This document shows, piece after piece, positions 1-34,932 of a DNA stretch of 34,932 bases. The notes under the pieces were generated by a model. The model was given only the letters and a program-made list of their open reading frames with translations. It ran no database searches and was not told the DNA's origin. Numbering within the stretch: the first letter of the stretch is position 1; the number at the start of each line of letters is the position of its first letter. A program made the translations under genes and the position numbers. The stretch is from a virus (Duplodnaviria > Heunggongvirae > Uroviricota > Caudoviricetes). The DNA is taken from IMG/VR virus record IMGVR_UViG_2718218452_000007; one strand, given 5' to 3'.

Positions 1-900
1 TTAACGCAATAATGGACAATCTGGTGGTAATCGACAACGCAACGCCGCCGGAAGTATTTCAATATGAAAGTTTTGTCCGCTCAACGGTTCGCCATCAAGA
101 TTAAAAGTGATTTCGTGTGGGGCTTGTATATCAAACCACGACGAAGCGCCTTCGATAATATTCGGGTTATCTTCGTCAGATTTTAAGGTTGATACGAGAG
201 CCGGAAGAATTTCATCGCCGGTAAAAATGCGCAGTTGCAGCAAGCCATCGTTAATTAACGCGTTCGGACACAATTGCTGACCGCCACCGGCCTGACGCCC
301 GTTACCAATACCAATGACCAGGGCGTCACCTTGCCAGTGAAAGTTTTCACCGCGGATTTCACAACGGTCCGGTTGCAGAGTATCCATGCGCATTAAGCCA
401 TGAATGATGTAAGAGACGCCACCCAGCGCGGCTTTTAATTTTTCCGGCGTTTCTGTGGTAATACGCGTCCCAAATCCGCCTGTCGCCATATTAATAAAAC
501 AGGTTTGTTTGTTGACCTGCGCCATATCTATCGCAATGGCGTTACCGGCAATTGCCAGTTTCAGCGCCTTATCCAGTGCCTCAGGAATCCCTACACTGGT
601 GGCAAAATCATTGGCGGTTCCTAATGGCAAAATTCCCAGCGCGGGTATGTCATCCCCCTCACACTGAATCAACGCCGTAGAAACTTCATTAATGGTGCCA
701 TCGCCACCACCGGCAATCACCGTTGCGACGCCCAACTTCCGGGCCTCCTCTACATATCGTGCGGCATCGCCTTTCTCCCAGGTGACCCGCACATGGATCG
801 TCATTCCTTCCTCACGCAACAGCATAATTGCTTCGCGCAAGGGTAGATTGTCAGTACTTTTGCCATTAAGAATCAGTAAGCTGGCGGGAAATTCTGCCAT
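1..900 (-). CDS. yegS: Lipid kinase YegS (DAGK/BmrU family)
   Basis: 299-aa ORF, ATG at 898-900 and TAA at 1-3; N-terminus [24 protein letters not shown] and GGDGT motif as I recall for E. coli YegS. Confidence 0.88.
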
Positions 901-1314
901 GATCGTATGTGCCTTTATGATTGGTCTGTAGATAGTGTAGAGCAGAAAACAAAAGGTGGAGTCAGAACAGGATGAAAGTCGGAGGATAAAAAGTCAGTTC
1001 AAGTATGGAGGATTCAGTGGTTACCACCAGGAGCTTGCAATGGGGACAGCGAATACTAACGGCTGCCACCGATAAATTTCAAAAAAGAGCATATGCCTAA
1101 TATTCAACCAAACAGTGGCATCTTAAATATACTATTCCAAATATATTAAAGCCCCCATGGAGTTACCCTGAAGGGCCTCAATGTCCGTAATTCCTACTTA
1201 TGTAGGAAATGTTGTACAGAACATTTATTATAATCCTATTCAATTATAATAATCATGCCATTATTATATTTAAACACTAGAGAGTGTCGTTGGTATTTAA
1301 TGGGGGAAGGTGAG

Positions 1315-1632
1315 ATGAAAAAGATAGCTGCTATATCATTAATTAGTATTTTTATTATGTCTGGTTGTGCTGTGCATAATGATGAGACAAGTATCGGTAA
1401 ATTTGGTCTTGCATATAAAAGTAATATTCAGCGTAAACTCGATAACCAATACTACACCGAAGCCGAAGCTTCTTTAGCCAGGGGCAGAATATCTGGTGCA
1501 GAAAATATAGTAAAAAATGATGCAGCCCATTTCTGTGTTACTCAGGGCAAAAAAATGCAGATAGTTGACCTGAAGACAGAAGGTGCAGGATTACATGGCG
1601 TCGCTCGTCTGACATTCAAATGTGGAGAGTGA
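1315..1632 (+). CDS. yegR: Small lipoprotein-like protein YegR (105 aa)
   Basis: Tracked ORF starts at 1255, but ATG 1315 has an AAGGTGAG Shine-Dalgarno just upstream and gives MKKIAAISLISIFIMSGC, a signal peptide with lipobox-like Cys. Confidence 0.8.
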   Translation: MKKIAAISLISIFIMSGCAVHNDETSIGKFGLAYKSNIQRKLDNQYYTEAEASLARGRISGAENIVKNDAAHFCVTQGKKMQIVDLKTEGAGLHGVARLTFKCGE

Positions 1633-1694
1633 GAATATTTTTTGGTAAGCGTCAAACATGCGCGTTCTGGTTGTGCTTAGCCGGAACCTGTGCG

Positions 1695-1727
1695 AGCACG
1701 ATGCCGTTACGTGAAAGGCATCGTGCT
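1695..1727 (+). other. 11-bp perfect inverted repeat (hairpin) between yegR and attL
   Basis: agcacgatgcc / loop gttacgtgaaa / ggcatcgtgct; no T-run follows, so not a classic intrinsic terminator. Confidence 0.35.
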
Positions 1728-1789
1728 ATGAAGGGAGATTCTATCGATGTGGTCAATGGAAGACGGTGACCAGGGATAGGGCTTATGCA

Positions 1790-1817
1790 TAAAAAATAAG
1801 CCCGTGTAAGGGAGATT
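1790..1817. repeat. attL core (28-bp direct repeat, left prophage boundary)
   Basis: taaaaaataagcccgtgtaagggagatt is identical to 33399..33426; the adjacent integrase gene reads away from it. Confidence 0.85.
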
Positions 1818-1896
1818 TAGGGTGTCACCAGTAGGGGCTTTCAACGGTACAATGCGGGTTTGAGCGGCATAAATTACCACTGAAAGCCCTTAAACG

Positions 1897-2910
1897 TTAC
1901 TCTACTGTGGACACTATGTGGACACTCTCGGCCTCAGTACCACCTCTTAGCGGATTAAGAGAAATGGCGTCCTGAAGGTACTCTGGCGCAAAATGAGCGT
2001 AAACCATAGTTTGCTCAATCCGCGTGTGACCTAGTATCCGTTGTAGCGTGATAATACTTCCTCCATTAATCATGAAATGAGTGGCAAAGCTGTGCCTTAG
2101 TGCATGTGTGGCTTGCCCCATTGGCAAATCCGGTTTTATTGCTTTCATTGTTCGTCTGAAGCGAGGGTAATCAGCATCAGGGAATAAAAAACCTCGTTTG
2201 TTATCCGCGATCATTTTGGCAACAGCCTCTGAGATCGGGACGGTGCGTGGTTTGTTTGTTTTCGTTTTAACAAACGTGACGCGGTTATGGATGATATTTT
2301 CTGCTTTCAAACGAGCTGCTTCTCCCCAACGTGCTCCAGTACTCAGGCAAAGAATCGCAATCTTTTTGTTGTCGCCGTCAAGAGCAGCAAGCAGTAAGGC
2401 AATTTCTTCCTGCGTGAGATAGCCTGTGTCTGGTTTTTCCTCCTTAAGCCTTTTTGTCCCTCTGATAGGGTGCTCACCAAAGAATAACTCCGCTTCAATC
2501 AGGGCTGTAAACATGCCGCTAATACATGTTAAATCACGATTGATACTCGAAGGTTTAATACCCTGACTTCTTCGGGTGGCGCAGTACTGGCTGATAAGCG
2601 ATTTCGTAATTTGAAATGCGCATGGGTCATTCGTTATTTTTGTGAAGATTTCAATTTTTCCAAGATTAGATTTCCCATGCTCTTCGTGTTTACCCTTTAA
2701 ATCCCACCAGATCTGTGTCAGCTCCGACAGACGTCGCTTGTCTGTTGGTTTTGATAGCCATTCTTTATTGTGGTGGTTGTACAACGTGTATTTCTCGAAA
2801 GCGACAGCTTCGCTTTTCTTATCAAACTTCCTACGGATGCGTTTTCCATTACGTCCAGTAGGGCGGATGTCCACTTCATATCGACCATCATCGAGTTTTT
2901 TGATTGCCAT
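1897..2910 (-). CDS. int: Tyrosine integrase
   Basis: 337 aa; C-terminal HxLRHxxAT and Y motifs (HALRHSFATH...MVYAHF); GGAGGG Shine-Dalgarno; next to att core. Confidence 0.93.
   Translation of the reverse strand: MAIKKLDDGRYEVDIRPTGRNGKRIRRKFDKKSEAVAFEKYTLYNHHNKEWLSKPTDKRRLSELTQIWWDLKGKHEEHGKSNLGKIEIFTKITNDPCAFQITKSLISQYCATRRSQGIKPSSINRDLTCISGMFTALIEAELFFGEHPIRGTKRLKEEKPDTGYLTQEEIALLLAALDGDNKKIAILCLSTGARWGEAARLKAENIIHNRVTFVKTKTNKPRTVPISEAVAKMIADNKRGFLFPDADYPRFRRTMKAIKPDLPMGQATHALRHSFATHFMINGGSIITLQRILGHTRIEQTMVYAHFAPEYLQDAISLNPLRGGTEAESVHIVSTVE
1906..1927 (+). promoter_or_regulatory. Putative Int arm-type binding sites (P' arm), two direct repeats
   Basis: tgtggacact at 1906-1915 and 1918-1927, overlapping the int 3' end; related repeats occur in the P arm near attR. 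Confidence 0.45.
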
Positions 2911-3025
2911 CAGAAAACCCTCCGAGTGGTGTGTTTTTTTGCGACTACTAATCGCTTTTTTCGTGGTGGCTGAAATTTAGCCACCAATAGTAGGCACTTG
3001 TGATGAATATATTCACGATGAATTG

Positions 3026-3325
3026 TTAACCAGTCTTTTGACCGGAGTGGGGCGACGTTGTTTCGTTTTGCCCAAAGTGTGCGAGAGCGGGCGCAATTTG
3101 CCCGGACTCAGGAGCGATCTGATTGGTCATGAACCATAAAGTGTATTTGGTGAATTGTGGGGTCTGCAGGATGTTCATCATGACATCTGTTGGAGGTGTT
3201 GAACGACCACTTTCATAGTAACTCAGCGTGCCATACGGAACCCCTGTTAAATCAGCAAGTTGTTGTCTGCTCAAATACTCTGATTTTCGCATTAAGACTA
3301 TCTTCTCGCTTATCGTGTTTGACAT
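3026..3325 (-). CDS. C: Immunity repressor C
   Basis: 99 aa with helix-turn-helix region (LSRQQLADLTGVPYGTLSYYESG); divergent from cox as in P2. Confidence 0.9.
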   Translation of the reverse strand: MSNTISEKIVLMRKSEYLSRQQLADLTGVPYGTLSYYESGRSTPPTDVMMNILQTPQFTKYTLWFMTNQIAPESGQIAPALAHFGQNETTSPHSGQKTG

Positions 3326-3358
3326 GGTGTTTAGATCTCAATAGTATTTAGTTTAGAT
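3319..3358 (+). promoter_or_regulatory. Early promoter Pe with C-repressor operator direct repeats
   Basis: TTGACA at 3319-3324, 17-bp spacer, TAGTAT at 3342-3347; GTTTAGAT at 3329-3336 and 3351-3358, 22 bp apart and flanking the -10. Confidence 0.6.
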
Positions 3359-3439
3359 GTAGATTGTTTAGTGCTTGGATGTGGGCACTAAAAGGCATTA
3401 TAAGACATTAAACGCAATTCATGAGGGCTAGAGGACGAC

Positions 3440-3715
3440 ATGAGCAAGCAAGTAACACTCATGACTGATGCGATTCCTTATCAGGAGTTCGCAAAACTAA
3501 TAGGAAAATCGACAGGAGCGGTTCGTCGGATGATTGATAAAGGAAAGCTGCCTGTAATTGATATGACCGATCCACAATCAGCTTCAGGTCGTGCAGGTGA
3601 ATATTGGGTATACCTTCCGGCATGGAATAACGGACTAAAACTGGCTTATGAAAGCCGCCCTAAAGAGATTCGTGACGGCTGGTTGATGTGGTTAGGTCTC
3701 GGTGAACCACGTTAA
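3440..3715 (+). CDS. cox: Cox (excisionase / repressor of Pc)
   Basis: 91 aa, first gene of the rightward early operon; matches P2 Cox as recalled. Confidence 0.9.
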   Translation: MSKQVTLMTDAIPYQEFAKLIGKSTGAVRRMIDKGKLPVIDMTDPQSASGRAGEYWVYLPAWNNGLKLAYESRPKEIRDGWLMWLGLGEPR

Positions 3716-3725
3716 GGAGAACCGT

Positions 3726-3896
3726 ATGAATGAGCCTCGTTGTATTGCTCAGTTACTGCGTAACGAAAGCCCCAGGGCGATTGACTTCACCATCACCCAC
3801 GGTAAGGGGCGTAAGGGAATCATTATCCGCACCAAAAAACAGAGTCCGTTAAAAAAGGCTCTGACCTTTCTGAAAAGCCGGAGGGTATGGAAATGA
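3726..3896 (+). CDS. Small early protein (P2 orf78 position)
   Basis: ATG 3726 preceded by AAGGAGA; the tracked ORF from 3702 overlaps the cox end. Stop overlaps the B start. Confidence 0.6.
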   Translation: MNEPRCIAQLLRNESPRAIDFTITHGKGRKGIIIRTKKQSPLKKALTFLKSRRVWK

Positions 3897-4393
3897 CAGT
3901 GATGACGCTCAATCTCGTTGAAAAACAGCCAGCAGCTATGCGCCGGATAATTGGTAAGCATCTTGCCGTTCCTCGCTGGCAGGATACATGTGATTATTAT
4001 AATCAGATGATGGAGCGCGAACGGTTAACGGTTTGCTTTCATGCGCAGTTAAAACAGCGTCACGCAACGATGCGTTTTGAAGAAATGAACGACGTCGAAC
4101 GTGAACGGCTGGTTTGTGCAATTGATGAATTGCGTGGGGCATTCTCAAAACGCCGTCAGGTTGGCGCAAGTGAGTATGCATATATTAGTTTTTTAACAGT
4201 CAGTCAGCGTCGTACTTTATTTATGCATGCCGGATTGACTGAAAAAGAATTCAACCAGCCATACTGGCGAATTAATGAAGAATCATGTTACTGGCGTGAT
4301 GCTTTATTCCGTGCATTACGTGAATTATTCAGTCTGTTTGAGTATGCACCGACAATTCTGACGTCGGTAAAACCAGAGCAATATCTGCATTAA
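3893..4393 (+). CDS. B: Replication protein B (helicase-loader-like)
   Basis: 166 aa from the ATG that overlaps the upstream TGA (tracked ORF starts two codons earlier, at 3887); sequence as recalled for P2 B. Confidence 0.85.
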   Translation: MTVMTLNLVEKQPAAMRRIIGKHLAVPRWQDTCDYYNQMMERERLTVCFHAQLKQRHATMRFEEMNDVERERLVCAIDELRGAFSKRRQVGASEYAYISFLTVSQRRTLFMHAGLTEKEFNQPYWRINEESCYWRDALFRALRELFSLFEYAPTILTSVKPEQYLH

Positions 4394-4456
4394 GTAATTA
4401 ACCAGAGTTTTTAACGCACTTAATTGTGCGGGGCTTCTTTTTGCCTGGAGAAAGTC

Positions 4457-4681
4457 ATGCATACAGTTTCTGAAAATCAGTGCGGTAAATACGCATTACT
4501 GCTGCAACAGGCCAGAACCGAAGCACAGGCCGACGCAGCGACGCGCTTTTCTTCTCATCTTGACGCCATGATTCGCCACATCACAAAGGCGGAGTTATCC
4601 CGCGTGGAGATAGTCGAGCTGCTCAGTCAGGAGTCGGAAAAATTTCACAATATCGGATTGTCTCGCGGGGAGGTGCTTTGA
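4457..4681 (+). CDS. Early protein (P2 orf80 position)
   Basis: ATG 4457 with GGAG upstream; the tracked ORF starts 11 codons earlier without a Shine-Dalgarno. Confidence 0.7.
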
Positions 4682-4983
4682 TGTCCTGTTCTCGTTCAGT
4701 TGTATTACTGAATAACGCCTTAAAAATCGCCGTTATGAAAAATGGCGATTTATCTCTTATTCAACTTGGTCTTGATAAAGAAAAACGCGAAATAACTGAG
4801 TCTGTTATCGCGATTTATCAGAACGAATTAAATCTCCTGTCTGATGTGGTCAATTTACTTGTTAAACGCGCTGTATTTCACAAGCAAATCTCCTCCGTGG
4901 ACGAACTGACGAAATTAACGACAGAAATTGCCAGCTATTGCGCTGATGAATTTAAAAAACTTAACGACAAAAGGAGCTGGTAA
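4681..4983 (+). CDS. Early protein (P2 orf81 position)
   Basis: ATG overlaps the upstream TGA; GGAGG 8 nt upstream. Confidence 0.7.
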   Translation: MSCSRSVVLLNNALKIAVMKNGDLSLIQLGLDKEKREITESVIAIYQNELNLLSDVVNLLVKRAVFHKQISSVDELTKLTTEIASYCADEFKKLNDKRSW

Positions 4984-5207
4984 TGCCGGACAACGTAGAT
5001 TTTATTCAGGAACAACAGGCTGAATTACTGGAGCGCCAGATTAACGCGGCAAGGGTAAAGCATTGCGGTGTTTCTGCGCTGGTTTGCGAAGAGTGTGACG
5101 CGCCAATACCTGCTGCCCGTCGTGCGGCTTATCCGTCAGCCACGCGTTGTGTTTCCTGCCAGTCAGTCTTTGAAGCAAAAAACAAACATTACCGGAGAAC
5201 GGCATGA
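4983..5207 (+). CDS. TraR/DksA-family C4 zinc-finger protein (P2 orf82 position)
   Basis: 74 aa with CxxC...CxxC (CEECDAP...CVSCQ); AAGGAG upstream; TAATG overlap. Confidence 0.75.
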   Translation: MPDNVDFIQEQQAELLERQINAARVKHCGVSALVCEECDAPIPAARRAAYPSATRCVSCQSVFEAKNKHYRRTA

Positions 5208-5479
5208 GTATTCGTATTGAAATTGGCGAACGTTATGTCGTTACCAGTGACAGCTTTCAGTTTATTCTCCACGAGAAAAAGAGAGCGGAAAGCGGTAAAA
5301 ACGCCGGTCAGGAATGGCTGGCGGTGGTTGGTTATTACCCGAAATTAAGCCAGCTCGTTTCCGGCCTGATGCATCACGATATTCTGACCGGAAGCGCAAA
5401 GTCTTTTGCTGATTTAAACGCGCAGGTTGAGCAACTCAGCAAGCGTTGTTCAGAGGCTTTTGGCTCATATGGCCGTTAA
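5204..5479 (+). CDS. Early protein (P2 orf83 position)
   Basis: 91-aa ORF, translationally coupled to neighbours. Confidence 0.7.
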   Translation: MSIRIEIGERYVVTSDSFQFILHEKKRAESGKNAGQEWLAVVGYYPKLSQLVSGLMHHDILTGSAKSFADLNAQVEQLSKRCSEAFGSYGR

Positions 5480-7745
5480 AGCCTCTGGGCGTTTTGTCCC
5501 TCCGTCAGCATTTGCCGCAGGCACCGGTAAGACGTTTACCGGTGCTTATGCATGGAACGCGCCACGCGAGGCTGTCGGGCGCGAAAGACCCCTTACACGT
5601 GACGAGATGCGTCAGGTGCAAGGTGTTTTATCCACGATTAATCGCCTGCCTTACTTTTTGCGCTCGCTGTTTACTTCACGCTATGACTACATCCGGCGCA
5701 ATAAAAGCCCGGTGCACGGGTTTTATTTCCTCACATCCACTTTTCAGCGTCGTTTATGGCCGCGCATTGAGCGCGTTAATCAGCGCCATGAAATGAACAC
5801 CGACGCGTCGTTGCTGTTTCTGGCAGAGCGTGACCACTATGCGCGCCTGCCTGGAATGAATGACAAGGAGCTGAAAAAGTTTGCCGCCCGTATCTCATCG
5901 CAGCTTTTCATAATGTATGAGGAACTCTGCGATGCCTGGGTGGATGCGCATGGCGAGAAAGAATCGCTGTTTACGGATGAGGCGCAGGCTCACCTGTATG
6001 GTCATGTTGCTGGCGCTGCACGTGCTTTCAATATTTCCCCGCTCTACTGGAAAAAATACCGTAAAGGGCAGATGACCACGAGGCAGGCATATTCTGCCAT
6101 TGCCCGTCTGTTTAACGATGAATGGTGGACTCATCAGCTTAAAGGCCAGCGTATGCGCTGGCATGAGGCGTTACTGATTGCTGTCGGGGAGGTCAATAAA
6201 GACCGTTCTCCTTATGCCAGTAAACATGCCATTCGTGATGTGCGTGCGCGCCGCCAGGCAAATCTGGAATTTCTTAAATCGTGTGACCTTGAAAACAGGG
6301 AAACCGGCGAGCGCATCGACCTTATCAGTAAGGTGATGGGCAGTATTTCTAATCCAGAAATTCGCCGGATGGAGCTGATGAACACCATCGCCGGTATTGA
6401 GCGTTACGCTGCCGCAGAGGGTGATGTGGGGATGTTTATCACGCTGACCGCGCCGTCAAAGTATCACCCAACACGTCAGGTCAGAAAAGGCGAAAGCAAA
6501 ACCGTCCAGCTAAATCACGGCTGGAATGATGAGGCATTTAATCCAAAGGATGCGCAGCGTTATCTCTGCCGTATCTGGAGCCTGATGCGCACGGCATTCA
6601 AGGATAATGATTTACAGGCCTACGGTTTGCGTGTTGTTGAACCACACCACGACGGAACGCCGCACTGGCATATGATGCTTTTTTGTAATCCACGCCAGCG
6701 TAACCAGATTATTGAAATCATGCGTCGCTATGCGCTCAAAGAGGATGGCGACGAAAGAGGAGCCGCGCGAAACCGTTTTCAGGCAAAACACCTTAACCGG
6801 GGCGGTGCTGCGGGATATATCGCGAAATACATCTCAAAAAACATCGATGGCTATGCACTGGATGGTCAGCTCGATAATGATACCGGTAGGCCGCTGAAAG
6901 ACACAGCTGCGGCTGTTACCGCATGGGCGTCAACGTGGCGCATTCCGCAATTTAAAACGGTTGGTCTGCCGACAATGGGGGCTTACCGTGAACTACGCAA
7001 ATTGCCTCGTGGCGTCAGCATTGCTGATGAGTTTGACGAGCGCGTCGAGGCTGCACGCGCCGCTGCAGACAGTGGTGATTTTGCGTTGTATATCAGCGCG
7101 CAGGGCGGGGCAAATGTCCCGCGCGATTGTCAGACTGTCAGGGTCGCCCGTAGCCCGTCGGATGACGTTAACGAGTACGAGGAAGAAGTCGAGAGAGTGG
7201 TCGGCATTTACGCGCCGCATCTCGGCGCGCGTCATATTCATATCACCAGAACGACGGACTGGCGCATTGTTCCGAAAGTGCCGGTCGTTGAGCCTTTGAC
7301 TTTAAAAAGCGGCATCGCCGCGCCTCGGAGTCCTGTCAATAACTGTGGAAAGCTCACCGGTAGTGATGCTTCGTTACCGGCTCCCACACCTTCTGAGCAC
7401 GCTGCAGCAGTGCTAAATCTGGTTGATGACGGTGTTATCGAATGGAATGACCCGGAGGTCGTGAGGGCGCTCAGGGGAGCATTAAAACACGGTCTGAAAA
7501 CACCAAATCGTCAGCAAAGAAACGGAAGTCCGTTAAAAACACATGAAATTGCACCGTCGGCCAGACTGACCCGGTCGGAACGAATGCAAATCACCCGTAT
7601 CCGCGTTGACCTTGTTCAGAATGGTATCAGGCCTCAGCGATGGGAGCTTGAGGCGCTGGCGCGTGGGGCAACCGTAAATTACGACGGGAAAAAATTCACG
7701 TATCCGGTCGCTGATGAGTGGCCGGGATTCTCGTTATCCATTTGA
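5469..7745 (+). CDS. A: Replication initiation endonuclease A (rolling-circle nickase)
   Basis: Long ORF with HUH-like HWHMM motif and active-site tyrosine pair (GYIAKYISKNIDGY). Start is uncertain: ATG 5469, or in-frame TTG 5460 or ATG 5427. Confidence 0.88.
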   Translation: MAVKASGRFVPPSAFAAGTGKTFTGAYAWNAPREAVGRERPLTRDEMRQVQGVLSTINRLPYFLRSLFTSRYDYIRRNKSPVHGFYFLTSTFQRRLWPRIERVNQRHEMNTDASLLFLAERDHYARLPGMNDKELKKFAARISSQLFIMYEELCDAWVDAHGEKESLFTDEAQAHLYGHVAGAARAFNISPLYWKKYRKGQMTTRQAYSAIARLFNDEWWTHQLKGQRMRWHEALLIAVGEVNKDRSPYASKHAIRDVRARRQANLEFLKSCDLENRETGERIDLISKVMGSISNPEIRRMELMNTIAGIERYAAAEGDVGMFITLTAPSKYHPTRQVRKGESKTVQLNHGWNDEAFNPKDAQRYLCRIWSLMRTAFKDNDLQAYGLRVVEPHHDGTPHWHMMLFCNPRQRNQIIEIMRRYALKEDGDERGAARNRFQAKHLNRGGAAGYIAKYISKNIDGYALDGQLDNDTGRPLKDTAAAVTAWASTWRIPQFKTVGLPTMGAYRELRKLPRGVSIADEFDERVEAARAAADSGDFALYISAQGGANVPRDCQTVRVARSPSDDVNEYEEEVERVVGIYAPHLGARHIHITRTTDWRIVPKVPVVEPLTLKSGIAAPRSPVNNCGKLTGSDASLPAPTPSEHAAAVLNLVDDGVIEWNDPEVVRALRGALKHGLKTPNRQQRNGSPLKTHEIAPSARLTRSERMQITRIRVDLVQNGIRPQRWELEALARGATVNYDGKKFTYPVADEWPGFSLSI
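7320..7339 (+). other. Probable replication origin (A-protein nick region) inside gene A
   Basis: gcgcctcggagtcctgtcaa matches the P2 ori nick region as I recall it, in the 3' part of A. Confidence 0.45.
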
Positions 7746-8277
7746 GTAAAAACACAACTAATTTGGTATGCAGAGCGACTCTAAGGCAGAAGAAGGTCAA
7801 TAGTATACTGAAATAGAAGACTAAATTATATTGAATCGTTAGCATGTAATTTAACTCAAATATAAAAGAGCATCTAATTTGGCTAAGAAAATCATTGTGA
7901 GTGACCTTCTGTCGAAGTATAACTCATCGTGAGCCAAGTAATAAAAATAATCAGTTAATGTTTCAAAAATCACAGGGTGGGTGCTTCTTGTGTCAAGCGG
8001 ATTAATTCTCATGTGTCATAGATGCTTATTTTGTCTGATGGCGGTGTTATTCACTAATATGGCCATGAGGTTTCGGGAAAATCCTGGGGGGTTAATGCAT
8101 GGTATAAGAAAACAAAATCATCAGTAAAGAAGATAGTTCCTTGAAATAGAGTAAGATGTTGTGACTGGCGTGCAAAGAGAGTGTAAGCCCTCTGATGAAA
8201 AATCATTTATTTTGTTATGGGTATGTAGGTTCTATTTTGTAATTTATACCCCCACTTATAAACGCAGGGGTAGGAGA

Positions 8278-8544
8278 TTATTTTCTGTTGAGTTTATTGA
8301 TGAACAATAATACTACTGATACAAAAATAGCGGAAAAAATATAATAAATGGTTTCTGTATAGCCACCTAGATTAAGATGTTTTATTATCTTGGTAATACC
8401 TGAGTTTTCAAAGAGTGGTTTCGTTATCACAGGTGAGAGAGATGTTGAGGCAACTAAGCCAAACGTTATAGTAATATTCCTGTTGCTTATTTCGTTTTTG
8501 CTTGCATCTTTTAGTTTTATAACTTGCATTCTTGATTTTAACAT
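8278..8544 (-). CDS. Small protein with C-terminal transmembrane anchor (88 aa), second gene of cargo operon
   Basis: ORF 31 nt downstream of the 438-aa gene; hydrophobic IYYIFSAIFVSVVLLFI then basic tail; AT-rich; weak Shine-Dalgarno. Alternative start at Met6. Confidence 0.55.
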   Translation of the reverse strand: MLKSRMQVIKLKDASKNEISNRNITITFGLVASTSLSPVITKPLFENSGITKIIKHLNLGGYTETIYYIFSAIFVSVVLLFINKLNRK

Positions 8545-8575
8545 TTTGGCAAGGTTCTTTCGAGCCAGTTCTAAA

Positions 8576-9892
8576 TCATTTGACTGGACGTTGTTGGATA
8601 TAATGTTTTGTATTTCTCCATATTTTTTTTGAAAAGACTCTTAACCATTCCTCAAATTGAATGATTTCCTCTTGGGTTGTGGCTAGGCCAATATGGTTGT
8701 TCTCATTCTTGACTTGTTCTATTTTGGATTCGTAAAAAAAAGATATAAAATCTCTCAGGTCACTTTTTACTTGGTTGTCCCATATGATATTTGATTCGGA
8801 ATACGAATCTGTGATGTTTTTAAATTCTACTTTTTTTGAACATAGTGTGAGGGTTGCTCCTTGCTCTGAATAATAATTAAAGTCATTAAATACTCTGAGG
8901 TCGATGTGATTTTGCTTGTCTTTTTCATCATTAAAAAAAGTGCTCTTGCTTAATAGTGAAGATATTAATTGTTTGTTGTATTTACTATTTTTATTGGCGT
9001 TGCTTTTTTGGTTGTCATGGCTAAAAATATAAATATTAGGTTTCCCTTGCCATCCATGGTAGAAGTCTGTTGTTTTTCTGCCAAATAAAATATCTTTTAG
9101 TGTTTTTTTTCTTAATGTGTTGTGAATTATTGCTATTGTGGTGCGAGCGATATCGCTTAAGCTATTTTGTAGTTCAAATTCTTTTGCGTAGTTAATATAT
9201 TTTCCATTGATTGTTAAGTTGTCGCAAGATATATCTCTTGATTTTACTTCCACCTGTTTGATTTGTGTTGACAATAATCTCTTGGCTATAACTCGCTGGA
9301 CCAAATTCATTGGTGATAAGTCAAGCTCAATGACTCTGTTTGTATACTCCGTACTGGCAATGATTGAACTGCTGGCATTAAAAGGGAGATTTATTTTTGT
9401 GTCAATGAAATAATTTAATTCATTATCATAACGTTCTTCGTCGATGAAAGTTATATGGGATATGCCATTTCGATATAGGCGTATTATTGGAATTAAGAAA
9501 AACTCATTTTCTCCGCAACCAAATAAAATGGGTTTTTGACAACAAATAATGTTGTTGTAATATGATTGCTCTGTGATATGGAATAGTTTGTTTTCTGATA
9601 GTCTCAAGTTGATACAATTGTAGAATGAATGGATTGTTAAATCGCATAAGCCGGGAGAGTTTAAAAAATTAGCATCACCCAAATTGACGCTAACTCCATT
9701 ATTCTCGTATTTCATTGATAACTTTGTTGATAACACATTACAGCCTGAAAGACACTTAAAAGTGTTATCAGGGGTTAAAATCGCCAAAAACATACCTGTT
9801 TTGATTAATTGCGATGCAGTTTCCTCCGCATTGTCATATGTTGGTGACTGGGTTGTGTAAGTATGCCAGACTGTTCCTTTTTTGATCTGCAT
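8576..9892 (-). CDS. Hypothetical 438-aa protein, first gene of cargo operon at the P2 tin/old position
   Basis: Long clean ORF in very AT-rich DNA with AGGA Shine-Dalgarno 6-7 nt upstream; N/K/I/Y-rich; no Walker A, so not an Old-type ATPase; no family recognised. Confidence 0.75.
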   Translation of the reverse strand: MQIKKGTVWHTYTTQSPTYDNAEETASQLIKTGMFLAILTPDNTFKCLSGCNVLSTKLSMKYENNGVSVNLGDANFLNSPGLCDLTIHSFYNCINLRLSENKLFHITEQSYYNNIICCQKPILFGCGENEFFLIPIIRLYRNGISHITFIDEERYDNELNYFIDTKINLPFNASSSIIASTEYTNRVIELDLSPMNLVQRVIAKRLLSTQIKQVEVKSRDISCDNLTINGKYINYAKEFELQNSLSDIARTTIAIIHNTLRKKTLKDILFGRKTTDFYHGWQGKPNIYIFSHDNQKSNANKNSKYNKQLISSLLSKSTFFNDEKDKQNHIDLRVFNDFNYYSEQGATLTLCSKKVEFKNITDSYSESNIIWDNQVKSDLRDFISFFYESKIEQVKNENNHIGLATTQEEIIQFEEWLRVFSKKIWRNTKHYIQQRPVK

Positions 9893-10057
9893 GTTTTTCC
9901 TTCTGGATTTTTCTAGAACACAATTCTCAATATTGTATGGTTACGTTGCATGATAATGCATTTGTTTCAAAATATCTTTTTGATGAGCTTCAGGTAGTGT
10001 TGGTGCGGGTTAAAGATAGTGATTCAACTGCATTCAAACTGCCCCATGAAGCGGGCG

Positions 10058-10076
10058 GGCGAGGCGGGGAAAGCAC
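10058..10076 (+). other. cos site (19-nt cohesive end sequence)
   Basis: ggcgaggcggggaaagcac, the P2 cohesive-end sequence as recalled, in a GC-rich tract next to Q. Confidence 0.7.
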
Positions 10077-10218
10077 TGCGCGCTGGCGGTGGTGCTGATT
10101 TTATTTTTTCAGCGTCTCAGCGCGTCGTGACGGCGTTTGGATTGTGCGCCGGGGCGTTGGTGTGTCTGCGGGGTGTTTTGTGCGGTGGTGAGCGTGTGAG
10201 GGCGTGATGACGGGGTGT

Positions 10219-10240
10219 AAAAAAGCCGCCCGCAGGCGGC
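10219..10240 (-). terminator. Intrinsic terminator after Q (end of the P-Q operon)
   Basis: Minus-strand hairpin gccgcc-tgcg-ggcggc followed by TTTTTT, just 3' of the Q stop. Confidence 0.6.
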
Positions 10241-10245
10241 GATGT

Positions 10246-11280
10246 TCAGCCGTTGTCGGTGTCCAGTGAGTAGTTTTTAAAGCGGATGACCTCCTGACCG
10301 AGCCAGCCGTTTATCTCGCGGATCCTGTCCTGTAACGGGATAAGCTCATTGCGGACAAAGACCTTTGCCACTTTCTCAATATCACCCAGCGACCCGACGT
10401 TCTCCGGCTTGCCGCCCATCAACTGAAAAGGGATGCGGTGCGCGTCCAGCAGGTCTGCGGCGCTGGCTTTTTTGATATTAAAAAAATCGTCCTTCGTTGC
10501 CACTTCACTGAGCGGGATAATTTTAATGCCGTCGGCTTTCCCTTGCGGGGCATAGAGAAACAGATTTTTAAAGTTGTTGCGGCCTTTCGACTTCACCATG
10601 TTTTCGCGGAGCATTTCGATATCGTTGCGATCCTGCACGGCATCAGTGACGTACATGATGTATCCGGCATGTGCGCCGTTTTCGTAATACTTGCGGCGGA
10701 ACAGCGTGGCCGACTCATTCAGCCAGGCAGAGTTAAGGGCGCTGAGATATTCCGGCAGGCCGTACAGCTCCTGATTAATATCCGGCTCCAGCAGGTGAAA
10801 CACGGAACCGGGCGCGAAGGCTGTCGGCTCGTTGAAGGACGGCACCCACCAGTAAACATCCTCTTCCACACCACGGCGGGTATATTTTGCCGGTGAGGTT
10901 TCCAGTCTGATGACTTTACCGGTAGTGCTGTAACGCTTTTCCAGAAACGCATTACCGAACACCAGAAAATCCAGCACAAAGCGGCTGAAATCCTGCTGGG
11001 ACAGCCACGGATGCGGGATAAATGTCGAGGCCAGAATATTGCGTTTGACGTAAATCGGGGAGCTATGATGCACGGCAGCACGCAGGCTTTTTGCCAGACC
11101 GGTAAAGCTGACCGGTGGCTCATACCATCTGCCGTTACTGATGCATTCGACGTAATCCAGAATGTCACGGCGGTCGAGTACCGGCACCGGTTCGCCAAAG
11201 GTGAATGCCTCCATTTTCGGGGCGCTGGCGGTCATTTTTTTTGCCGCAGGTTGCAGTGTTTTCCCTTTTTTCTTGCTCAT
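10246..11280 (-). CDS. Q: Portal protein
   Basis: 344 aa, start overlaps the P stop; matches P2 Q as recalled. Confidence 0.92.
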   Translation of the reverse strand: MSKKKGKTLQPAAKKMTASAPKMEAFTFGEPVPVLDRRDILDYVECISNGRWYEPPVSFTGLAKSLRAAVHHSSPIYVKRNILASTFIPHPWLSQQDFSRFVLDFLVFGNAFLEKRYSTTGKVIRLETSPAKYTRRGVEEDVYWWVPSFNEPTAFAPGSVFHLLEPDINQELYGLPEYLSALNSAWLNESATLFRRKYYENGAHAGYIMYVTDAVQDRNDIEMLRENMVKSKGRNNFKNLFLYAPQGKADGIKIIPLSEVATKDDFFNIKKASAADLLDAHRIPFQLMGGKPENVGSLGDIEKVAKVFVRNELIPLQDRIREINGWLGQEVIRFKNYSLDTDNG

Positions 11281-13052
11281 CAGTAAAACTCCAGAATGGT
11301 GGATGTCAGCGGGGTGCTGATACCGGCGGTGAGTGGCTCATTTAACAGGGCGTGCATGGTCGCCCAGGCGAGGTCGGCGTGGCTGGCTTCCTCGCTGCGG
11401 CTGGCCTCATAAGTGGCGCTGCGTCCGCTGCTGGTCATGGTCTTGCGGATAGCCATAAACGAGCTGGTGATGTCGGTGGCGCTGACGTCATATTCCAGAC
11501 AGCCACGGCGGATGACGTCTTTTGCCTTGAGCACCATTGCGGTTTTCATTTCCGGCGTGTAGCGGATATCGCGCGCGGCGGGATAGAACGAGCGCACGAG
11601 CTGGAACACGCCGACACCGAGGCCGGTGGCATCAATACCGATGTATTCGACGTTGTATTTTTCGGTGAGTTTGCGGATGGATTCCGCCTGAGTGGCAAAG
11701 TCCATGCCTTTCCACTGGTGACGCTCAAGTATTCTGAATTTGCCACCGGCCACCACCGGCGGTGCCAGTACCACGCATCCGGCGCTGTCGCCACGGTGTG
11801 ACGGGTCGTAACCAATCCAGACCGGGCGGGAGCCGAACGGATTGGCGGCAAACGGCGCATAGTCTTCCCATTCTTCCAGCGTGTCGACCATGCAGCGTTG
11901 CAGCTCCTCGAACGGGAACACCGATGCCTTGTCGTCAACAAATTCACACATGAACAGGTTTTTAAAATCGTCGGCGCTGTTTTCGCGTTTAAGCTGCTCA
12001 ATGTCGAACAATGTGCAGCCGCCTTTCAGGGCGTCCTCAATGGTGACAATCTGCCGCCACTGGCCGTCCGCACAGAGAAGCCCACCGGCAAGGGCGTTAT
12101 GACTGACGTCGATTTCCACGCGTTCGGCGGCGCTGGCGCGTCCCCGGTTAAACAGTTCACCGGACCAGAACGGGTAGGCGTCGTGCGCCAGCGTGGACGG
12201 GGTGGAGAAATAGGTCGAGCGCAGGTGGCTCTGTGAGGCCATACCTGATGCCACCTTACGCAGTACCTGAAAATTCGGGATCCAGAAAATCTCGTCGACG
12301 TACAGGTCGCCGTTATGGCTCTGCGCGGTGTTGGAGTTGGTGCCGAGAAAAATCAGTTTTGCGCCGTTATTGCCCAGGACAATCGGGTCACCGGTAAGGT
12401 CAACGTCAACCAGACGGGCAAAGGCGATGATGTATTCGCGGAACACATACGCCTGCGTTTTACTGGCCGACAGAAAAATCTGGTTATGACCGGTTTTCAG
12501 GGCGCGCAGCAGCGCCTCGCGGGAAAAATAAAACGTCGCGCCAATCTGGCGGGATTTCAGGATATCGCGGATGCGGTGCTCAAGCCCTGCGCGATACCAG
12601 TGCAACTGATATTCGAAAGACTGCTCAAAGAAAATCTGCTCCAGCTTTTCGATGGCCTCGTCACTGAAAAAATTCTTTTTCGGTTTGCGACGCCCGCCTT
12701 TGTTGCGGTTAGCGACGTTCGGATTAAGGTCTGCCTCGTTGCCGGTCTGACTGTAACGGTTGACCCGTGCCAGTCGTTCAATCTGGCGTCCGAGCAGGTC
12801 AATTTCCTTGAAGTCACCGCCGGTTTTCTGCGGTTTGATGATGAGCCGGGTCAGCCGCGCTTCCAGACTCATTTCGACACGGCTGATGGGGGCAACGCTG
12901 TCCCAGCCGTCGCGCTGTTTCCAGCTCTGCACCGTCGGGCGTTTCATCTGCAACATGGCGGCAATCTGCGGCACGGAAAATCCCTGCCAGTACAGCAGCG
13001 CCGCCTGACGACGCGGGTCGTGTAAAAGAGTGGTGTCTGTGGTGATGGTCAT
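11280..13052 (-). CDS. P: Terminase large subunit (ATPase/nuclease)
   Basis: 590 aa from ATG 13052 (tracked ORF is 10 codons longer); matches P2 P as recalled. Confidence 0.92.
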   Translation of the reverse strand: MTITTDTTLLHDPRRQAALLYWQGFSVPQIAAMLQMKRPTVQSWKQRDGWDSVAPISRVEMSLEARLTRLIIKPQKTGGDFKEIDLLGRQIERLARVNRYSQTGNEADLNPNVANRNKGGRRKPKKNFFSDEAIEKLEQIFFEQSFEYQLHWYRAGLEHRIRDILKSRQIGATFYFSREALLRALKTGHNQIFLSASKTQAYVFREYIIAFARLVDVDLTGDPIVLGNNGAKLIFLGTNSNTAQSHNGDLYVDEIFWIPNFQVLRKVASGMASQSHLRSTYFSTPSTLAHDAYPFWSGELFNRGRASAAERVEIDVSHNALAGGLLCADGQWRQIVTIEDALKGGCTLFDIEQLKRENSADDFKNLFMCEFVDDKASVFPFEELQRCMVDTLEEWEDYAPFAANPFGSRPVWIGYDPSHRGDSAGCVVLAPPVVAGGKFRILERHQWKGMDFATQAESIRKLTEKYNVEYIGIDATGLGVGVFQLVRSFYPAARDIRYTPEMKTAMVLKAKDVIRRGCLEYDVSATDITSSFMAIRKTMTSSGRSATYEASRSEEASHADLAWATMHALLNEPLTAGISTPLTSTILEFY

Positions 13053-13120
13053 GAATACCTCGCCGTGATGAATACACGGCAAGGCTACTGAGTCGCGCCC
13101 CGCGATTCGCTAAGGTGCTG

Positions 13121-13139
13121 TTGTGTCAGTGATAAGCCA
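13121..13139 (+). promoter_or_regulatory. Late-promoter activator element in the divergent P/O control region
   Basis: TTGT-N11-GCCA; the same TTGT-N11-RCMA pattern recurs at 20301-20319 and 26607-26625 upstream of the other late operons. Confidence 0.45.
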
Positions 13140-13225
13140 TCCGGGACTGATGGCGGAGGATGCGCATCGTCGGGAAACTGATGCCGACATGTGACTCCTC
13201 TAATCACTATTCAGGACTCCTGACA

Positions 13226-14080
13226 ATGGCAAAAAAAGTCTCAAAATTCTTTCGTATCGGCGTTGAGGGTGACACCTGTGACGGGCGTGTCATCAGTGCG
13301 CAGGATATTCAGGAAATGGCCGAAACCTTTGACCCGCGAGTCTATGGTTGCCGCATTAACCTGGAACATCTGCGCGGCATCCTGCCTGACGGTATTTTTA
13401 AGCGTTATGGCGATGTGGCCGAACTGAAGGCCGAAAAGATTGACGATGATTCGGCGCTGAAAGGCAAATGGGCGCTGTTTGCGAAAATCACCCCGACCGA
13501 TGACCTTATCGCGATGAACAAGGCCGCGCAGAAGGTCTATACCTCAATGGAAATTCAGCCGAACTTTGCCAATACCGGCAAATGTTATCTGGTGGGTCTG
13601 GCCGTCACCGATGACCCGGCAAGCCTCGGCACGGAATACCTGGAATTCTGCCGCACGGCAAAACACAACCCCCTGAACCGCTTCAAATTAAGCCCTGAAA
13701 ACCTGATTTCAGTGGCAACGCCTGTTGAGCTGGAATTTGAAGACCTGCCTGAAACCGTGTTCACCGCCCTGACCGAAAAGGTGAAGTCCATTTTTGGCCG
13801 CAAACAGGCCAGCGATGATGCCCGTCTGAATGACGTGCATGAAGCGGTGACCGCTGTTGCTGAACATGTGCAGGAAAAACTGAGCGCCACTGAGCAGCGC
13901 CTCGCTGAGATGGAAACCGCCTTTTCCGCACTTAAGCAGGAGGTGACTGACAGGGCGGATGAAACCAGCCAGGCATTCACCCGCCTGAAAAACAGTCTCG
14001 ACCACACCGAAAGTCTGACCCAGCAGCGCCGCAGTAAAGCCACCGGCGGTGGCGGTGACGCCCTGATGACGAACTGCTGA
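13226..14080 (+). CDS. O: Capsid scaffolding protein
   Basis: 284 aa from ATG 13226 (tracked ORF starts 22 codons earlier). Confidence 0.9.
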   Translation: MAKKVSKFFRIGVEGDTCDGRVISAQDIQEMAETFDPRVYGCRINLEHLRGILPDGIFKRYGDVAELKAEKIDDDSALKGKWALFAKITPTDDLIAMNKAAQKVYTSMEIQPNFANTGKCYLVGLAVTDDPASLGTEYLEFCRTAKHNPLNRFKLSPENLISVATPVELEFEDLPETVFTALTEKVKSIFGRKQASDDARLNDVHEAVTAVAEHVQEKLSATEQRLAEMETAFSALKQEVTDRADETSQAFTRLKNSLDHTESLTQQRRSKATGGGGDALMTNC

Positions 14081-14138
14081 CCGGCGTCAGTCAGTCCGGG
14101 AAAACCTTCACGATTAACCCTTAATTTCAGGAAAAACT

Positions 14139-15212
14139 ATGCGCCAGGAAACCCGCTTTAAATTTAATGCCTACCTGTCCCGTGTTGCCGAACTGAACGG
14201 CATCGACGCCGGTGATGTGTCGAAAAAATTCACCGTTGAACCGTCGGTCACCCAGACCCTGATGAACACCATGCAGGAGTCCTCTGACTTTCTGACCCGC
14301 ATCAACATTGTGCCGGTCAGCGAAATGAAAGGGGAAAAAATTGGTATCGGTGTCACCGGCTCCATCGCCAGCACCACCGACACCGCCGGTGGCACCGAGC
14401 GTCAGCCGAAGGACTTCTCGAAGCTGGCGTCCAGTAAGTACGAATGCGACCAGATTAACTTCGATTTTTATATTCGCTACAAAACGCTTGACCTGTGGGC
14501 GCGTTATCAGGATTTCCAGCTCCGTGTCCGTAACGCCATTATCAAACGTCAGTCCCTTGATTTCATCATGGCCGGTTTTAACGGCGTGAAGCGTGCCGAA
14601 ACCTCTGACCGCAGCAGCAATCCGATGCTGCAGGATGTGGCGGTCGGCTGGCTGCAGAAATACCGCAATGAAGCCCCGGCGCGTGTGATGAGTAAGGTCA
14701 CTGACGAGGAAGGCCGCACCACCTCTGAGGTTATCCGCGTGGGTAAGGGCGGTGATTATGCCAGCCTTGATGCACTGGTGATGGATGCGACCAACAACCT
14801 GATTGAGCCGTGGTATCAGGAAGACCCTGACCTTGTGGTGATTGTGGGGCGTCAGTTACTGGCGGACAAGTATTTCCCCATCGTTAACAAGGAGCAGGAC
14901 AACAGCGAAATGCTGGCCGCTGACGTCATCATCAGCCAGAAACGCATCGGTAACCTGCCGGCGGTACGCGTCCCGTACTTCCCGGCGGATGCGATGCTCA
15001 TCACGAAGCTGGAAAACCTGTCCATCTACTACATGGATGACAGTCATCGCCGCGTGATTGAGGAAAACCCGAAACTTGACCGCGTGGAGAACTACGAGTC
15101 AATGAACATTGATTACGTGGTGGAAGACTACGCCGCCGGTTGTCTGGTGGAAAAAATTAAGGTCGGTGATTTCTCCACACTGGCTAAAGCGACCGCAGAG
15201 CCGGGAGCGTAA
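14139..15212 (+). CDS. N: Major capsid protein
   Basis: 357 aa, directly after O. Confidence 0.92.
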   Translation: MRQETRFKFNAYLSRVAELNGIDAGDVSKKFTVEPSVTQTLMNTMQESSDFLTRINIVPVSEMKGEKIGIGVTGSIASTTDTAGGTERQPKDFSKLASSKYECDQINFDFYIRYKTLDLWARYQDFQLRVRNAIIKRQSLDFIMAGFNGVKRAETSDRSSNPMLQDVAVGWLQKYRNEAPARVMSKVTDEEGRTTSEVIRVGKGGDYASLDALVMDATNNLIEPWYQEDPDLVVIVGRQLLADKYFPIVNKEQDNSEMLAADVIISQKRIGNLPAVRVPYFPADAMLITKLENLSIYYMDDSHRRVIEENPKLDRVENYESMNIDYVVEDYAAGCLVEKIKVGDFSTLAKATAEPGA

Positions 15213-15215
15213 CCG

Positions 15216-15959
15216 ATGACGAGTCCCGCACAGCGCCACATGATGCGGGTCTCGGCAGCGATGACCGCGCAGCGGGAAGCCGCCCCGCTGCGACATGCAA
15301 CTGTCTATGAGCAGATGCTGGTTAAGCTCGCCGCAGACCAGCGCACACTGAAAGCGATTTATTCAAAAGAGCTGAAGGCCGCGAAAAAACGCGAACTGCT
15401 GCCGTTCTGGTTGCCGTGGGTGAACGGCGTGCTGGAGCAGGGCAAAGGCGCACAGGATGACATTCTGATGACGGTCATGCTGTGGCGTCTGGATACCGGA
15501 GATATTGCCGGTGCGCTGGAGATTGCCCGTTATGCCCTGAAGTACGGTCTGACCATGCCGGGTAAACACCGCCGCACCCCGCCGTACATGTTCACCGAGG
15601 AGGTCGCGCTCGCGGCCATGCGCGCCCACGCTGCCGGTGAATCTGTGGATACCCGCCTGCTGACGGAAACCCTTGAACTGACCGCCACGGCAGACATGCC
15701 TGATGAAGTGCGCGCAAAGCTGCACAAAATCACCGGTCTGTTTCTGCGTGACGGTGGTGATGCCGCCGGTGCGCTGGCTCACCTGCAACGTGCGACACAG
15801 CTCGACTGTCAGGCAGGCGTCAAAAAAGAGATTGAACGACTGGAGCGGGAGCTGAAACCGAAGCCGGAGCCGCAGCCAAAAGCGGCCACCCGCGCCCCGC
15901 GTAAGACCCGGAGTGCGACACCGGCAAAACGTGGACGCCCGAAAAAGAAAGCCAGTTAA
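15216..15959 (+). CDS. M: Terminase small subunit / endonuclease subunit
   Basis: 247 aa with basic C-terminal tail. Confidence 0.9.
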   Translation: MTSPAQRHMMRVSAAMTAQREAAPLRHATVYEQMLVKLAADQRTLKAIYSKELKAAKKRELLPFWLPWVNGVLEQGKGAQDDILMTVMLWRLDTGDIAGALEIARYALKYGLTMPGKHRRTPPYMFTEEVALAAMRAHAAGESVDTRLLTETLELTATADMPDEVRAKLHKITGLFLRDGGDAAGALAHLQRATQLDCQAGVKKEIERLERELKPKPEPQPKAATRAPRKTRSATPAKRGRPKKKAS

Positions 15960-16058
15960 CAACCGAATGCGCCCCGCGCCAGGGCGGCACGTCGGTCAGT
16001 GAGGGTGAATCACCTGACACTGCACCGGCGTCCACCGCCCGACTTTTCAGAGGTAGTC

Positions 16059-16568
16059 ATGATGACGCTGATTATTCCGCGAAAGGAGGCTCCCGTGTCC
16101 GGTGAGGGTACGGTGGTCATCCCGCAACCGGCAGGCGACGAGCCGGTGATTAAAAACACGTTCTTTTTTCCCGATATCGACCCGAAGCGCGTCCGGGAAC
16201 GTATGCGCCTTGAGCAGACCGTCGCCCCCGCCCGTCTGCGTGAGGCTATCAAGTCAGGCATGGCGGAGACGAATGCGGAGCTGTACGAGTACCGCGAACA
16301 GAAAATTGCCGCCGGTTTTACGCGTCTGGCGGACGTCCCGGCGGACGACATCGACGGTGAAAGCATCAGGGTTTTTTACTACGAGCGCGCCGTGTGTGCG
16401 ATGGCGACCGCGTCGCTTTATGAGCGTTATCGCGGCGTGGATGCCAGTGCGAAAGGCGACAAGAAGGCCGACAGCATTGACAGCACCATTGATGAGCTGT
16501 GGCGGGATATGCGCTGGGCAGTGGCGCGAATCCAGGACAAGCCGCGCTGCATCGTGAGTCAAATCTGA
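16059..16568 (+). CDS. L: Head completion protein
   Basis: 169 aa from ATG 16059 (GAGG upstream); tracked ORF starts 20 codons earlier. Confidence 0.88.
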   Translation: MMTLIIPRKEAPVSGEGTVVIPQPAGDEPVIKNTFFFPDIDPKRVRERMRLEQTVAPARLREAIKSGMAETNAELYEYREQKIAAGFTRLADVPADDIDGESIRVFYYERAVCAMATASLYERYRGVDASAKGDKKADSIDSTIDELWRDMRWAVARIQDKPRCIVSQI

Positions 16569-16771
16569 TGAAGACCTTTGCGCTACAGGGCGACACGCTC
16601 GACGCCATTTGTGTCCGGTATTACGGGCGCACTGAGGGCGTGGTCGAAGCCGTGCTCGCCGCAAATCCGGGACTGGCTGAACTGGGTGTGGTGCTGCCAC
16701 ACGGCACCGCCGTCGAACTGCCCGACGTTCAGACCGCGCCCGTGGCTGAAACTGTCAATCTGTGGGAGTAA
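16568..16771 (+). CDS. X: Tail protein X (LysM-like)
   Basis: 67 aa from the ATG overlapping the L stop (tracked ORF starts at 16499, 23 codons earlier). Confidence 0.85.
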   Translation: MKTFALQGDTLDAICVRYYGRTEGVVEAVLAANPGLAELGVVLPHGTAVELPDVQTAPVAETVNLWE

Positions 16772-16774
16772 CGC

Positions 16775-17056
16775 ATGACAGCAGAAGAAAAAAGCGTCCT
16801 GTCGCTTTTCATGATTGGGGTGCTGATTGTTGTCGGCAAGGTGCTTGCCGGTGGTGAACCCATCACCCCGCGTCTGTTTATCGGGCGCATGTTGCTCGGT
16901 GGTTTTGTCTCGATGGTTGCCGGTGTTGTTCTGGTGCAGTTTCCTGACCTGTCACTGCCTGCAGTGTGCGGCATCGGCTCCATGCTGGGTATCGCCGGTT
17001 ATCAGGTGATTGAGATTGCCATTCAGCGCCGCTTTAAGGGCAGGGGGAAACCGTAA
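16775..17056 (+). CDS. Y: Holin
   Basis: 93 aa with hydrophobic transmembrane segments and charged C-terminus, immediately before the endolysin. Confidence 0.88.
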   Translation: MTAEEKSVLSLFMIGVLIVVGKVLAGGEPITPRLFIGRMLLGGFVSMVAGVVLVQFPDLSLPAVCGIGSMLGIAGYQVIEIAIQRRFKGRGKP

Positions 17057-17553
17057 TGCCGGTAATTAACACGCATCAGAATATCGCCGCCTTTCTCGAC
17101 ATGCTGGCGGTATCCGAAGGGACGGCGAATCATCCGCTGACGAAAAACCGTGGCTATGACGTGATAGTCACCGGACTGGACGGGAAGCCGGAAATTTTCA
17201 CCGACTACAGTGACCACCCGTTCGCGCATGGCCGACCGGCGAAGGTCTTTAACCGTCGCGGTGAAAAGTCCACGGCATCCGGTCGCTATCAGCAGCTTTA
17301 CCTGTTCTGGCCGCACTACCGCAAACAGCTTGCCCTGCCGGATTTCAGTCCGTTGTCACAGGACAGGCTCGCCATTCAGTTGATCCGCGAACGCGGTGCA
17401 CTGGATGACATCCGGGCGGGACGCATTGAGCGCGCTATTTCACGCTGTCGCAATATCTGGGCGTCCCTGCCGGGAGCCGGTTACGGTCAGCGTGAGCATT
17501 CACTGGAAAAACTGGTCACCGTCTGGCGTACCGCTGGCGGCGTACCGGCTTAA
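17056..17553 (+). CDS. K: Endolysin (lysozyme-like)
   Basis: 165 aa; position after the holin. Confidence 0.9.
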   Translation: MPVINTHQNIAAFLDMLAVSEGTANHPLTKNRGYDVIVTGLDGKPEIFTDYSDHPFAHGRPAKVFNRRGEKSTASGRYQQLYLFWPHYRKQLALPDFSPLSQDRLAIQLIRERGALDDIRAGRIERAISRCRNIWASLPGAGYGQREHSLEKLVTVWRTAGGVPA

Positions 17554-17567
17554 ACGGAGTAAACACC

Positions 17568-17993
17568 ATGAAGAAATTATCCCTTTCACTGATGCTGAAC
17601 GTGTCGCTGGCGCTGATGCTGGCACTGTCCCTGATTTACCCGCAGAGCGTGGCCGTCAATTTTGTCGCTGCCTGGGCGATTCTGGCGACGGTTATCTGTG
17701 TGGTTGACGGTGGTGTCGGCGTGTATGCCACTGAGTATGTGCTGGAACGCTACGGGCGGGAGCTGCCGCCGGAATCGCTGGCCGTGAAGATTGTCACGGC
17801 GCTGTTTTTGCAGCCGGTGCCGTGGCGCAGACGGGCGGCGGCTCTGGTGGTGATGGTGGCGACGTTTATCGCGCTGGTCGCTGCCGGGTGGATTTTTACC
17901 GCGCTGATTTATCTCGTGGCGTCGCTGTTTTTCCGGCTGATACGCACGGCCTGCCGTCAGCGTCTTGAGGGGCGGGAACTATGTCAAAGCTGA
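17568..17993 (+). CDS. lysA: Lysis timing protein LysA (membrane protein)
   Basis: 141 aa, several hydrophobic helices. Confidence 0.85.
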   Translation: MKKLSLSLMLNVSLALMLALSLIYPQSVAVNFVAAWAILATVICVVDGGVGVYATEYVLERYGRELPPESLAVKIVTALFLQPVPWRRRAAALVVMVATFIALVAAGWIFTALIYLVASLFFRLIRTACRQRLEGRELCQS

Positions 17994-18424
17994 TGATTGC
18001 ACTGGTCGTGTTGTTATCGCTGGCGGTGGCGGGGCTGTTTCTGGCGAAGCATGAAAACGCCAGACTGCGCGCCTCACTGGACAGGGCGAACAACGTCGCC
18101 AGCGGGCAGCAGACGACCATCACCATGCTGAAAAATCAGCTTCATGTTGCCCTCACCAGAGCAGACAAAAACGAGCTGGCGCAGGTGGTACTGCGTCAGG
18201 AACTGGAGAACGCCGCGAAGCGTGAAGCACAGCGCGAGAAAACCATCACGAGGTTACTTAATGAAAACGAAGATTTTCGCCGCTGGTACGGCGCTGACCT
18301 GCCTGATGCTGTGCGCCGGTTGCACCAGCGCCCCGCCTGCACCGACGCCAGTGATTGTCCACAACGCCTGCCCGAAAGTGAGTCTTTGCCCGATGCCGGG
18401 CAGCGACCCGGAGACGAACGGTGA
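17981..18424 (+). CDS. lysB: LysB (Rz-like inner-membrane spanin)
   Basis: N-terminal transmembrane helix then charged coiled-coil-like region; overlaps the lysA end. Confidence 0.82.
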   Translation: MSKLMIALVVLLSLAVAGLFLAKHENARLRASLDRANNVASGQQTTITMLKNQLHVALTRADKNELAQVVLRQELENAAKREAQREKTITRLLNENEDFRRWYGADLPDAVRRLHQRPACTDASDCPQRLPESESLPDAGQRPGDER

Positions 18425-18551
18425 TTTAAGTGCCGATATCCGGCAGCTTGAGAACGCGCTGGCGCGCTGTGCCAGCCAGGTAAAAATGATTAAACACTGT
18501 CAGGACGAAAACGATGCTCAAACCCGACAGCCTGCGCAGGGCGCTGACTGA
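18261..18551 (+). CDS. lysC: LysC (Rz1-like outer-membrane lipoprotein spanin), embedded in the +1 frame of lysB
   Basis: ATG 18261 gives MKTKIFAAGTALTCLMLCAGC with a lipobox, then a Pro-rich region; tracked ORF is 39 codons longer. Confidence 0.8.
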   Translation: MKTKIFAAGTALTCLMLCAGCTSAPPAPTPVIVHNACPKVSLCPMPGSDPETNGDLSADIRQLENALARCASQVKMIKHCQDENDAQTRQPAQGAD

Positions 18552-18981
18552 TGCCGTCACGGTGCTGAAAACTAACCCCGATATGCTGCGGATATTCGTG
18601 GATCACGGGAGTATTGCCTCCACGCTGGCGGCGTCGTTGTCATTCGAAAAGCGTTACACGCTCAATGTCATTGTGACCGACTTTACCGGTGATTTTGACC
18701 TGCTCATCGTGCCGGTGCTGGCGTGGCTGCGGGTAAATCAGCCCGACATCATGACCACCGACGCAGGTCAGAAAAAGGGCTTCACGTTTTATGCAGACAT
18801 CAACAATGACAGCAGCTTTGATATCAGCATCAGCCTGATGCTGACCGAGCGAACGCTGGTCAGTGAGGTGGACGGCGCACTGCATGTGAAGAATATCCCG
18901 GAACCTCCGCCGCCGGAGCCGGTCACCCGCCCGGTGGAGCTTTATATCAATGGCGAACTGGTGAGTAAGTGGGATGAATGA
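18514..18981 (+). CDS. R: Tail completion protein R
   Basis: 155 aa, P2 order. Confidence 0.88.
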   Translation: MLKPDSLRRALTDAVTVLKTNPDMLRIFVDHGSIASTLAASLSFEKRYTLNVIVTDFTGDFDLLIVPVLAWLRVNQPDIMTTDAGQKKGFTFYADINNDSSFDISISLMLTERTLVSEVDGALHVKNIPEPPPPEPVTRPVELYINGELVSKWDE

Positions 18982-19426
18982 GTTTAAGCGTTTTGAAGAC
19001 CGGCTGACCGGGCTGATTGAATCGCTGTCACCGTCAGGGCGTCGGCGACTGAGCGCCGAACTGGCGAAACGTCTGCGTCAGAGTCAGCAGCGTCGGGTGA
19101 TGGCACAGAAAGCCCCGGACGGCACACCCTACGCGCCACGTCAGCAGCAGAGCGCCAGAAAAAAGACCGGTCGCGTTAAGCGAAAAATGTTTGCGAAACT
19201 TATCACCAGTCGTTTTTTGCATATCCGCGCCAGCCCGGAACAGGCATCAATGGAATTTTACGGCGGGAAGTCGCCGAAAATCGCCAGTGTGCATCAGTTC
19301 GGTCTGTCGGAAGAAACCCGGAAAGACGGTAAGAAAATTGATTATCCGGCGCGTCCTCTGCTCGGCTTTACCGGTGAGGATGTGCAGATGATTGAAGAGA
19401 TTATCCTGGCTCACCTTGAGCGTTAG
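18974..19426 (+). CDS. S: Tail completion protein S
   Basis: 150 aa, overlaps the R end. Confidence 0.88.
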   Translation: MNEFKRFEDRLTGLIESLSPSGRRRLSAELAKRLRQSQQRRVMAQKAPDGTPYAPRQQQSARKKTGRVKRKMFAKLITSRFLHIRASPEQASMEFYGGKSPKIASVHQFGLSEETRKDGKKIDYPARPLLGFTGEDVQMIEEIILAHLER

Positions 19427-19456
19427 TTTTATCCAGGCAGAGGCTGATGCGCAATT

Positions 19457-19491
19457 AAACATTGAGCGGCCATGCTGGTCGCTCAATGTTT
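19457..19491. terminator. 12-bp perfect hairpin between convergent S and the cargo gene (likely bidirectional terminator)
   Basis: aaacattgagcg / loop gccatgctggt / cgctcaatgttt; flanking T/A runs are weak. Confidence 0.45.
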
Positions 19492-19497
19492 AGAGGT

Positions 19498-20283
19498 TTA
19501 TGAGTGATTTTTATTTGATGCTTTGTATTCTACAACCTTCTTATTGGCGTAAAGGAATTTTGTATATGACAGGAATATAACCAGACCTGAAATGAAATAG
19601 ATGAGGGATATTATTAATAATGCTTTTTTTTGGCTGTTATTATCTTTAATCTCCTGACTTAACCATTCCGAGTCCTCCTCGTTTAGCTGTAAGAGCTTAT
19701 TGCAGGCGATCTCAGGAAGTGTGTCTTTTATAAATACGTTTCGTAGCCTCTTGCAATCGGCAAGGCTATAAGTTTTATTGAATTCAACTGTTTTATTGTT
19801 GAAGGATAAAAGAACTTTGTCACTATAAACATAGTACATCATATTTTTATATGGTATGCCTATGGCATCTCTTACTATAACGGATTGTTTGTTGTGTATA
19901 TAACATGCGAAGAGAATATAAATAATGCTGGACAGAATTACAATTATTGTTTTAATTATGTGTGGTGGTTTTGTTATGTCACCCCAGAAGCGAGTAAGAA
20001 AAAAATACGATGTTTTTAGTTTTCCATCAATCAGCCCCTGCTGTATCATTCTCACATCTTCGATGCCTGATACATTGATTCCGTTAATTATTTTAAATAG
20101 TTGAATGTCGCGCCATTTTTTGTCGAGCATTTTTAACTTTCTGTCTGAATACTCAAAATTGAAATGATGTGCAATAAACCTCATAAGATTACTTTTACCA
20201 AAGGTAATAAATGTTAATGCTATTAATAAAAATAGATACAAAGAGATAAACCACCACGCATTAGTCACATTATCACTGAACAT
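19498..20283 (-). CDS. Hypothetical 261-aa integral membrane protein (cargo at the P2 orf30 position)
   Basis: AT-rich ORF with GAGGAGA Shine-Dalgarno; three hydrophobic helices (WWFISLYLFLLIALTFITF, IIKTIIVILSSIIYILFACYI, ALLIISLIYFISGLVIFLSY); opposite strand to the late operons. Confidence 0.75.
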   Translation of the reverse strand: MFSDNVTNAWWFISLYLFLLIALTFITFGKSNLMRFIAHHFNFEYSDRKLKMLDKKWRDIQLFKIINGINVSGIEDVRMIQQGLIDGKLKTSYFFLTRFWGDITKPPHIIKTIIVILSSIIYILFACYIHNKQSVIVRDAIGIPYKNMMYYVYSDKVLLSFNNKTVEFNKTYSLADCKRLRNVFIKDTLPEIACNKLLQLNEEDSEWLSQEIKDNNSQKKALLIISLIYFISGLVIFLSYTKFLYANKKVVEYKASNKNHS

Positions 20284-20300
20284 TACGCTCTCCTCGAATG

Positions 20301-20319
20301 TTGTATGGTCGTTCTACAA
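20301..20319 (+). promoter_or_regulatory. Late-promoter activator element upstream of V
   Basis: TTGT-N11-ACAA, a perfect 4-bp dyad; same pattern as at 13121 and 26607. Confidence 0.45.
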
Positions 20320-20366
20320 ATGAATCCAGATAGCATAACTTTTATATATTGTGCAATCTCACACGC

Positions 20367-21002
20367 ATGAACACTCTCGCAAATATTCAGGAACTCGCGC
20401 GCGCACTGCGCAACATGATTCGTACCGGCCTTGTCGTCGAAACCAACCTTAAAGCCGGTCGCTGCCGTGTGCAGACCGGTGGCATGTGCACTGACTGGCT
20501 TCAGTGGCTGACCCATCGTGCCGGACGTTCGCGCACATGGTGGGCACCTTCCGTGGGGGAGCAGGTGCTGATTCTGGCTGTGGGCGGTGAACTCGACACG
20601 GCGTTCGTTCTGCCGGGGATTTATTCCGGCGATAACCCCGCGCCGTCTGCGTCGGCGGATGCCCTGCATATCCGTTTCCCTGACGGGGCGGTGATTGAGT
20701 ATGAACCCGAAACCAGTGCACTCACGGTAAGCGGAATTAAAACGGCCAGCGTGACGGCTTCTGATTCTGTTACTGCCACGGTGCCGGTGGTCATGGTGAA
20801 AGCATCAACCCGCGTCACCCTGGACACACCGGAGGTGGTCTGCACCAACAGGCTGATTACCGGCACGCTGGAAGTGCAGAAGGGCGGGACGATGCACGGC
20901 AACATTGAACACACCGGCGGTGAACTCTCATCAAACGGTAAGGTACTGCATACCCATAAACACCCCGGCGACAGCGGCGGCACAACCGGGAGCCCTCTAT
21001 GA
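20367..21002 (+). CDS. V: Baseplate spike protein
   Basis: 211 aa from ATG 20367 (MNTLANIQ...); tracked ORF starts at a TTG 6 codons earlier. Confidence 0.9.
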   Translation: MNTLANIQELARALRNMIRTGLVVETNLKAGRCRVQTGGMCTDWLQWLTHRAGRSRTWWAPSVGEQVLILAVGGELDTAFVLPGIYSGDNPAPSASADALHIRFPDGAVIEYEPETSALTVSGIKTASVTASDSVTATVPVVMVKASTRVTLDTPEVVCTNRLITGTLEVQKGGTMHGNIEHTGGELSSNGKVLHTHKHPGDSGGTTGSPL

Positions 21003-21346
21003 CAGCGCGTTATCTCGGAATGAATCGCAGTGATGGCCTGACGGTCACTGACCTTGAGCATATCAGCCAGAGTATCGGCGATATCCTGCGCACACCGGTC
21101 GGCTCACGGGTGATGCGTCGTGATTACGGCTCGTTGCTGGCGTCAATGATTGACCAGCCGCAGACCCCGGCGCTTGAGTTGCAGATTAAGGTCGCCTGTT
21201 ACATGGCGGTGCTGAAATGGGAACCCCGCGTCACGCTGTCATCTGTCACCACGGCGCGCAGTTTTGACGGGCGAATGACGGTCACGTTAACCGGCCAGCA
21301 CAACGACACCGGCCAGCCACTTTCGTTAACCATCCCTGTGAGTTGA
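20999..21346 (+). CDS. W: Baseplate wedge protein (gp25-like)
   Basis: 115 aa, overlapping stop/start with V. Confidence 0.9.
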   Translation: MTARYLGMNRSDGLTVTDLEHISQSIGDILRTPVGSRVMRRDYGSLLASMIDQPQTPALELQIKVACYMAVLKWEPRVTLSSVTTARSFDGRMTVTLTGQHNDTGQPLSLTIPVS

Positions 21347-21350
21347 AACC

Positions 21351-22259
21351 ATGCCGATTATCGACCTGAACCAGCTACCCGCACCGGATGTGGTCGAGGA
21401 GCTGGACTTTGAAACCATTCTCGCCGAACGCAAGGCGACACTGATTTCCCTTTACCCGGAAGACCAGCAGGAGGCGGTCGCCCGTACCCTGACGCTGGAA
21501 TCTGAGCCTCTCGTCAAACTGCTGGAGGAAAATGCTTATCGTGAGCTTATCTGGCGTCAGCGTGTGAATGAGGCCGCACGGGCGGTAATGCTGGCCTGTG
21601 CCGCCGGTAATGACCTTGATGTGATTGGTGCCAATTACAACACCACGCGCCTGATTATCACCCCGGCAGATGATTCGACCCTCCCGCCGACACCGGCAGT
21701 GATGGAATCTGACACGGATTATCGTCTGCGTATTCAGCAGGCGTTTGAAGGTTTAAGCGTTGCCGGGTCGGTGGGTGCCTATCAGTATCATGGTCGCAGT
21801 GCCGACGGGCGCGTCGCAGATATCTCTGTCACCAGTCCGTCTCCGGCCTGCGTCACCATCTCTGTGCTGTCACGTGAAAATAACGGTGTCGCATCCGAAG
21901 ACCTGCTGGCTGTGGTACGTAACGCCCTTAATGGCGAGGACGTCAGGCCGGTGGCCGACCGCGTGACCGTGCAGTCTGCCGCCATTGTTGAATATCAGAT
22001 AAACGCCACGCTTTACCTTTACCCTGGCCCCGAAAGCGAACCCATCCGCGCCGCCGCCGTGAAAAAACTGGAAGCGTACATCACGGCACAGCACCGGCTG
22101 GGGCGCGACATCCGTCTGTCTGCCATTTATGCCGCTTTGCATGTGGAAGGCGTGCAGCGTGTCGAACTGGCTGCACCACTGGCTGACATCGTGCTCAACA
22201 GTACGCAGGCGTCTTTCTGTACCGAATACCGCGTCGTGACCGGAGGCTCGGATGAGTGA
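21351..22259 (+). CDS. J: Baseplate protein J
   Basis: 302 aa. Confidence 0.9.
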   Translation: MPIIDLNQLPAPDVVEELDFETILAERKATLISLYPEDQQEAVARTLTLESEPLVKLLEENAYRELIWRQRVNEAARAVMLACAAGNDLDVIGANYNTTRLIITPADDSTLPPTPAVMESDTDYRLRIQQAFEGLSVAGSVGAYQYHGRSADGRVADISVTSPSPACVTISVLSRENNGVASEDLLAVVRNALNGEDVRPVADRVTVQSAAIVEYQINATLYLYPGPESEPIRAAAVKKLEAYITAQHRLGRDIRLSAIYAALHVEGVQRVELAAPLADIVLNSTQASFCTEYRVVTGGSDE

Positions 22260-22782
22260 TTCGCGCCTGCTGCCGACCGGTTCATCACCGCTTGAAGTTG
22301 CCGCCGCAAAAGCCTGTGCGGAAATTGAAAAAACGCCGGTCAGGATTCGTGAGCTGTGGAACCCGGACACCTGCCCGGCAAATCTGCTGCCGTGGCTGGC
22401 GTGGGCGTTTTCGGTCGACAGGTGGGATGAAAAGTGGCCGGAAGCGACAAAACGCGCCGTTATCCGCGATGCCTATTTCATCCACTGTCATAAAGGCACT
22501 ATCGGCGCAATCCGGCGTGTGGTGGAGCCGCTCGGCTATCTCATCAACGTGACGGAGTGGTGGGAAAACAGTGACCCGCCCGGCACCTTCCGCCTTGATA
22601 TTGGTGTACTGGAAAGCGGTATCACAGAGGCAATGTATCAGGAAATGGAACGGCTGATTGCTGATGCCAAACCTGCAAGCCGTCACCTTATTGGTCTGAA
22701 CATTACCCGGGACATTCCCGGCTACCTGTTCGCCGGTGGTGTGGCTTATGACGGCGATGTAATTACGGTTTACCCCGGATAA
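22252..22782 (+). CDS. I: Baseplate protein I
   Basis: 176 aa, overlaps the J end. Confidence 0.9.
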   Translation: MSDSRLLPTGSSPLEVAAAKACAEIEKTPVRIRELWNPDTCPANLLPWLAWAFSVDRWDEKWPEATKRAVIRDAYFIHCHKGTIGAIRRVVEPLGYLINVTEWWENSDPPGTFRLDIGVLESGITEAMYQEMERLIADAKPASRHLIGLNITRDIPGYLFAGGVAYDGDVITVYPG

Positions 22783-22792
22783 GTGAGGAATA

Positions 22793-25024
22793 ATGAGCAC
22801 AAAATTCAGAACCGTTATCACCACTGCTGGTGCAGCAAAGCTGGCAGCGGCAACCGCGCCGGGAGGGCGGAAGGTCAACATTACCACGATGGCCGTCGGG
22901 GATGGCGGTGGTAAATTGCCTGTCCCGGATGCCGGACAGACCGGGCTTATCCACGAAGTCTGGCGACATGCGCTGAACAAAATCAGCCAGGACAAACGAA
23001 ACAGTAATTATATTATCGCAGAGCTGGTTATTCCGCCGGAGGTGGGCGGTTTCTGGATGCGTGAGCTTGGCCTGTACGATGATGCTGGAACGTTAATTGC
23101 CGTGGCGAACATGGCTGAAAGTTATAAGCCAGCTCTTGCCGAAGGCTCAGGGCGTTCGCAGACCTGCCGCATGGTCATCATCGTCAGCAGTGTGGCCTCA
23201 GTGGCGCTGACCATTGACACCACAACGGTGATGGCAACGCAGGATTACGTTGATGACAAAATTGCAGAACATGAACAGTCACGACGTCACCCGGACGCCT
23301 CGCTGACCGCCAAAGGTTTTACTCAGTTAAGCAGTGCGACCAACAGCACGTCTGAAACACTCGCCGCAACACCAAAAGCGGTAAAAGCAGCATATGACCT
23401 TGCTAACGGGAAATACACTGCACAGGACGCCACCACAGCGCGAAAAGGCCTTGTCCAGCTCAGTAGTGCCACCAACAGCACGTCTGAAACGCTCGCCGCA
23501 ACACCAAAAGCGGTAAAAGCAGCATATGACCTTGCTAACGGGAAATACACTGCACAGGACGCCACCACCGCGCGAAAAGGCCTTGTCCAGCTCAGTAGCG
23601 CCACCAACAGCGATTCTGAAACGCTTGCGGCAACGCCAAAGGCGGTTAAGACAGCGTATGACCTTGCTAACGGGAAATACACTGCACAGGATGCCACCAC
23701 AGCGCGAAAAGGTCTTGTCCAGCTCAGTAGCGCCACCAACAGTGATTCTGAAACGCTGGCTGCAACACCAAAAGCGGTGAAGTCTGCCTATGACAATGCT
23801 GAAAAACGTCTTCAGAAAGATCAGAACGGCGCGGATATTCCTGATAAAGATCGCTTCCTGAGTAACATTAATGTTTACAGCAAAGGCGAGGTGGATAAGA
23901 AAAAAGGAATGCGGCTGTACGTATTTAACGCGCCGTCTAATGCTGTTGGTGGAAAGTGGTATCCAGTTATTTTCCGGCGTTCCACTGGTAGCACTGGCGA
24001 ACTGGCTTCCAGAGTGGTTATTACAACCACATCTGCCGGTGGTGATTACGCAATGAATAACTGCGAATTTAATGGAATGGTAATGCCCGGAGGTTGGACT
24101 GATCGTGGTTCATATGCAGCAGGTTATTTTTCGACATATCAGACTAATGAGCGCGCAATCCATTCCATTGTAACAAGCCTGAAAGAAGATGATGTATGCA
24201 GCGTTTTTTACGTTGAAGGCAGGGCTTTTCCTGTGCGAGTTTTTGCCGAAGAAGGGCTAACGGTTATTGTTCCAACTCAGGATTATACCGTCGGTCAAAC
24301 AACATATAAGTGGGGAGCAACTAATCCCGCGACAGAAAGCACGAACGCACAAGCCATTCTGGATTTTAACAATGGGCGAGGGTTTTATTGTTCTCACTCA
24401 ATATTCGGTATTAATGCCATTTTTAGCGGAAATCTGGGGATTGGAACGGCTAATGCCCTGGGTGGAAATTCAATAGTTTTAGGAGATAACGATACCGGGT
24501 TTAAACAAAATGGTGATGGGGTGCTGGATGCTTATGCTAATGGTGTGCATGTATTCCGCTTTATAAATGGTTCAGCAAGATCATTAAAGGGTATTCAGGC
24601 TGGGGAAAGTAAGTTCTTCACACTTTCAAGTGCAAATACCGCTGCCCGTAATGCATCATTTAACTTGTGGGGAAATTCGTCAAGACCAACTGTTGCAGAG
24701 CTTGGTGATGATTCAGGCTGGCATTTCTATAGTCAGCGAAATACAGATAACTCGGTGATATTTGCTGTAAACGGTCAGATACAACCAAGCAACTGGGATA
24801 ACATTGATTCCCGATATGTGAAAGATGTTCGGCTTGGCTCACAGCAATATTATGGTGTGAACAACTGGCAAACATGGAACTTTCAGTGCCCTTCAGGTCA
24901 TGTATTGTCTGGTATAAATGTTCAGGATACAGGTTCCAACTCCGCCGATAATATTGCGGGTGTTTATTACAGACCCGTTCAAAAGTATATAAATGGCACA
25001 TGGTATAATGTAGCGAGCGTTTAA
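22793..25024 (+). CDS. H: Tail fiber protein H (N-terminus P2-like, repeats, divergent distal domain)
   Basis: 743 aa; conserved N-terminus [20 protein letters not shown]; four 44-aa tandem repeats; AT-richer C-terminal half. Confidence 0.9.
23326..23810 (+). repeat. Tandem 132-bp repeat (about 3.7 copies) inside H
   Basis: caacagcacg recurs at 23341 and 23473; encodes LSSATNS(T/D)[12 protein letters not shown](A/T/S)[23 protein letters not shown] x4; generates spurious ORFs on both strands. Confidence 0.85.
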
Positions 25025-25025
25025 T

Positions 25026-25553
25026 ATGATGCACTTAAAGAACATAAAAGCGGGTAACACTAAAACACTGGAACAGTATGAGTTAACAAAGAAGCATGGA
25101 GTCATCTGGCTTTACACTGAAGACGGGAAAAACTGGTATGAGGAAGTGAAGAACTTTCAGTCAGACACAATAAAGATTGTTTACGACGAGAATAATATAA
25201 TTGTCGGCATCACCCGAGATGCTTCAACGCTTAACCCTGAAGGTTTTAGCGTTGTCGAGGTTCCTGATATTACTGCCAACCGACGTGCTGATGACTCAGG
25301 TAAATGGATGTTTAAGGATGGTGCCGTGATTAAGCGGATTTATACGGCAGACGAACAGCAGCAACTGGCAGAATCACAAAAGGCAACTTTGCTTTCCGAA
25401 GCCGAATCCGTGATTTTGCCGCTGGAGCGCGCTGTCAGGCTGAATATGGCAACAGATGAGGAACGCAGCCGACTGGAAGCATGGGAACGCTACAGCGTTC
25501 TGGTCAGCCGTGTGGATCCTGCAAATCCTGAATGGCCGGAAATGCCGCAATAA
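25026..25553 (+). CDS. G: Tail fiber assembly chaperone
   Basis: 175 aa immediately after H. Confidence 0.85.
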
Positions 25554-25774
25554 GTTGTATAAGCTCTGGTGTGAGATTACATATCTATGGCACAGAGTAA
25601 AGCCTAATCTGACAGGCCGCTCTGTGTCTGGAGTAGATTTTAGTAAAGCATTATTTTATTAGTGCAAATTCTAAACAATACATTTTATGTATATGATATC
25701 CTGCGGACTTTAATGATTTGGTTTAGGCTAACCAGATAACACTGAAGGAATATTTTTGATAATTAAGGTGCGGT

Positions 25775-26368
25775 ATGTTTACTAAGCGACGATTAAAAAA
25801 TATTAACTGGGAGGCAAGTTCAGTGATTCTTGCTATGGTTCTCTTTGCTGGAAATATATTTTATACAAATCATCGTGATGATATAAGCATGGAGGCTGAG
25901 AGAGACAGTATCAGAACAATGTTTGCATATGAAATCGCTAATAACCATCGCGCTCTCACCTTTCTTGATAAAACGAGAAATATTGGCTTTGACGAAAATT
26001 CGGAGCATTTTGTTGGCGAGCCTTTTGCCATTAATGTCAAATCATCAGGGGGACCTCGCTTACAGATTGCATTAAACCAGACTGATAAAGTGTTTAAATC
26101 ATACTTCAGCGAATTAAGTAAGCTTGATAAAGAGGATGTTACTCTTCTTATGGACTATTACCATGAGCAAAGCATCCTGCTGGAGCGTGTAAAATCTACG
26201 TTACAGAAGATGAAAAGTGGTAATGATATTAAAGTTGATATTGATGGTTACTTATTAGAAGAACACTTCATGAATGAGCTTAATCTTTCTAATATTTTGC
26301 TTAAACGCTATAGCTATTTATTATCACAGCACGCTAAAGAACATAAAACAAAAGATTTACATAATTGA
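25775..26368 (+). CDS. Hypothetical 197-aa protein with N-terminal membrane anchor (cargo at the P2 Z/fun position)
   Basis: AT-rich ORF with AAGGTG Shine-Dalgarno; one hydrophobic helix near the N-terminus (SSVILAMVLFAGNIFY), then a charged soluble domain. Confidence 0.72.
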   Translation: MFTKRRLKNINWEASSVILAMVLFAGNIFYTNHRDDISMEAERDSIRTMFAYEIANNHRALTFLDKTRNIGFDENSEHFVGEPFAINVKSSGGPRLQIALNQTDKVFKSYFSELSKLDKEDVTLLMDYYHEQSILLERVKSTLQKMKSGNDIKVDIDGYLLEEHFMNELNLSNILLKRYSYLLSQHAKEHKTKDLHN

Positions 26369-26563
26369 TAATCTGCTAATGGTTATTCATGGGGTAACTA
26401 TGTTTTATATGTAATCCAGCTCAGATGAATTATTGATTCTGGATAATAACCGCAGAGCGGCATATACCCTGACAGGCAAATGTCCGCTTCTTGCTCAAAG
26501 CAGACTGTCAGATTTGATAACTTTTGGGCTATGTAAACTGTCAGTCGGAAAATGAGTGTGTAC

Positions 26564-26590
26564 AAATCAGGACAGGCGGGCGAATTGCCC
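26564..26590 (+). terminator. Intrinsic terminator upstream of the FI late promoter
   Basis: ggcgggc-gaatt-gcccgc followed by attttcttt. Confidence 0.6.
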
Positions 26591-26606
26591 GCATTTTCTT
26601 TATCTG

Positions 26607-26625
26607 TTGTTTCATCCACTGACCA
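26607..26625 (+). promoter_or_regulatory. Late-promoter activator element upstream of FI
   Basis: TTGT-N11-ACCA, about 80 nt upstream of the FI start. Confidence 0.45.
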
Positions 26626-26697
26626 GCCAGGTCAAATAGCGTCTCATGCTCTGCACAACAGAAAATAGTTGCACCCATTAACCACGGAGTTAAACGG

Positions 26698-27888
26698 ATG
26701 AGTGACTATCATCACGGCGTGCAGGTGCTGGAGATTAACGACGGCACCCGCGTCATTTCCACCGTATCCACAGCCATTGTCGGCATGGTCTGCACGGCCA
26801 GCGATGCGGATGCGGAAACCTTTCCCCTCAATAAACCGGTGCTGATTACCAATGTGCAGAGCGCAATTGCAAAGGCCGGTAAAAAAGGCACGCTGGCGGC
26901 GTCGTTGCAGGCCATAGCTGACCAGTCAAAACCGGTCACCGTTGTTGTACGTGTGGAAGACGGCACCGGCGAAGACGAAGAAACGAAACTTGCGCAGACC
27001 GTTTCCAATATCATTGGCACCACCGACGAAAACGGTCAGTACACCGGACTGAAAGCCCTGCTGGCGGCGGAGTCGGTAACCGGTGTTAAACCGCGTATTC
27101 TCGGCGTGCCGGGACTGGACACCAAAGAGGTGGCTGTTGCACTGGCATCAGTCTGTCAGAAGCTGCGCGCTTTCGGATATATCAGCGCATGGGGCTGTAA
27201 GACCATTTCCGAGGTGAAAGCCTACCGCCAGAATTTCAGCCAGCGTGAGCTGATGGTCATCTGGCCGGATTTCCTCGCATGGGATACGGTCACCAGTACC
27301 ACCGCCACCGCGTATGCCACCGCCCGTGCGCTGGGTCTGCGCGCTAAAATCGACCAGGAGCAGGGCTGGCATAAAACGCTGTCCAACGTCGGGGTAAACG
27401 GTGTTACCGGCATCAGCGCATCCGTCTTCTGGGATTTGCAGGAGTCCGGCACCGATGCTGACCTGCTTAACGAGTCAGGCGTCACTACGCTGATTCGCCG
27501 CGACGGTTTCCGCTTCTGGGGTAACCGTACCTGCTCCGATGACCCGCTGTTCCTCTTTGAAAACTACACCCGCACCGCGCAGGTGCTGGCCGACACGATG
27601 GCTGAGGCGCACATGTGGGCGGTGGACAAGCCCATCACCGCAACGCTGATTCACGACATCGTTGACGGCATCAATGCCAAATTTCGTGAGCTGAAAACAA
27701 ACGGCTATATCGTGGATGCGACCTGCTGGTTCAGCGAAGAATCCAACGATGCGGAAACCCTCAAGGCCGGAAAACTGTATATCGACTACGACTATACCCC
27801 GGTGCCTCCTCTCGAAAACCTGACCCTGCGCCAGCGTATTACCGATAAATACCTGGCAAATCTGGTCACCTCGGTTAACAGCAATTAA
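26698..27888 (+). CDS. FI: Contractile tail sheath protein
   Basis: 396 aa; GGAG Shine-Dalgarno. Confidence 0.92.
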   Translation: MSDYHHGVQVLEINDGTRVISTVSTAIVGMVCTASDADAETFPLNKPVLITNVQSAIAKAGKKGTLAASLQAIADQSKPVTVVVRVEDGTGEDEETKLAQTVSNIIGTTDENGQYTGLKALLAAESVTGVKPRILGVPGLDTKEVAVALASVCQKLRAFGYISAWGCKTISEVKAYRQNFSQRELMVIWPDFLAWDTVTSTTATAYATARALGLRAKIDQEQGWHKTLSNVGVNGVTGISASVFWDLQESGTDADLLNESGVTTLIRRDGFRFWGNRTCSDDPLFLFENYTRTAQVLADTMAEAHMWAVDKPITATLIHDIVDGINAKFRELKTNGYIVDATCWFSEESNDAETLKAGKLYIDYDYTPVPPLENLTLRQRITDKYLANLVTSVNSN

Positions 27889-27900
27889 GGAGCCTGACCG

Positions 27901-28419
27901 ATGGCAATGCCGCGCAAACTCAAGTTAATGAACGTCTTTCTGAACGGCTACAGCTATCAGGGCGTCGCGAAGTCCGTCACGCTACCAAAACTGACCCGTA
28001 AGCTCGAAAACTATCGCGGTGCGGGGATGAACGGCAGCGCACCGGTAGACCTCGGCCTTGATGACGATGCGCTGTCAATGGAGTGGTCGCTCGGTGGCTT
28101 CCCGGATTCGGTTATCTGGGAGCTTTACGCAGCAACCGGCGTGGATGCCGTGCCGATTCGTTTTGCTGGCTCTTACCAGCGCGACGATACCGGCGAAACG
28201 GTTGCCGTCGAAGTGGTCATGCGTGGACGTCAGAAAGAAATCGATACCGGCGAGGGTAAACAGGGAGAAGACACCGAGTCGAAAATCTCCGTGGTCTGTA
28301 CCTATTTCCGGCTGACGATGGACGGTAAGGAGCTGGTCGAAATCGACACCATCAACATGATTGAGAAGGTGAACGGCGTCGACCGGCTGGAGCAACACCG
28401 CCGCAATATCGGCCTGTGA
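27901..28419 (+). CDS. FII: Tail tube protein
   Basis: 172 aa. Confidence 0.92.
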   Translation: MAMPRKLKLMNVFLNGYSYQGVAKSVTLPKLTRKLENYRGAGMNGSAPVDLGLDDDALSMEWSLGGFPDSVIWELYAATGVDAVPIRFAGSYQRDDTGETVAVEVVMRGRQKEIDTGEGKQGEDTESKISVVCTYFRLTMDGKELVEIDTINMIEKVNGVDRLEQHRRNIGL

Positions 28420-28475
28420 TTTTCATCCGGTCAGCCTGGCTGACCGGTTAACCCTGATTCAGAAGTGAGAAAACC

Positions 28476-28751
28476 ATGAACAAAGAAAATGTGATTACCC
28501 TGGACAATCCGGTCAAACGTGGTGAGCAGGTTATCGAACAGGTCACGCTGATGAAACCCAGTGCCGGGACGCTGCGCGGTGTCAGTCTGGCTGCGGTCGC
28601 GAACTCCGAAGTCGATGCACTGATTAAGGTGCTGCCGCGCATGACTGCACCGATGCTGACCGAGCAGGAAGTCGCCGCACTGGAACTGCCTGACCTTGTG
28701 GCGCTGGCCGGTAAGGTGGTCGGTTTTTTGTCGCCGAACTCGGTGCAGTGA
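28476..28751 (+). CDS. E: Tail assembly chaperone E
   Basis: 91 aa; slippery heptamer near the 3' end. Confidence 0.88.
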   Translation: MNKENVITLDNPVKRGEQVIEQVTLMKPSAGTLRGVSLAAVANSEVDALIKVLPRMTAPMLTEQEVAALELPDLVALAGKVVGFLSPNSVQ

Positions 28752-28903
28752 CGTTCCCGAAAAATCTGTCGGTCGATGACCTGATGGCGGATGTGGCAGT
28801 GATATTTCACTGGCCGCCATCAGAACTGTATCCCATGAGCCTGACCGAACTCATCACATGGCGCGAAAAGGCGCTCCGGCGAAGCGGAAACACGAATGAG
28901 TAA
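28476..28903 (+). CDS. E+E': E+E' fusion made by programmed -1 ribosomal frameshift
   Basis: Slippery T TTT TTG at 28724-28730; the -1 frame stays open to TAA 28901-28903, giving 142 aa in total. Confidence 0.75.
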
Positions 28904-31343
28904 CAATGTAAAATTACAGGTATTGCTCAGGGCTGTTGACCAGGCATCCCGCCCGTTTAAATCCATCCGTACAGCGAGCAGGTCGCTGTCGGGGGATATC
29001 CGGGAAACACAAAAATCACTGCGCGAGCTGAACGGTCACGCATCCCGTATTGAGGGATTCCGCAAGACCAGTGCACAGCTCGCCGTGACTGGTCATGCAC
29101 TTGAAAAGGCACGGCAGGAAGCCGAAGCCCTTGCCACACAGTTTAAAAACACCGAACGTCCGACCCGTGCTCAGGCGAAAGTGCTGGAATCCGCAAAGCG
29201 TGCGGCGGAGGACTTACAGGCGAAATATAACCGCCTGACGGATTCCGTTAAACGCCAGCAGCGGGAACTGGCCGCTGTGGGAATTAATACCCGCAATCTT
29301 GCACATGATGAGCAGGGACTGAAAAACCGTATCAGTGAAACCACCGCACAGCTTAACCGTCAGCGTGATGCGCTGGCGCGTGTCAGTGCGCAACAGGCAA
29401 AACTTAACGCAGTAAAACAGCGTTATCAGGCCGGAAAGGAACTGGCCGGAAATATGGCCTCAGTGGGCGCTGCCGGTGTGGGGATTGCGGCGGCGGGAAC
29501 GATGGCCGGTGTTAAGCTACTGATGCCCGGTTATGAGTTTGCGCAGAAAAACTCAGAATTGCAGGCCGTGCTAGGTGTGGCAAAAGACTCCGCCGAAATG
29601 GCCGCACTCCGCAAGCAGGCGCGCCAGCTCGGCGACAATACCGCCGCCTCGGCAGATGATGCAGCCGGTGCGCAGATTATTATTGCGAAAGCCGGTGGGG
29701 ATGTTGATGCCATTCAGGCGGCAACGCCGGTCACGCTGAACATGGCGCTGGCGAACCGCCGCACGATGGAAGAAAACGCCGCCCTGTTGATGGGGATGAA
29801 ATCCGCCTTTCAGCTTTCAAACGATAAGGTCGCTCATATCGGGGATGTTCTCTCCATGACGATGAACAAAACCGCCGCCGATTTTGACGGCATGAGCGAT
29901 GCGCTGACCTATGCCGCACCTGTGGCAAAAAATGCCGGTGTCAGCATTGAAGAAACCGCCGCAATGGTCGGGGCGCTGCATGATGCAAAAATTACCGGTT
30001 CAATGGCGGGGACGGGAAGCCGTGCCGTGTTAAGCCGCCTGCAGGCACCGACGGGAAAAGCATGGGATGCACTGAAAGAGCTTGGTGTGAAAACCTCAGA
30101 CAGCAAGGGAAACACCCGGCCAGTATTTACCATTCTGAAAGAAATGCAGGCCAGTTTTGAGAAAAACCGGCTCGGTACTGCCCGGCAGGCTGAATACATG
30201 AAAACCATTTTCGGGGAGGAGGCCAGCTCAGCCGCCGCCGTGCTGATGACTGCCGCCTCAACCGGAAAGCTGGACAAACTGACCGCTGCGTTTAAAGCCT
30301 CAGACGGGAAGACCGCCGAGCTGGTAAATATCATGCAGGACAACCTCGGCGGTGACTTTAAGGAGTTTCAGTCCGCTTATGAGGCGGTGGGGACAGACCT
30401 GTTTGACCAGCAGGAAGGCGCGCTGCGTAAGCTCACGCAGACGGCCACAAAGTATGTGTTAAAACTCGACGGCTGGATACAGAAAAACAAATCACTGGCG
30501 TCAACCATCGGCCTCATTGTCGGTGGCGCACTGGCGCTTACTGGCATCATCGGTGCCATTGGTCTTGTAGCCTGGCCGGTTATCACCGGCATTAATGCCA
30601 TCATCGCGGCAGCAGGCGCAATGGGGGCAATTTTCATGACGGTTGGCAGTGCTGTTATGACCGCCATCGGGGCGATTAGCTGGCCGGTTGTGGCCGTGGT
30701 GGCCGCCATTGTCGCCGGGGCGTTACTTATCCGTAAATACTGGGAGCCTGTCAGCGCATTCTTTGGCGGTGTGGTGGAAGGGCTGAAAGCGGCATTTGCG
30801 CCGGTGGGGGAACTGTTCACGCCACTGAAACCGGTGTTTGACTGGCTGGGCGAAAAGTTACAGGCCGCGTGGCAGTGGTTTAAAAACCTGATTGCCCCGG
30901 TCAAAGCCACCCAGGACACCCTGAACCGTTGCCGTGATACGGGCGTCATGTTCGGGCAGGCACTGGCTGACGCGCTGATGCTGCCGCTTAATGCGTTCAA
31001 CAAACTGCGCAGTGGTATTGACTGGGTACTGGAAAAACTCGGTGTTATCAACAAAGAGTCAGACACACTTGACCAGACCGCCGCAAGGACTCATGCCGCC
31101 ACGTATGGCACCGGTGGTTATATTCCGGCGACCAGCTCTTATGCAGGCTATCAGGCTTATCAGCCGGTCACGGCACCGGCTGGCCGCTCTTATGTGGACC
31201 AGAGTAAAAACGAATATCACATCAGCCTGACCGGTGGTACTGCGCCGGGGACACAGCTTGACCGCCAGTTACAGGATGCGCTCGAAAAATACGAGCGGGA
31301 TAAACGTGCGCGCGCCCGTGCCAGCATGATGCATGACGGTTAA
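28896..31343 (+). CDS. T: Tail tape measure protein
   Basis: 815 aa, coiled-coil N-terminus and Gly/Ala-rich hydrophobic middle. Confidence 0.92.
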   Translation: MSNNVKLQVLLRAVDQASRPFKSIRTASRSLSGDIRETQKSLRELNGHASRIEGFRKTSAQLAVTGHALEKARQEAEALATQFKNTERPTRAQAKVLESAKRAAEDLQAKYNRLTDSVKRQQRELAAVGINTRNLAHDEQGLKNRISETTAQLNRQRDALARVSAQQAKLNAVKQRYQAGKELAGNMASVGAAGVGIAAAGTMAGVKLLMPGYEFAQKNSELQAVLGVAKDSAEMAALRKQARQLGDNTAASADDAAGAQIIIAKAGGDVDAIQAATPVTLNMALANRRTMEENAALLMGMKSAFQLSNDKVAHIGDVLSMTMNKTAADFDGMSDALTYAAPVAKNAGVSIEETAAMVGALHDAKITGSMAGTGSRAVLSRLQAPTGKAWDALKELGVKTSDSKGNTRPVFTILKEMQASFEKNRLGTARQAEYMKTIFGEEASSAAAVLMTAASTGKLDKLTAAFKASDGKTAELVNIMQDNLGGDFKEFQSAYEAVGTDLFDQQEGALRKLTQTATKYVLKLDGWIQKNKSLASTIGLIVGGALALTGIIGAIGLVAWPVITGINAIIAAAGAMGAIFMTVGSAVMTAIGAISWPVVAVVAAIVAGALLIRKYWEPVSAFFGGVVEGLKAAFAPVGELFTPLKPVFDWLGEKLQAAWQWFKNLIAPVKATQDTLNRCRDTGVMFGQALADALMLPLNAFNKLRSGIDWVLEKLGVINKESDTLDQTAARTHAATYGTGGYIPATSSYAGYQAYQPVTAPAGRSYVDQSKNEYHISLTGGTAPGTQLDRQLQDALEKYERDKRARARASMMHDG

Positions 31344-31357
31344 GGAGGTGACGAAAA

Positions 31358-31837
31358 ATGATGCTCGCGTTAGGTATGTTTGTTTTTATGCGCCAGACGC
31401 TGCCACACCAGACCATGCAGCGTGAATCAGATTATCGCTGGCCGTCAAATTCCCGTATCGGTAAACGGGATGCCTACCAGTTTCTCGGCGTTGGCGAGGA
31501 AAACATCACGCTTGCCGGTGTGCTTTATCCCGAACTGACCGGCGGAAAGCTGACGATGACCACGCTCAGGCTGATGGCAGAGGAAGGCCGGGCGTGGCCG
31601 TTGCTGGATGGCACCGGCATGATTTACGGCATGTATGTCATCAGCAGGGTGAGTGAAACAGGGAGTATTTTCTTTGCAGACGGCACACCCCGGAAAATTG
31701 ATTTTACGCTGTCGCTCACCCGCGTTGATGAATCACTGGCCGCGCTTTATGGCGATATCGGTAAACAGGCGGAATCGCTCATCGGTAAAGCTGGCAGTAT
31801 GGCGACCAGATTCACGGGTATGACGGGGGCGGGATAA
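31358..31837 (+). CDS. U: Tail protein U
   Basis: 159 aa. Confidence 0.9.
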   Translation: MMLALGMFVFMRQTLPHQTMQRESDYRWPSNSRIGKRDAYQFLGVGEENITLAGVLYPELTGGKLTMTTLRLMAEEGRAWPLLDGTGMIYGMYVISRVSETGSIFFADGTPRKIDFTLSLTRVDESLAALYGDIGKQAESLIGKAGSMATRFTGMTGAG

Positions 31838-33000
31838 TGCTGGATGCACTGACATTTGATGCAGGCAGTACGCTGACGCCGGATTACATGCTGATGCTCG
31901 ACAGCAGGGATATTACCGGCAATATCAGCGACCGTCTGATGAGCATGACTCTGACGGATAACCGGGGCTTTGAGGCTGACCAGCTTGATATTGAACTGAA
32001 CGATGCCGACGGGCAGGTAGGGCTACCGGTTCGTGGCGCTGTCCTGACGGTGTATATCGGCTGGAAAGGTTTTGCCCTGGTATGCAAAGGGAAATTTACC
32101 GTTGATGAGGTTGAACACCGGGGCGCGCCGGATGTGGTTACCATCCGCGCCCGAAGTGCAGATTTTCGCGGGACGCTCAATTCCCGCCGTGAAGGCTCAT
32201 GGCATGACACCACGCTCGGTGCGATTGTTGAGGCGATAGCCTCCCGTAACAGGCTGGAAGCCAGTGTTGCTCCGTCACTGGCCGGAATTAAAATCCCGCA
32301 CATCGACCAGTCGCAGGAGTCTGATGCGAAATTCCTGACCCGTCTTGCAGAACGCAACGGCGGTGAGGTGTCGGTAAAAATGGGAAAACTGTTGTTTCTC
32401 AAAGCGGGGCAGGGGGTGACGGCCAGTGGTAAAAAAATCCCGCAGGTCACCATAACCCGCAGCGACGGCGACCGCCATCATTTTGCGATTGCTGACCGTG
32501 GAGCCTATACCGGCGTAACGGCAAAGTGGTTACACACCAAAGACCCGAAGCCGCAAAAGCAGAAGGTAAAACTGAAACGCAAAAAGAAAGAGAAACACCT
32601 GCGCGCACTGGAGCACCCGAAAGCGAAACCAGTCACGCAGAAGAAAGCGCCAAAAGTACCGGAAGCGCGCGAAGGTGAATACATGGCTGGTGAGGCTGAT
32701 AACGTTTTTGCCCTGACCACGGTATATGCCACGAAAGCGCAGGCTATGCGCGCCGCTCAGGCGAAGTGGGACAAACTGCAACGGGGCGTTGCGGAGTTCT
32801 CCATCAGCCTTGCCACTGGTCGGGCAGATATTTACACGGAAACGCCGGTTAAAGTGTCAGGCTTTAAGCGCGTCATAGACGAGCAGGACTGGACCATCAC
32901 TAAGGTGACACATTTTCTGAATAATAGCGGCTTCACGACGTCCTTAGAGCTTGAGGTCAGGCTTTCTGATGTGGAGTACGAAACAGAAGATGATGAGTGA
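31837..33000 (+). CDS. D: Tail protein D
   Basis: 387 aa, start overlaps the U stop. Confidence 0.9.
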   Translation: MLDALTFDAGSTLTPDYMLMLDSRDITGNISDRLMSMTLTDNRGFEADQLDIELNDADGQVGLPVRGAVLTVYIGWKGFALVCKGKFTVDEVEHRGAPDVVTIRARSADFRGTLNSRREGSWHDTTLGAIVEAIASRNRLEASVAPSLAGIKIPHIDQSQESDAKFLTRLAERNGGEVSVKMGKLLFLKAGQGVTASGKKIPQVTITRSDGDRHHFAIADRGAYTGVTAKWLHTKDPKPQKQKVKLKRKKKEKHLRALEHPKAKPVTQKKAPKVPEAREGEYMAGEADNVFALTTVYATKAQAMRAAQAKWDKLQRGVAEFSISLATGRADIYTETPVKVSGFKRVIDEQDWTITKVTHFLNNSGFTTSLELEVRLSDVEYETEDDE

Positions 33001-33081
33001 TATTTTTATTTTATATGTTTGTTTTATAAGGATAAATTAACTAAAATGACACCATCAACAAAACCGGAAGAGGTGCTCGCG

Positions 33082-33300
33082 ATGTTTCATTGTCCTTTAT
33101 GCCAGCATGCCGCACATGCGCGTACAAGTCGCTATATCACTGACACGACAAAAGAGCGTTATCACCAGTGTCAGAACGTGAATTGCAGCGCCACGTTCAT
33201 CACTTATGAGTCGGTACAGCGATACATCGTGAAGCCGGGAGAAGTCCACGCCGTGAGGCCGCACCCGTTGCCGTCAGGGCAGCAAATTATGTGGATGTGA
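33082..33300 (+). CDS. ogr: Late gene activator Ogr (zinc-finger)
   Basis: 72 aa from ATG 33082 with CPLC...CQNVNC zinc finger; tracked ORF starts 21 codons earlier. Confidence 0.9.
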   Translation: MFHCPLCQHAAHARTSRYITDTTKERYHQCQNVNCSATFITYESVQRYIVKPGEVHAVRPHPLPSGQQIMWM

Positions 33301-33310
33301 TCACAAAAAT

Positions 33311-33336
33311 AGCCCCTCAGTCGAGGGGCTTTTTTG
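33311..33336 (+). terminator. Intrinsic terminator after ogr
   Basis: agcccctc-agtc-gaggggct followed by TTTTTT. Confidence 0.8.
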
Positions 33337-33339
33337 TCG

Positions 33340-33359
33340 ATGTGGTCAATGTGTGGACG
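33340..33359 (+). promoter_or_regulatory. Putative Int arm-type binding sites (P arm)
   Basis: atgtggtca and gtgtggacg, related to the tgtggaca repeats at 1906-1927. Confidence 0.4.
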
Positions 33360-33398
33360 TGACCAGAAATAAATCCTTTTATTTCATTGTATTACGCG

Positions 33399-33426
33399 TA
33401 AAAAATAAGCCCGTGTAAGGGAGATT
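33399..33426. repeat. attR core (28-bp direct repeat, right prophage boundary)
   Basis: Identical to 1790..1817; lies within the 3' end of cyaR. Confidence 0.85.
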
Positions 33427-33486
33427 ACACAGGCTAAGGAGGTGGTTCCTGGTACAGCTAGCATTTTATGGGTTATGTTTTTCAGC
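33400..33486 (-). ncRNA. cyaR: Hfq-dependent small RNA CyaR (RyeE)
   Basis: Minus-strand sequence GCUGAAAAACAUAACCC...CCUCCUUAGCC...CUUAUUUUUU matches CyaR as recalled; terminal hairpin plus U-run; TATCAT -10 at -13..-8. Confidence 0.8.
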
Positions 33487-33516
33487 GAAACGGATGATAA
33501 CCTTAATAAATGCAGC

Positions 33517-33538
33517 TGTATGTGATCGGTTTCTAAGA
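33517..33538 (-). promoter_or_regulatory. CRP binding site of the cyaR promoter
   Basis: TGTGA-N6-TCtaA centred about 42 bp upstream of the inferred cyaR 5' end, a class II position. Confidence 0.55.
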
Positions 33539-33570
33539 ATTTTCCATCCGGGAAAAATAATCGAAATTAA

Positions 33571-34932
33571 TCACTTACCGTGGGGATTACGCGTGGTTTC
33601 CCCGGAGAAATTACGCATCAGCAGCGCGTAATTGAGCTCAAGATCCTGCGGGACCGGGAGCCACACAGTATAACCATCGCCTGGTGCTATCGGCATAGCT
33701 TCGCCTTTGGCGTTTTCCATGTGCTCAAGGGTAAAATTAATGTTGCCTTGCGGCGTCATCAGCTCAAGGCTGTCGCCAACGGAGAATTTATTTTTCACCG
33801 CTACCGCCGCGAGGTCCCCCTTGCGCTCACCGGTAAACTCACCAACAAACTGCTGGCGGTCAGAAACTGAATAACCGTATTCGTAGTTCTGATAATCGTC
33901 GTGAGTATGACGACGCAGGAAACCTTCGGTATAGCCACGATGCGCCAGACCTTCCAGAGTTTCCAGCAGGCTGGTATCGAACGGTTTTCCCGCAGCGGCG
34001 TCATCGATAGCTTTGCGGTAAACCTGTGCGGTGCGTGCACAATAGTAGAAAGATTTGGTACGACCTTCGATTTTCAGCGAATGCACGCCCATTTTGGTCA
34101 GGCGTTCTACATGGGCGATGGCGCGCAGATCTTTCGAGTTCATGATGTAAGTGCCGTGCTCATCTTCAAACGCGGTCATATACTCGCCCGGACGCTGGGC
34201 CTCTTCGATCATAAACACTTTGTCGGTTGGTGCGCCGATACCCAGCGTCGGCTCAACATTTTGCACCGGAATCGGCTCGTACTTGTGTACGATGTTGCCA
34301 ACATCATCTTCTTTCCCTTCCTGGACGTTGTACTCCCAGCGGCAGGCGTTGGTGCAGGTGCCCTGGTTCGGGTCGCGCTTGTTGATATAGCCAGAGAGCA
34401 GGCAGCGACCGGAGTAGGCCATGCACAGCGCGCCGTGAACGAAGATCTCGATCTCCATATCCGGCACCTGATTGCGGATCTCTTCAATCTCTTCCAGCGA
34501 CAGCTCGCGAGAGAGGATCACGCGGGTCAGGCCCATTTGCTGCCAGAATTTCACCGTCGCCCAGTTCACGGCGTTAGCCTGCACCGAAAGGTGGATCGGC
34601 ATTTCAGGGAAGTGCTCACGCACCAGCATAATCAGCCCTGGATCGGACATAATCAGCGCATCCGGCCCCATTTCCACCACCGGTTTCAGGTCACGGATAA
34701 AGGTTTTCAGCTTGGCGTTGTGCGGTGCAATGTTGACCACGACATAAAACTTTTTCCCCAGCGCGTGGGCTTCATTGATGCCGAGCTGAAGATTTTCGTG
34801 GTTGAATTCGTTGTTGCGCACACGCAGGGAATAACGCGGCTGGCCCGCATAAACAGCATCTGCGCCATAAGCGAAAGCGTAACGCATATTTTTCAGCGTT
34901 CCCGCCGGGGAAAGGAGTTCCGGTTTAAACAT
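33571..34932 (-). CDS. yegQ: Peptidase U32-family protein YegQ (RlhA, 23S rRNA 5-hydroxycytidine synthase)
   Basis: 453 aa, start codon at the window end (34930-34932); N-terminus MFKPELLSPAGTLKNMRYAFAYGADAVYAGQP as recalled. Confidence 0.88.
   Translation of the reverse strand: MFKPELLSPAGTLKNMRYAFAYGADAVYAGQPRYSLRVRNNEFNHENLQLGINEAHALGKKFYVVVNIAPHNAKLKTFIRDLKPVVEMGPDALIMSDPGLIMLVREHFPEMPIHLSVQANAVNWATVKFWQQMGLTRVILSRELSLEEIEEIRNQVPDMEIEIFVHGALCMAYSGRCLLSGYINKRDPNQGTCTNACRWEYNVQEGKEDDVGNIVHKYEPIPVQNVEPTLGIGAPTDKVFMIEEAQRPGEYMTAFEDEHGTYIMNSKDLRAIAHVERLTKMGVHSLKIEGRTKSFYYCARTAQVYRKAIDDAAAGKPFDTSLLETLEGLAHRGYTEGFLRRHTHDDYQNYEYGYSVSDRQQFVGEFTGERKGDLAAVAVKNKFSVGDSLELMTPQGNINFTLEHMENAKGEAMPIAPGDGYTVWLPVPQDLELNYALLMRNFSGETTRNPHGK

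Follow-up and report, generated by a model that had tools for sequence, protein, structure and literature searches.

Prophages of the P2 type have the order attL-int-C-cox-B-A-(cargo)-cos-Q...D-ogr-attR, and cryptic or "grounded" prophages in general are elements whose mobility genes have been deleted and that are passed on vertically with their att ends and an accessory gene still in place. Barreiro and Haggard-Ljungquist are said to have reported in 1992 that E. coli K-12 carries a remnant of P2, comprising ogrK and yegZ/D′, at the cyaR site, and MG1655 coordinate 2165238 is taken here to fall in the cyaR/ogrK region. The same coordinate corresponds to the integration site of P2 in E. coli C, where it is a preferred site (PMC3448106 Table 1). 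Use of the cyaR 3′ end by P2 is documented in other strains as well: E. coli W has a P2-like prophage there, E. coli B a defective P2, and K-12 an "ogr-D′" remnant (PMC3032704 Table 2). In P2-like phages the main cargo hotspot is between gpA and gpQ, beside cos (PMC13586616), and the arm-type sites bound by P2-type Int have the consensus tgTGGaCa (PMC3448106).

The DNA analyzed here (below, "the window"; 34,932 nucleotides in all) begins with the host gene yegS and carries at the 3′ end of cyaR a resident P2-type prophage that is 96.9% identical to P2 across 83% of the first 24 kb (Table 1). The cargo region of the resident prophage, from gene A to cos (~7750–10057), contains a minus-strand ORF of 438 aa (8576–9892) that may be a defence or other accessory gene. 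A preliminary description of the window proposed that the host side of attL is the scar of an older P2-like element. An eroded P arm is indeed present there, but the scar appears to be both larger and older than was proposed, about 800 bp long and with yegR inside it: the P-arm-like segment is, in our judgment, probably the right end of a fossil P2-like prophage (window ~988–1790) that is fixed in E. coli. The interval is an insertion relative to other species, three phage-derived pieces of it are homologous to phage DNA, and these pieces have prophage-like order and orientation.

Eroded prophages are a known class, and the cyaR fossil is a further example of it. It shares with the K-12 remnant the locus, the att core and the type of object, an internally deleted P2-type prophage that keeps its right end; the K-12 remnant, however, is younger, has recognizable genes and an intact P arm, and is located to the right of the segment studied here, whereas in the relic, which occurs in essentially all E. 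coli and includes yegR, erosion has gone much further and no phage genes are left. Like cryptic or "grounded" prophages and domesticated cargo, the relic has lost its mobility genes and has kept an accessory gene and att ends, but it is an extreme case in having zero phage coding sequence and an attR core that is still the primary site for living relatives. The arm similarity itself may already be described in the older literature on P2 attachment sites.

Table 1. Features of the window, with position, strand and the basis on which each was assigned.
Feature	Position	Strand	Basis
yegS (lipid kinase), conserved host gene, left anchor for comparison across species	1–900	−	ORF; yegS annotation in homologous E. 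coli records
Ancestral bacterial arm (upstream spacer of yegS), which in other species leads directly into the cyaR terminator	901–987		Shared with Escherichia sp. E1V33 and E. whittamii up to ~981–992
Degenerate old att core (core*), probable left junction of fossil element	988–1014	+	Position of 27-bp core in empty-site species
Degenerate P′ arm (P′*; int-proximal) of probable fossil element	1015–1085	+	Colinear with P2 and resident P′ arm after core
AT-rich interior of relic, upstream of yegR	1086–1314		Missing in empty-site species
yegR, 105-aa orphan predicted lipoprotein inside relic	1315–1632	+	RefSeq annotation YegR
Host-side arm, 158 bp	1633–1790		Between yegR and core
Homologue of right-end (cosR) flank of P2/186-like phage genome	1636–1694, looser similarity to ~1743	+	Alignment to phage 186
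Predicted relic of P-arm Int arm-type binding region	1744–1773	+	Repeat of 33337–33366
Rest of old P arm, counterpart of IHF site	1774–1790	+	Diverged, 16 nt shorter than phage
27-bp att core: resident attL core; in unoccupied strains attB and 3′ end of cyaR	1791–1817	+	Identical to 33400–33426 and to P2 attP core
Resident P2-type prophage	1818–33399	+	96.9% identity to P2
int of resident prophage	1897–2910	−	ORF
cos of resident prophage	10058–10076		Exact 19-nt P2 cos sequence
ogr of resident prophage	33082–33300		ORF
Resident P arm with Int footprint	33337–33364		Match to P2 record
attR core of resident prophage	33400–33426	+	Copy of 1791–1817
cyaR small RNA gene, terminator overlapping att core	33403–33488	−	Rfam RF00112, 100.7 bits, E = 3.4e-19
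yegQ	Right of cyaR		Order of features in the window

The P-arm repeat on the host side of attL

The repeat of the phage P arm that the preliminary description placed at 1744–1773 (against 33337–33366) is present there and consists of two identical blocks, 1744–1758 = 33337–33351 (15/15 bases) and 1766–1773 = 33359–33366 (8/8), between which seven bases have been replaced (GAAGACG on the host side, TGTGGAC in the phage), so that 23 of the 30 bases are identical. Both copies are to the left of identical 27-bp cores, the host-side copy at a distance of 17 nt and the phage copy at 33 nt, which makes the host side 16 nt shorter. Local alignment of the whole host arm with the P2 P arm gave a score of 22, where dinucleotide-shuffled sequences gave a mean of 8.1 and a standard deviation of 1.4 (z = 10.3), and none of 2000 shuffles scored as high. 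Chance similarity, which has only the short length of the match in its favor, is negligibly probable in view of this score and of the fact that a 15-mer and an 8-mer occur in the same order and orientation as in the phage and at approximately the same distance from the core.

In the P2 record AF063097 the sequence tcgatgtggtcaatgtgtggacgtgacc is annotated as an "Int, P arm" protein-binding feature (24293–24320, 28 bases), and the counterpart of the annotated P2 IHF feature (24324–24357) has diverged and become shorter on the host side. The host segment thus resembles the P arm of P2 attP in having a recognizable 28-bp Int footprint to the left of the same core, and the host-side arm abuts that core directly; it differs in being preceded by a cos flank rather than by ogr and a terminator, and in being outside a functional attP. 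The first arm repeat (aTGTGGTCA, 1747–1755) is intact in the host-side copy and the second is lost (TGTGGAC in the phage, GAAGAC in the host), which leaves one of the two repeats of a P2-type P arm. As judged by alignment, no IHF site of the P2 type is retained in the diverged and shortened stretch. Further substitutions are found within 1744–1773 in the K-12 and Shigella copies.

Canonical tyrosine-integrase attB sites are not known to require arm sites. A function for the retained Int arm-type site, in aiding the assembly of P2 Int on attB or attL or in affecting excision, could nonetheless be argued from the intact first repeat, the 23 of 30 bases shared with the phage and the preference of P2 for this site (PMC3448106). 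We consider such a function quite unlikely, because one repeat is destroyed, the IHF region is gone, the 16-nt loss changes the spacing and helical phase relative to the core, additional substitutions have accumulated in K-12 and Shigella, and part of the arm is lost in a divergent Escherichia lineage labelled E. coli SCPM-O-B-8794 (L022; yegS 87% identical). For these same reasons we regard segment 1744–1773 as a non-functional fossil, and its sequence has the pattern that would be expected from neutral decay.

The preliminary description also pointed to a "core-like" fragment, aagggagatt, at 1730–1739. The fragment is present, but its similarity is at chance level (430 of 2000 shuffles match the P2 att region equally well or better) and it falls within sequence loosely aligned to the cos-proximal right end of 186/P2, and it was discarded as a candidate for the old core. 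The real old core and P′ arm are at 988–1085, ~800 bp upstream of this fragment.

Occurrence of the interval in E. coli and its absence from other species

The interval from yegR through the arm to the core (1255–1817, ≥80% coverage) is present in 5385 of 5426 complete E. coli genomes, arm plus core are present in 5402 (~99%), and in none of the 5426 is yegS directly adjacent to cyaR; the relic is species-wide and fixed in E. coli. A P2-type attL junction was found in 816 genomes (15%), and the other ~85% have no P2-type attL at the site. Strain Z1323CEC0015 exemplifies the empty site, in which yegR, an arm with the same segment, the core and cyaR follow one another. Given these counts and its presence at the empty site, the segment is the normal context of the site rather than a mark of this strain's own integration history. 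Its occurrence in strains without P2 at the site is an observation that the preliminary description had held against a scar. The scar idea nevertheless stands, with the scar now predating the species, because the whole interval, yegR included, is missing from E. whittamii, from Escherichia sp. E1V33 and from several genera besides Escherichia.

The preliminary description also likened the scar to the ogrK/yegZ remnant of K-12, but K-12 has both. Its order is yegR, the same arm with the segment, core bases 1–18, D′, ogrK, a terminator, an intact P arm, the full core and cyaR (GenBank entry "Phage TP", AY639599, has the same arrangement), so that the younger remnant is nested to the right of the same arm. 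Since a degenerate segment is to the left of D′-ogrK and a second, intact P arm is to the right of it, the K-12 remnant is a separate, later and nested event and not the source of the segment; it is a later prophage at the same core that was deleted from inside the attL core into gene D. The hallmarks of the K-12 remnant are ogr and a 3′ fragment of gene D, and neither is in window 1633–1790. It could be supposed that a remnant of the K-12 type (D′-ogrK-P arm) decayed in the window strain and that the present prophage then entered a strain-level scar, as ogrK and a piece of D do lie between yegR and cyaR in K-12 and the segment does resemble a P arm. The two arms of K-12, one degenerate and one intact, on either side of D′-ogrK, and the finding of the segment in empty-site strains and ~99% of genomes make this very improbable. 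The left end of the K-12 remnant (2536–2560 of the K-12 locus) is a fusion of core bases 1–18 to gene D codons, so the deletion began within the core; a break inside the att core could be Int-related or due to chance.

For comparison with other species we scanned one genome per species for loci in which the body of cyaR is beside the core, which gave 25 loci. The scan used an exact 26-mer, by which E. fergusonii, Salmonella and Citrobacter were unmatched, and was made in 8-kb blocks, which in E. albertii and E. ruysiae end short of the left junction. In seven representatives (Escherichia sp. E1V33, E. whittamii, two Kluyvera, Kosakonia oryzendophytica, Enterobacter sp. EA-1 and Silvania hatchlandensis) the site is empty; the start codon of yegS is ~90 bp from the cyaR core, and yegR and the arm are absent. 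The identity of yegS to that of the window is 85–87% in other Escherichia species and ~70–73% in other genera. Homology between the window and these outgroups covers yegS and the spacer upstream of it and ends at ~981–992, at the start of the core A-run. Relative to the outgroups E. coli thus has an insert of ~800 bp (window 988–1790), as a prophage remnant should.

The outgroups also bear on the direction of transfer. Temperate phages can take flanking DNA and similarity as such gives no direction, and it might be proposed that the host arm is original and was captured by a P2 ancestor through aberrant excision, the phage P arm then being host-derived. We give this proposal very little credence: related species are without the whole interval, the P′ arm has two more copies of the tgTGGaCa repeat, which many P2-like phages that use other sites also carry (PMC3448106), and capture would leave the cos-flank homologue and the P′-like arm of the interval unexplained.

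Erosion of the relic is still under way and is lineage-dependent. An AT-rich stretch of ~170 bp between yegR and the cos flank is found in 948 of the 5426 genomes and, in a diverged form, in L022; it is at 1884–2056 of the Z1323CEC0015 locus, its insertion point is between window positions 1639 and 1640, and it is absent from the window strain and K-12. Since the 948 genomes and L022 have kept it, the window strain and K-12 must have lost it by deletion. One phage record annotates a hypothetical ORF of 41 aa within this stretch. In strain FDAARGOS_1077 most of yegR has been deleted exactly between 12-bp direct repeats, TCTGGTTGTGCT, that are located in the window at 1360–1371 (the lipobox region of yegR) and 1666–1677 (the cos-flank homologue), and yegR is therefore dispensable in at least one strain. 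The P arm remnant has decayed differently in different lineages, E. coli having kept the Int-site part and L022 the IHF-site part, with the Int-site part lost.

Phage homologies inside the interval

Beyond ~981–992 the window is colinear with P2 core and P′ and not with cyaR. The window sequence ATAAAAAGTCAGTTCAAGTATGGAGGATT followed directly by CAGTG-GTTACCACCAGGAGCTTGCAATGG aligns to P2 core ATAAAAAATAAGCCCGTGTAAGGGAGATT followed directly by P′ arm TAGGGTGTCACCAGTAGGGGCTTTCAACGG, and directly after the core CAGTG-GTTACCACCAGGAGCTTGCAATGG and TAGGGTGTCACCAGTAGGGGCTTTCAACGG have 21 matches in 30 columns (binomial probability at this fixed position, 3e-6). When core* and P′* are aligned together to P2 core plus P′, z is 8.9 and none of 2000 shuffles does as well, while the controls gave z values of 0.8 (reverse complement) and 1.0 (core plus cyaR), and nowhere else in the 35-kb window, the two real att sites aside, is P2 core plus P′ matched as well as at 988–1085. 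A free local search with P′ alone gave a modest result (z = 3.1, 29 of 2000 shuffles). By manual count, core* agrees with the outgroup core in 17 of 29 columns in the window and in 20 of 29 in L022, and the identity of core* and P′* overall is ~60–70%. The att site is thus duplicated as in a prophage, with P′ inside the left end and P inside the right end, the left copy being degenerate. Core* and P′* are too degenerate to be detected by database search; blastn of phage records with window 980–1320 returned one record that contains host flank, and otherwise noise. The possibility that 1015–1130 is a degenerate duplicate of cyaR was ruled out (z = 0.0 to 1.0).

Farther to the right, 1636–1694 aligns to the last 200 nt of phage 186 with a score of 28, compared with 8.6 ± 1.3 for shuffled sequences (z = 14.6, 0/2000). 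The L022 version of this region aligns to the 186 right end with z = 25.5 and reaches the base before the cos cleavage point, and blastn with the L022 interval from yegR to the core matches the extreme right end of phage 186 and other P2-family phages (E = 6e-8); across the 19-nt cos itself the match of L022 to P2 is weak (z = 4.5). The right end of 186 scores 28 at two places only in the window, both on the plus strand, namely the resident cos flank (9951–10100) and the relic (1551–1750). P4-like satellites, which likewise have a cos of the P2 type with a cargo hotspot next to it, were considered as a source too; all database matches to the relic cos flank are P2-family (Peduoviridae) phages, and the att arms of the relic are P2-type. 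The interior of the relic therefore includes a piece of phage origin that is on the plus strand and in its proper prophage position between attL* and the P arm, and the elements of the relic, from attL* through yegR, the cos right flank and the P arm to the core, are all on the plus strand and follow one another as do those of the resident prophage, from attL through int, cos (at 10058) and ogr to attR.

No remnant of a phage protein was found in the relic when 370 ORFs of the resident prophage were compared by tblastn with three versions of it (the matches were noise only); the relic thus has no recognizable phage genes or pseudogenes, and remnants of int were likewise not found by tblastn. 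A scan for terminators in window 900–1900 found none. Two stable hairpins are predicted at 1660–1727 within the cos-flank homologue (MFE −43.4 kcal/mol for 1625–1745, z = −3.5); they have no trailing T-run and may be a former packaging-site structure or a 3′ structure of yegR.

Homologues of YegR are nearly confined to E. coli and Shigella, and yegR is absent at this locus in E. whittamii, Escherichia sp. E1V33, Kluyvera, Kosakonia and Silvania. The gene is directly before the relic cos flank, which matches the position of the cargo hotspot in P2-like phages, and from its position we infer that yegR was cargo of the old phage. In tblastn searches of phage records YegR homologues were found only in records that contain host flank, and the contexts of distant homologues are unrelated chromosomal or IS-flanked regions with no P2-like prophage. 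In Enterobacter sp. BIDMC 29 a 51%-identical homologue (6001–6318 of that locus) is located beside an MFS transporter gene and is bracketed by IS/transposase genes, a context that indicates that the yegR family moves horizontally by non-phage routes too. A Pfam search of YegR gave no significant match in the local copy, and a database table lists PF27694 "YegR" for the protein. YegR also matches phrog_21109 (1.3e-71), probably owing to prophage calls that took in host flank. A search of the literature on yegR returned mostly unrelated papers.

A narrower reading would limit the phage-derived DNA to 1636–1790, i.e., to the cos flank and P arm, with the yegR region and 988–1085 being an unrelated insertion or a chance resemblance. 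The degeneracy of core* and P′* (~60–70% identity), the modest result with P′ alone, the absence of phage homologues of yegR and the IS-flanked homologue in Enterobacter sp. BIDMC 29 all fit it. We consider it unlikely, however, since the outgroup breakpoint is at the start of the core and the next 30 columns match P′, and since in the absence of an attL a separate explanation would be needed for ~800 bp placed exactly between the yegS spacer and the core.

A possible history of the site

A fossil P2-like prophage that spans the whole insert could have arisen as follows. A phage of the P2 family, whose att arms were P2-type and whose cos flank was 186-like, would have integrated at the 3′ end of cyaR, beside yegS, in an ancestor of E. 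coli. A first large internal deletion would then have removed roughly int through A, and a second would have removed the left-end sequence beyond cos, Q through ogr, so that only the attL, by then in decay (core* plus P′*), was left along with yegR, the right-end flank of cos and the P arm. The right core would have been kept intact by selection as the cyaR terminator and would now serve as the primary attB for present-day P2, and integration of the resident prophage at this surviving core would have given an attL that is flanked by the old P arm.

The divergent lineage L022 complicates the dating of these events. It carries yegR and a separately decayed old core, ATAAACCGTCAGTCTGCATAAGAGAGATT, and it keeps a less eroded version of the 1774–1790 part of the P arm, gcgtaaccagaaacaaatcttttaattcaattggttacgtat. 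It is about as distant from E. coli, however, as are E. whittamii and Escherichia sp. E1V33, which do not have the relic, and the history of the relic therefore needs either an origin further back, followed by loss, or transfer from one lineage to another. L022 and E. coli share no homology at the junction of cos and P arm, and the L022 P arm could be from a separate, later phage.

A more speculative possibility, about which we are doubtful, is that the primary P2 attB of E. coli is itself phage-made, in that its 27/27 core would be the attR core of an ancestral P2-like lysogen whose own sequence replaced the descending half of the cyaR terminator and which donated yegR. The core is of the CCTGCG type in E. 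whittamii, Escherichia sp. E1V33 and E. albertii and of the P2-type, CCCGTG, in E. coli. Had the core of the old phage ended up in attR, the old attL of L022 would be expected to show the T and C that mark the CCTGCG type, and both are kept there. Against this possibility, CCCGTG is also the type at empty sites in Kluyvera, L022 now has a mixed core (CCTGTG), and the core beside the P-arm-like remnant of E. albertii is CCTGCG. If attB is phage-made, the site preference of present-day P2 in E. coli would be the legacy of an earlier lysogeny.

On the reading that we prefer, of a fossil prophage at cyaR, the "host" arm of attB and attL at the classic P2 site would be old phage DNA, and the uncharacterized, E. 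coli-restricted yegR gains a plausible origin as phage cargo. In the K-12 and window lineages combined, a single sRNA terminator would have been struck by P2-type phages at least three times, as witnessed by the fossil, the ogrK remnant and the resident prophage. Two questions become testable at this locus: whether an attachment site can be improved by an earlier lysogen for its relatives, and how complete the erosion of a prophage can become with cargo and att core still in place. There is also a consequence for annotation, as prophage-boundary calls and phage databases already take yegS and yegR as phage genes; in GenBank ON470606, the "partial genome" of Escherichia phage vB_EcoM-720R8, host yegS and yegR are annotated as such, and phrog_21109 is probably another case.

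The cyaR terminator is an integration hotspot across the Enterobacteriaceae, and a simple yegS-cyaR arrangement was seen in only ~7 of the 25 species representatives. Ends of P2-like prophages with different P arms are present at the cyaR sites of Kluyvera intermedia and E. ruysiae, an IS and a P-arm remnant are present at that of E. albertii, and the remaining representatives have other elements beside the core. In Enterobacter hormaechei B17-3 and B56 (so labelled) the yegQ/cyaR side is 98% identical to E. coli and yegS is ~70% identical, a mismatch that suggests either transfer or recombination at the hotspot or an assembly or labelling problem.

Follow-up and report, generated by a model that had tools for sequence, protein, structure and literature searches.

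The two minus-strand open reading frames (ORFs) in the AT-rich accessory segment of a P2-like prophage (a stretch of 34,932 nucleotides, hereafter the window) are, as judged from sequence comparison, the halves of one gene and not an operon. The initial annotation had described a two-gene operon, in which a soluble 438-aa protein was paired with a separate small membrane anchor of 88 aa. Both ORFs exist on the minus strand (Table 1), but they represent different frames of one gene that carries one extra A, and the pairing of a soluble protein with a separate anchor is an artefact of the +1 frameshift, the natural unit being one 537-aa protein. Genomic context strongly suggests that the intact form is a good candidate anti-phage gene, since its surveyed relatives sit in phage-defence neighbourhoods, and we consider it probable that it encodes a defence protein that acts at the membrane as the product of a single gene, belongs to a new family and is inactivated in the window.

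Table 1. Coordinates of the cargo gene, its sequence features and the boundaries of the hotspot in the window.
Feature	Position	Strand	Remarks
P2 replication gene A (gpA)	5427..7745	+	Left boundary of hotspot; Pfam Phage_GPA, E 7.5e-122
Cargo segment of P2-like prophage	7746..10000		Between gpA and cos/portal
AT-rich 3' part of cargo with small ORFs	7746..8277		ORFs of 53, 50, 49 and 48 aa
Single cargo gene carrying +1 frameshift	8278..9892	-	Intact form 1614 nt, 537 aa, PHROG 24946
88-aa ORF	8278..8544	-	Residues 450-537 of intact protein
438-aa ORF	8576..9892	-	Residues 1-423 of intact protein plus 15 out-of-frame residues (IWRNTKHYIQQRPVK)
Homopolymer with extra base	8623..8630		A8 on gene strand; A7 in intact alleles (codon 421-423)
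T7 tract on gene strand, codon about 318	8933..8939		One T lost in one strain (L016)
A8 tract, codon about 261	9103..9110		One A lost in other strains, giving the 264-aa allele
AT-rich 5' leader of cargo gene	9893..10000	-	Good Shine-Dalgarno AAGGA
cos-proximal P2 backbone	10001..10245		Right boundary of hotspot; common to P2-like phages
Portal-gene terminator	10225-10240	-	Within cos-proximal backbone
Portal gene Q	10246..11280	-	Same orientation as cargo gene

The cargo segment has a GC content of 31-34% (32.5% overall), compared to 53-57% in the flanking backbone. Its AT-richness and its location at the P2 tin/old position had both been recognised initially and hold, with gpA to the left and cos-proximal DNA followed by the portal gene to the right. 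The segment thus shares with P2 old/tin the slot between gpA and cos/portal and the character of AT-rich accessory cargo of a P2-type phage. However, P2 Old is an ATPase with a Walker A motif and a TOPRIM nuclease, neither of which was detected in the cargo protein by Pfam, PADLOC or a motif scan, in agreement with the earlier view that it is not Old; a tblastn search against 50,697 phage records including P2 returned nothing similar to the cargo, which is one gene with C-terminal membrane helices. Likewise, the cargo protein has no recognisable catalytic or pore motif. The Shine-Dalgarno sequence of the cargo gene (9898-9902) lies 5 nt 5' of its ATG, and a promoter scan of the leader identified no site with confidence, as site frequency was not above that of shuffled sequence. 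No RNA element was matched in an Rfam scan of positions 7500-10400, and the small ORFs 3' of the gene showed no family match and are not kept in divergent loci.

The single-gene reading is based on the split of one protein family profile over both ORFs, the mapping of a one-base difference and the identity of the repaired translation with the major allele. The 438-aa ORF matches positions 5-428 and the 88-aa ORF positions 454-540 of PHROG 24946 (540 positions). The sole frame-breaking difference from intact inserts is the extra A at 8623-8630, which shifts the frame at codon 424, and removal of one A in silico yields a protein of 537 aa that does not differ from the most common allele in E. 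coli (P0028, 369 contigs). In other E. coli, the annotation of near-identical inserts shows one 537-aa CDS, and relatives are encoded as one protein of 534-540 aa. Single proteins were likewise found for 25 of 25 close homologues and for most of the 239 distant representatives (approximately 510-590 aa). The probability that a 438-codon frame would stay open by chance in DNA of 33% GC is about 2e-15.

A genuine two-gene operon, in which a soluble 438-aa protein would work with a separately translated 88-aa membrane anchor, is effectively refuted and highly improbable. The split allele is real and no assembly error, both ORFs are present and the ATG of the 88-aa ORF is located 32 nt past the upstream stop; however, the ORFs lie in different frames of one profile, a single base separates the split allele from the major 537-aa allele, and the intact form was found on about 400 contigs versus 3 with the split of the window. 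Furthermore, homologues at every distance lack the two-gene form as a normal state, the final 15 residues of the 438-aa ORF are out of frame, and no convincing Shine-Dalgarno sequence of its own precedes the 88-aa ORF. The latter simply starts at M450, the first ATG in frame within the C-terminal remnant, and because the intact protein contains no Met at residues 265-449, gene callers will report this ORF whenever an allele has a frameshift upstream of it. The pair of 438 aa plus 88 aa should thus be annotated as one frameshifted gene. The allele in the window is most likely null; at best, slippage at A8 would make it very leaky.

The intact protein is a full-length member of PHROG 24946 (E = 0, profile positions 5-540 of 540), a profile also matched by 83 of 88 diverse relatives; membership says nothing on mechanism, as this family has no annotated function. 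The family comprises 239 clusters at 50% identity, and its members extend from Enterobacterales through Pseudomonas to a Goldiibacteriota MAG. No match to the cargo protein was obtained in Pfam or NCBIfam, and PADLOC-DB v2.0.0 matched neither the fragments nor the intact protein, the latter even at E values up to 10. Among the 88 relatives searched against the same database, only one match was obtained (PDC-M18B, E 0.006). PDB sequences gave no match with the single protein or with a profile, and a fold search returned no significant match. These PADLOC, PDB and fold searches, of the kind that the initial annotation had proposed, revealed no significant similarity to any characterised function, and its statement that no family could be recognised is upheld to the extent that PHROG 24946 carries no functional annotation. 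A scan of species-representative genomes found no locus, and a word-indexed search with a diverse alignment returned only the same 26 close proteins. The intact allele has the accession WP_001165947.1; the accession was absent from a full-text literature search and from the supplements of a 2026 P2/P4 preprint and of DefensePredictor, and the literature searched yielded no experiment on protection against phage. In Table S5A of Rousset et al. (2022), the cargo gene appears only as a lone 'hypothetical' at the hotspot.

An AlphaFold2 model of the intact protein (pLDDT 79, pTM 0.77) predicts an N-terminal cytoplasmic alpha/beta region of approximately 350 residues with an unrecognised fold, followed by a bundle of long helices. 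Family members share the N-terminal alpha/beta region, the long helices and two C-terminal hydrophobic helices. The final long helix runs directly into TM1 (residues 472-491), which is moderately hydrophobic, highly conserved and begins with a conserved FGL (family consensus TIAFGLIASTSLSPII.KP). TM1 is connected by a loop (about 20 residues) to a second hydrophobic helix (TM2, about residues 513-532), which precedes a short basic tail. Membrane helices were assigned by hydropathy alone; across the family, both segments are conserved as hydrophobic stretches (KD 1.2-1.9 for 472-491 and 1.7-2.8 for about 513-532), and the sequence of TM1 is nearly invariant whereas that of TM2 is variable. Two-pass topology is not certain, as TM1 is only moderately hydrophobic and the AlphaFold2 model breaks it at residues 483-485. 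In the window, the frameshift divides the protein between its sensor-like body and its membrane helices: the 438-aa ORF still has the alpha/beta region and some of the helical stalk and has neither the GEI motif nor the two membrane helices, and the 88-aa ORF contains the end of the long stalk helix, TM1, the loop, TM2 and the basic tail. The latter had been credited with a single transmembrane helix, but this remnant has two hydrophobic segments, one moderate and one strong.

The locus between gpA and the portal gene is an experimentally validated defence hotspot, and about one in four P2 hotspots holds cargo unrelated to defence, for example partition systems or cytolethal distending toxin (PMC9122126), so that position alone is no proof of defence. 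In P4 loci, six of eight randomly chosen sets of unknown genes were protective (10.64898/2026.02.27.708500). The cargo gene is located between the portal gene and gpA in about 25 loci, with gpA identities in the backbone from 36% to 100%; the predicted recurrence in P2-like prophages is thus confirmed for the gene, albeit not as a gene pair. Outside this position, the gene occupies the P4 int-psu hotspot of a P4-like satellite, where the integrase and psu/delta flank it. In further single loci, it was found within a type I R-M operon in which GmrSD_N and HEPN genes precede it, with an Mrr nuclease and a PIN/FitA pair as neighbours, immediately behind the gene for a 1270-aa SIR2 protein, together with an AAA_15/21 plus HNH pair on an integrase island and, in an unrelated temperate phage, immediately behind a CI-like repressor. 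Septu-like genes are also among the neighbours of family members. All distant contexts were of defence type (6/6), as assessed in a qualitative survey of six loci only, with no statistical background. No conserved partner gene was found across the loci compared, and the neighbours of the gene in the P4-like locus (L005) and in Serratia loci are not related to one another. The earlier proposal of a candidate defence module thus finds support in the recurrence of the family in defence-type contexts, but not in its two-protein architecture.

It is improbable that the gene is a non-defence moron encoding a lysogenic-conversion or virulence membrane protein, a housekeeping-type ion channel or a selfish addiction toxin. 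Such a role would agree with the lack of an assigned function and with the partition systems and toxin genes that P2 hotspots also bear, but the distant contexts (including the one inside a type I R-M operon) and the occupation of both P2 and P4 hotspots argue against it. Likewise, no antitoxin-like partner is conserved, and the comparison with CorA, to which we return below, was negative.

As a probable defence protein, the intact product probably acts as a single-protein anti-phage system expressed by the lysogen, in which the cytoplasmic body would sense an infection cue and the C-terminal helical hairpin, probably in oligomeric form, would perturb the inner membrane, resulting in abortive infection or exclusion. 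A large cytoplasmic part and C-terminal membrane helices within one protein are also known from lactococcal AbiZ, a single-protein abortive-infection factor. AbiZ-type factors resemble the cargo protein in this architecture and in their location on a mobile element, but the cargo protein showed no detectable homology to PADLOC Abi models. CorA-type channels, which include the CorA effectors of type III CRISPR systems, offer only a loose architectural analogy. Membership in the CorA family was rejected, as the Pfam CorA model matched none of 135 members (88 plus 47), no GMN was found at the end of TM1 and no GMN or G[MVI]N anywhere in the cargo protein, and hhalign gave a probability of 0.4% against E. 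coli CorA. The systems with transmembrane effectors described by Rousset et al. (2022), such as AC1 (TIR plus TM-protein), reside in the same cos-proximal P2/P4 hotspot and have predicted membrane helices as the likely effector (PMC9122126). In contrast to the single cargo protein, which has no known domain or PADLOC match, they are multi-gene systems with recognisable TIR or hydrolase domains.

Alternatively, the helices could serve only as an anchor while the conserved cytoplasmic body carries the activity, as in a direct-defence or superinfection-exclusion protein that is anchored in the membrane and acts where the phage genome enters, similar to SNIPE/PD-lambda-1 or Sie. We regard this as unlikely, albeit the least unlikely of the alternatives considered. 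The most conserved polar residues (W281, Q295, R333, D337 and E426) are located in the cytoplasmic body, the gene is prophage-encoded with one copy directly after a repressor gene, and SNIPE, likewise a single membrane-anchored protein in E. coli, demonstrates that membrane anchoring can serve direct defence (PMC13190303). However, conservation within the C-terminal part peaks in TM1, which would not be expected of a passive anchor, and no nuclease or other enzymatic domain is detectable. The architecture also differs from that of SNIPE, which combines an N-terminal TM with DUF4041 and a GIY-YIG nuclease (PMC13190303), none of which is present in the cargo protein with its C-terminal helices. 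If the intact gene protects, it would represent a new family of single-protein defence systems that have neither a known domain nor a recognisable fold and escape current DefenseFinder-type and PADLOC-type annotation. It would likewise offer a compact system for studying how sensing is coupled to a membrane effector within one polypeptide.

Sequencing error was first thought a likely cause of the frameshift in the window, because only the closed genomes C3 and C7 carried it. This explanation was rejected, as the independent read-level Logan assembly SRR11484414 (L042) encodes the identical 438-aa product with the same A8, and differs from the window in its portal-side sequence and its cargo SNP haplotype. 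Occurrence in an independent assembly on a different SNP background identifies the A8 frameshift as a real mutation. Further broken alleles comprise the 264-aa product (-A at codon 261), which was found on 23 contigs, the loss of a T in a second tract (Table 1) and a -A at codon 356, and a homologue with 50% identity (L033) is likewise split. Only about 6% of contigs carry a broken allele. The recurrence of homopolymer frameshifts in different strains suggests that the gene is costly and has repeatedly been switched off.

It is established that R-M systems can undergo phase variation at homopolymers and that transcription can slip on long A/T runs. A phase-variable (contingency) defence gene, in which poly-A/T slippage would reversibly toggle a costly protein within the lysogen population and slippage of RNA polymerase or ribosomes on A8 would yield a low level of full-length protein from the 'off' allele, is nevertheless a rather improbable reading of these frameshifts. 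It is consistent with four different indels, every one of them in homopolymers of 7-8 nt, with the presence of the +A allele on two SNP haplotypes and free of other damage, and with the strong enrichment of long homopolymers in the gene relative to the rest of the window (5 of 13 homopolymers of 7 nt or more). However, at 7-8 nt the tracts are short by the standard of efficient phase variation in E. coli, and AT-rich genes contain such runs by composition alone. Furthermore, broken alleles are infrequent, several of them occur in decaying prophages, which fits plain decay, and some indels may be sequencing errors (L011 is frameshifted in many genes). The more specific proposal that PHROG 24946 is a widespread immune system combining a new-fold sensor with a CorA-like two-helix pore, toggled by poly-A/T slippage in E. 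coli P2 prophages and 'off' in the window, is speculative and improbable. Defence pseudogenes were recently claimed to be rare in P2/P4, with which the frameshifts observed here stand in contrast; through their recurrence, these frameshifts provide a natural means of studying what prophage-borne defence costs in fitness.

The window contains a P2-like prophage with host genes on both flanks, and all of its backbone genes appear intact. Between replication gene A and the cos-proximal backbone with the portal gene lies a cargo of ~2.25 kb with 31-34% GC versus 53-57% in its flanks. The initial annotation had described AT-rich cargo with long ORFs at this P2 tin/old position. Both leftward ORFs are present exactly where it had placed them, and as a 438-codon open frame has a chance probability of ~2e-15 in DNA of this composition, the observation was confirmed. 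The proposed two-gene operon, by contrast, was incorrect. A single profile, PHROG 24946 (540 positions), is split over both ORFs, with the 438-aa ORF covering positions 5-428 and the 88-aa ORF positions 454-540. A 2.3-kb insert with 98.8-100% identity was found in 12 of 5,426 complete E. coli genomes, most of which annotate it as a single 537-aa CDS, and alignment revealed one extra A in a window homopolymer (A8 vs A7). The closed E. coli genomes C3 and C7, 100% identical to the window, carry the same extra A. With one A removed, the translation is 537 aa long and matches the commonest allele (369 contigs) exactly. The final 15 residues of the 438-aa ORF are out-of-frame sequence, and the 88-aa ORF starts at M450; as this is the first in-frame ATG of the C-terminal remnant, gene callers report the same ORF in every allele with an upstream frameshift. 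The two ORFs are thus one gene.

Features of the window, homologous loci and frameshifted alleles (codons refer to the intact 537-aa protein)
Feature	Position	Description
yegS-like lipid kinase gene (DAGK_cat/YegS_C)	1-900	host flank; defines the integration site with the U32 gene
125-aa ORF	1255-1632 (+)	AT-rich; between host yegS-like gene and prophage integrase; no Pfam or PADLOC match
Replication gene A	5427-7745	Pfam Phage_GPA, E 7.5e-122; one border of cargo
88-aa ORF	8278-8544 (-)	C-terminal part of cargo gene
438-aa ORF	8576-9892 (-)	N-terminal part of cargo gene
Homopolymer with extra A	8623-8630	A8
Cos-proximal backbone and portal gene	10001-11280	other border of cargo
Second AT-rich cargo	19498-20669 (-)	33-39% GC; between tail genes, P2 orf30-type position
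197-aa ORF	25775-26368 (+)	about 36% GC; between tail-fibre genes and sheath gene, P2 Z/fun position; no Pfam or PADLOC match
Peptidase U32 gene	33571-34932	host flank
Split homologue, L033	6272-7862	another P2-like phage, 50% identical; two pieces
Type I R-M operon, L036	3467-14722	MAG contig
SIR2-associated locus, L037/L038	450-9939	Pseudomonas metagenome contigs, one cluster
Unannotated gene pair, L005	7739-9413	Citrobacter koseri P4-like satellite
Ion_trans_2 gene, L008-L010	3189-4505	Enterobacter
+A frameshift	codon ~421 (A7 to A8)	window, C3, C7, SRR11484414
-A frameshift	codon ~261 (A8 tract)	264-aa product, 23 contigs
-T frameshift	codon ~318 (T7 tract)	L016
-A frameshift	codon ~356	L011 (assembly with frameshifts in several genes)

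A homopolymer sequencing error was first suspected, the split being found only in the closed genomes C3 and C7, and was ruled out by an independent Logan read-level assembly (SRR11484414) encoding the identical 438-aa product and A8 tract. This assembly shows 31 portal-side differences and a different cargo SNP set; at least two haplotypes therefore carry the +A allele, through either recurrence or recombination. A minority of contigs, roughly 6%, carry a broken allele, and of the 13 homopolymers of ≥7 nt in the window, five are located inside the 1.6-kb cargo gene. The recurrence of broken alleles points to a mutation-prone gene that is probably costly, and true phase variation is possible. 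E. coli TUM11352 carries the same P2-like segment twice. The copy on the 88-kb plasmid pMTY11352_3 (L004) has no damaged genes; the chromosomal one (L011) has frameshifts in gpA, terminase, the cargo gene and a DUF5405 gene, and is either a second copy in decay or the product of a noisy assembly.

The intact protein had no match in Pfam, NCBIfam or PADLOC, none among PDB sequences by single-sequence or profile search, and none by tblastn against 50,697 phage records. Likewise, 135 diverse family members gave no significant match to Pfam, NCBIfam or PADLOC models. The protein belongs to PHROG 24946, a family catalogued without function, which was matched by 83 of 88 diverse members. A word-indexed search retrieved 26 clusters, all from Enterobacterales (534-540 aa), and an exhaustive profile search of 1.84 billion representatives retrieved 239 clusters at E ≤ 1e-3, most with end-to-end matches and 510-590 aa in length, from sources including Pantoea, several Pseudomonas species, a Goldiibacteriota MAG and many metagenomes. 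Residues P135, G143, N168, W281, P285, Q295, R333, D337, L348, G425, E426, G478 and P492 are near-invariant family-wide.

An AlphaFold2 model (pLDDT 79, pTM 0.77) predicts mixed alpha/beta domains to about residue 350 and three long helices (366-396, 400-421 and 438-482), the last of which continues into a segment that is nearly invariant and of moderate hydrophobicity (family consensus TIAFGLIASTSLSPII.KP), followed by a loop, a variable but strongly hydrophobic helix and a basic tail. The intact protein combines, in a single polypeptide, a large cytoplasmic body with a pair of hydrophobic helices at the C-terminus, of which the first is highly conserved. We hypothesize that the body senses infection and that the C-terminal helical hairpin, probably oligomeric, compromises the inner membrane, which would result in abortive infection or exclusion. 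The main rival model, by analogy with SNIPE, is direct defence by a membrane-anchored protein acting where the phage enters; the helices would then serve as anchor only. The window frameshift separates the body from both helices, the stalk end and the GEI motif, and the 88-aa remnant lacks a Shine-Dalgarno sequence; the window allele is therefore most likely null, although slippage on the A8 tract might produce rare full-length protein.

The family gene is located between portal and gpA, in the same orientation as the portal gene, at ~25 loci, with family identities of 33% to 100% and backbone gpA identities of 36% to 100%. Other parts of the cargo show no conservation in divergent loci. The most distant Enterobacterales member belongs to a P4-like satellite and is flanked by integrase on one side and by delta and psu on the other. 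Both the P2 portal-gpA and P4 integrase-psu loci are validated anti-phage hotspots (PMC9122126), and six of eight randomly chosen unknown loci from the P4 hotspot conferred protection (10.64898/2026.02.27.708500). Furthermore, all six distant members surveyed have defence-type neighbourhoods, a qualitative, guilt-by-association result. One lies inside a type I R-M operon (L036) after GmrSD_N and HEPN genes, one adjoins an Mrr nuclease and a PIN/FitA pair, two, from a single cluster, directly follow a 1270-aa SIR2 protein (SIR2_2; L037/L038), one directly follows a CI-like repressor in an unrelated temperate phage, a position reminiscent of rexAB, and one resides in an integrase island with an AAA_15/21 and HNH pair. 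No conserved partner gene was identified among family loci, which therefore indicates a single-gene system. Defence is the best reading for the family, a candidate role from genomic context, and the initial defence hypothesis was reasonable.

The cargo gene is listed in Table S5A of Rousset et al. 2022 (PMC9122126) as a lone 'hypothetical' gene; neither the tested sets nor, among those searchable, later defence screens include it. PHROG 24946 can credibly be regarded as a new family of a known kind, putative hotspot-encoded single-gene defence with a membrane part. Among many such candidates at P2/P4 hotspots, it stands out by its unusually broad distribution, zero domain annotation and strong, varied context support, and combines an unrecognised fold with recurrent homopolymer inactivation.

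Several family loci contain additional genes. The L036 operon has four passengers between hsdM and hsdR (DUF6119, GmrSD_N, HEPN_RiboL-PSP and the family member), and in L037/L038 four co-oriented unannotated genes (about 460, 565, 665 and 151 aa) also lie upstream of the family member and could form a multi-gene defence system with the SIR2_2 protein. The int-psu hotspot of L005 harbours two more unannotated genes (319 aa and 242 aa) with no Pfam match and no relatives in other family loci. Among the tail genes of a degraded Enterobacter P2-like prophage, which likewise harbours a family member, lies an inserted gene for a 438-aa Ion_trans_2 (potassium-channel-like) protein. In the window itself, the second AT-rich cargo consists of two leftward ORFs, one of 128 aa and one of 261 aa, which overlap. 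Neither matches Pfam or PADLOC significantly, and the segment may represent another candidate cassette with an accessory or defence role.

Follow-up and report, generated by a model that had tools for sequence, protein, structure and literature searches.

The AT-rich gene on the minus strand between the tail genes S and V of the prophage studied here is, essentially certainly as judged by sequence identity, the orthologue of orf30 of phage P2, and thus an already known, uncharacterised gene of a model phage. Its product belongs, by its sequence relationships, to a small and deeply diverged protein family bridging to DUF6216, and this family was found almost only at the S-V slot of P2-like prophages. 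Orf30 is predicted to be an inner-membrane protein with three helices in an N-out/C-in arrangement. That it serves in the exclusion of incoming phages at the level of the cell envelope is a possibility that we put forward tentatively.

The window, i.e. the whole stretch of 34,932 nucleotides that was analysed, contains a complete P2-type prophage, bordered by a YegS-like kinase gene (1-900) on one side and a U32 peptidase gene (33571-34932) on the other. In the list of open reading frames, the orf30 coding sequence occupies positions 19498-20283 of the minus strand; from its ATG start codon it specifies a protein of 261 amino acids (30.7 kDa, pI 9.5). It is flanked on the plus strand by the tail completion gene S (18974-19426; Pfam Phage_tail_S, 4.9e-44) and the baseplate spike gene V (20367-21002; Pfam Phage_spike, 1e-27, and Phage_base_V, 3e-20). 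The AT-rich cassette as a whole comprises everything from the S stop codon to the V start codon (19427-20366), and the ATG of orf30 is separated from that of V by 83 bp (20284-20366). The GC content of the orf30 ORF is 0.32 (GC3 0.35), compared to 0.55 for S and 0.60 for V, and along the DNA it is 0.32-0.37 across positions 19400-20400 versus ∼0.58 on either side. A preliminary description of this region had reported a 261-residue, AT-rich ORF on the opposite strand between S and V, with three predicted transmembrane helices, a strong GAGGAGA ribosome-binding site and the V late-promoter element in the 83-bp interval. Since the ORF list, the Pfam assignments of the flanks, the GC values, the ribosome-binding site, the interval and the hydropathy profile all match, every descriptive element of it was correct.

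The preliminary description had likened the gene to P2 orf30 by its position, and the correspondence turned out to go further. Across the cassette, DNA identity to P2 (9368-10304) is 92.3%, and the 940-bp interval matches 21 phage records. In the P2 record, the matched interval is annotated with 'orf30', 'terminator' and 'activator binding site; activation of pV promoter'. At the protein level, BLASTP aligned the window protein with P2 Orf30 (AAD03281) at 85% identity over 261/261 residues without gaps (E 2e-168), and the protein matched PHROG 2407, a function-unknown group, over positions 1-261 of 261 (8e-144). Given this full-length DNA and protein identity and the PHROG 2407 match, the gene is orf30 itself and does not merely share its position. 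P2 Orf30 (AF063097, 9439-10224) has the same 261 amino acids in length, the same S-V position and orientation, and the same hairpin and pV activator site. The window allele differs from it by 39 substitutions, mainly in the first and second transmembrane segments (TM1 and TM2), and by a ribosome-binding site that reads GAGGAGA instead of the AAGGAGA of P2. The P2 record describes orf30 as nonessential. In a later comparative paper it is entered as 'unknown', and its locus is counted among three regions that P2-like phages acquired horizontally (PMC3091744). Functional data were not found in the literature on orf30, its accessions, DUF6216 or the 8xMP family.

Intactness was counted among close IMG/VR alleles that were not cut by contig ends (n = 72); 71 of these were intact, and the other one carried a single-base deletion. 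For 48 distinct alleles, the dN/dS of orf30 was 0.46, compared to 0.08 for S and 0.19 for V, with a dN that was 5-7 fold that of S and V at a similar dS. This means that orf30 is under constraint yet fast-evolving, and such fast protein evolution is as expected for a conflict gene. The variation between alleles is concentrated in TM1 and TM2, while both loops and the C-terminal tail are conserved. A chance ORF or pseudogene was ruled out by the dN/dS of 0.46 and the 71 intact alleles. In addition, distant relatives (17-40% identity) keep the length and architecture of orf30, and from the intact alleles, the dN/dS below 1 and these relatives we conclude that orf30 is a real gene.

It could still be argued that the gene has no current function, and that it is a hitch-hiking or decaying gene kept by its linkage to the V promoter in the shared cassette. 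The relaxed dN/dS relative to S and V would be consistent with this, as would the lack of a recognisable promoter and the lack of any reported phenotype in 30 years. We nevertheless consider this very unlikely, given that all alleles but one are intact, that the loops, unlike the helices, are conserved, and that even relatives at 17-30% identity keep the length, the three helices, the family motif and the cysteine pair described below; the conserved strong ribosome-binding site and the confident fold predicted by AlphaFold speak against it as well.

The protein family of Orf30 is small. An exhaustive search of 1.84 billion representative proteins returned just 41 clusters at an E-value of 1e-3 or better, and a word-indexed homology search, also when run with a profile, did not go beyond 5-6 clusters. 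Likewise, a first scan of genome contigs with the family alignment gave no match, and tblastn of distant members against sequenced phages recovered P2-type alleles only. Full-length relatives in this search have 250-270 amino acids and share 17-33% identity, the family as a whole spanning 17-40%. The family alignment of 25 sequences (A2) shows that its members have in common the three helices, a motif in the first loop, D-x-Q-L-F-(K/R)-x-x-N-G-(I/V)-N-V...D-A, and a pair of cysteines in the second loop, which are the only conserved cysteines of the family. Residues Q61, G68 and G87 of loop 1 are invariant or nearly so across A2, Cys194 is present in all 25 members and Cys177 in 22 of them.

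Weak matches to Pfam DUF6216 (PF19723) were obtained for 10 of the 25 family members. A Sodalis member (P0028) scored 28.9 bits, above the DUF6216 gathering cutoff of 27.3, over profile positions 10-265 of 270, and two others (P0044, 21.8 bits; P0007, 17.2 bits) scored below this cutoff. The window protein matched P0028 in phmmer over residues 17-255 (E 1.4e-9) and gave no match to the DUF6216 model itself, so that the branch of P2 and E. coli lies outside the current Pfam boundary. With P0028 above the cutoff and the window protein without a match, orf30 is best called a divergent relative of DUF6216. DUF6216 proteins resemble Orf30 in their length of ∼260 amino acids, and the member that passes the cutoff also sits in the S-V slot. 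Functional papers on DUF6216 were not found. Searches with the window protein gave a sole, sub-threshold Pfam match to DUF6535, which fell on a transmembrane segment, no match in NCBIfam, and 0 families in PADLOC-DB 2.0 at an E-value of 10 or less.

The genomic position of the family is strikingly uniform. In all 14 distant members for which both flanks could be read, the gene lies between V and S, adjoins V and is on the strand opposite to V. These loci come from IMG/VR (L075, L076, L078 and L080), from NCBI (L081 in E. coli and L171 in Sodalis), from metagenomes (L165, L166 and L167) and from a V-anchored survey (L089, L118, L139, L150 and L156). In one further locus (L085) the family gene adjoins V and S is past the contig end. 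The only odd case was found in Enterobacter (L082, 41% identity), where a contig-end copy is followed by chromosomal-looking genes. Any second cargo gene lies on the S side of the family gene (L075, L089 and L118). The preliminary description had spoken of P2 orf30 as horizontally acquired. The base composition of the gene fits this view, but the family is tied to the S-V slot and deeply diverged there, so that orf30 is a long-standing occupant of the slot and not a one-off moron of recent arrival.

Comparison with empty-slot phages defined the borders of the cassette. In three such phages, two with a V that is 98% identical (L083 from E. albertii, and L101) and one other (L100), there is no similarity to the window from the S stop codon to the V ATG, and similarity resumes at both gene borders. 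The exchangeable unit is accordingly exactly 19427-20366, with the pV regulatory region included, and the orf30 cassette consists of a two-way hairpin, the ORF for the 261-residue protein and its own V late-promoter region. As is typical of accessory 'moron' genes, orf30 is absent from near-identical phages, has sharp borders and differs in GC content from its surroundings (0.32 versus 0.58).

Among E. coli genomes, 1580 have this V type, 1024 have the empty junction and 463 have orf30. About two thirds of these prophages thus have an empty slot, fewer than a third have orf30 in it, and the small remainder has other cargo, these counts being approximate because some genomes have several prophages. 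A slot survey of 80 V-anchored loci from other Enterobacterales showed ∼21 empty slots and ∼41 slots with AT-rich cargo of 0.8 to over 3 kb, with a family gene in 6 of the occupied slots. PADLOC recognised among the S-V cargo an RT_V-type (RT/DRT-type) reverse transcriptase, PDC-S06, PDC-S33 with RelA_SpoT, NsnA, AriA and mad3, and Pfam recognised GmrSD_N, DUF4062, a caspase, AAA_21, an ion-channel domain and the 8xMP membrane family. The cargo also included fimbrial and Hcp-like genes. Phage R18C has been noted to have a different ORF at the orf30 locus (PMC6823313). The presence of recognised defence genes in the same slot of other P2-like prophages makes a defence role for orf30 plausible by location.

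Slots of this kind have been described elsewhere in P2-like phages. Like orf30, the old, tin and Z/fun morons of P2 and the genes of the cos-proximal and Z/fun hotspots are AT-rich accessory genes at fixed slots flanked by conserved P2 genes, and these slots turn over and carry defence systems (PMC9122126). The two hotspot studies examined cover the old/tin and Z/fun slots, one of them adding tail-cI, and neither covers the S-V slot. Orf30 differs from the old, tin and Z/fun morons in being a membrane protein for which no phenotype has been reported.

The fimbrial and Hcp-like genes found in the S-V slot elsewhere also point to an alternative that is unrelated to phages, namely lysogenic conversion, in which Orf30 would be an envelope protein that contributes to host fitness, for example by aiding stress tolerance or colonisation or by conferring immunity against a membrane-acting toxin or a tailocin. 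Three-helix inner-membrane proteins are typical of the immunity proteins to pore-forming colicins, which favours this alternative. In agreement with it, E. coli B REL606 has retained an intact orf30 (ECB_RS10570) in a decayed prophage remnant in which the neighbouring S and portal genes are truncated, and the neaT gene at the G/FI slot is a precedent for non-defence fitness cargo in a moron slot of P2-like phages (PMC3573123). Overall, we regard lysogenic conversion as unlikely, since Orf30 has no homology to any such function and the family was found almost only in phage genomes, with the contig-end copy as the one exception.

Next, the topology of Orf30 was predicted. Kyte-Doolittle peaks place TM1 at residues ∼9-28 (20200-20259, minus strand, peak 2.14), TM2 at residues ∼108-128 (19900-19962, minus strand, 2.49) and TM3 at residues ∼220-240 (19564-19626, minus strand, 2.58). 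TM1 is the most variable segment among the alleles, with 19 of 28 N-terminal sites being variable (mean entropy 0.65). Loop 1 (residues 29-107; 19963-20199, minus strand), which contains the family motif, has a family-wide net charge of +5.0, whereas that of loop 2 (residues 129-219; 19627-19899, minus strand), which contains Cys177 and Cys194, is -0.4. The C-terminal tail (19501-19563, minus strand) is basic, with 5 K+R versus 1 D+E and a family net charge of +2.4, and the family mean of K+R at the N-terminus is 0.04 per sequence. By the positive-inside rule, and with the conserved cysteine pair suggesting a periplasmic disulfide, the N-terminus would be outside, loop 1 cytoplasmic, loop 2 periplasmic and the C-terminus inside. 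Orf30 is thus predicted to expose a helical domain of ∼80 amino acids to the cytoplasm and an alpha/beta domain of ∼90 amino acids to the periplasm, the latter probably stapled by a Cys177-Cys194 disulfide.

An AlphaFold2 model based on A2 was confident (pLDDT 85.5, pTM 0.72). In this model, TM1 is part of a helix spanning residues 6-39, TM2 is part of a helix spanning 108-133, and TM3 and the tail form one long helix (201-259). Loop 1 is modelled as three short helices, including 47-66 and 73-85, and loop 2 as four strands over residues 140-172 with helices at 173-178 and 188-197. The model has no meaningful match to solved structures or to predicted viral structures. Specifically, the best Foldseek hit in the PDB had an E-value of 0.1 and was a faint claudin/TARP-like 'helices plus outer sheet' resemblance with a TM-score of 0.14, Foldseek against BFVD gave nothing at an E-value of 0.001 or better, and a profile search of PDB sequences gave noise only.

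The ribosome-binding site of orf30 (20289-20295, minus strand) lies 5 nt upstream of the start codon, the minus strand reading GAGGAGA-GCGTA-ATG (20295-20281). It is kept as (G/A)AGGAGA in all 11 upstream variants, and is AAGGAGA in most other alleles. The putative late-activator (Ogr) site of the V promoter, transferred from P2 10239-10266 with an offset of 10059, maps to 20298-20325 on the plus strand and starts 15 bp from the orf30 ATG. Every cassette type keeps a TTGT(G/A)T(A/G)G half-site, which is located ∼60-70 bp ahead of the V start codon. At the other end of the cassette, a two-way hairpin (19455-19493) separates the convergent 3' ends of S and orf30; it corresponds to the putative O-operon terminator of P2 (9397-9433) and its folding energy is -29.6 kcal/mol (z -3.9) for the plus and -22.7 kcal/mol (z -4.0) for the minus strand. 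A terminator scan did not list this hairpin because it has no run of 5 or more T, and it can serve both convergent genes.

The promoter of orf30 is less clear. No sigma-70 match of 8/12 or better was found on the minus strand in the 240 bp upstream of orf30. A weak sigma-70-like candidate with a score of 7/12 (20355-20382, minus strand; TTGCGA-16-GAGATT, with a TG before the -10) overlaps the pV -10 region and the first V codons. The preliminary description had held that the orf30 promoter must share the 83-bp interval with the V late-promoter element. This is borne out for the pV element, while for the orf30 promoter such sharing would be an indirect conclusion, the best candidate straddling the first codons of V. 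Ogr-driven divergent transcription of orf30 was rejected, because the centre of the activator site is ∼28 bp from the orf30 ATG and a minus-strand start 55 bp from that centre would fall within the ORF. For this reason orf30 is unlikely to be a late gene, and any orf30 promoter would in turn have to overlap pV.

These signals bear on the idea that Orf30 is an accessory protein of the lytic cycle that is dispensable in the laboratory, acting in lysis timing, in protection from re-adsorbing P2 particles, or in envelope steps of infection. Such a role would explain why the family is found almost only in P2-like phages and always abuts V and its late promoter, why the cassette brings its own pV region so that gene and late promoter travel together, and why orf30 is just downstream of the lysis cluster; moreover, the P2 record describes the gene as nonessential and not by a lysogen phenotype. 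We consider this quite unlikely all the same, as orf30 points away from both late operons with the activator site at the wrong distance, ∼65% of the E. coli prophages with this V type lack any gene at this place, a GC content of 32% and a high dN/dS are unlike those of core lytic genes, and orf30 is unmentioned in a recent study of the P2 virion and its infection.

In the exclusion reading, which we tentatively prefer, the prophage orf30 would be transcribed weakly from a promoter overlapping the silent pV region, and this promoter would be occluded once Ogr activates pV. Other phages would be stopped by Orf30 at the cell envelope, most probably through disturbed formation of the DNA conduit in the inner membrane; this would be superinfection exclusion of the kind known from P22 SieA, T4 Imm or HK97 gp15. 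It has been proposed in a recent P2 study that the tail tube ends before it reaches the inner membrane, the final conduit being formed by the tape-measure protein, which suggests a step that a protein like Orf30 could obstruct. Slot company, fast evolution, envelope location and the SieA precedent were noted as points favouring an anti-phage role.

By analogy with three-helix exclusion proteins such as P22 SieA, a defence role for Orf30 appears plausible. SieA is a prophage-made inner-membrane protein with three transmembrane segments, of which three sequence types with less than 30% identity occur at one locus (PMC10883804). Orf30 resembles it in being encoded by a prophage gene, in its three predicted helices, in its predicted inner-membrane location and in the occurrence of divergent types at one fixed locus of a single phage lineage. 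However, SieA has 162-164 amino acids and lacks large loop domains, whereas Orf30 has 261 amino acids and both loops, and exclusion has been demonstrated for SieA while for Orf30 it would hold by analogy only. Membership of the SieA family was rejected, as hhalign of A2 against P22 SieA gave a probability of 0.2%. HK97 gp15 and T4 Imm are small inner-membrane proteins that block genome entry, the HK97 protein being the product of a moron located within the tail genes. Both are much smaller than Orf30, and likening them to it is an analogy only.

Several observations weigh against exclusion, namely the absence of SieA or PADLOC homology and the absence of a clear promoter; no enzymatic or known defence domain was found in Orf30 by Pfam or PADLOC. 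P2 vir plates on P2 lysogens, which also counts against it. Furthermore, lysogens of the P2-like phages AC1, DC1 and SIAC10, all of which carry orf30, have been tested on eight phages, and only AC1 was reported to be protective, a protection that was reproduced by cloned genes of the cos-proximal hotspot (Rousset et al. 2022). The published orf30-carrying lysogens show no protection attributable to orf30, and this argues against exclusion.

The same negative lysogen data for AC1, DC1 and SIAC10 count against abortive infection, by which Orf30 would idle in the inner membrane, sense an incoming phage with its periplasmic or cytoplasmic domain, oligomerise and depolarise the membrane, so that the cell dies before any progeny is made. 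The predicted domains on both sides of the membrane would form a sensor-like architecture that is suited to this, and the single-gene cassette, the fast evolution of orf30 and the richness of the slot in AriA, RelA_SpoT toxSAS-like proteins, a caspase and reverse transcriptases would be in concordance with it. Since Orf30 has no PADLOC match, no pore-forming or enzymatic domain and no fold like that of known channel effectors, and since confinement to one lineage and one slot is unusual for cargo that usually moves between many contexts, abortive infection seems to us distinctly improbable.

As for the preferred reading of exclusion, its fullest form would be that Orf30 and DUF6216 constitute a P2-like-specific family with a previously unseen membrane fold, which shields lysogens either against incoming contractile-tailed phages, whose inner-membrane DNA conduit it blocks, or against killing by tailocins, and that the S-V slot is a third, overlooked defence hotspot. 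We regard this composite proposal as rather doubtful. If exclusion were true, Orf30 would represent a new fold among exclusion proteins and the S-V slot a third defence hotspot in P2-like phages; if exclusion is not shown, orf30 is an ordinary moron. Since the 1990s, this nonessential gene of a model phage has lacked an explanation; to what is known of it, the present analysis adds a family with a near-exclusive tie to its slot, the borders of a cassette with its own V promoter, a predicted topology and fold, and a defence-rich S-V slot. The slot-tied family linked to DUF6216, the V promoter of the cassette and the defence genes of the slot are not stated in the papers examined.

Within E. coli, the orf30 ORF was present in 463 of 5426 complete genomes (∼8.5%) at 80-100% DNA identity. 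The sequenced phage nearest to the window cassette is Peduovirus P24A7b, with 99.5% DNA identity, and the nearest genome is that of E. coli C7, with 100%.

Comparison of the interval between tail gene S and baseplate-spike gene V across P2-like prophages of other Enterobacterales (loci L083 to L162, each in its own coordinates) showed this S-V slot to be a hotspot for cargo genes. Among the products encoded there are a RelA_SpoT/PDC-S33 protein, an RT_V-type reverse transcriptase, PDC-S06, NsnA and AriA, as well as proteins with GmrSD_N, DUF4062, caspase and ion-channel domains (examples of cargo lie at L084 1779-2876, L118 556-2025, L088 2237-2899 and L092 2221-2883). The four-TM family '8xMP' is also found there and, like orf30, is encoded directly beside V on the strand opposite to it. 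The slot carries fimbrial and Hcp-like genes as well. The hotspot studies of P2-like phages that were consulted do not deal with the S-V slot.

In the P2 record, transcription of the V operon is annotated to start at position 10308, which is the A of the V ATG (the region of 20350-20369 in the window), implying that the V mRNA is leaderless or nearly leaderless. A GGCA(T/A/G)(T/C)CT element is located 11-17 nt upstream of the V ATG, and it is shared by empty slots and the majority of cassette types.

Copies of orf30 itself were mostly intact. E. coli B REL606 carries a defective P2-like remnant in which orf30 is intact (NC_012967 2110619-2111404, 99.6% DNA identity), while its neighbours, S and the portal gene, persist only as truncated pseudogenes. 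Among the 72 complete close alleles in IMG/VR only one was disrupted, namely a 99%-identity allele (L059 3001-3779) with a one-base deletion at CDS position 653; the deletion is either a genuine frameshift or an error introduced by sequencing. The only possible context outside the S-V slot that we encountered for the family is a homologue with 41% identity at a contig end of Enterobacter sp. CPE_E222 (L082 1-788); after it come a gene for an outer-membrane beta-barrel protein and then SIP, PadR and chemoreceptor genes, in place of S.

Some of the loci compared carry unexpected labels: L088 and L125 are assigned to the Gram-positive 'Vagococcus sp. WN89Y' and L123 to 'Chryseobacterium sp. 18061' (Bacteroidota). 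Their V genes are enterobacterial P2-like (76-85% protein identity), and these assemblies are probably contaminated or mislabelled.

The window prophage has AT-rich cargo in two further slots. The A/Q (old/tin) slot holds minus-strand ORFs of 438 and 88 aa (8278-9892), and the G/FI (Z/fun) slot a single plus-strand ORF of 197 aa (25775-26368). None of the three had a match in Pfam, PADLOC or NCBIfam, and they are candidates for accessory or defence genes of an unknown kind. The prophage is flanked by genes for a YegS-like lipid kinase (1-900) and a YegQ-like U32 peptidase (33571-34932). The integrase gene occupies 1897-2910, and an unannotated AT-rich ORF of 125 aa is present at the prophage junction (1255-1632).

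Follow-up and report, generated by a model that had tools for sequence, protein, structure and literature searches.

The stretch of DNA that we analyzed (34,932 nucleotides, hereafter the window) is a P2-like prophage of E. coli that encodes an integrase (1897-2910), replication gene A (5427-7745), portal Q (10246-11280) and tail fibre H (22793-25024). The locus of interest is bounded by two backbone genes on the plus strand: on the left, gene G (25026..25553), which encodes the tail-fibre assembly protein (PF02413 Caudo_TAP, 3.2e-35; annotated as GpG in PhiR44_1), and on the right, gene FI (26698..27888), which encodes the tail sheath (Pfam sheath domains). Between them lies a plus-strand open reading frame with an ATG start (25775..26368) that specifies a protein of 197 aa belonging to phrog_3829 (WP_001443367.1), at a place where related phages hold unrelated DNA. 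The chromosome of E. coli strain C7 (NZ_CP010240.1) matches the window with 100% identity over the cassette, and the protein encoded there is WP_001443367.1. The base composition of the cassette (25629..26481, plus strand), defined as the stretch that differs among P2-like phages, departs from that of the backbone: GC is 0.347 in the ORF and 0.342 in the whole cassette, as against 0.46 in G, 0.565 in FI and 0.508 across the window (that is, 0.34 for cargo against 0.46-0.57 for the flanking backbone genes). In the Z/fun hotspot, this prophage carries the ORF as a single-gene, self-contained cargo cassette (a moron). The preliminary description of this DNA had called it an AT-rich cargo gene at the Z/fun position of P2 between G and FI, which is borne out by the GC content, the neighbouring genes and the unrelated cargo of related phages; the 197-aa ORF that it listed at 25775..26368 is confirmed on the plus strand, and its statement that P2 holds Z/fun at the same place agrees with the annotation of Fun in the G-FI gap of P2.

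The limits of the cassette were defined by aligning the G-FI gap with those of P2, P2-EC58, P22H4, DC1 and a Yersinia phage, each of which carries different cargo. Backbone identity with these five phages extends on the left up to ~25628 and on the right from ~26482 to FI. The conserved left flank (25554..25628, plus strand; alignment with P2 and P2-EC58) runs into a left junction repeat (25606..25640; the "left inverted repeat" in AJ512683) that is degenerate in the window (AATCTGACAGGCCGCTCTGTGTCTGGAGTAGAT); in P2, EC58, P22H4 and DC1 the left junction is the palindrome GTCCGCTCTGTGCCAwGAGCGGAC. The right junction (26469..26511; the "right inverted repeat" in AJ512683) is intact in the window and contains the core palindrome GTCCGCT-TCTTGCTCAA-AGCAGAC (26482-26505), followed by TGTCAG. 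All of the P2-like phages examined have a motif of the form GTCYGYT-N10-ARCRGAC at the right border of their cargo, against a chance expectation of 0.04 per shuffled 35-kb window. Both border palindromes also flank the gene in its plasmid and island copies, where homology to the window ends at them. Inverted repeats at the borders of Z-site cargo were reportedly described as a feature class by Nilsson and colleagues in 2004. Indeed, the GenBank record AJ512683 (P2-EC58) annotates such repeats as left and right inverted repeats, so the class of border repeat is already known. The right junction palindrome is likely the crossover site for exchange of Z-site cargo, since it is common to all of the P2-like backbones examined and to the non-P2 copies of the cassette; the left and right palindromes would together be the points of crossover, and their recurrence in P2 backbones, a plasmid and an island offers a practical lead to the mechanism of the exchange.

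Beyond the stop codon lies a non-coding 3' tail (26369..26468, plus strand) that accompanies the gene in its Pantoea island and E. cloacae plasmid copies. This tail contains no conserved ORF, and an Rfam search of 25400-26800 returned only a sub-threshold snoRNA match, which we dismissed. The alignment shows 26512..26575 (plus strand) to be conserved P2 backbone, with a second copy of the ACTGTCAG repeat, followed by an intrinsic terminator (26576..26601, plus strand; a stem-loop and ATTTTCTTT) that is conserved in P2 and EC58. Its stem-loop, GCGGGC-GAATT-GCCCGC at 26576-26592, has a 6-bp GC stem followed by ATTTTCTTTA, begins 207 nt past the stop codon of the ORF and folds at -14.7 kcal/mol (z=-3.0). 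Because it is conserved across five phages with different cargo, we read the terminator as an element of the backbone and not of the cargo, one that would close the V-to-G late operon together with any plus-strand cargo, immediately before the FI promoter. Some 10 nt downstream of the terminator is the position aligned with the P2 pF activator-binding site (26603..26631, plus strand; P2 annotation, pairwise alignment); in P2 itself, the annotated site begins right after the T-run of the same terminator, and the transcription start aligned from P2 falls near 26674. A minus-strand ORF at ~26562-26678 (38 aa), annotated in several phage records, is regarded as spurious, since it overlies the conserved pF control region and is absent from the P2 reference annotation. 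The terminator that had been placed at 26564..26590 in the preliminary description is thus real, with the stem-loop correctly located at 26576-26592 and with the backbone rather than the cargo as its owner. Of the long 3' untranslated region or small element suggested there, most proves to be P2 backbone, and what stands is a tail of ~100 nt and the junction palindrome.

The gene has its own ribosome-binding site, as had been claimed earlier: a Shine-Dalgarno sequence AAGGTG (25765..25770, plus strand) lies 4 nt 5' of the ATG and is kept as AAGGAG in diverged Pantoea and Enterobacter copies. The start used in some phage records, which gives a protein of 181 aa, is wrong, because the conserved NINWEASSVILAM segment would be lost. 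Approximately 140 nt of upstream DNA travel with the gene into the Pantoea island and the Enterobacter cloacae plasmid, and the block conserved with the Pantoea island copy can be read as containing a putative sigma-70 promoter (TTCTAA-17-TATGAT; 25669..25697, plus strand). A consensus promoter scan gave one site, at 25736-25763 (ATAACA-16-GATAAT, 9/12), against 5.0 expected, which is not significant and lends the candidate promoter no statistical support. The left flank can form a stable hairpin (~25585-25631, -22.6 kcal/mol, fold z=-3.25) that has no adjacent U-run and so is not a canonical terminator. Indeed, a terminator scan and folding revealed no canonical terminator in the gap from G to the ORF, so that late transcription is likely to read through into the cargo gene. 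The cargo gene would probably be transcribed both from a weak, cassette-borne promoter and by read-through of the late V-G operon, and its transcript would end at the backbone terminator (26576-26592).

The only hydrophobic segment of the protein spans residues 13-31 and has a borderline mean hydropathy (Kyte-Doolittle, 1.42; 1.5-2.3 in relatives); hydropathy, flank charges and a helix in the AF2 model together predict a membrane-spanning signal anchor at residues 12-31 (25808..25867, plus strand). The single N-terminal membrane anchor proposed earlier thus agrees with prediction, at a borderline hydropathy. We considered and rejected a lipoprotein (there is no cysteine in the 197-aa protein) and a cleavable signal peptide (by our own reading, no small residue occupies -3 before the end of the hydrophobic core), and for these two reasons the segment is treated as a signal anchor. 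The flank N-terminal to it is net positive in 41 of 41 family members and the flank past it is neutral or acidic in most, so an N-in, C-out topology is predicted, by the positive-inside rule only. AlphaFold with a wider alignment gave consistent results in all five models (pLDDT 82.7, pTM 0.72): a compact bundle of one helix spanning residues 12-66, short helices at 92-116 and two long ones (119-148 and 151-178). As residues 12-66 are modelled as a single helix, the membrane helix would run on into the soluble domain. We infer a bitopic inner-membrane protein with a short, positively charged N-terminus in the cytoplasm and a four-helix bundle of ~165 residues in the periplasm. In the model, a conserved polar stripe (R47, E53, N57) runs along the first helix, accompanied by conserved aromatic residues (Y110, Y128, Y129, F165). 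The predicted fold is a generic helical bundle that names no function; its resemblance to the sensor domains of chemoreceptors and histidine kinases, which are periplasmic four-helix bundles (such as PcaY, 6s18, and Tar, 1lih), goes only as far as the term "helical bundle."

The protein matches phrog_3829 ("unknown function") at 6.6e-135 over residues 1-197 of 197 and is an exact member of the NCBI cluster named "lysogenic conversion protein" (WP_001443367.1). A large protein database holds 38 clusters of homologues, several of which carry the same NCBI name, and among PHROGs the window protein matches phrog_3829 alone; all 31 aligned relatives match this PHROG too. A profile search of 1.84 billion representatives recovered 29 proteins only, and the family is therefore small. 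Three residues (R47, N57 and L117) never vary among the members compared, even at 19-39% identity, and A51, E53, I54, Y110, Y128, Y129 and F165 are nearly invariant. Pairwise dN/dS, wherever dS is unsaturated, is 0.05-0.21, indicating that the phrog_3829 family is under purifying selection; these values, the 38 clusters and the conserved motifs place the ORF beyond chance and argue that it is a real gene. Searches of known families returned nothing for the 197-aa protein in Pfam (E<=1), NCBIfam or the PADLOC-DB v2 HMMs (0 families at E<=10), and a distant homologue likewise had no PADLOC match; nothing usable was found in the PDB by sequence or by profile (best E=0.08), and no catalytic motif, nucleotide-binding motif or sensor domain was found in the Pfam, PADLOC and NCBIfam searches. 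We found no paper on phrog_3829 or WP_001443367.1, and the NCBI name does not lead to the protein. The hotspot, its flanking repeats and its swappable AT-rich cargo are features already established, and the family is catalogued but uncharacterized.

Among 5426 complete E. coli genomes, the cassette (25640-26480) is found in 202, always on the chromosome and at 96-100% identity. The 208 copies compare with 1961 P2-like FI places (in 1692 genomes), so approximately 1 in 10 P2-like FI loci carries the cassette, yet the family has no domain and no paper. All five copies that we inspected (three chromosomal, two phage) lie between G and FI, and the sources of the carrier genomes (humans, cattle, pigs, chickens and wastewater) point to no obvious niche. 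A tblastn search with the 197-aa protein finds the gene in 13 sequenced phages. Beyond P2-like phages of E. coli, the family occurs after the primase in P4-like satellites of Pantoea ananatis and Kosakonia (where the palindromes are absent), next to an IS91-type transposase on an IncFII plasmid of Enterobacter cloacae, and, in two species of Pantoea, in islands; Rhs/WHH toxin-immunity genes stand within a few kb of the gene in Pantoea. Homologues from Proteus (31-32% identity) include one in the portal-side (old/tin) hotspot of a P2-like prophage, adjoining a protein that matches the PADLOC candidate PDC-S49 (3.9e-88), and another, in P. mirabilis, beside putAbiC-domain and HD-domain proteins. 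A profile search of genome contigs with a narrow alignment yielded two loci. The family gene is always found as a lone gene, and therefore no partner is needed. The gene is common, compact and present in several types of hotspot, although so far it holds no surprise.

We hypothesize that the product excludes other phages at the level of the envelope, a proposal that we advance tentatively and to which we give rather less than even weight. It is suggested by the location at the Fun site, by the recurrence of the same family in other defence-type hotspots by the occurrence of the gene as a constrained, lone gene and by its frequency (208 copies against 1961 P2-like FI loci). The protein would be made by a prophage, a P4-like satellite, a plasmid or an island, and the step blocked would most plausibly be delivery of the incoming genome across the periplasm and inner membrane, as with superinfection-exclusion proteins; the infected cell would not be killed, making this exclusion rather than killing. 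Superinfection-exclusion proteins (such as Spackle and Imm of T4, gp15 of HK97, lactococcal Sie2009 and SieA of P22) are small, single-gene morons of phages and prophages, membrane-anchored or periplasmic, devoid of enzymatic motifs and often encoded among tail genes. The window protein shares with them the moron organization and the absence of enzymatic motifs, and an envelope location is predicted for it from hydropathy, the positive-inside rule and the AF2 model; it differs in having no sequence or profile similarity to their Pfam or PHROG families, and no similarity to the described exclusion families (Imm, Sp, SieA/SieB, Cor, Llp and gp15 types) was found in Pfam (E<=1) or PHROGs. The genomic setting is that of known defence loci: P2-like prophages have two main sites of variation, one of which is Z/fun, the G-FI gap is recognized as a second defence hotspot of these phages, with three experimentally validated systems (Vassallo 2022), and a minor P4 defence hotspot has been reported after the primase of P4-like satellites. 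If the exclusion hypothesis is true, a small, single-gene mechanism acting at the envelope joins a catalogue in which cytoplasmic nucleases and NTPases predominate, and the choice of phages for use against E. coli lineages with the cassette is affected.

The chief argument against this hypothesis comes from published lysogens, whose results, indirect and negative, are the sole experimental data that we found. Rousset et al. lysogenized E. coli C with four P2-like phages, of which two, P2_AC1 and P2_SIDE7, carry the cassette, and challenged them with a panel (lambda, T4, P1, 186, CLB_P2, LF82_P8, AL505_P2 and T7) from which T5 is absent. Protection was reported only for AC1, against lambda and LF82_P8, and was reproduced by the cloned TIR locus (Rousset et al.). 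The cassette gene hence gave no visible protection against T4, T7, P1, 186, CLB_P2 or AL505_P2 in the AC1 and SIDE7 lysogens and, as the TIR locus accounts for the protection by AC1, no phenotype is attributable to it; from what the text leaves unsaid, we read that the SIDE7 lysogen was not protected against lambda and LF82_P8 either. Either the target phages are not in the panel, or the gene is not expressed in these lysogens, or it has another role. A fuller form of the exclusion hypothesis, in which we place less confidence still and which we regard as possible at most, is that phrog_3829 is a new family of single-gene, periplasm-facing exclusion proteins directed against a phage group outside the panel, which would pass between P2 phages, plasmids and islands in a palindrome-bounded cassette and would be shared with P4-like satellites. 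A helper phage type and its satellite type would then, as is rare, have an accessory gene family in common. Should the gene prove inert against phages, it would instead warn that hotspot position by itself is no safe guide to function.

One alternative is that the product is an abortive-infection or membrane-damaging effector, an inner-membrane protein that oligomerizes or depolarizes the membrane upon infection and kills or arrests the cell, with a C-terminal domain that could be cytoplasmic. The same hotspot evidence applies to it as to exclusion, single-pass membrane proteins are common as defence effectors (Rousset 2022), and a distant homologue lies beside the putAbiC-domain protein. Other cargo of the Z site offers a further precedent, as ORF1 of P2-EC58 ("putative lysogenic protein" in AJ512683) matches the PADLOC RT-associated membrane effector at 1.4e-6. 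This gene resembles that of the window in its site, its flanking repeats and its AT-rich composition and likewise, by our own reading of the sequence, encodes a protein (~230 aa) that begins with a hydrophobic stretch; it differs in its minus-strand orientation, its own annotated promoter and its match to PADLOC RTasTM, whereas the window protein matches nothing in PADLOC. Kinship between the two proteins is rejected (BLASTP E=3.5, hhalign probability 0.1%), and BLASTP and hhalign find nothing to relate the window protein to the Z-site cargo of P22H4 (251 aa) or DC1 (233 aa). The ORFs of the P2-EC58 Z region are said to have been treated by Nilsson, Karlsson and Haggard-Ljungquist in 2004. Besides this empty profile comparison with ORF1, the abortive-infection reading must accommodate a lone gene with no recognizable sensor or enzymatic partner, a single, only moderately hydrophobic helix and the same negative AC1 and SIDE7 lysogens that confront the exclusion hypothesis, and we consider it unlikely. 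Exclusion is preferred over it because a partner, a sensor and an enzyme motif are all lacking; given the absence of a catalytic or nucleotide-binding motif and of a sensor domain, a stoichiometric blocker fits better than an abortive-infection enzyme.

The protein may instead serve lysogenic conversion in a way unrelated to phages, as an envelope protein that confers, for example, tolerance of a toxin or bacteriocin that acts in the periplasm, stress resistance or colonization. P2 hotspots are known from the literature to hold partition systems and the cytolethal distending toxin as well, and a predicted periplasmic helical bundle that bears no defence signature, the lack of a phage phenotype attributable to the gene in the AC1 or SIDE7 lysogens and the Rhs/WHH toxin-immunity genes within a few kb in Pantoea are all consistent with such a role. 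It is less easily squared with the recurrence of the family where validated defence genes cluster, or with the E. coli carriers, in which we found no link to virulence loci and whose 202 genomes occupy no obvious niche; we judge this explanation improbable as well.

A role in the lytic cycle, as an accessory co-transcribed with the tail genes (spanin-like, a factor in lysis timing or an anti-readsorption factor for progeny), appears very unlikely. The gene has the orientation of V-G, no canonical terminator separates it from G, and the predicted topology resembles the architecture of i-spanins, which are type II membrane proteins whose periplasmic domain is helical. However, the model is a compact bundle and not an extended coiled coil, the gene is also found where lysis and tail genes are lacking, in satellites, a plasmid and islands, and it is absent from most P2-like phages. 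An i-spanin (Rz-like) identity in particular is rejected: none of seven copies has an embedded, overlapping or adjacent out-of-frame lipobox ORF that is conserved, and no partner o-spanin was found in them.

The idea that the gene is homologous to Fun(Z) and blocks T5 in the way that Fun does in P2, which the preliminary description had left as a question, has genome position only in its favour and can be given practically no credence, as P2 Fun(Z) (NP_046777.1) is a protein of 528 aa encoded on the strand opposite to G and FI, its alignment with the 197-aa, plus-strand product gives a BLASTP E of 2.2, and P2 is absent from the 13 phage records hit by tblastn. Fun itself has no Pfam or PADLOC match. 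What the two genes share is the G-FI hotspot, the character of AT-rich, non-essential cargo and the same backbone flanks; in size, strand and sequence they are unlike.

The H genes that accompany the cassette come in at least four lengths (2046, 2232, 2256 and 2760 nt), and there is therefore no strict linkage of the cassette to one tail-fibre type. One copy of the cassette is split by ISEc12.

The borders of cargo at the Z site, between genes G and FI of P2-like phages, are marked by a palindrome, GTCYGYT-N10-ARCRGAC, that is expected by chance only 0.04 times per 35 kb. It occurs at 26482-26505 of the window, at 92 and 1743 of the P2-EC58 locus, at 1406 and 3004 of locus L051, and at 3005 of locus L050. 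Both borders of the phrog_3829 gene, the family of the 197-aa cargo gene, carry it in an Enterobacter cloacae plasmid (about 5791, an approximate match, and 6606 of locus L007) and in a Pantoea island (4785 and about 5705, the latter an approximate match, of locus L009) as well. We consider this palindrome the likely crossover site in cassette exchange. Repeats at the borders of Z-site cargo are already annotated in GenBank AJ512683, the P2-EC58 record, in which the Z-site cargo ORF1 (L001 315-1013) bears only the name "putative lysogenic protein"; this ORF matches RTasTM, the PADLOC model of an RT-associated transmembrane effector (1.4e-6).

In P4-like satellites of Pantoea ananatis and Kosakonia, the gene that directly follows primase belongs to phrog_3829 as well (L006 5001-5600, L010 5001-5591 and L047 6001-6579). 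The presence of the family in both P2 and P4 element types, in different genera, is unusual, because defence genes are reported to be almost never common to the two (2026 survey, PMC13586616). More distant homologues of the 197-aa protein, at 31-32% identity, are encoded in Proteus (L046 4172-6585; L048 1712-6591), where the homologue adjoins, in the portal-side hotspot of a P2-like element, a 593-aa KAP/AAA protein that matches the PADLOC candidate PDC-S49 (3.9e-88); in P. mirabilis ATCC 29906, its neighbours are a putAbiC-domain protein of 471 aa and an HD-domain protein of 510 aa.

The cargo gene is interrupted by an insertion of ISEc12 (IS21 family) in E. coli 2023CK-01509 (L012 3684-6817), and its protein cluster includes some fragments of 95-99 aa; the gene is therefore occasionally lost. 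Two features of public records are annotation problems, namely the internal-Met start in the SIDE7 and AC1 phage records (1470-2015 in both L014 and L015), which gives a 181-aa product and truncates the conserved membrane segment, and a 38-aa minus-strand ORF called in several records (L002 2509-2625; about 26562-26678 in the window), which overlaps the control region of the FI promoter as well as the conserved terminator.

Two further AT-rich cargo islands (GC 0.32-0.33) are found in the prophage, at 7800-10200 and 19200-20400. In the first, an ORF of 438 aa on the minus strand (8576-9892) lies in the old/tin hotspot between A and Q; the second has a minus-strand pair of 261 and 128 aa (19498-20669) within the tail genes. 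None of the three has a PADLOC match or a significant Pfam match, the sole sub-threshold Pfam match being DUF6535. Within tail-fibre gene H, a 132-nt tandem repeat (23339-23778; 3.3 copies, 92% identity) encodes 44-aa protein repeats.

Follow-up and report, generated by a model that had tools for sequence, protein, structure and literature searches.

A P2 prophage at the 3' end of the small RNA gene cyaR in an Escherichia coli chromosome

Can a phage integrate into the end of a small RNA gene and leave that gene whole? The question is raised by a stretch of 34,932 nucleotides from the IMG/VR virus record IMGVR_UViG_2718218452_000007 (the whole stretch is termed "the window" below), which contains a 31.6-kb prophage bounded by a 28-bp direct repeat. 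An earlier reading of the letters, made without database searches (the "sequence-only reading"), had proposed that this repeat is the att core of the prophage and coincides with the terminator end of the small RNA CyaR. At a probability of about 95%, the window is an E. coli chromosome segment with the order yegS-yegR-P2 prophage-cyaR-yegQ, in which P2 has entered the 3' end of cyaR by Int-mediated, site-specific recombination with its attP core. This 3' end is the classical chromosomal site of P2, presumably the one named locI in the P2 literature. The host genes on the two sides of the prophage are the following.

1 to 900, minus strand: yegS (lipid kinase), host flank; 299-aa ORF with Pfam domains DAGK_cat and YegS_C, gene order as in K-12.
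1315 to 1632, plus strand: yegR, host gene on the attL side; annotated yegR in the 100%-identical empty-site strain E2865.
33571 to 34932, minus strand: yegQ/trhP, host gene upstream of cyaR; 453-aa ORF with Peptidase_U32 domains, annotated yegQ/trhP in matching genomes.

The prophage shares about 97% DNA identity with bacteriophage P2. Alignment to the P2 record AF063097 by blastn gives three collinear blocks amounting to 26 kb, at window positions 1790-7732 (98.0%), 10058-23517 (97.0%), and 26483-33426 (96.7%). The gene order (int, C, cox, B, A, cargo, cos, Q, P, O ... D, ogr) is permuted, as expected for an integrated P2, and the joined cohesive ends are found inside the element.

1818 to 33398, no strand: P2 prophage body (int ... 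A, cargo, cos, Q ... D, ogr); three collinear blastn blocks to AF063097.
1897 to 2910, minus strand: int, the P2 tyrosine integrase, beside the att site; 335 of 337 aa identical to P2 Int, Pfam Int_N and Phage_integrase.
3026 to 3325, minus strand: C, the immunity repressor; 99-aa ORF, collinear with P2 C in the 98% block.
3440 to 3715, plus strand: cox, excision directionality factor and Pc repressor; 91-aa ORF, collinear with P2 cox in the 98% block.
10058 to 10076, no strand: cos site; window position 10058 is P2 position 1, and 10029-10076 correspond to P2 33546-33593.
33082 to 33300, plus strand: ogr, the late-gene activator and last phage gene; intact, 72 aa to the stop codon, matching the annotated Ogr of P2-like phage records.
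33311 to 33330, plus strand: ogr/F-operon terminator; terminator-like hairpin, annotated at the equivalent P2 position.

Compared with reference P2, the att system is essentially no different, and the phage departs from P2 only in its cargo, with other genes at the variable old/tin and Z/fun loci, and in the C-terminal part of the tail fibre protein H. The old/tin locus has given way to a 2.3-kb segment of 33% GC (7733-10028), which is rare (11 of 5,426 E. coli genomes) and 100% identical to that of strain C7; a megablast search of a phage collection with this segment returned no match. Its single gene belongs to phrog_24946, a PHROG family of unknown function. A frameshift, caused by an additional base within a homopolymer run (8623-8630), splits it into 438 and 88 aa; O157:H16 strain 98-3133 has an unbroken version of 537 aa. 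At the Z/fun locus (25627-26482), an unannotated cargo ORF of 197 aa (25775-26368, plus strand) is found, a member of phrog_3829, also of unknown function. Searches of the cargo genes against PADLOC and Pfam gave no significant family, their matches being to PHROG families of unknown function only. The tail fibre gene H displays three tandem units of 132 bp (44 aa; 23312-23800), at 83-90% identity, vs one in P2, and H is 743 residues long vs 669 in P2. On the 3' side of these units (24395-24980), identity to P2 drops to ~73%, or the sequence cannot be aligned.

It is improbable, though less so than the alternatives discussed further below, that the element is a fixed and defective P2 remnant whose att sites are dead and whose repeat is a scar. 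Decayed P2 remnants do occupy this site in many E. coli (PR-X of K-12, and the fossil P arm described below), one cargo gene is frameshifted as noted above, and P2 prophages are classically non-inducible. However, both 28-bp cores are perfect, and int, C, cox, A, cos, and the structural genes checked are full length in the ORF list and 97-98% identical to those of viable P2, the sole disruption seen being that of the non-essential cargo. An integrated P2 that is probably still able to excise, as judged from these genes and cores, is the reading retained here.

On the host side of the right-hand repeat lies the small RNA gene. A cmscan search of the window gives a single Rfam match at gathering level, RF00112 (CyaR_RyeE), at 33403-33488 on the minus strand, with 100.7 bits (gathering cut-off 47 bits) and an E-value of 3.4e-19, spanning positions 1-85 of the 85 of the model. 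The name given to this RNA by the sequence-only reading is borne out, since positions 33400..33486 align to K-12 cyaR with 87 identities out of 87. Upstream of the gene, identity to K-12 is found over ~60 nt, which is the extent of the aligned K-12 stretch, and yegQ/trhP lies immediately upstream, a synteny identical to that of the characterised E. coli gene and indicative of orthology.

33400 to 33486, minus strand: cyaR (sRNA CyaR/RyeE), intact; RF00112, identical to K-12 b4438.
33499 to 33494, minus strand: cyaR -10 hexamer TATCAT, at -13 to -8; read from the sequence, identical in K-12.
33521 to 33536, no strand: CRP-type site TGTGATCGGTTTCTAA, of the form TGTGA-N6-TCTAA, centred at -42.5 from the annotated +1 (33486); identical in K-12.
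33408 to 33435, minus strand: CyaR rho-independent terminator hairpin (predicted fold) of 11 bp with a 6-nt loop, then a U run; the core boundary 33426/33427 falls inside its 5' arm.

The CRP-type site and the -10 hexamer are both located on the host side of the core, where they had been placed from the letters alone, and cAMP-CRP control of CyaR has been stated (PMC5861431). A generic sigma-70 scan does not call the cyaR promoter, as would be expected of an activator-dependent promoter devoid of a good -35. The terminator and U tail, which constitute the Hfq-binding module of CyaR, are present as the predicted hairpin and its U run.

The repeat itself, TAAAAAATAAGCCCGTGTAAGGGAGATT, occurs exactly twice in the window, at 1790-1817 and 33399-33426, and identity between the copies ends on either side of the 28 bp. 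In the right-hand copy, 27 of the 28 bp (33400-33426) are nucleotides 61-87 of CyaR, that is the last 2 nt of the terminator 5' arm, the loop, the 3' arm, and the U tail. In the P2 record, these 28 bp (24356-24383) bear the annotation "attP core", a site of Int binding, and P and P' arms, a Cox-binding region, and an IHF site are annotated around them, which upholds the proposal that the repeat is the att core of the prophage at the end of CyaR.

1790 to 1817, no strand: attL core; exact 28-bp repeat, with the empty-site arm on its left flank and the P2 P' arm on its right flank.
1834 to 1931, no strand: Cox-binding region and P' arm Int sites; coordinates transferred from P2 24399-24472 (Cox) and 24470-24496 (P' arm), window 1790 being P2 24355 in a collinear and nearly identical alignment.
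33337 to 33364, no strand: P arm Int-binding sites, TCGATGTGGTCAATGTGTGGACGTGACC; identical to P2 24293-24320.
33399 to 33426, no strand: attR core, including CyaR nucleotides 61-87; exact repeat, annotated attP core in P2.

A six-way alignment reveals the composition of both junctions. The left one, attL, consists of the left arm of the unoccupied host site followed by the P2 P' arm, and attR of a P2-type P arm followed by the body of cyaR. When P2 attP is aligned with the junctions, its P' arm and Cox region are found at attL, and its P arm and IHF region at attR; one 27-mer is common to P2, both junctions of the window, and the empty site. The 23 bases of the attR P arm beside the core show several differences from reference P2 and are identical to those of the K-12 remnant. 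At attL, positions 1791-1817 repeat the final 27 nt of cyaR as an orphan copy, with the P2 P' arm and int next on the plus strand, in agreement with the sequence-only reading. A search of this orphan fragment found neither a terminator-like hairpin nor a convincing promoter, and a role as functional terminator or RNA was rejected on this basis.

The unoccupied site was reconstructed by joining 1250-1817 to 33427-33950 through a single core, and all complete E. coli genomes (5,426) were searched with this query. The 1,092-bp construct is found in one piece, at 100% identity, in E. coli strains E2865 and DEC9B, where the only annotated genes beneath the match are yegR and yegQ; comparison with an unlysogenised yegR-cyaR locus, which had been proposed as a means to define attB, thus yields a site with a single core. 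The flanks are adjacent in 4,565 of the 5,426 genomes. The attL junction of the window, where the yegR side meets the P' arm and int, occurs in 813 genomes (15%), and an attR-type junction in 1,272 (23%), K-12-like remnants included. A P2-type element at cyaR is a common state of this locus.

These junctions suggest the following course of integration. P2 Int, a tyrosine recombinase assisted by IHF, would exchange strands inside the 27/28-bp core shared by attP and the 3' end of cyaR. Because the core covers CyaR nucleotides 61-87, recombination would split the gene, the host retaining the promoter and nucleotides 1-60 or more, and the phage supplying the remainder. Since attP carries the same bases, attR still reads as an unchanged 87-nt cyaR. 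The host promoter, with its CRP site and -10 hexamer, is untouched by integration, and attL is left with a promoterless, hairpin-less 27-nt fragment beside int. The sequence-only reading had held that the phage-borne copy reconstitutes cyaR at attR. Its first part, an intact gene, stands; its second part, the phage origin of the bases, cannot be demonstrated from the window, as the two cores are identical, and holds in heteroallelic lysogens such as ATCC 11775. For the same reason, it is other lysogens that indicate where crossover occurred and that the attR bases came from the phage.

Such lysogens were found through the diversity of the core. A degenerate core pattern run over IMG/VR reveals P2-like att sites with the variant cores ACGCAGGC and ACGCGGGC in place of ACACGGGC. 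Scanning one genome per species identifies GCCTGCGT...ACGC[A/G]GGC as the native cyaR terminator of Klebsiella, Enterobacter, Citrobacter, Salmonella, Raoultella, and others. The canonical cyaR allele is carried by 4,820 complete E. coli genomes, and a chimeric allele by 30 of the 5,426; in the latter, the E. coli body and 5' arm (GCCTGTGT) are joined to a foreign 3' arm (ACGCAGGC) of the Klebsiella/Citrobacter/Salmonella type. A further ~575 genomes possess a cyaR that is neither canonical nor chimeric. In the type strain ATCC 11775 and in APEC O1, both of which were inspected, a P2-family prophage directly follows the chimeric cyaR. In ATCC 11775 (39922-40009 and 4099-4126 of the ATCC 11775 stretch), attR/cyaR harbors the phage-type GCCTGCGT and attL the host-type GCCCGTGT. 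Furthermore, the same P arm adjoins the chimeric allele in 24 records, with at least 99% identity over the full 154 nt. In heteroallelic lysogens, the attR bases distal to the two marker positions, which correspond to 33412 and 33414 of the window (hence beyond about 33415), are therefore demonstrated to be phage-derived, and the distribution of the markers shows that strand exchange probably takes place within GTAAGGGAGATT (12 bp, window 33415-33426).

Integration might instead be imagined to damage CyaR: attR would then hold a hybrid copy with changed termination, stability, or Hfq binding, and lysogeny would alter the CyaR regulon, a case of lysogenic conversion. This is very unlikely. The DNA immediately 3' of the U tract does differ, from ATGCATAAGCCC at the empty site to ACGCGTAATACA at attR, which could in principle affect termination or read-through, and a phage-borne core has truly altered the terminator 3' arm in the 30 chimeric E. 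coli genomes. In the window, however, cyaR matches both K-12 and the empty site at all 87 nt and at the next base, and the same 11-bp hairpin and U run are predicted; even the chimeric terminator is predicted to fold into the same hairpin, at -16.2 vs -15.9 kcal/mol. In addition, K-12, the strain in which CyaR was characterised, itself has the attR-type downstream sequence, identical over the aligned stretch. In a P2 lysogen of the kind seen in the window, CyaR expression and function would thus be expected to be unchanged. A separate variant is seen in strain AR_0086, where a C-to-T change inside the att core (GCCTGTGT) converts a U.G wobble of the terminator into a U-A pair, with a predicted energy of -16.6 vs -15.9 kcal/mol.

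There is next to no probability that the 28-bp repeat owes nothing to site-specific recombination and arose by chance or as a target-site duplication: nothing beyond the bare existence of a short direct repeat speaks for this, whereas the 27-mer core of the repeat finds no match in 100 shuffles and pre-exists in P2 as the attP core and as a single copy in empty sites, which fits conservative recombination and not duplication by transposition.

The host DNA beside the attL core holds what looks like a trace of an earlier insertion.

1730 to 1778, plus strand: fossil P2-type P arm (Int arm-binding repeat region), in host DNA beside the attL core; 71% identical to 33323-33371.

Its local alignment with the phage P arm includes a 15/15 match, TCGATGTGGTCAATG, corresponding to one Int arm repeat, and scores 38 vs 14.4 +/- 2.3 for shuffled sequences, none of 2000 shuffles reaching this value. 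The fossil lies at the same offset from the core as the phage P arm, and the arms on the opposite side of the core give an alignment score of only 12. It is also present at "empty" sites and in K-12, having been seen in E2865, K-12, and AR_0086; therefore, the usual E. coli attB looks, from these alignments, like the decayed attR of an older P2-family insertion. Outside E. coli, intact or degenerate P arms were counted by eye directly 3' of cyaR in about 9 of 80 species loci (an approximate figure), for example in Citrobacter youngae, C. amalonaticus, Salmonella diarizonae and arizonae, Huaxiibacter, and Scandinavium, and cyaR is therefore a target of the P2 family well beyond E. coli.

A more far-reaching and rather doubtful proposal is that the 3' half of the CyaR terminator is, across the Enterobacteriaceae, a module trafficked by phages, as opposed to host sequence inherited in a stable manner. 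Three observations favor it. The unoccupied attB found in nearly all E. coli looks like a decayed attR, with a fossil P2 P arm against its core, so that the fixed 3' arm and U tail may descend from an ancient attP; the E. coli-specific change in the 5' arm (C to U) would then be a compensation on the host side. P2-family phages carry cores matched to the differing cyaR alleles of their hosts, and they occasionally install a foreign allele, as in the 30 E. coli genomes. The chimeric alleles are demonstrated; a phage ancestry of the E. coli terminator throughout the species may be envisaged.

P2 at cyaR is ordinary biology and was already on record, in the MG1655 annotation, in the P2 record, and in one genome paper; the correction to be made to the sequence-only reading concerns novelty only. 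In the MG1655 annotation, the cryptic prophage PR-X (2167183-2167811), which comprises ogrK and the D fragment yegZ, shares 18 nt with the 3' end of cyaR, and the K-12 sequence holds a full core at cyaR and a truncated one at the far end of PR-X. At this far end (2812-2835 of the MG1655 stretch), the truncated attL core has an extra A (TAAAAAAATAAGCCCGTGTA) and is fused directly to the D-gene fragment; the PR-X remnant therefore arose by internal deletion. In Table 2 of the E. coli W genome paper, Wphi2 (P2) of W, ogr-D' of K-12, and P2*B of B all have "cyaR RNA" as their insertion site (PMC3032704). This paper was the one relevant result of a full-text literature search on cyaR together with P2-like prophages, integrases, or attachment sites, whose scope did not extend to the original reports on the P2 att site or to the 2009 publication on CyaR. 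In a specialist review on P2, P2-type integrases are described as acting mostly at sites "between other genes", and the word cyaR is absent from its text (PMC3448106). Genome annotation documents the overlap with cyaR better than the phage papers do. Among the E. coli records inspected, those of RefSeq annotated by PGAP have no feature at cyaR, an ncRNA feature being found in MG1655 only; in most records the overlap of att core and gene is therefore invisible.

The closest known systems are P2 attP with the E. coli primary attB, and PR-X (ogrK-yegZ) of K-12: they share with the window the same Int (335 of 337 aa), the 27/28-bp core, the arms, and the position between yegR and cyaR-yegQ. Wphi2 in E. 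coli W and P2*B in E. coli B occupy the same site, named cyaR RNA, in other strains and with different phage cargo, and the paper reporting them has no base-level description of the overlap (PMC3032704). More distant parallels are phage 186 in tRNA-Ile and Fels-2/SopEPhi in ssrA (PMC3448106), P2-type elements at rybB (PMC3032704), and phiEf11 in ffs (PMC12540744). As in integration at the 3' ends of tRNA, tmRNA, or small RNA genes, the core overlaps the 3' end of a structured RNA, the phage-borne 3' segment keeps the gene intact, and an orphan copy is left at the other junction. In contrast with the tRNA and tmRNA cases, the target is an Hfq-dependent regulatory sRNA, of which only the terminator half is duplicated. 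The view of this locus as the sRNA counterpart of tRNA-targeted integration is thereby sustained. A tRNA as the att target was ruled out, a scan of the whole window having found neither tRNA nor tmRNA.

The chimeric terminator alleles and the fossil P arm are modest additions to this picture, and no new kind of system is involved. For annotation, the locus is a reminder that callers of prophage boundaries can miss an att core that lies inside a gene. The chimeric alleles provide a natural map of the Int crossover region down to 12 bp, and illustrate on a small scale how phages exchange pieces of an sRNA across genera. As for CyaR in natural isolates, its last ~15 nt would be phage-supplied in the roughly 15-23% of strains that carry a P2-type element at the site.
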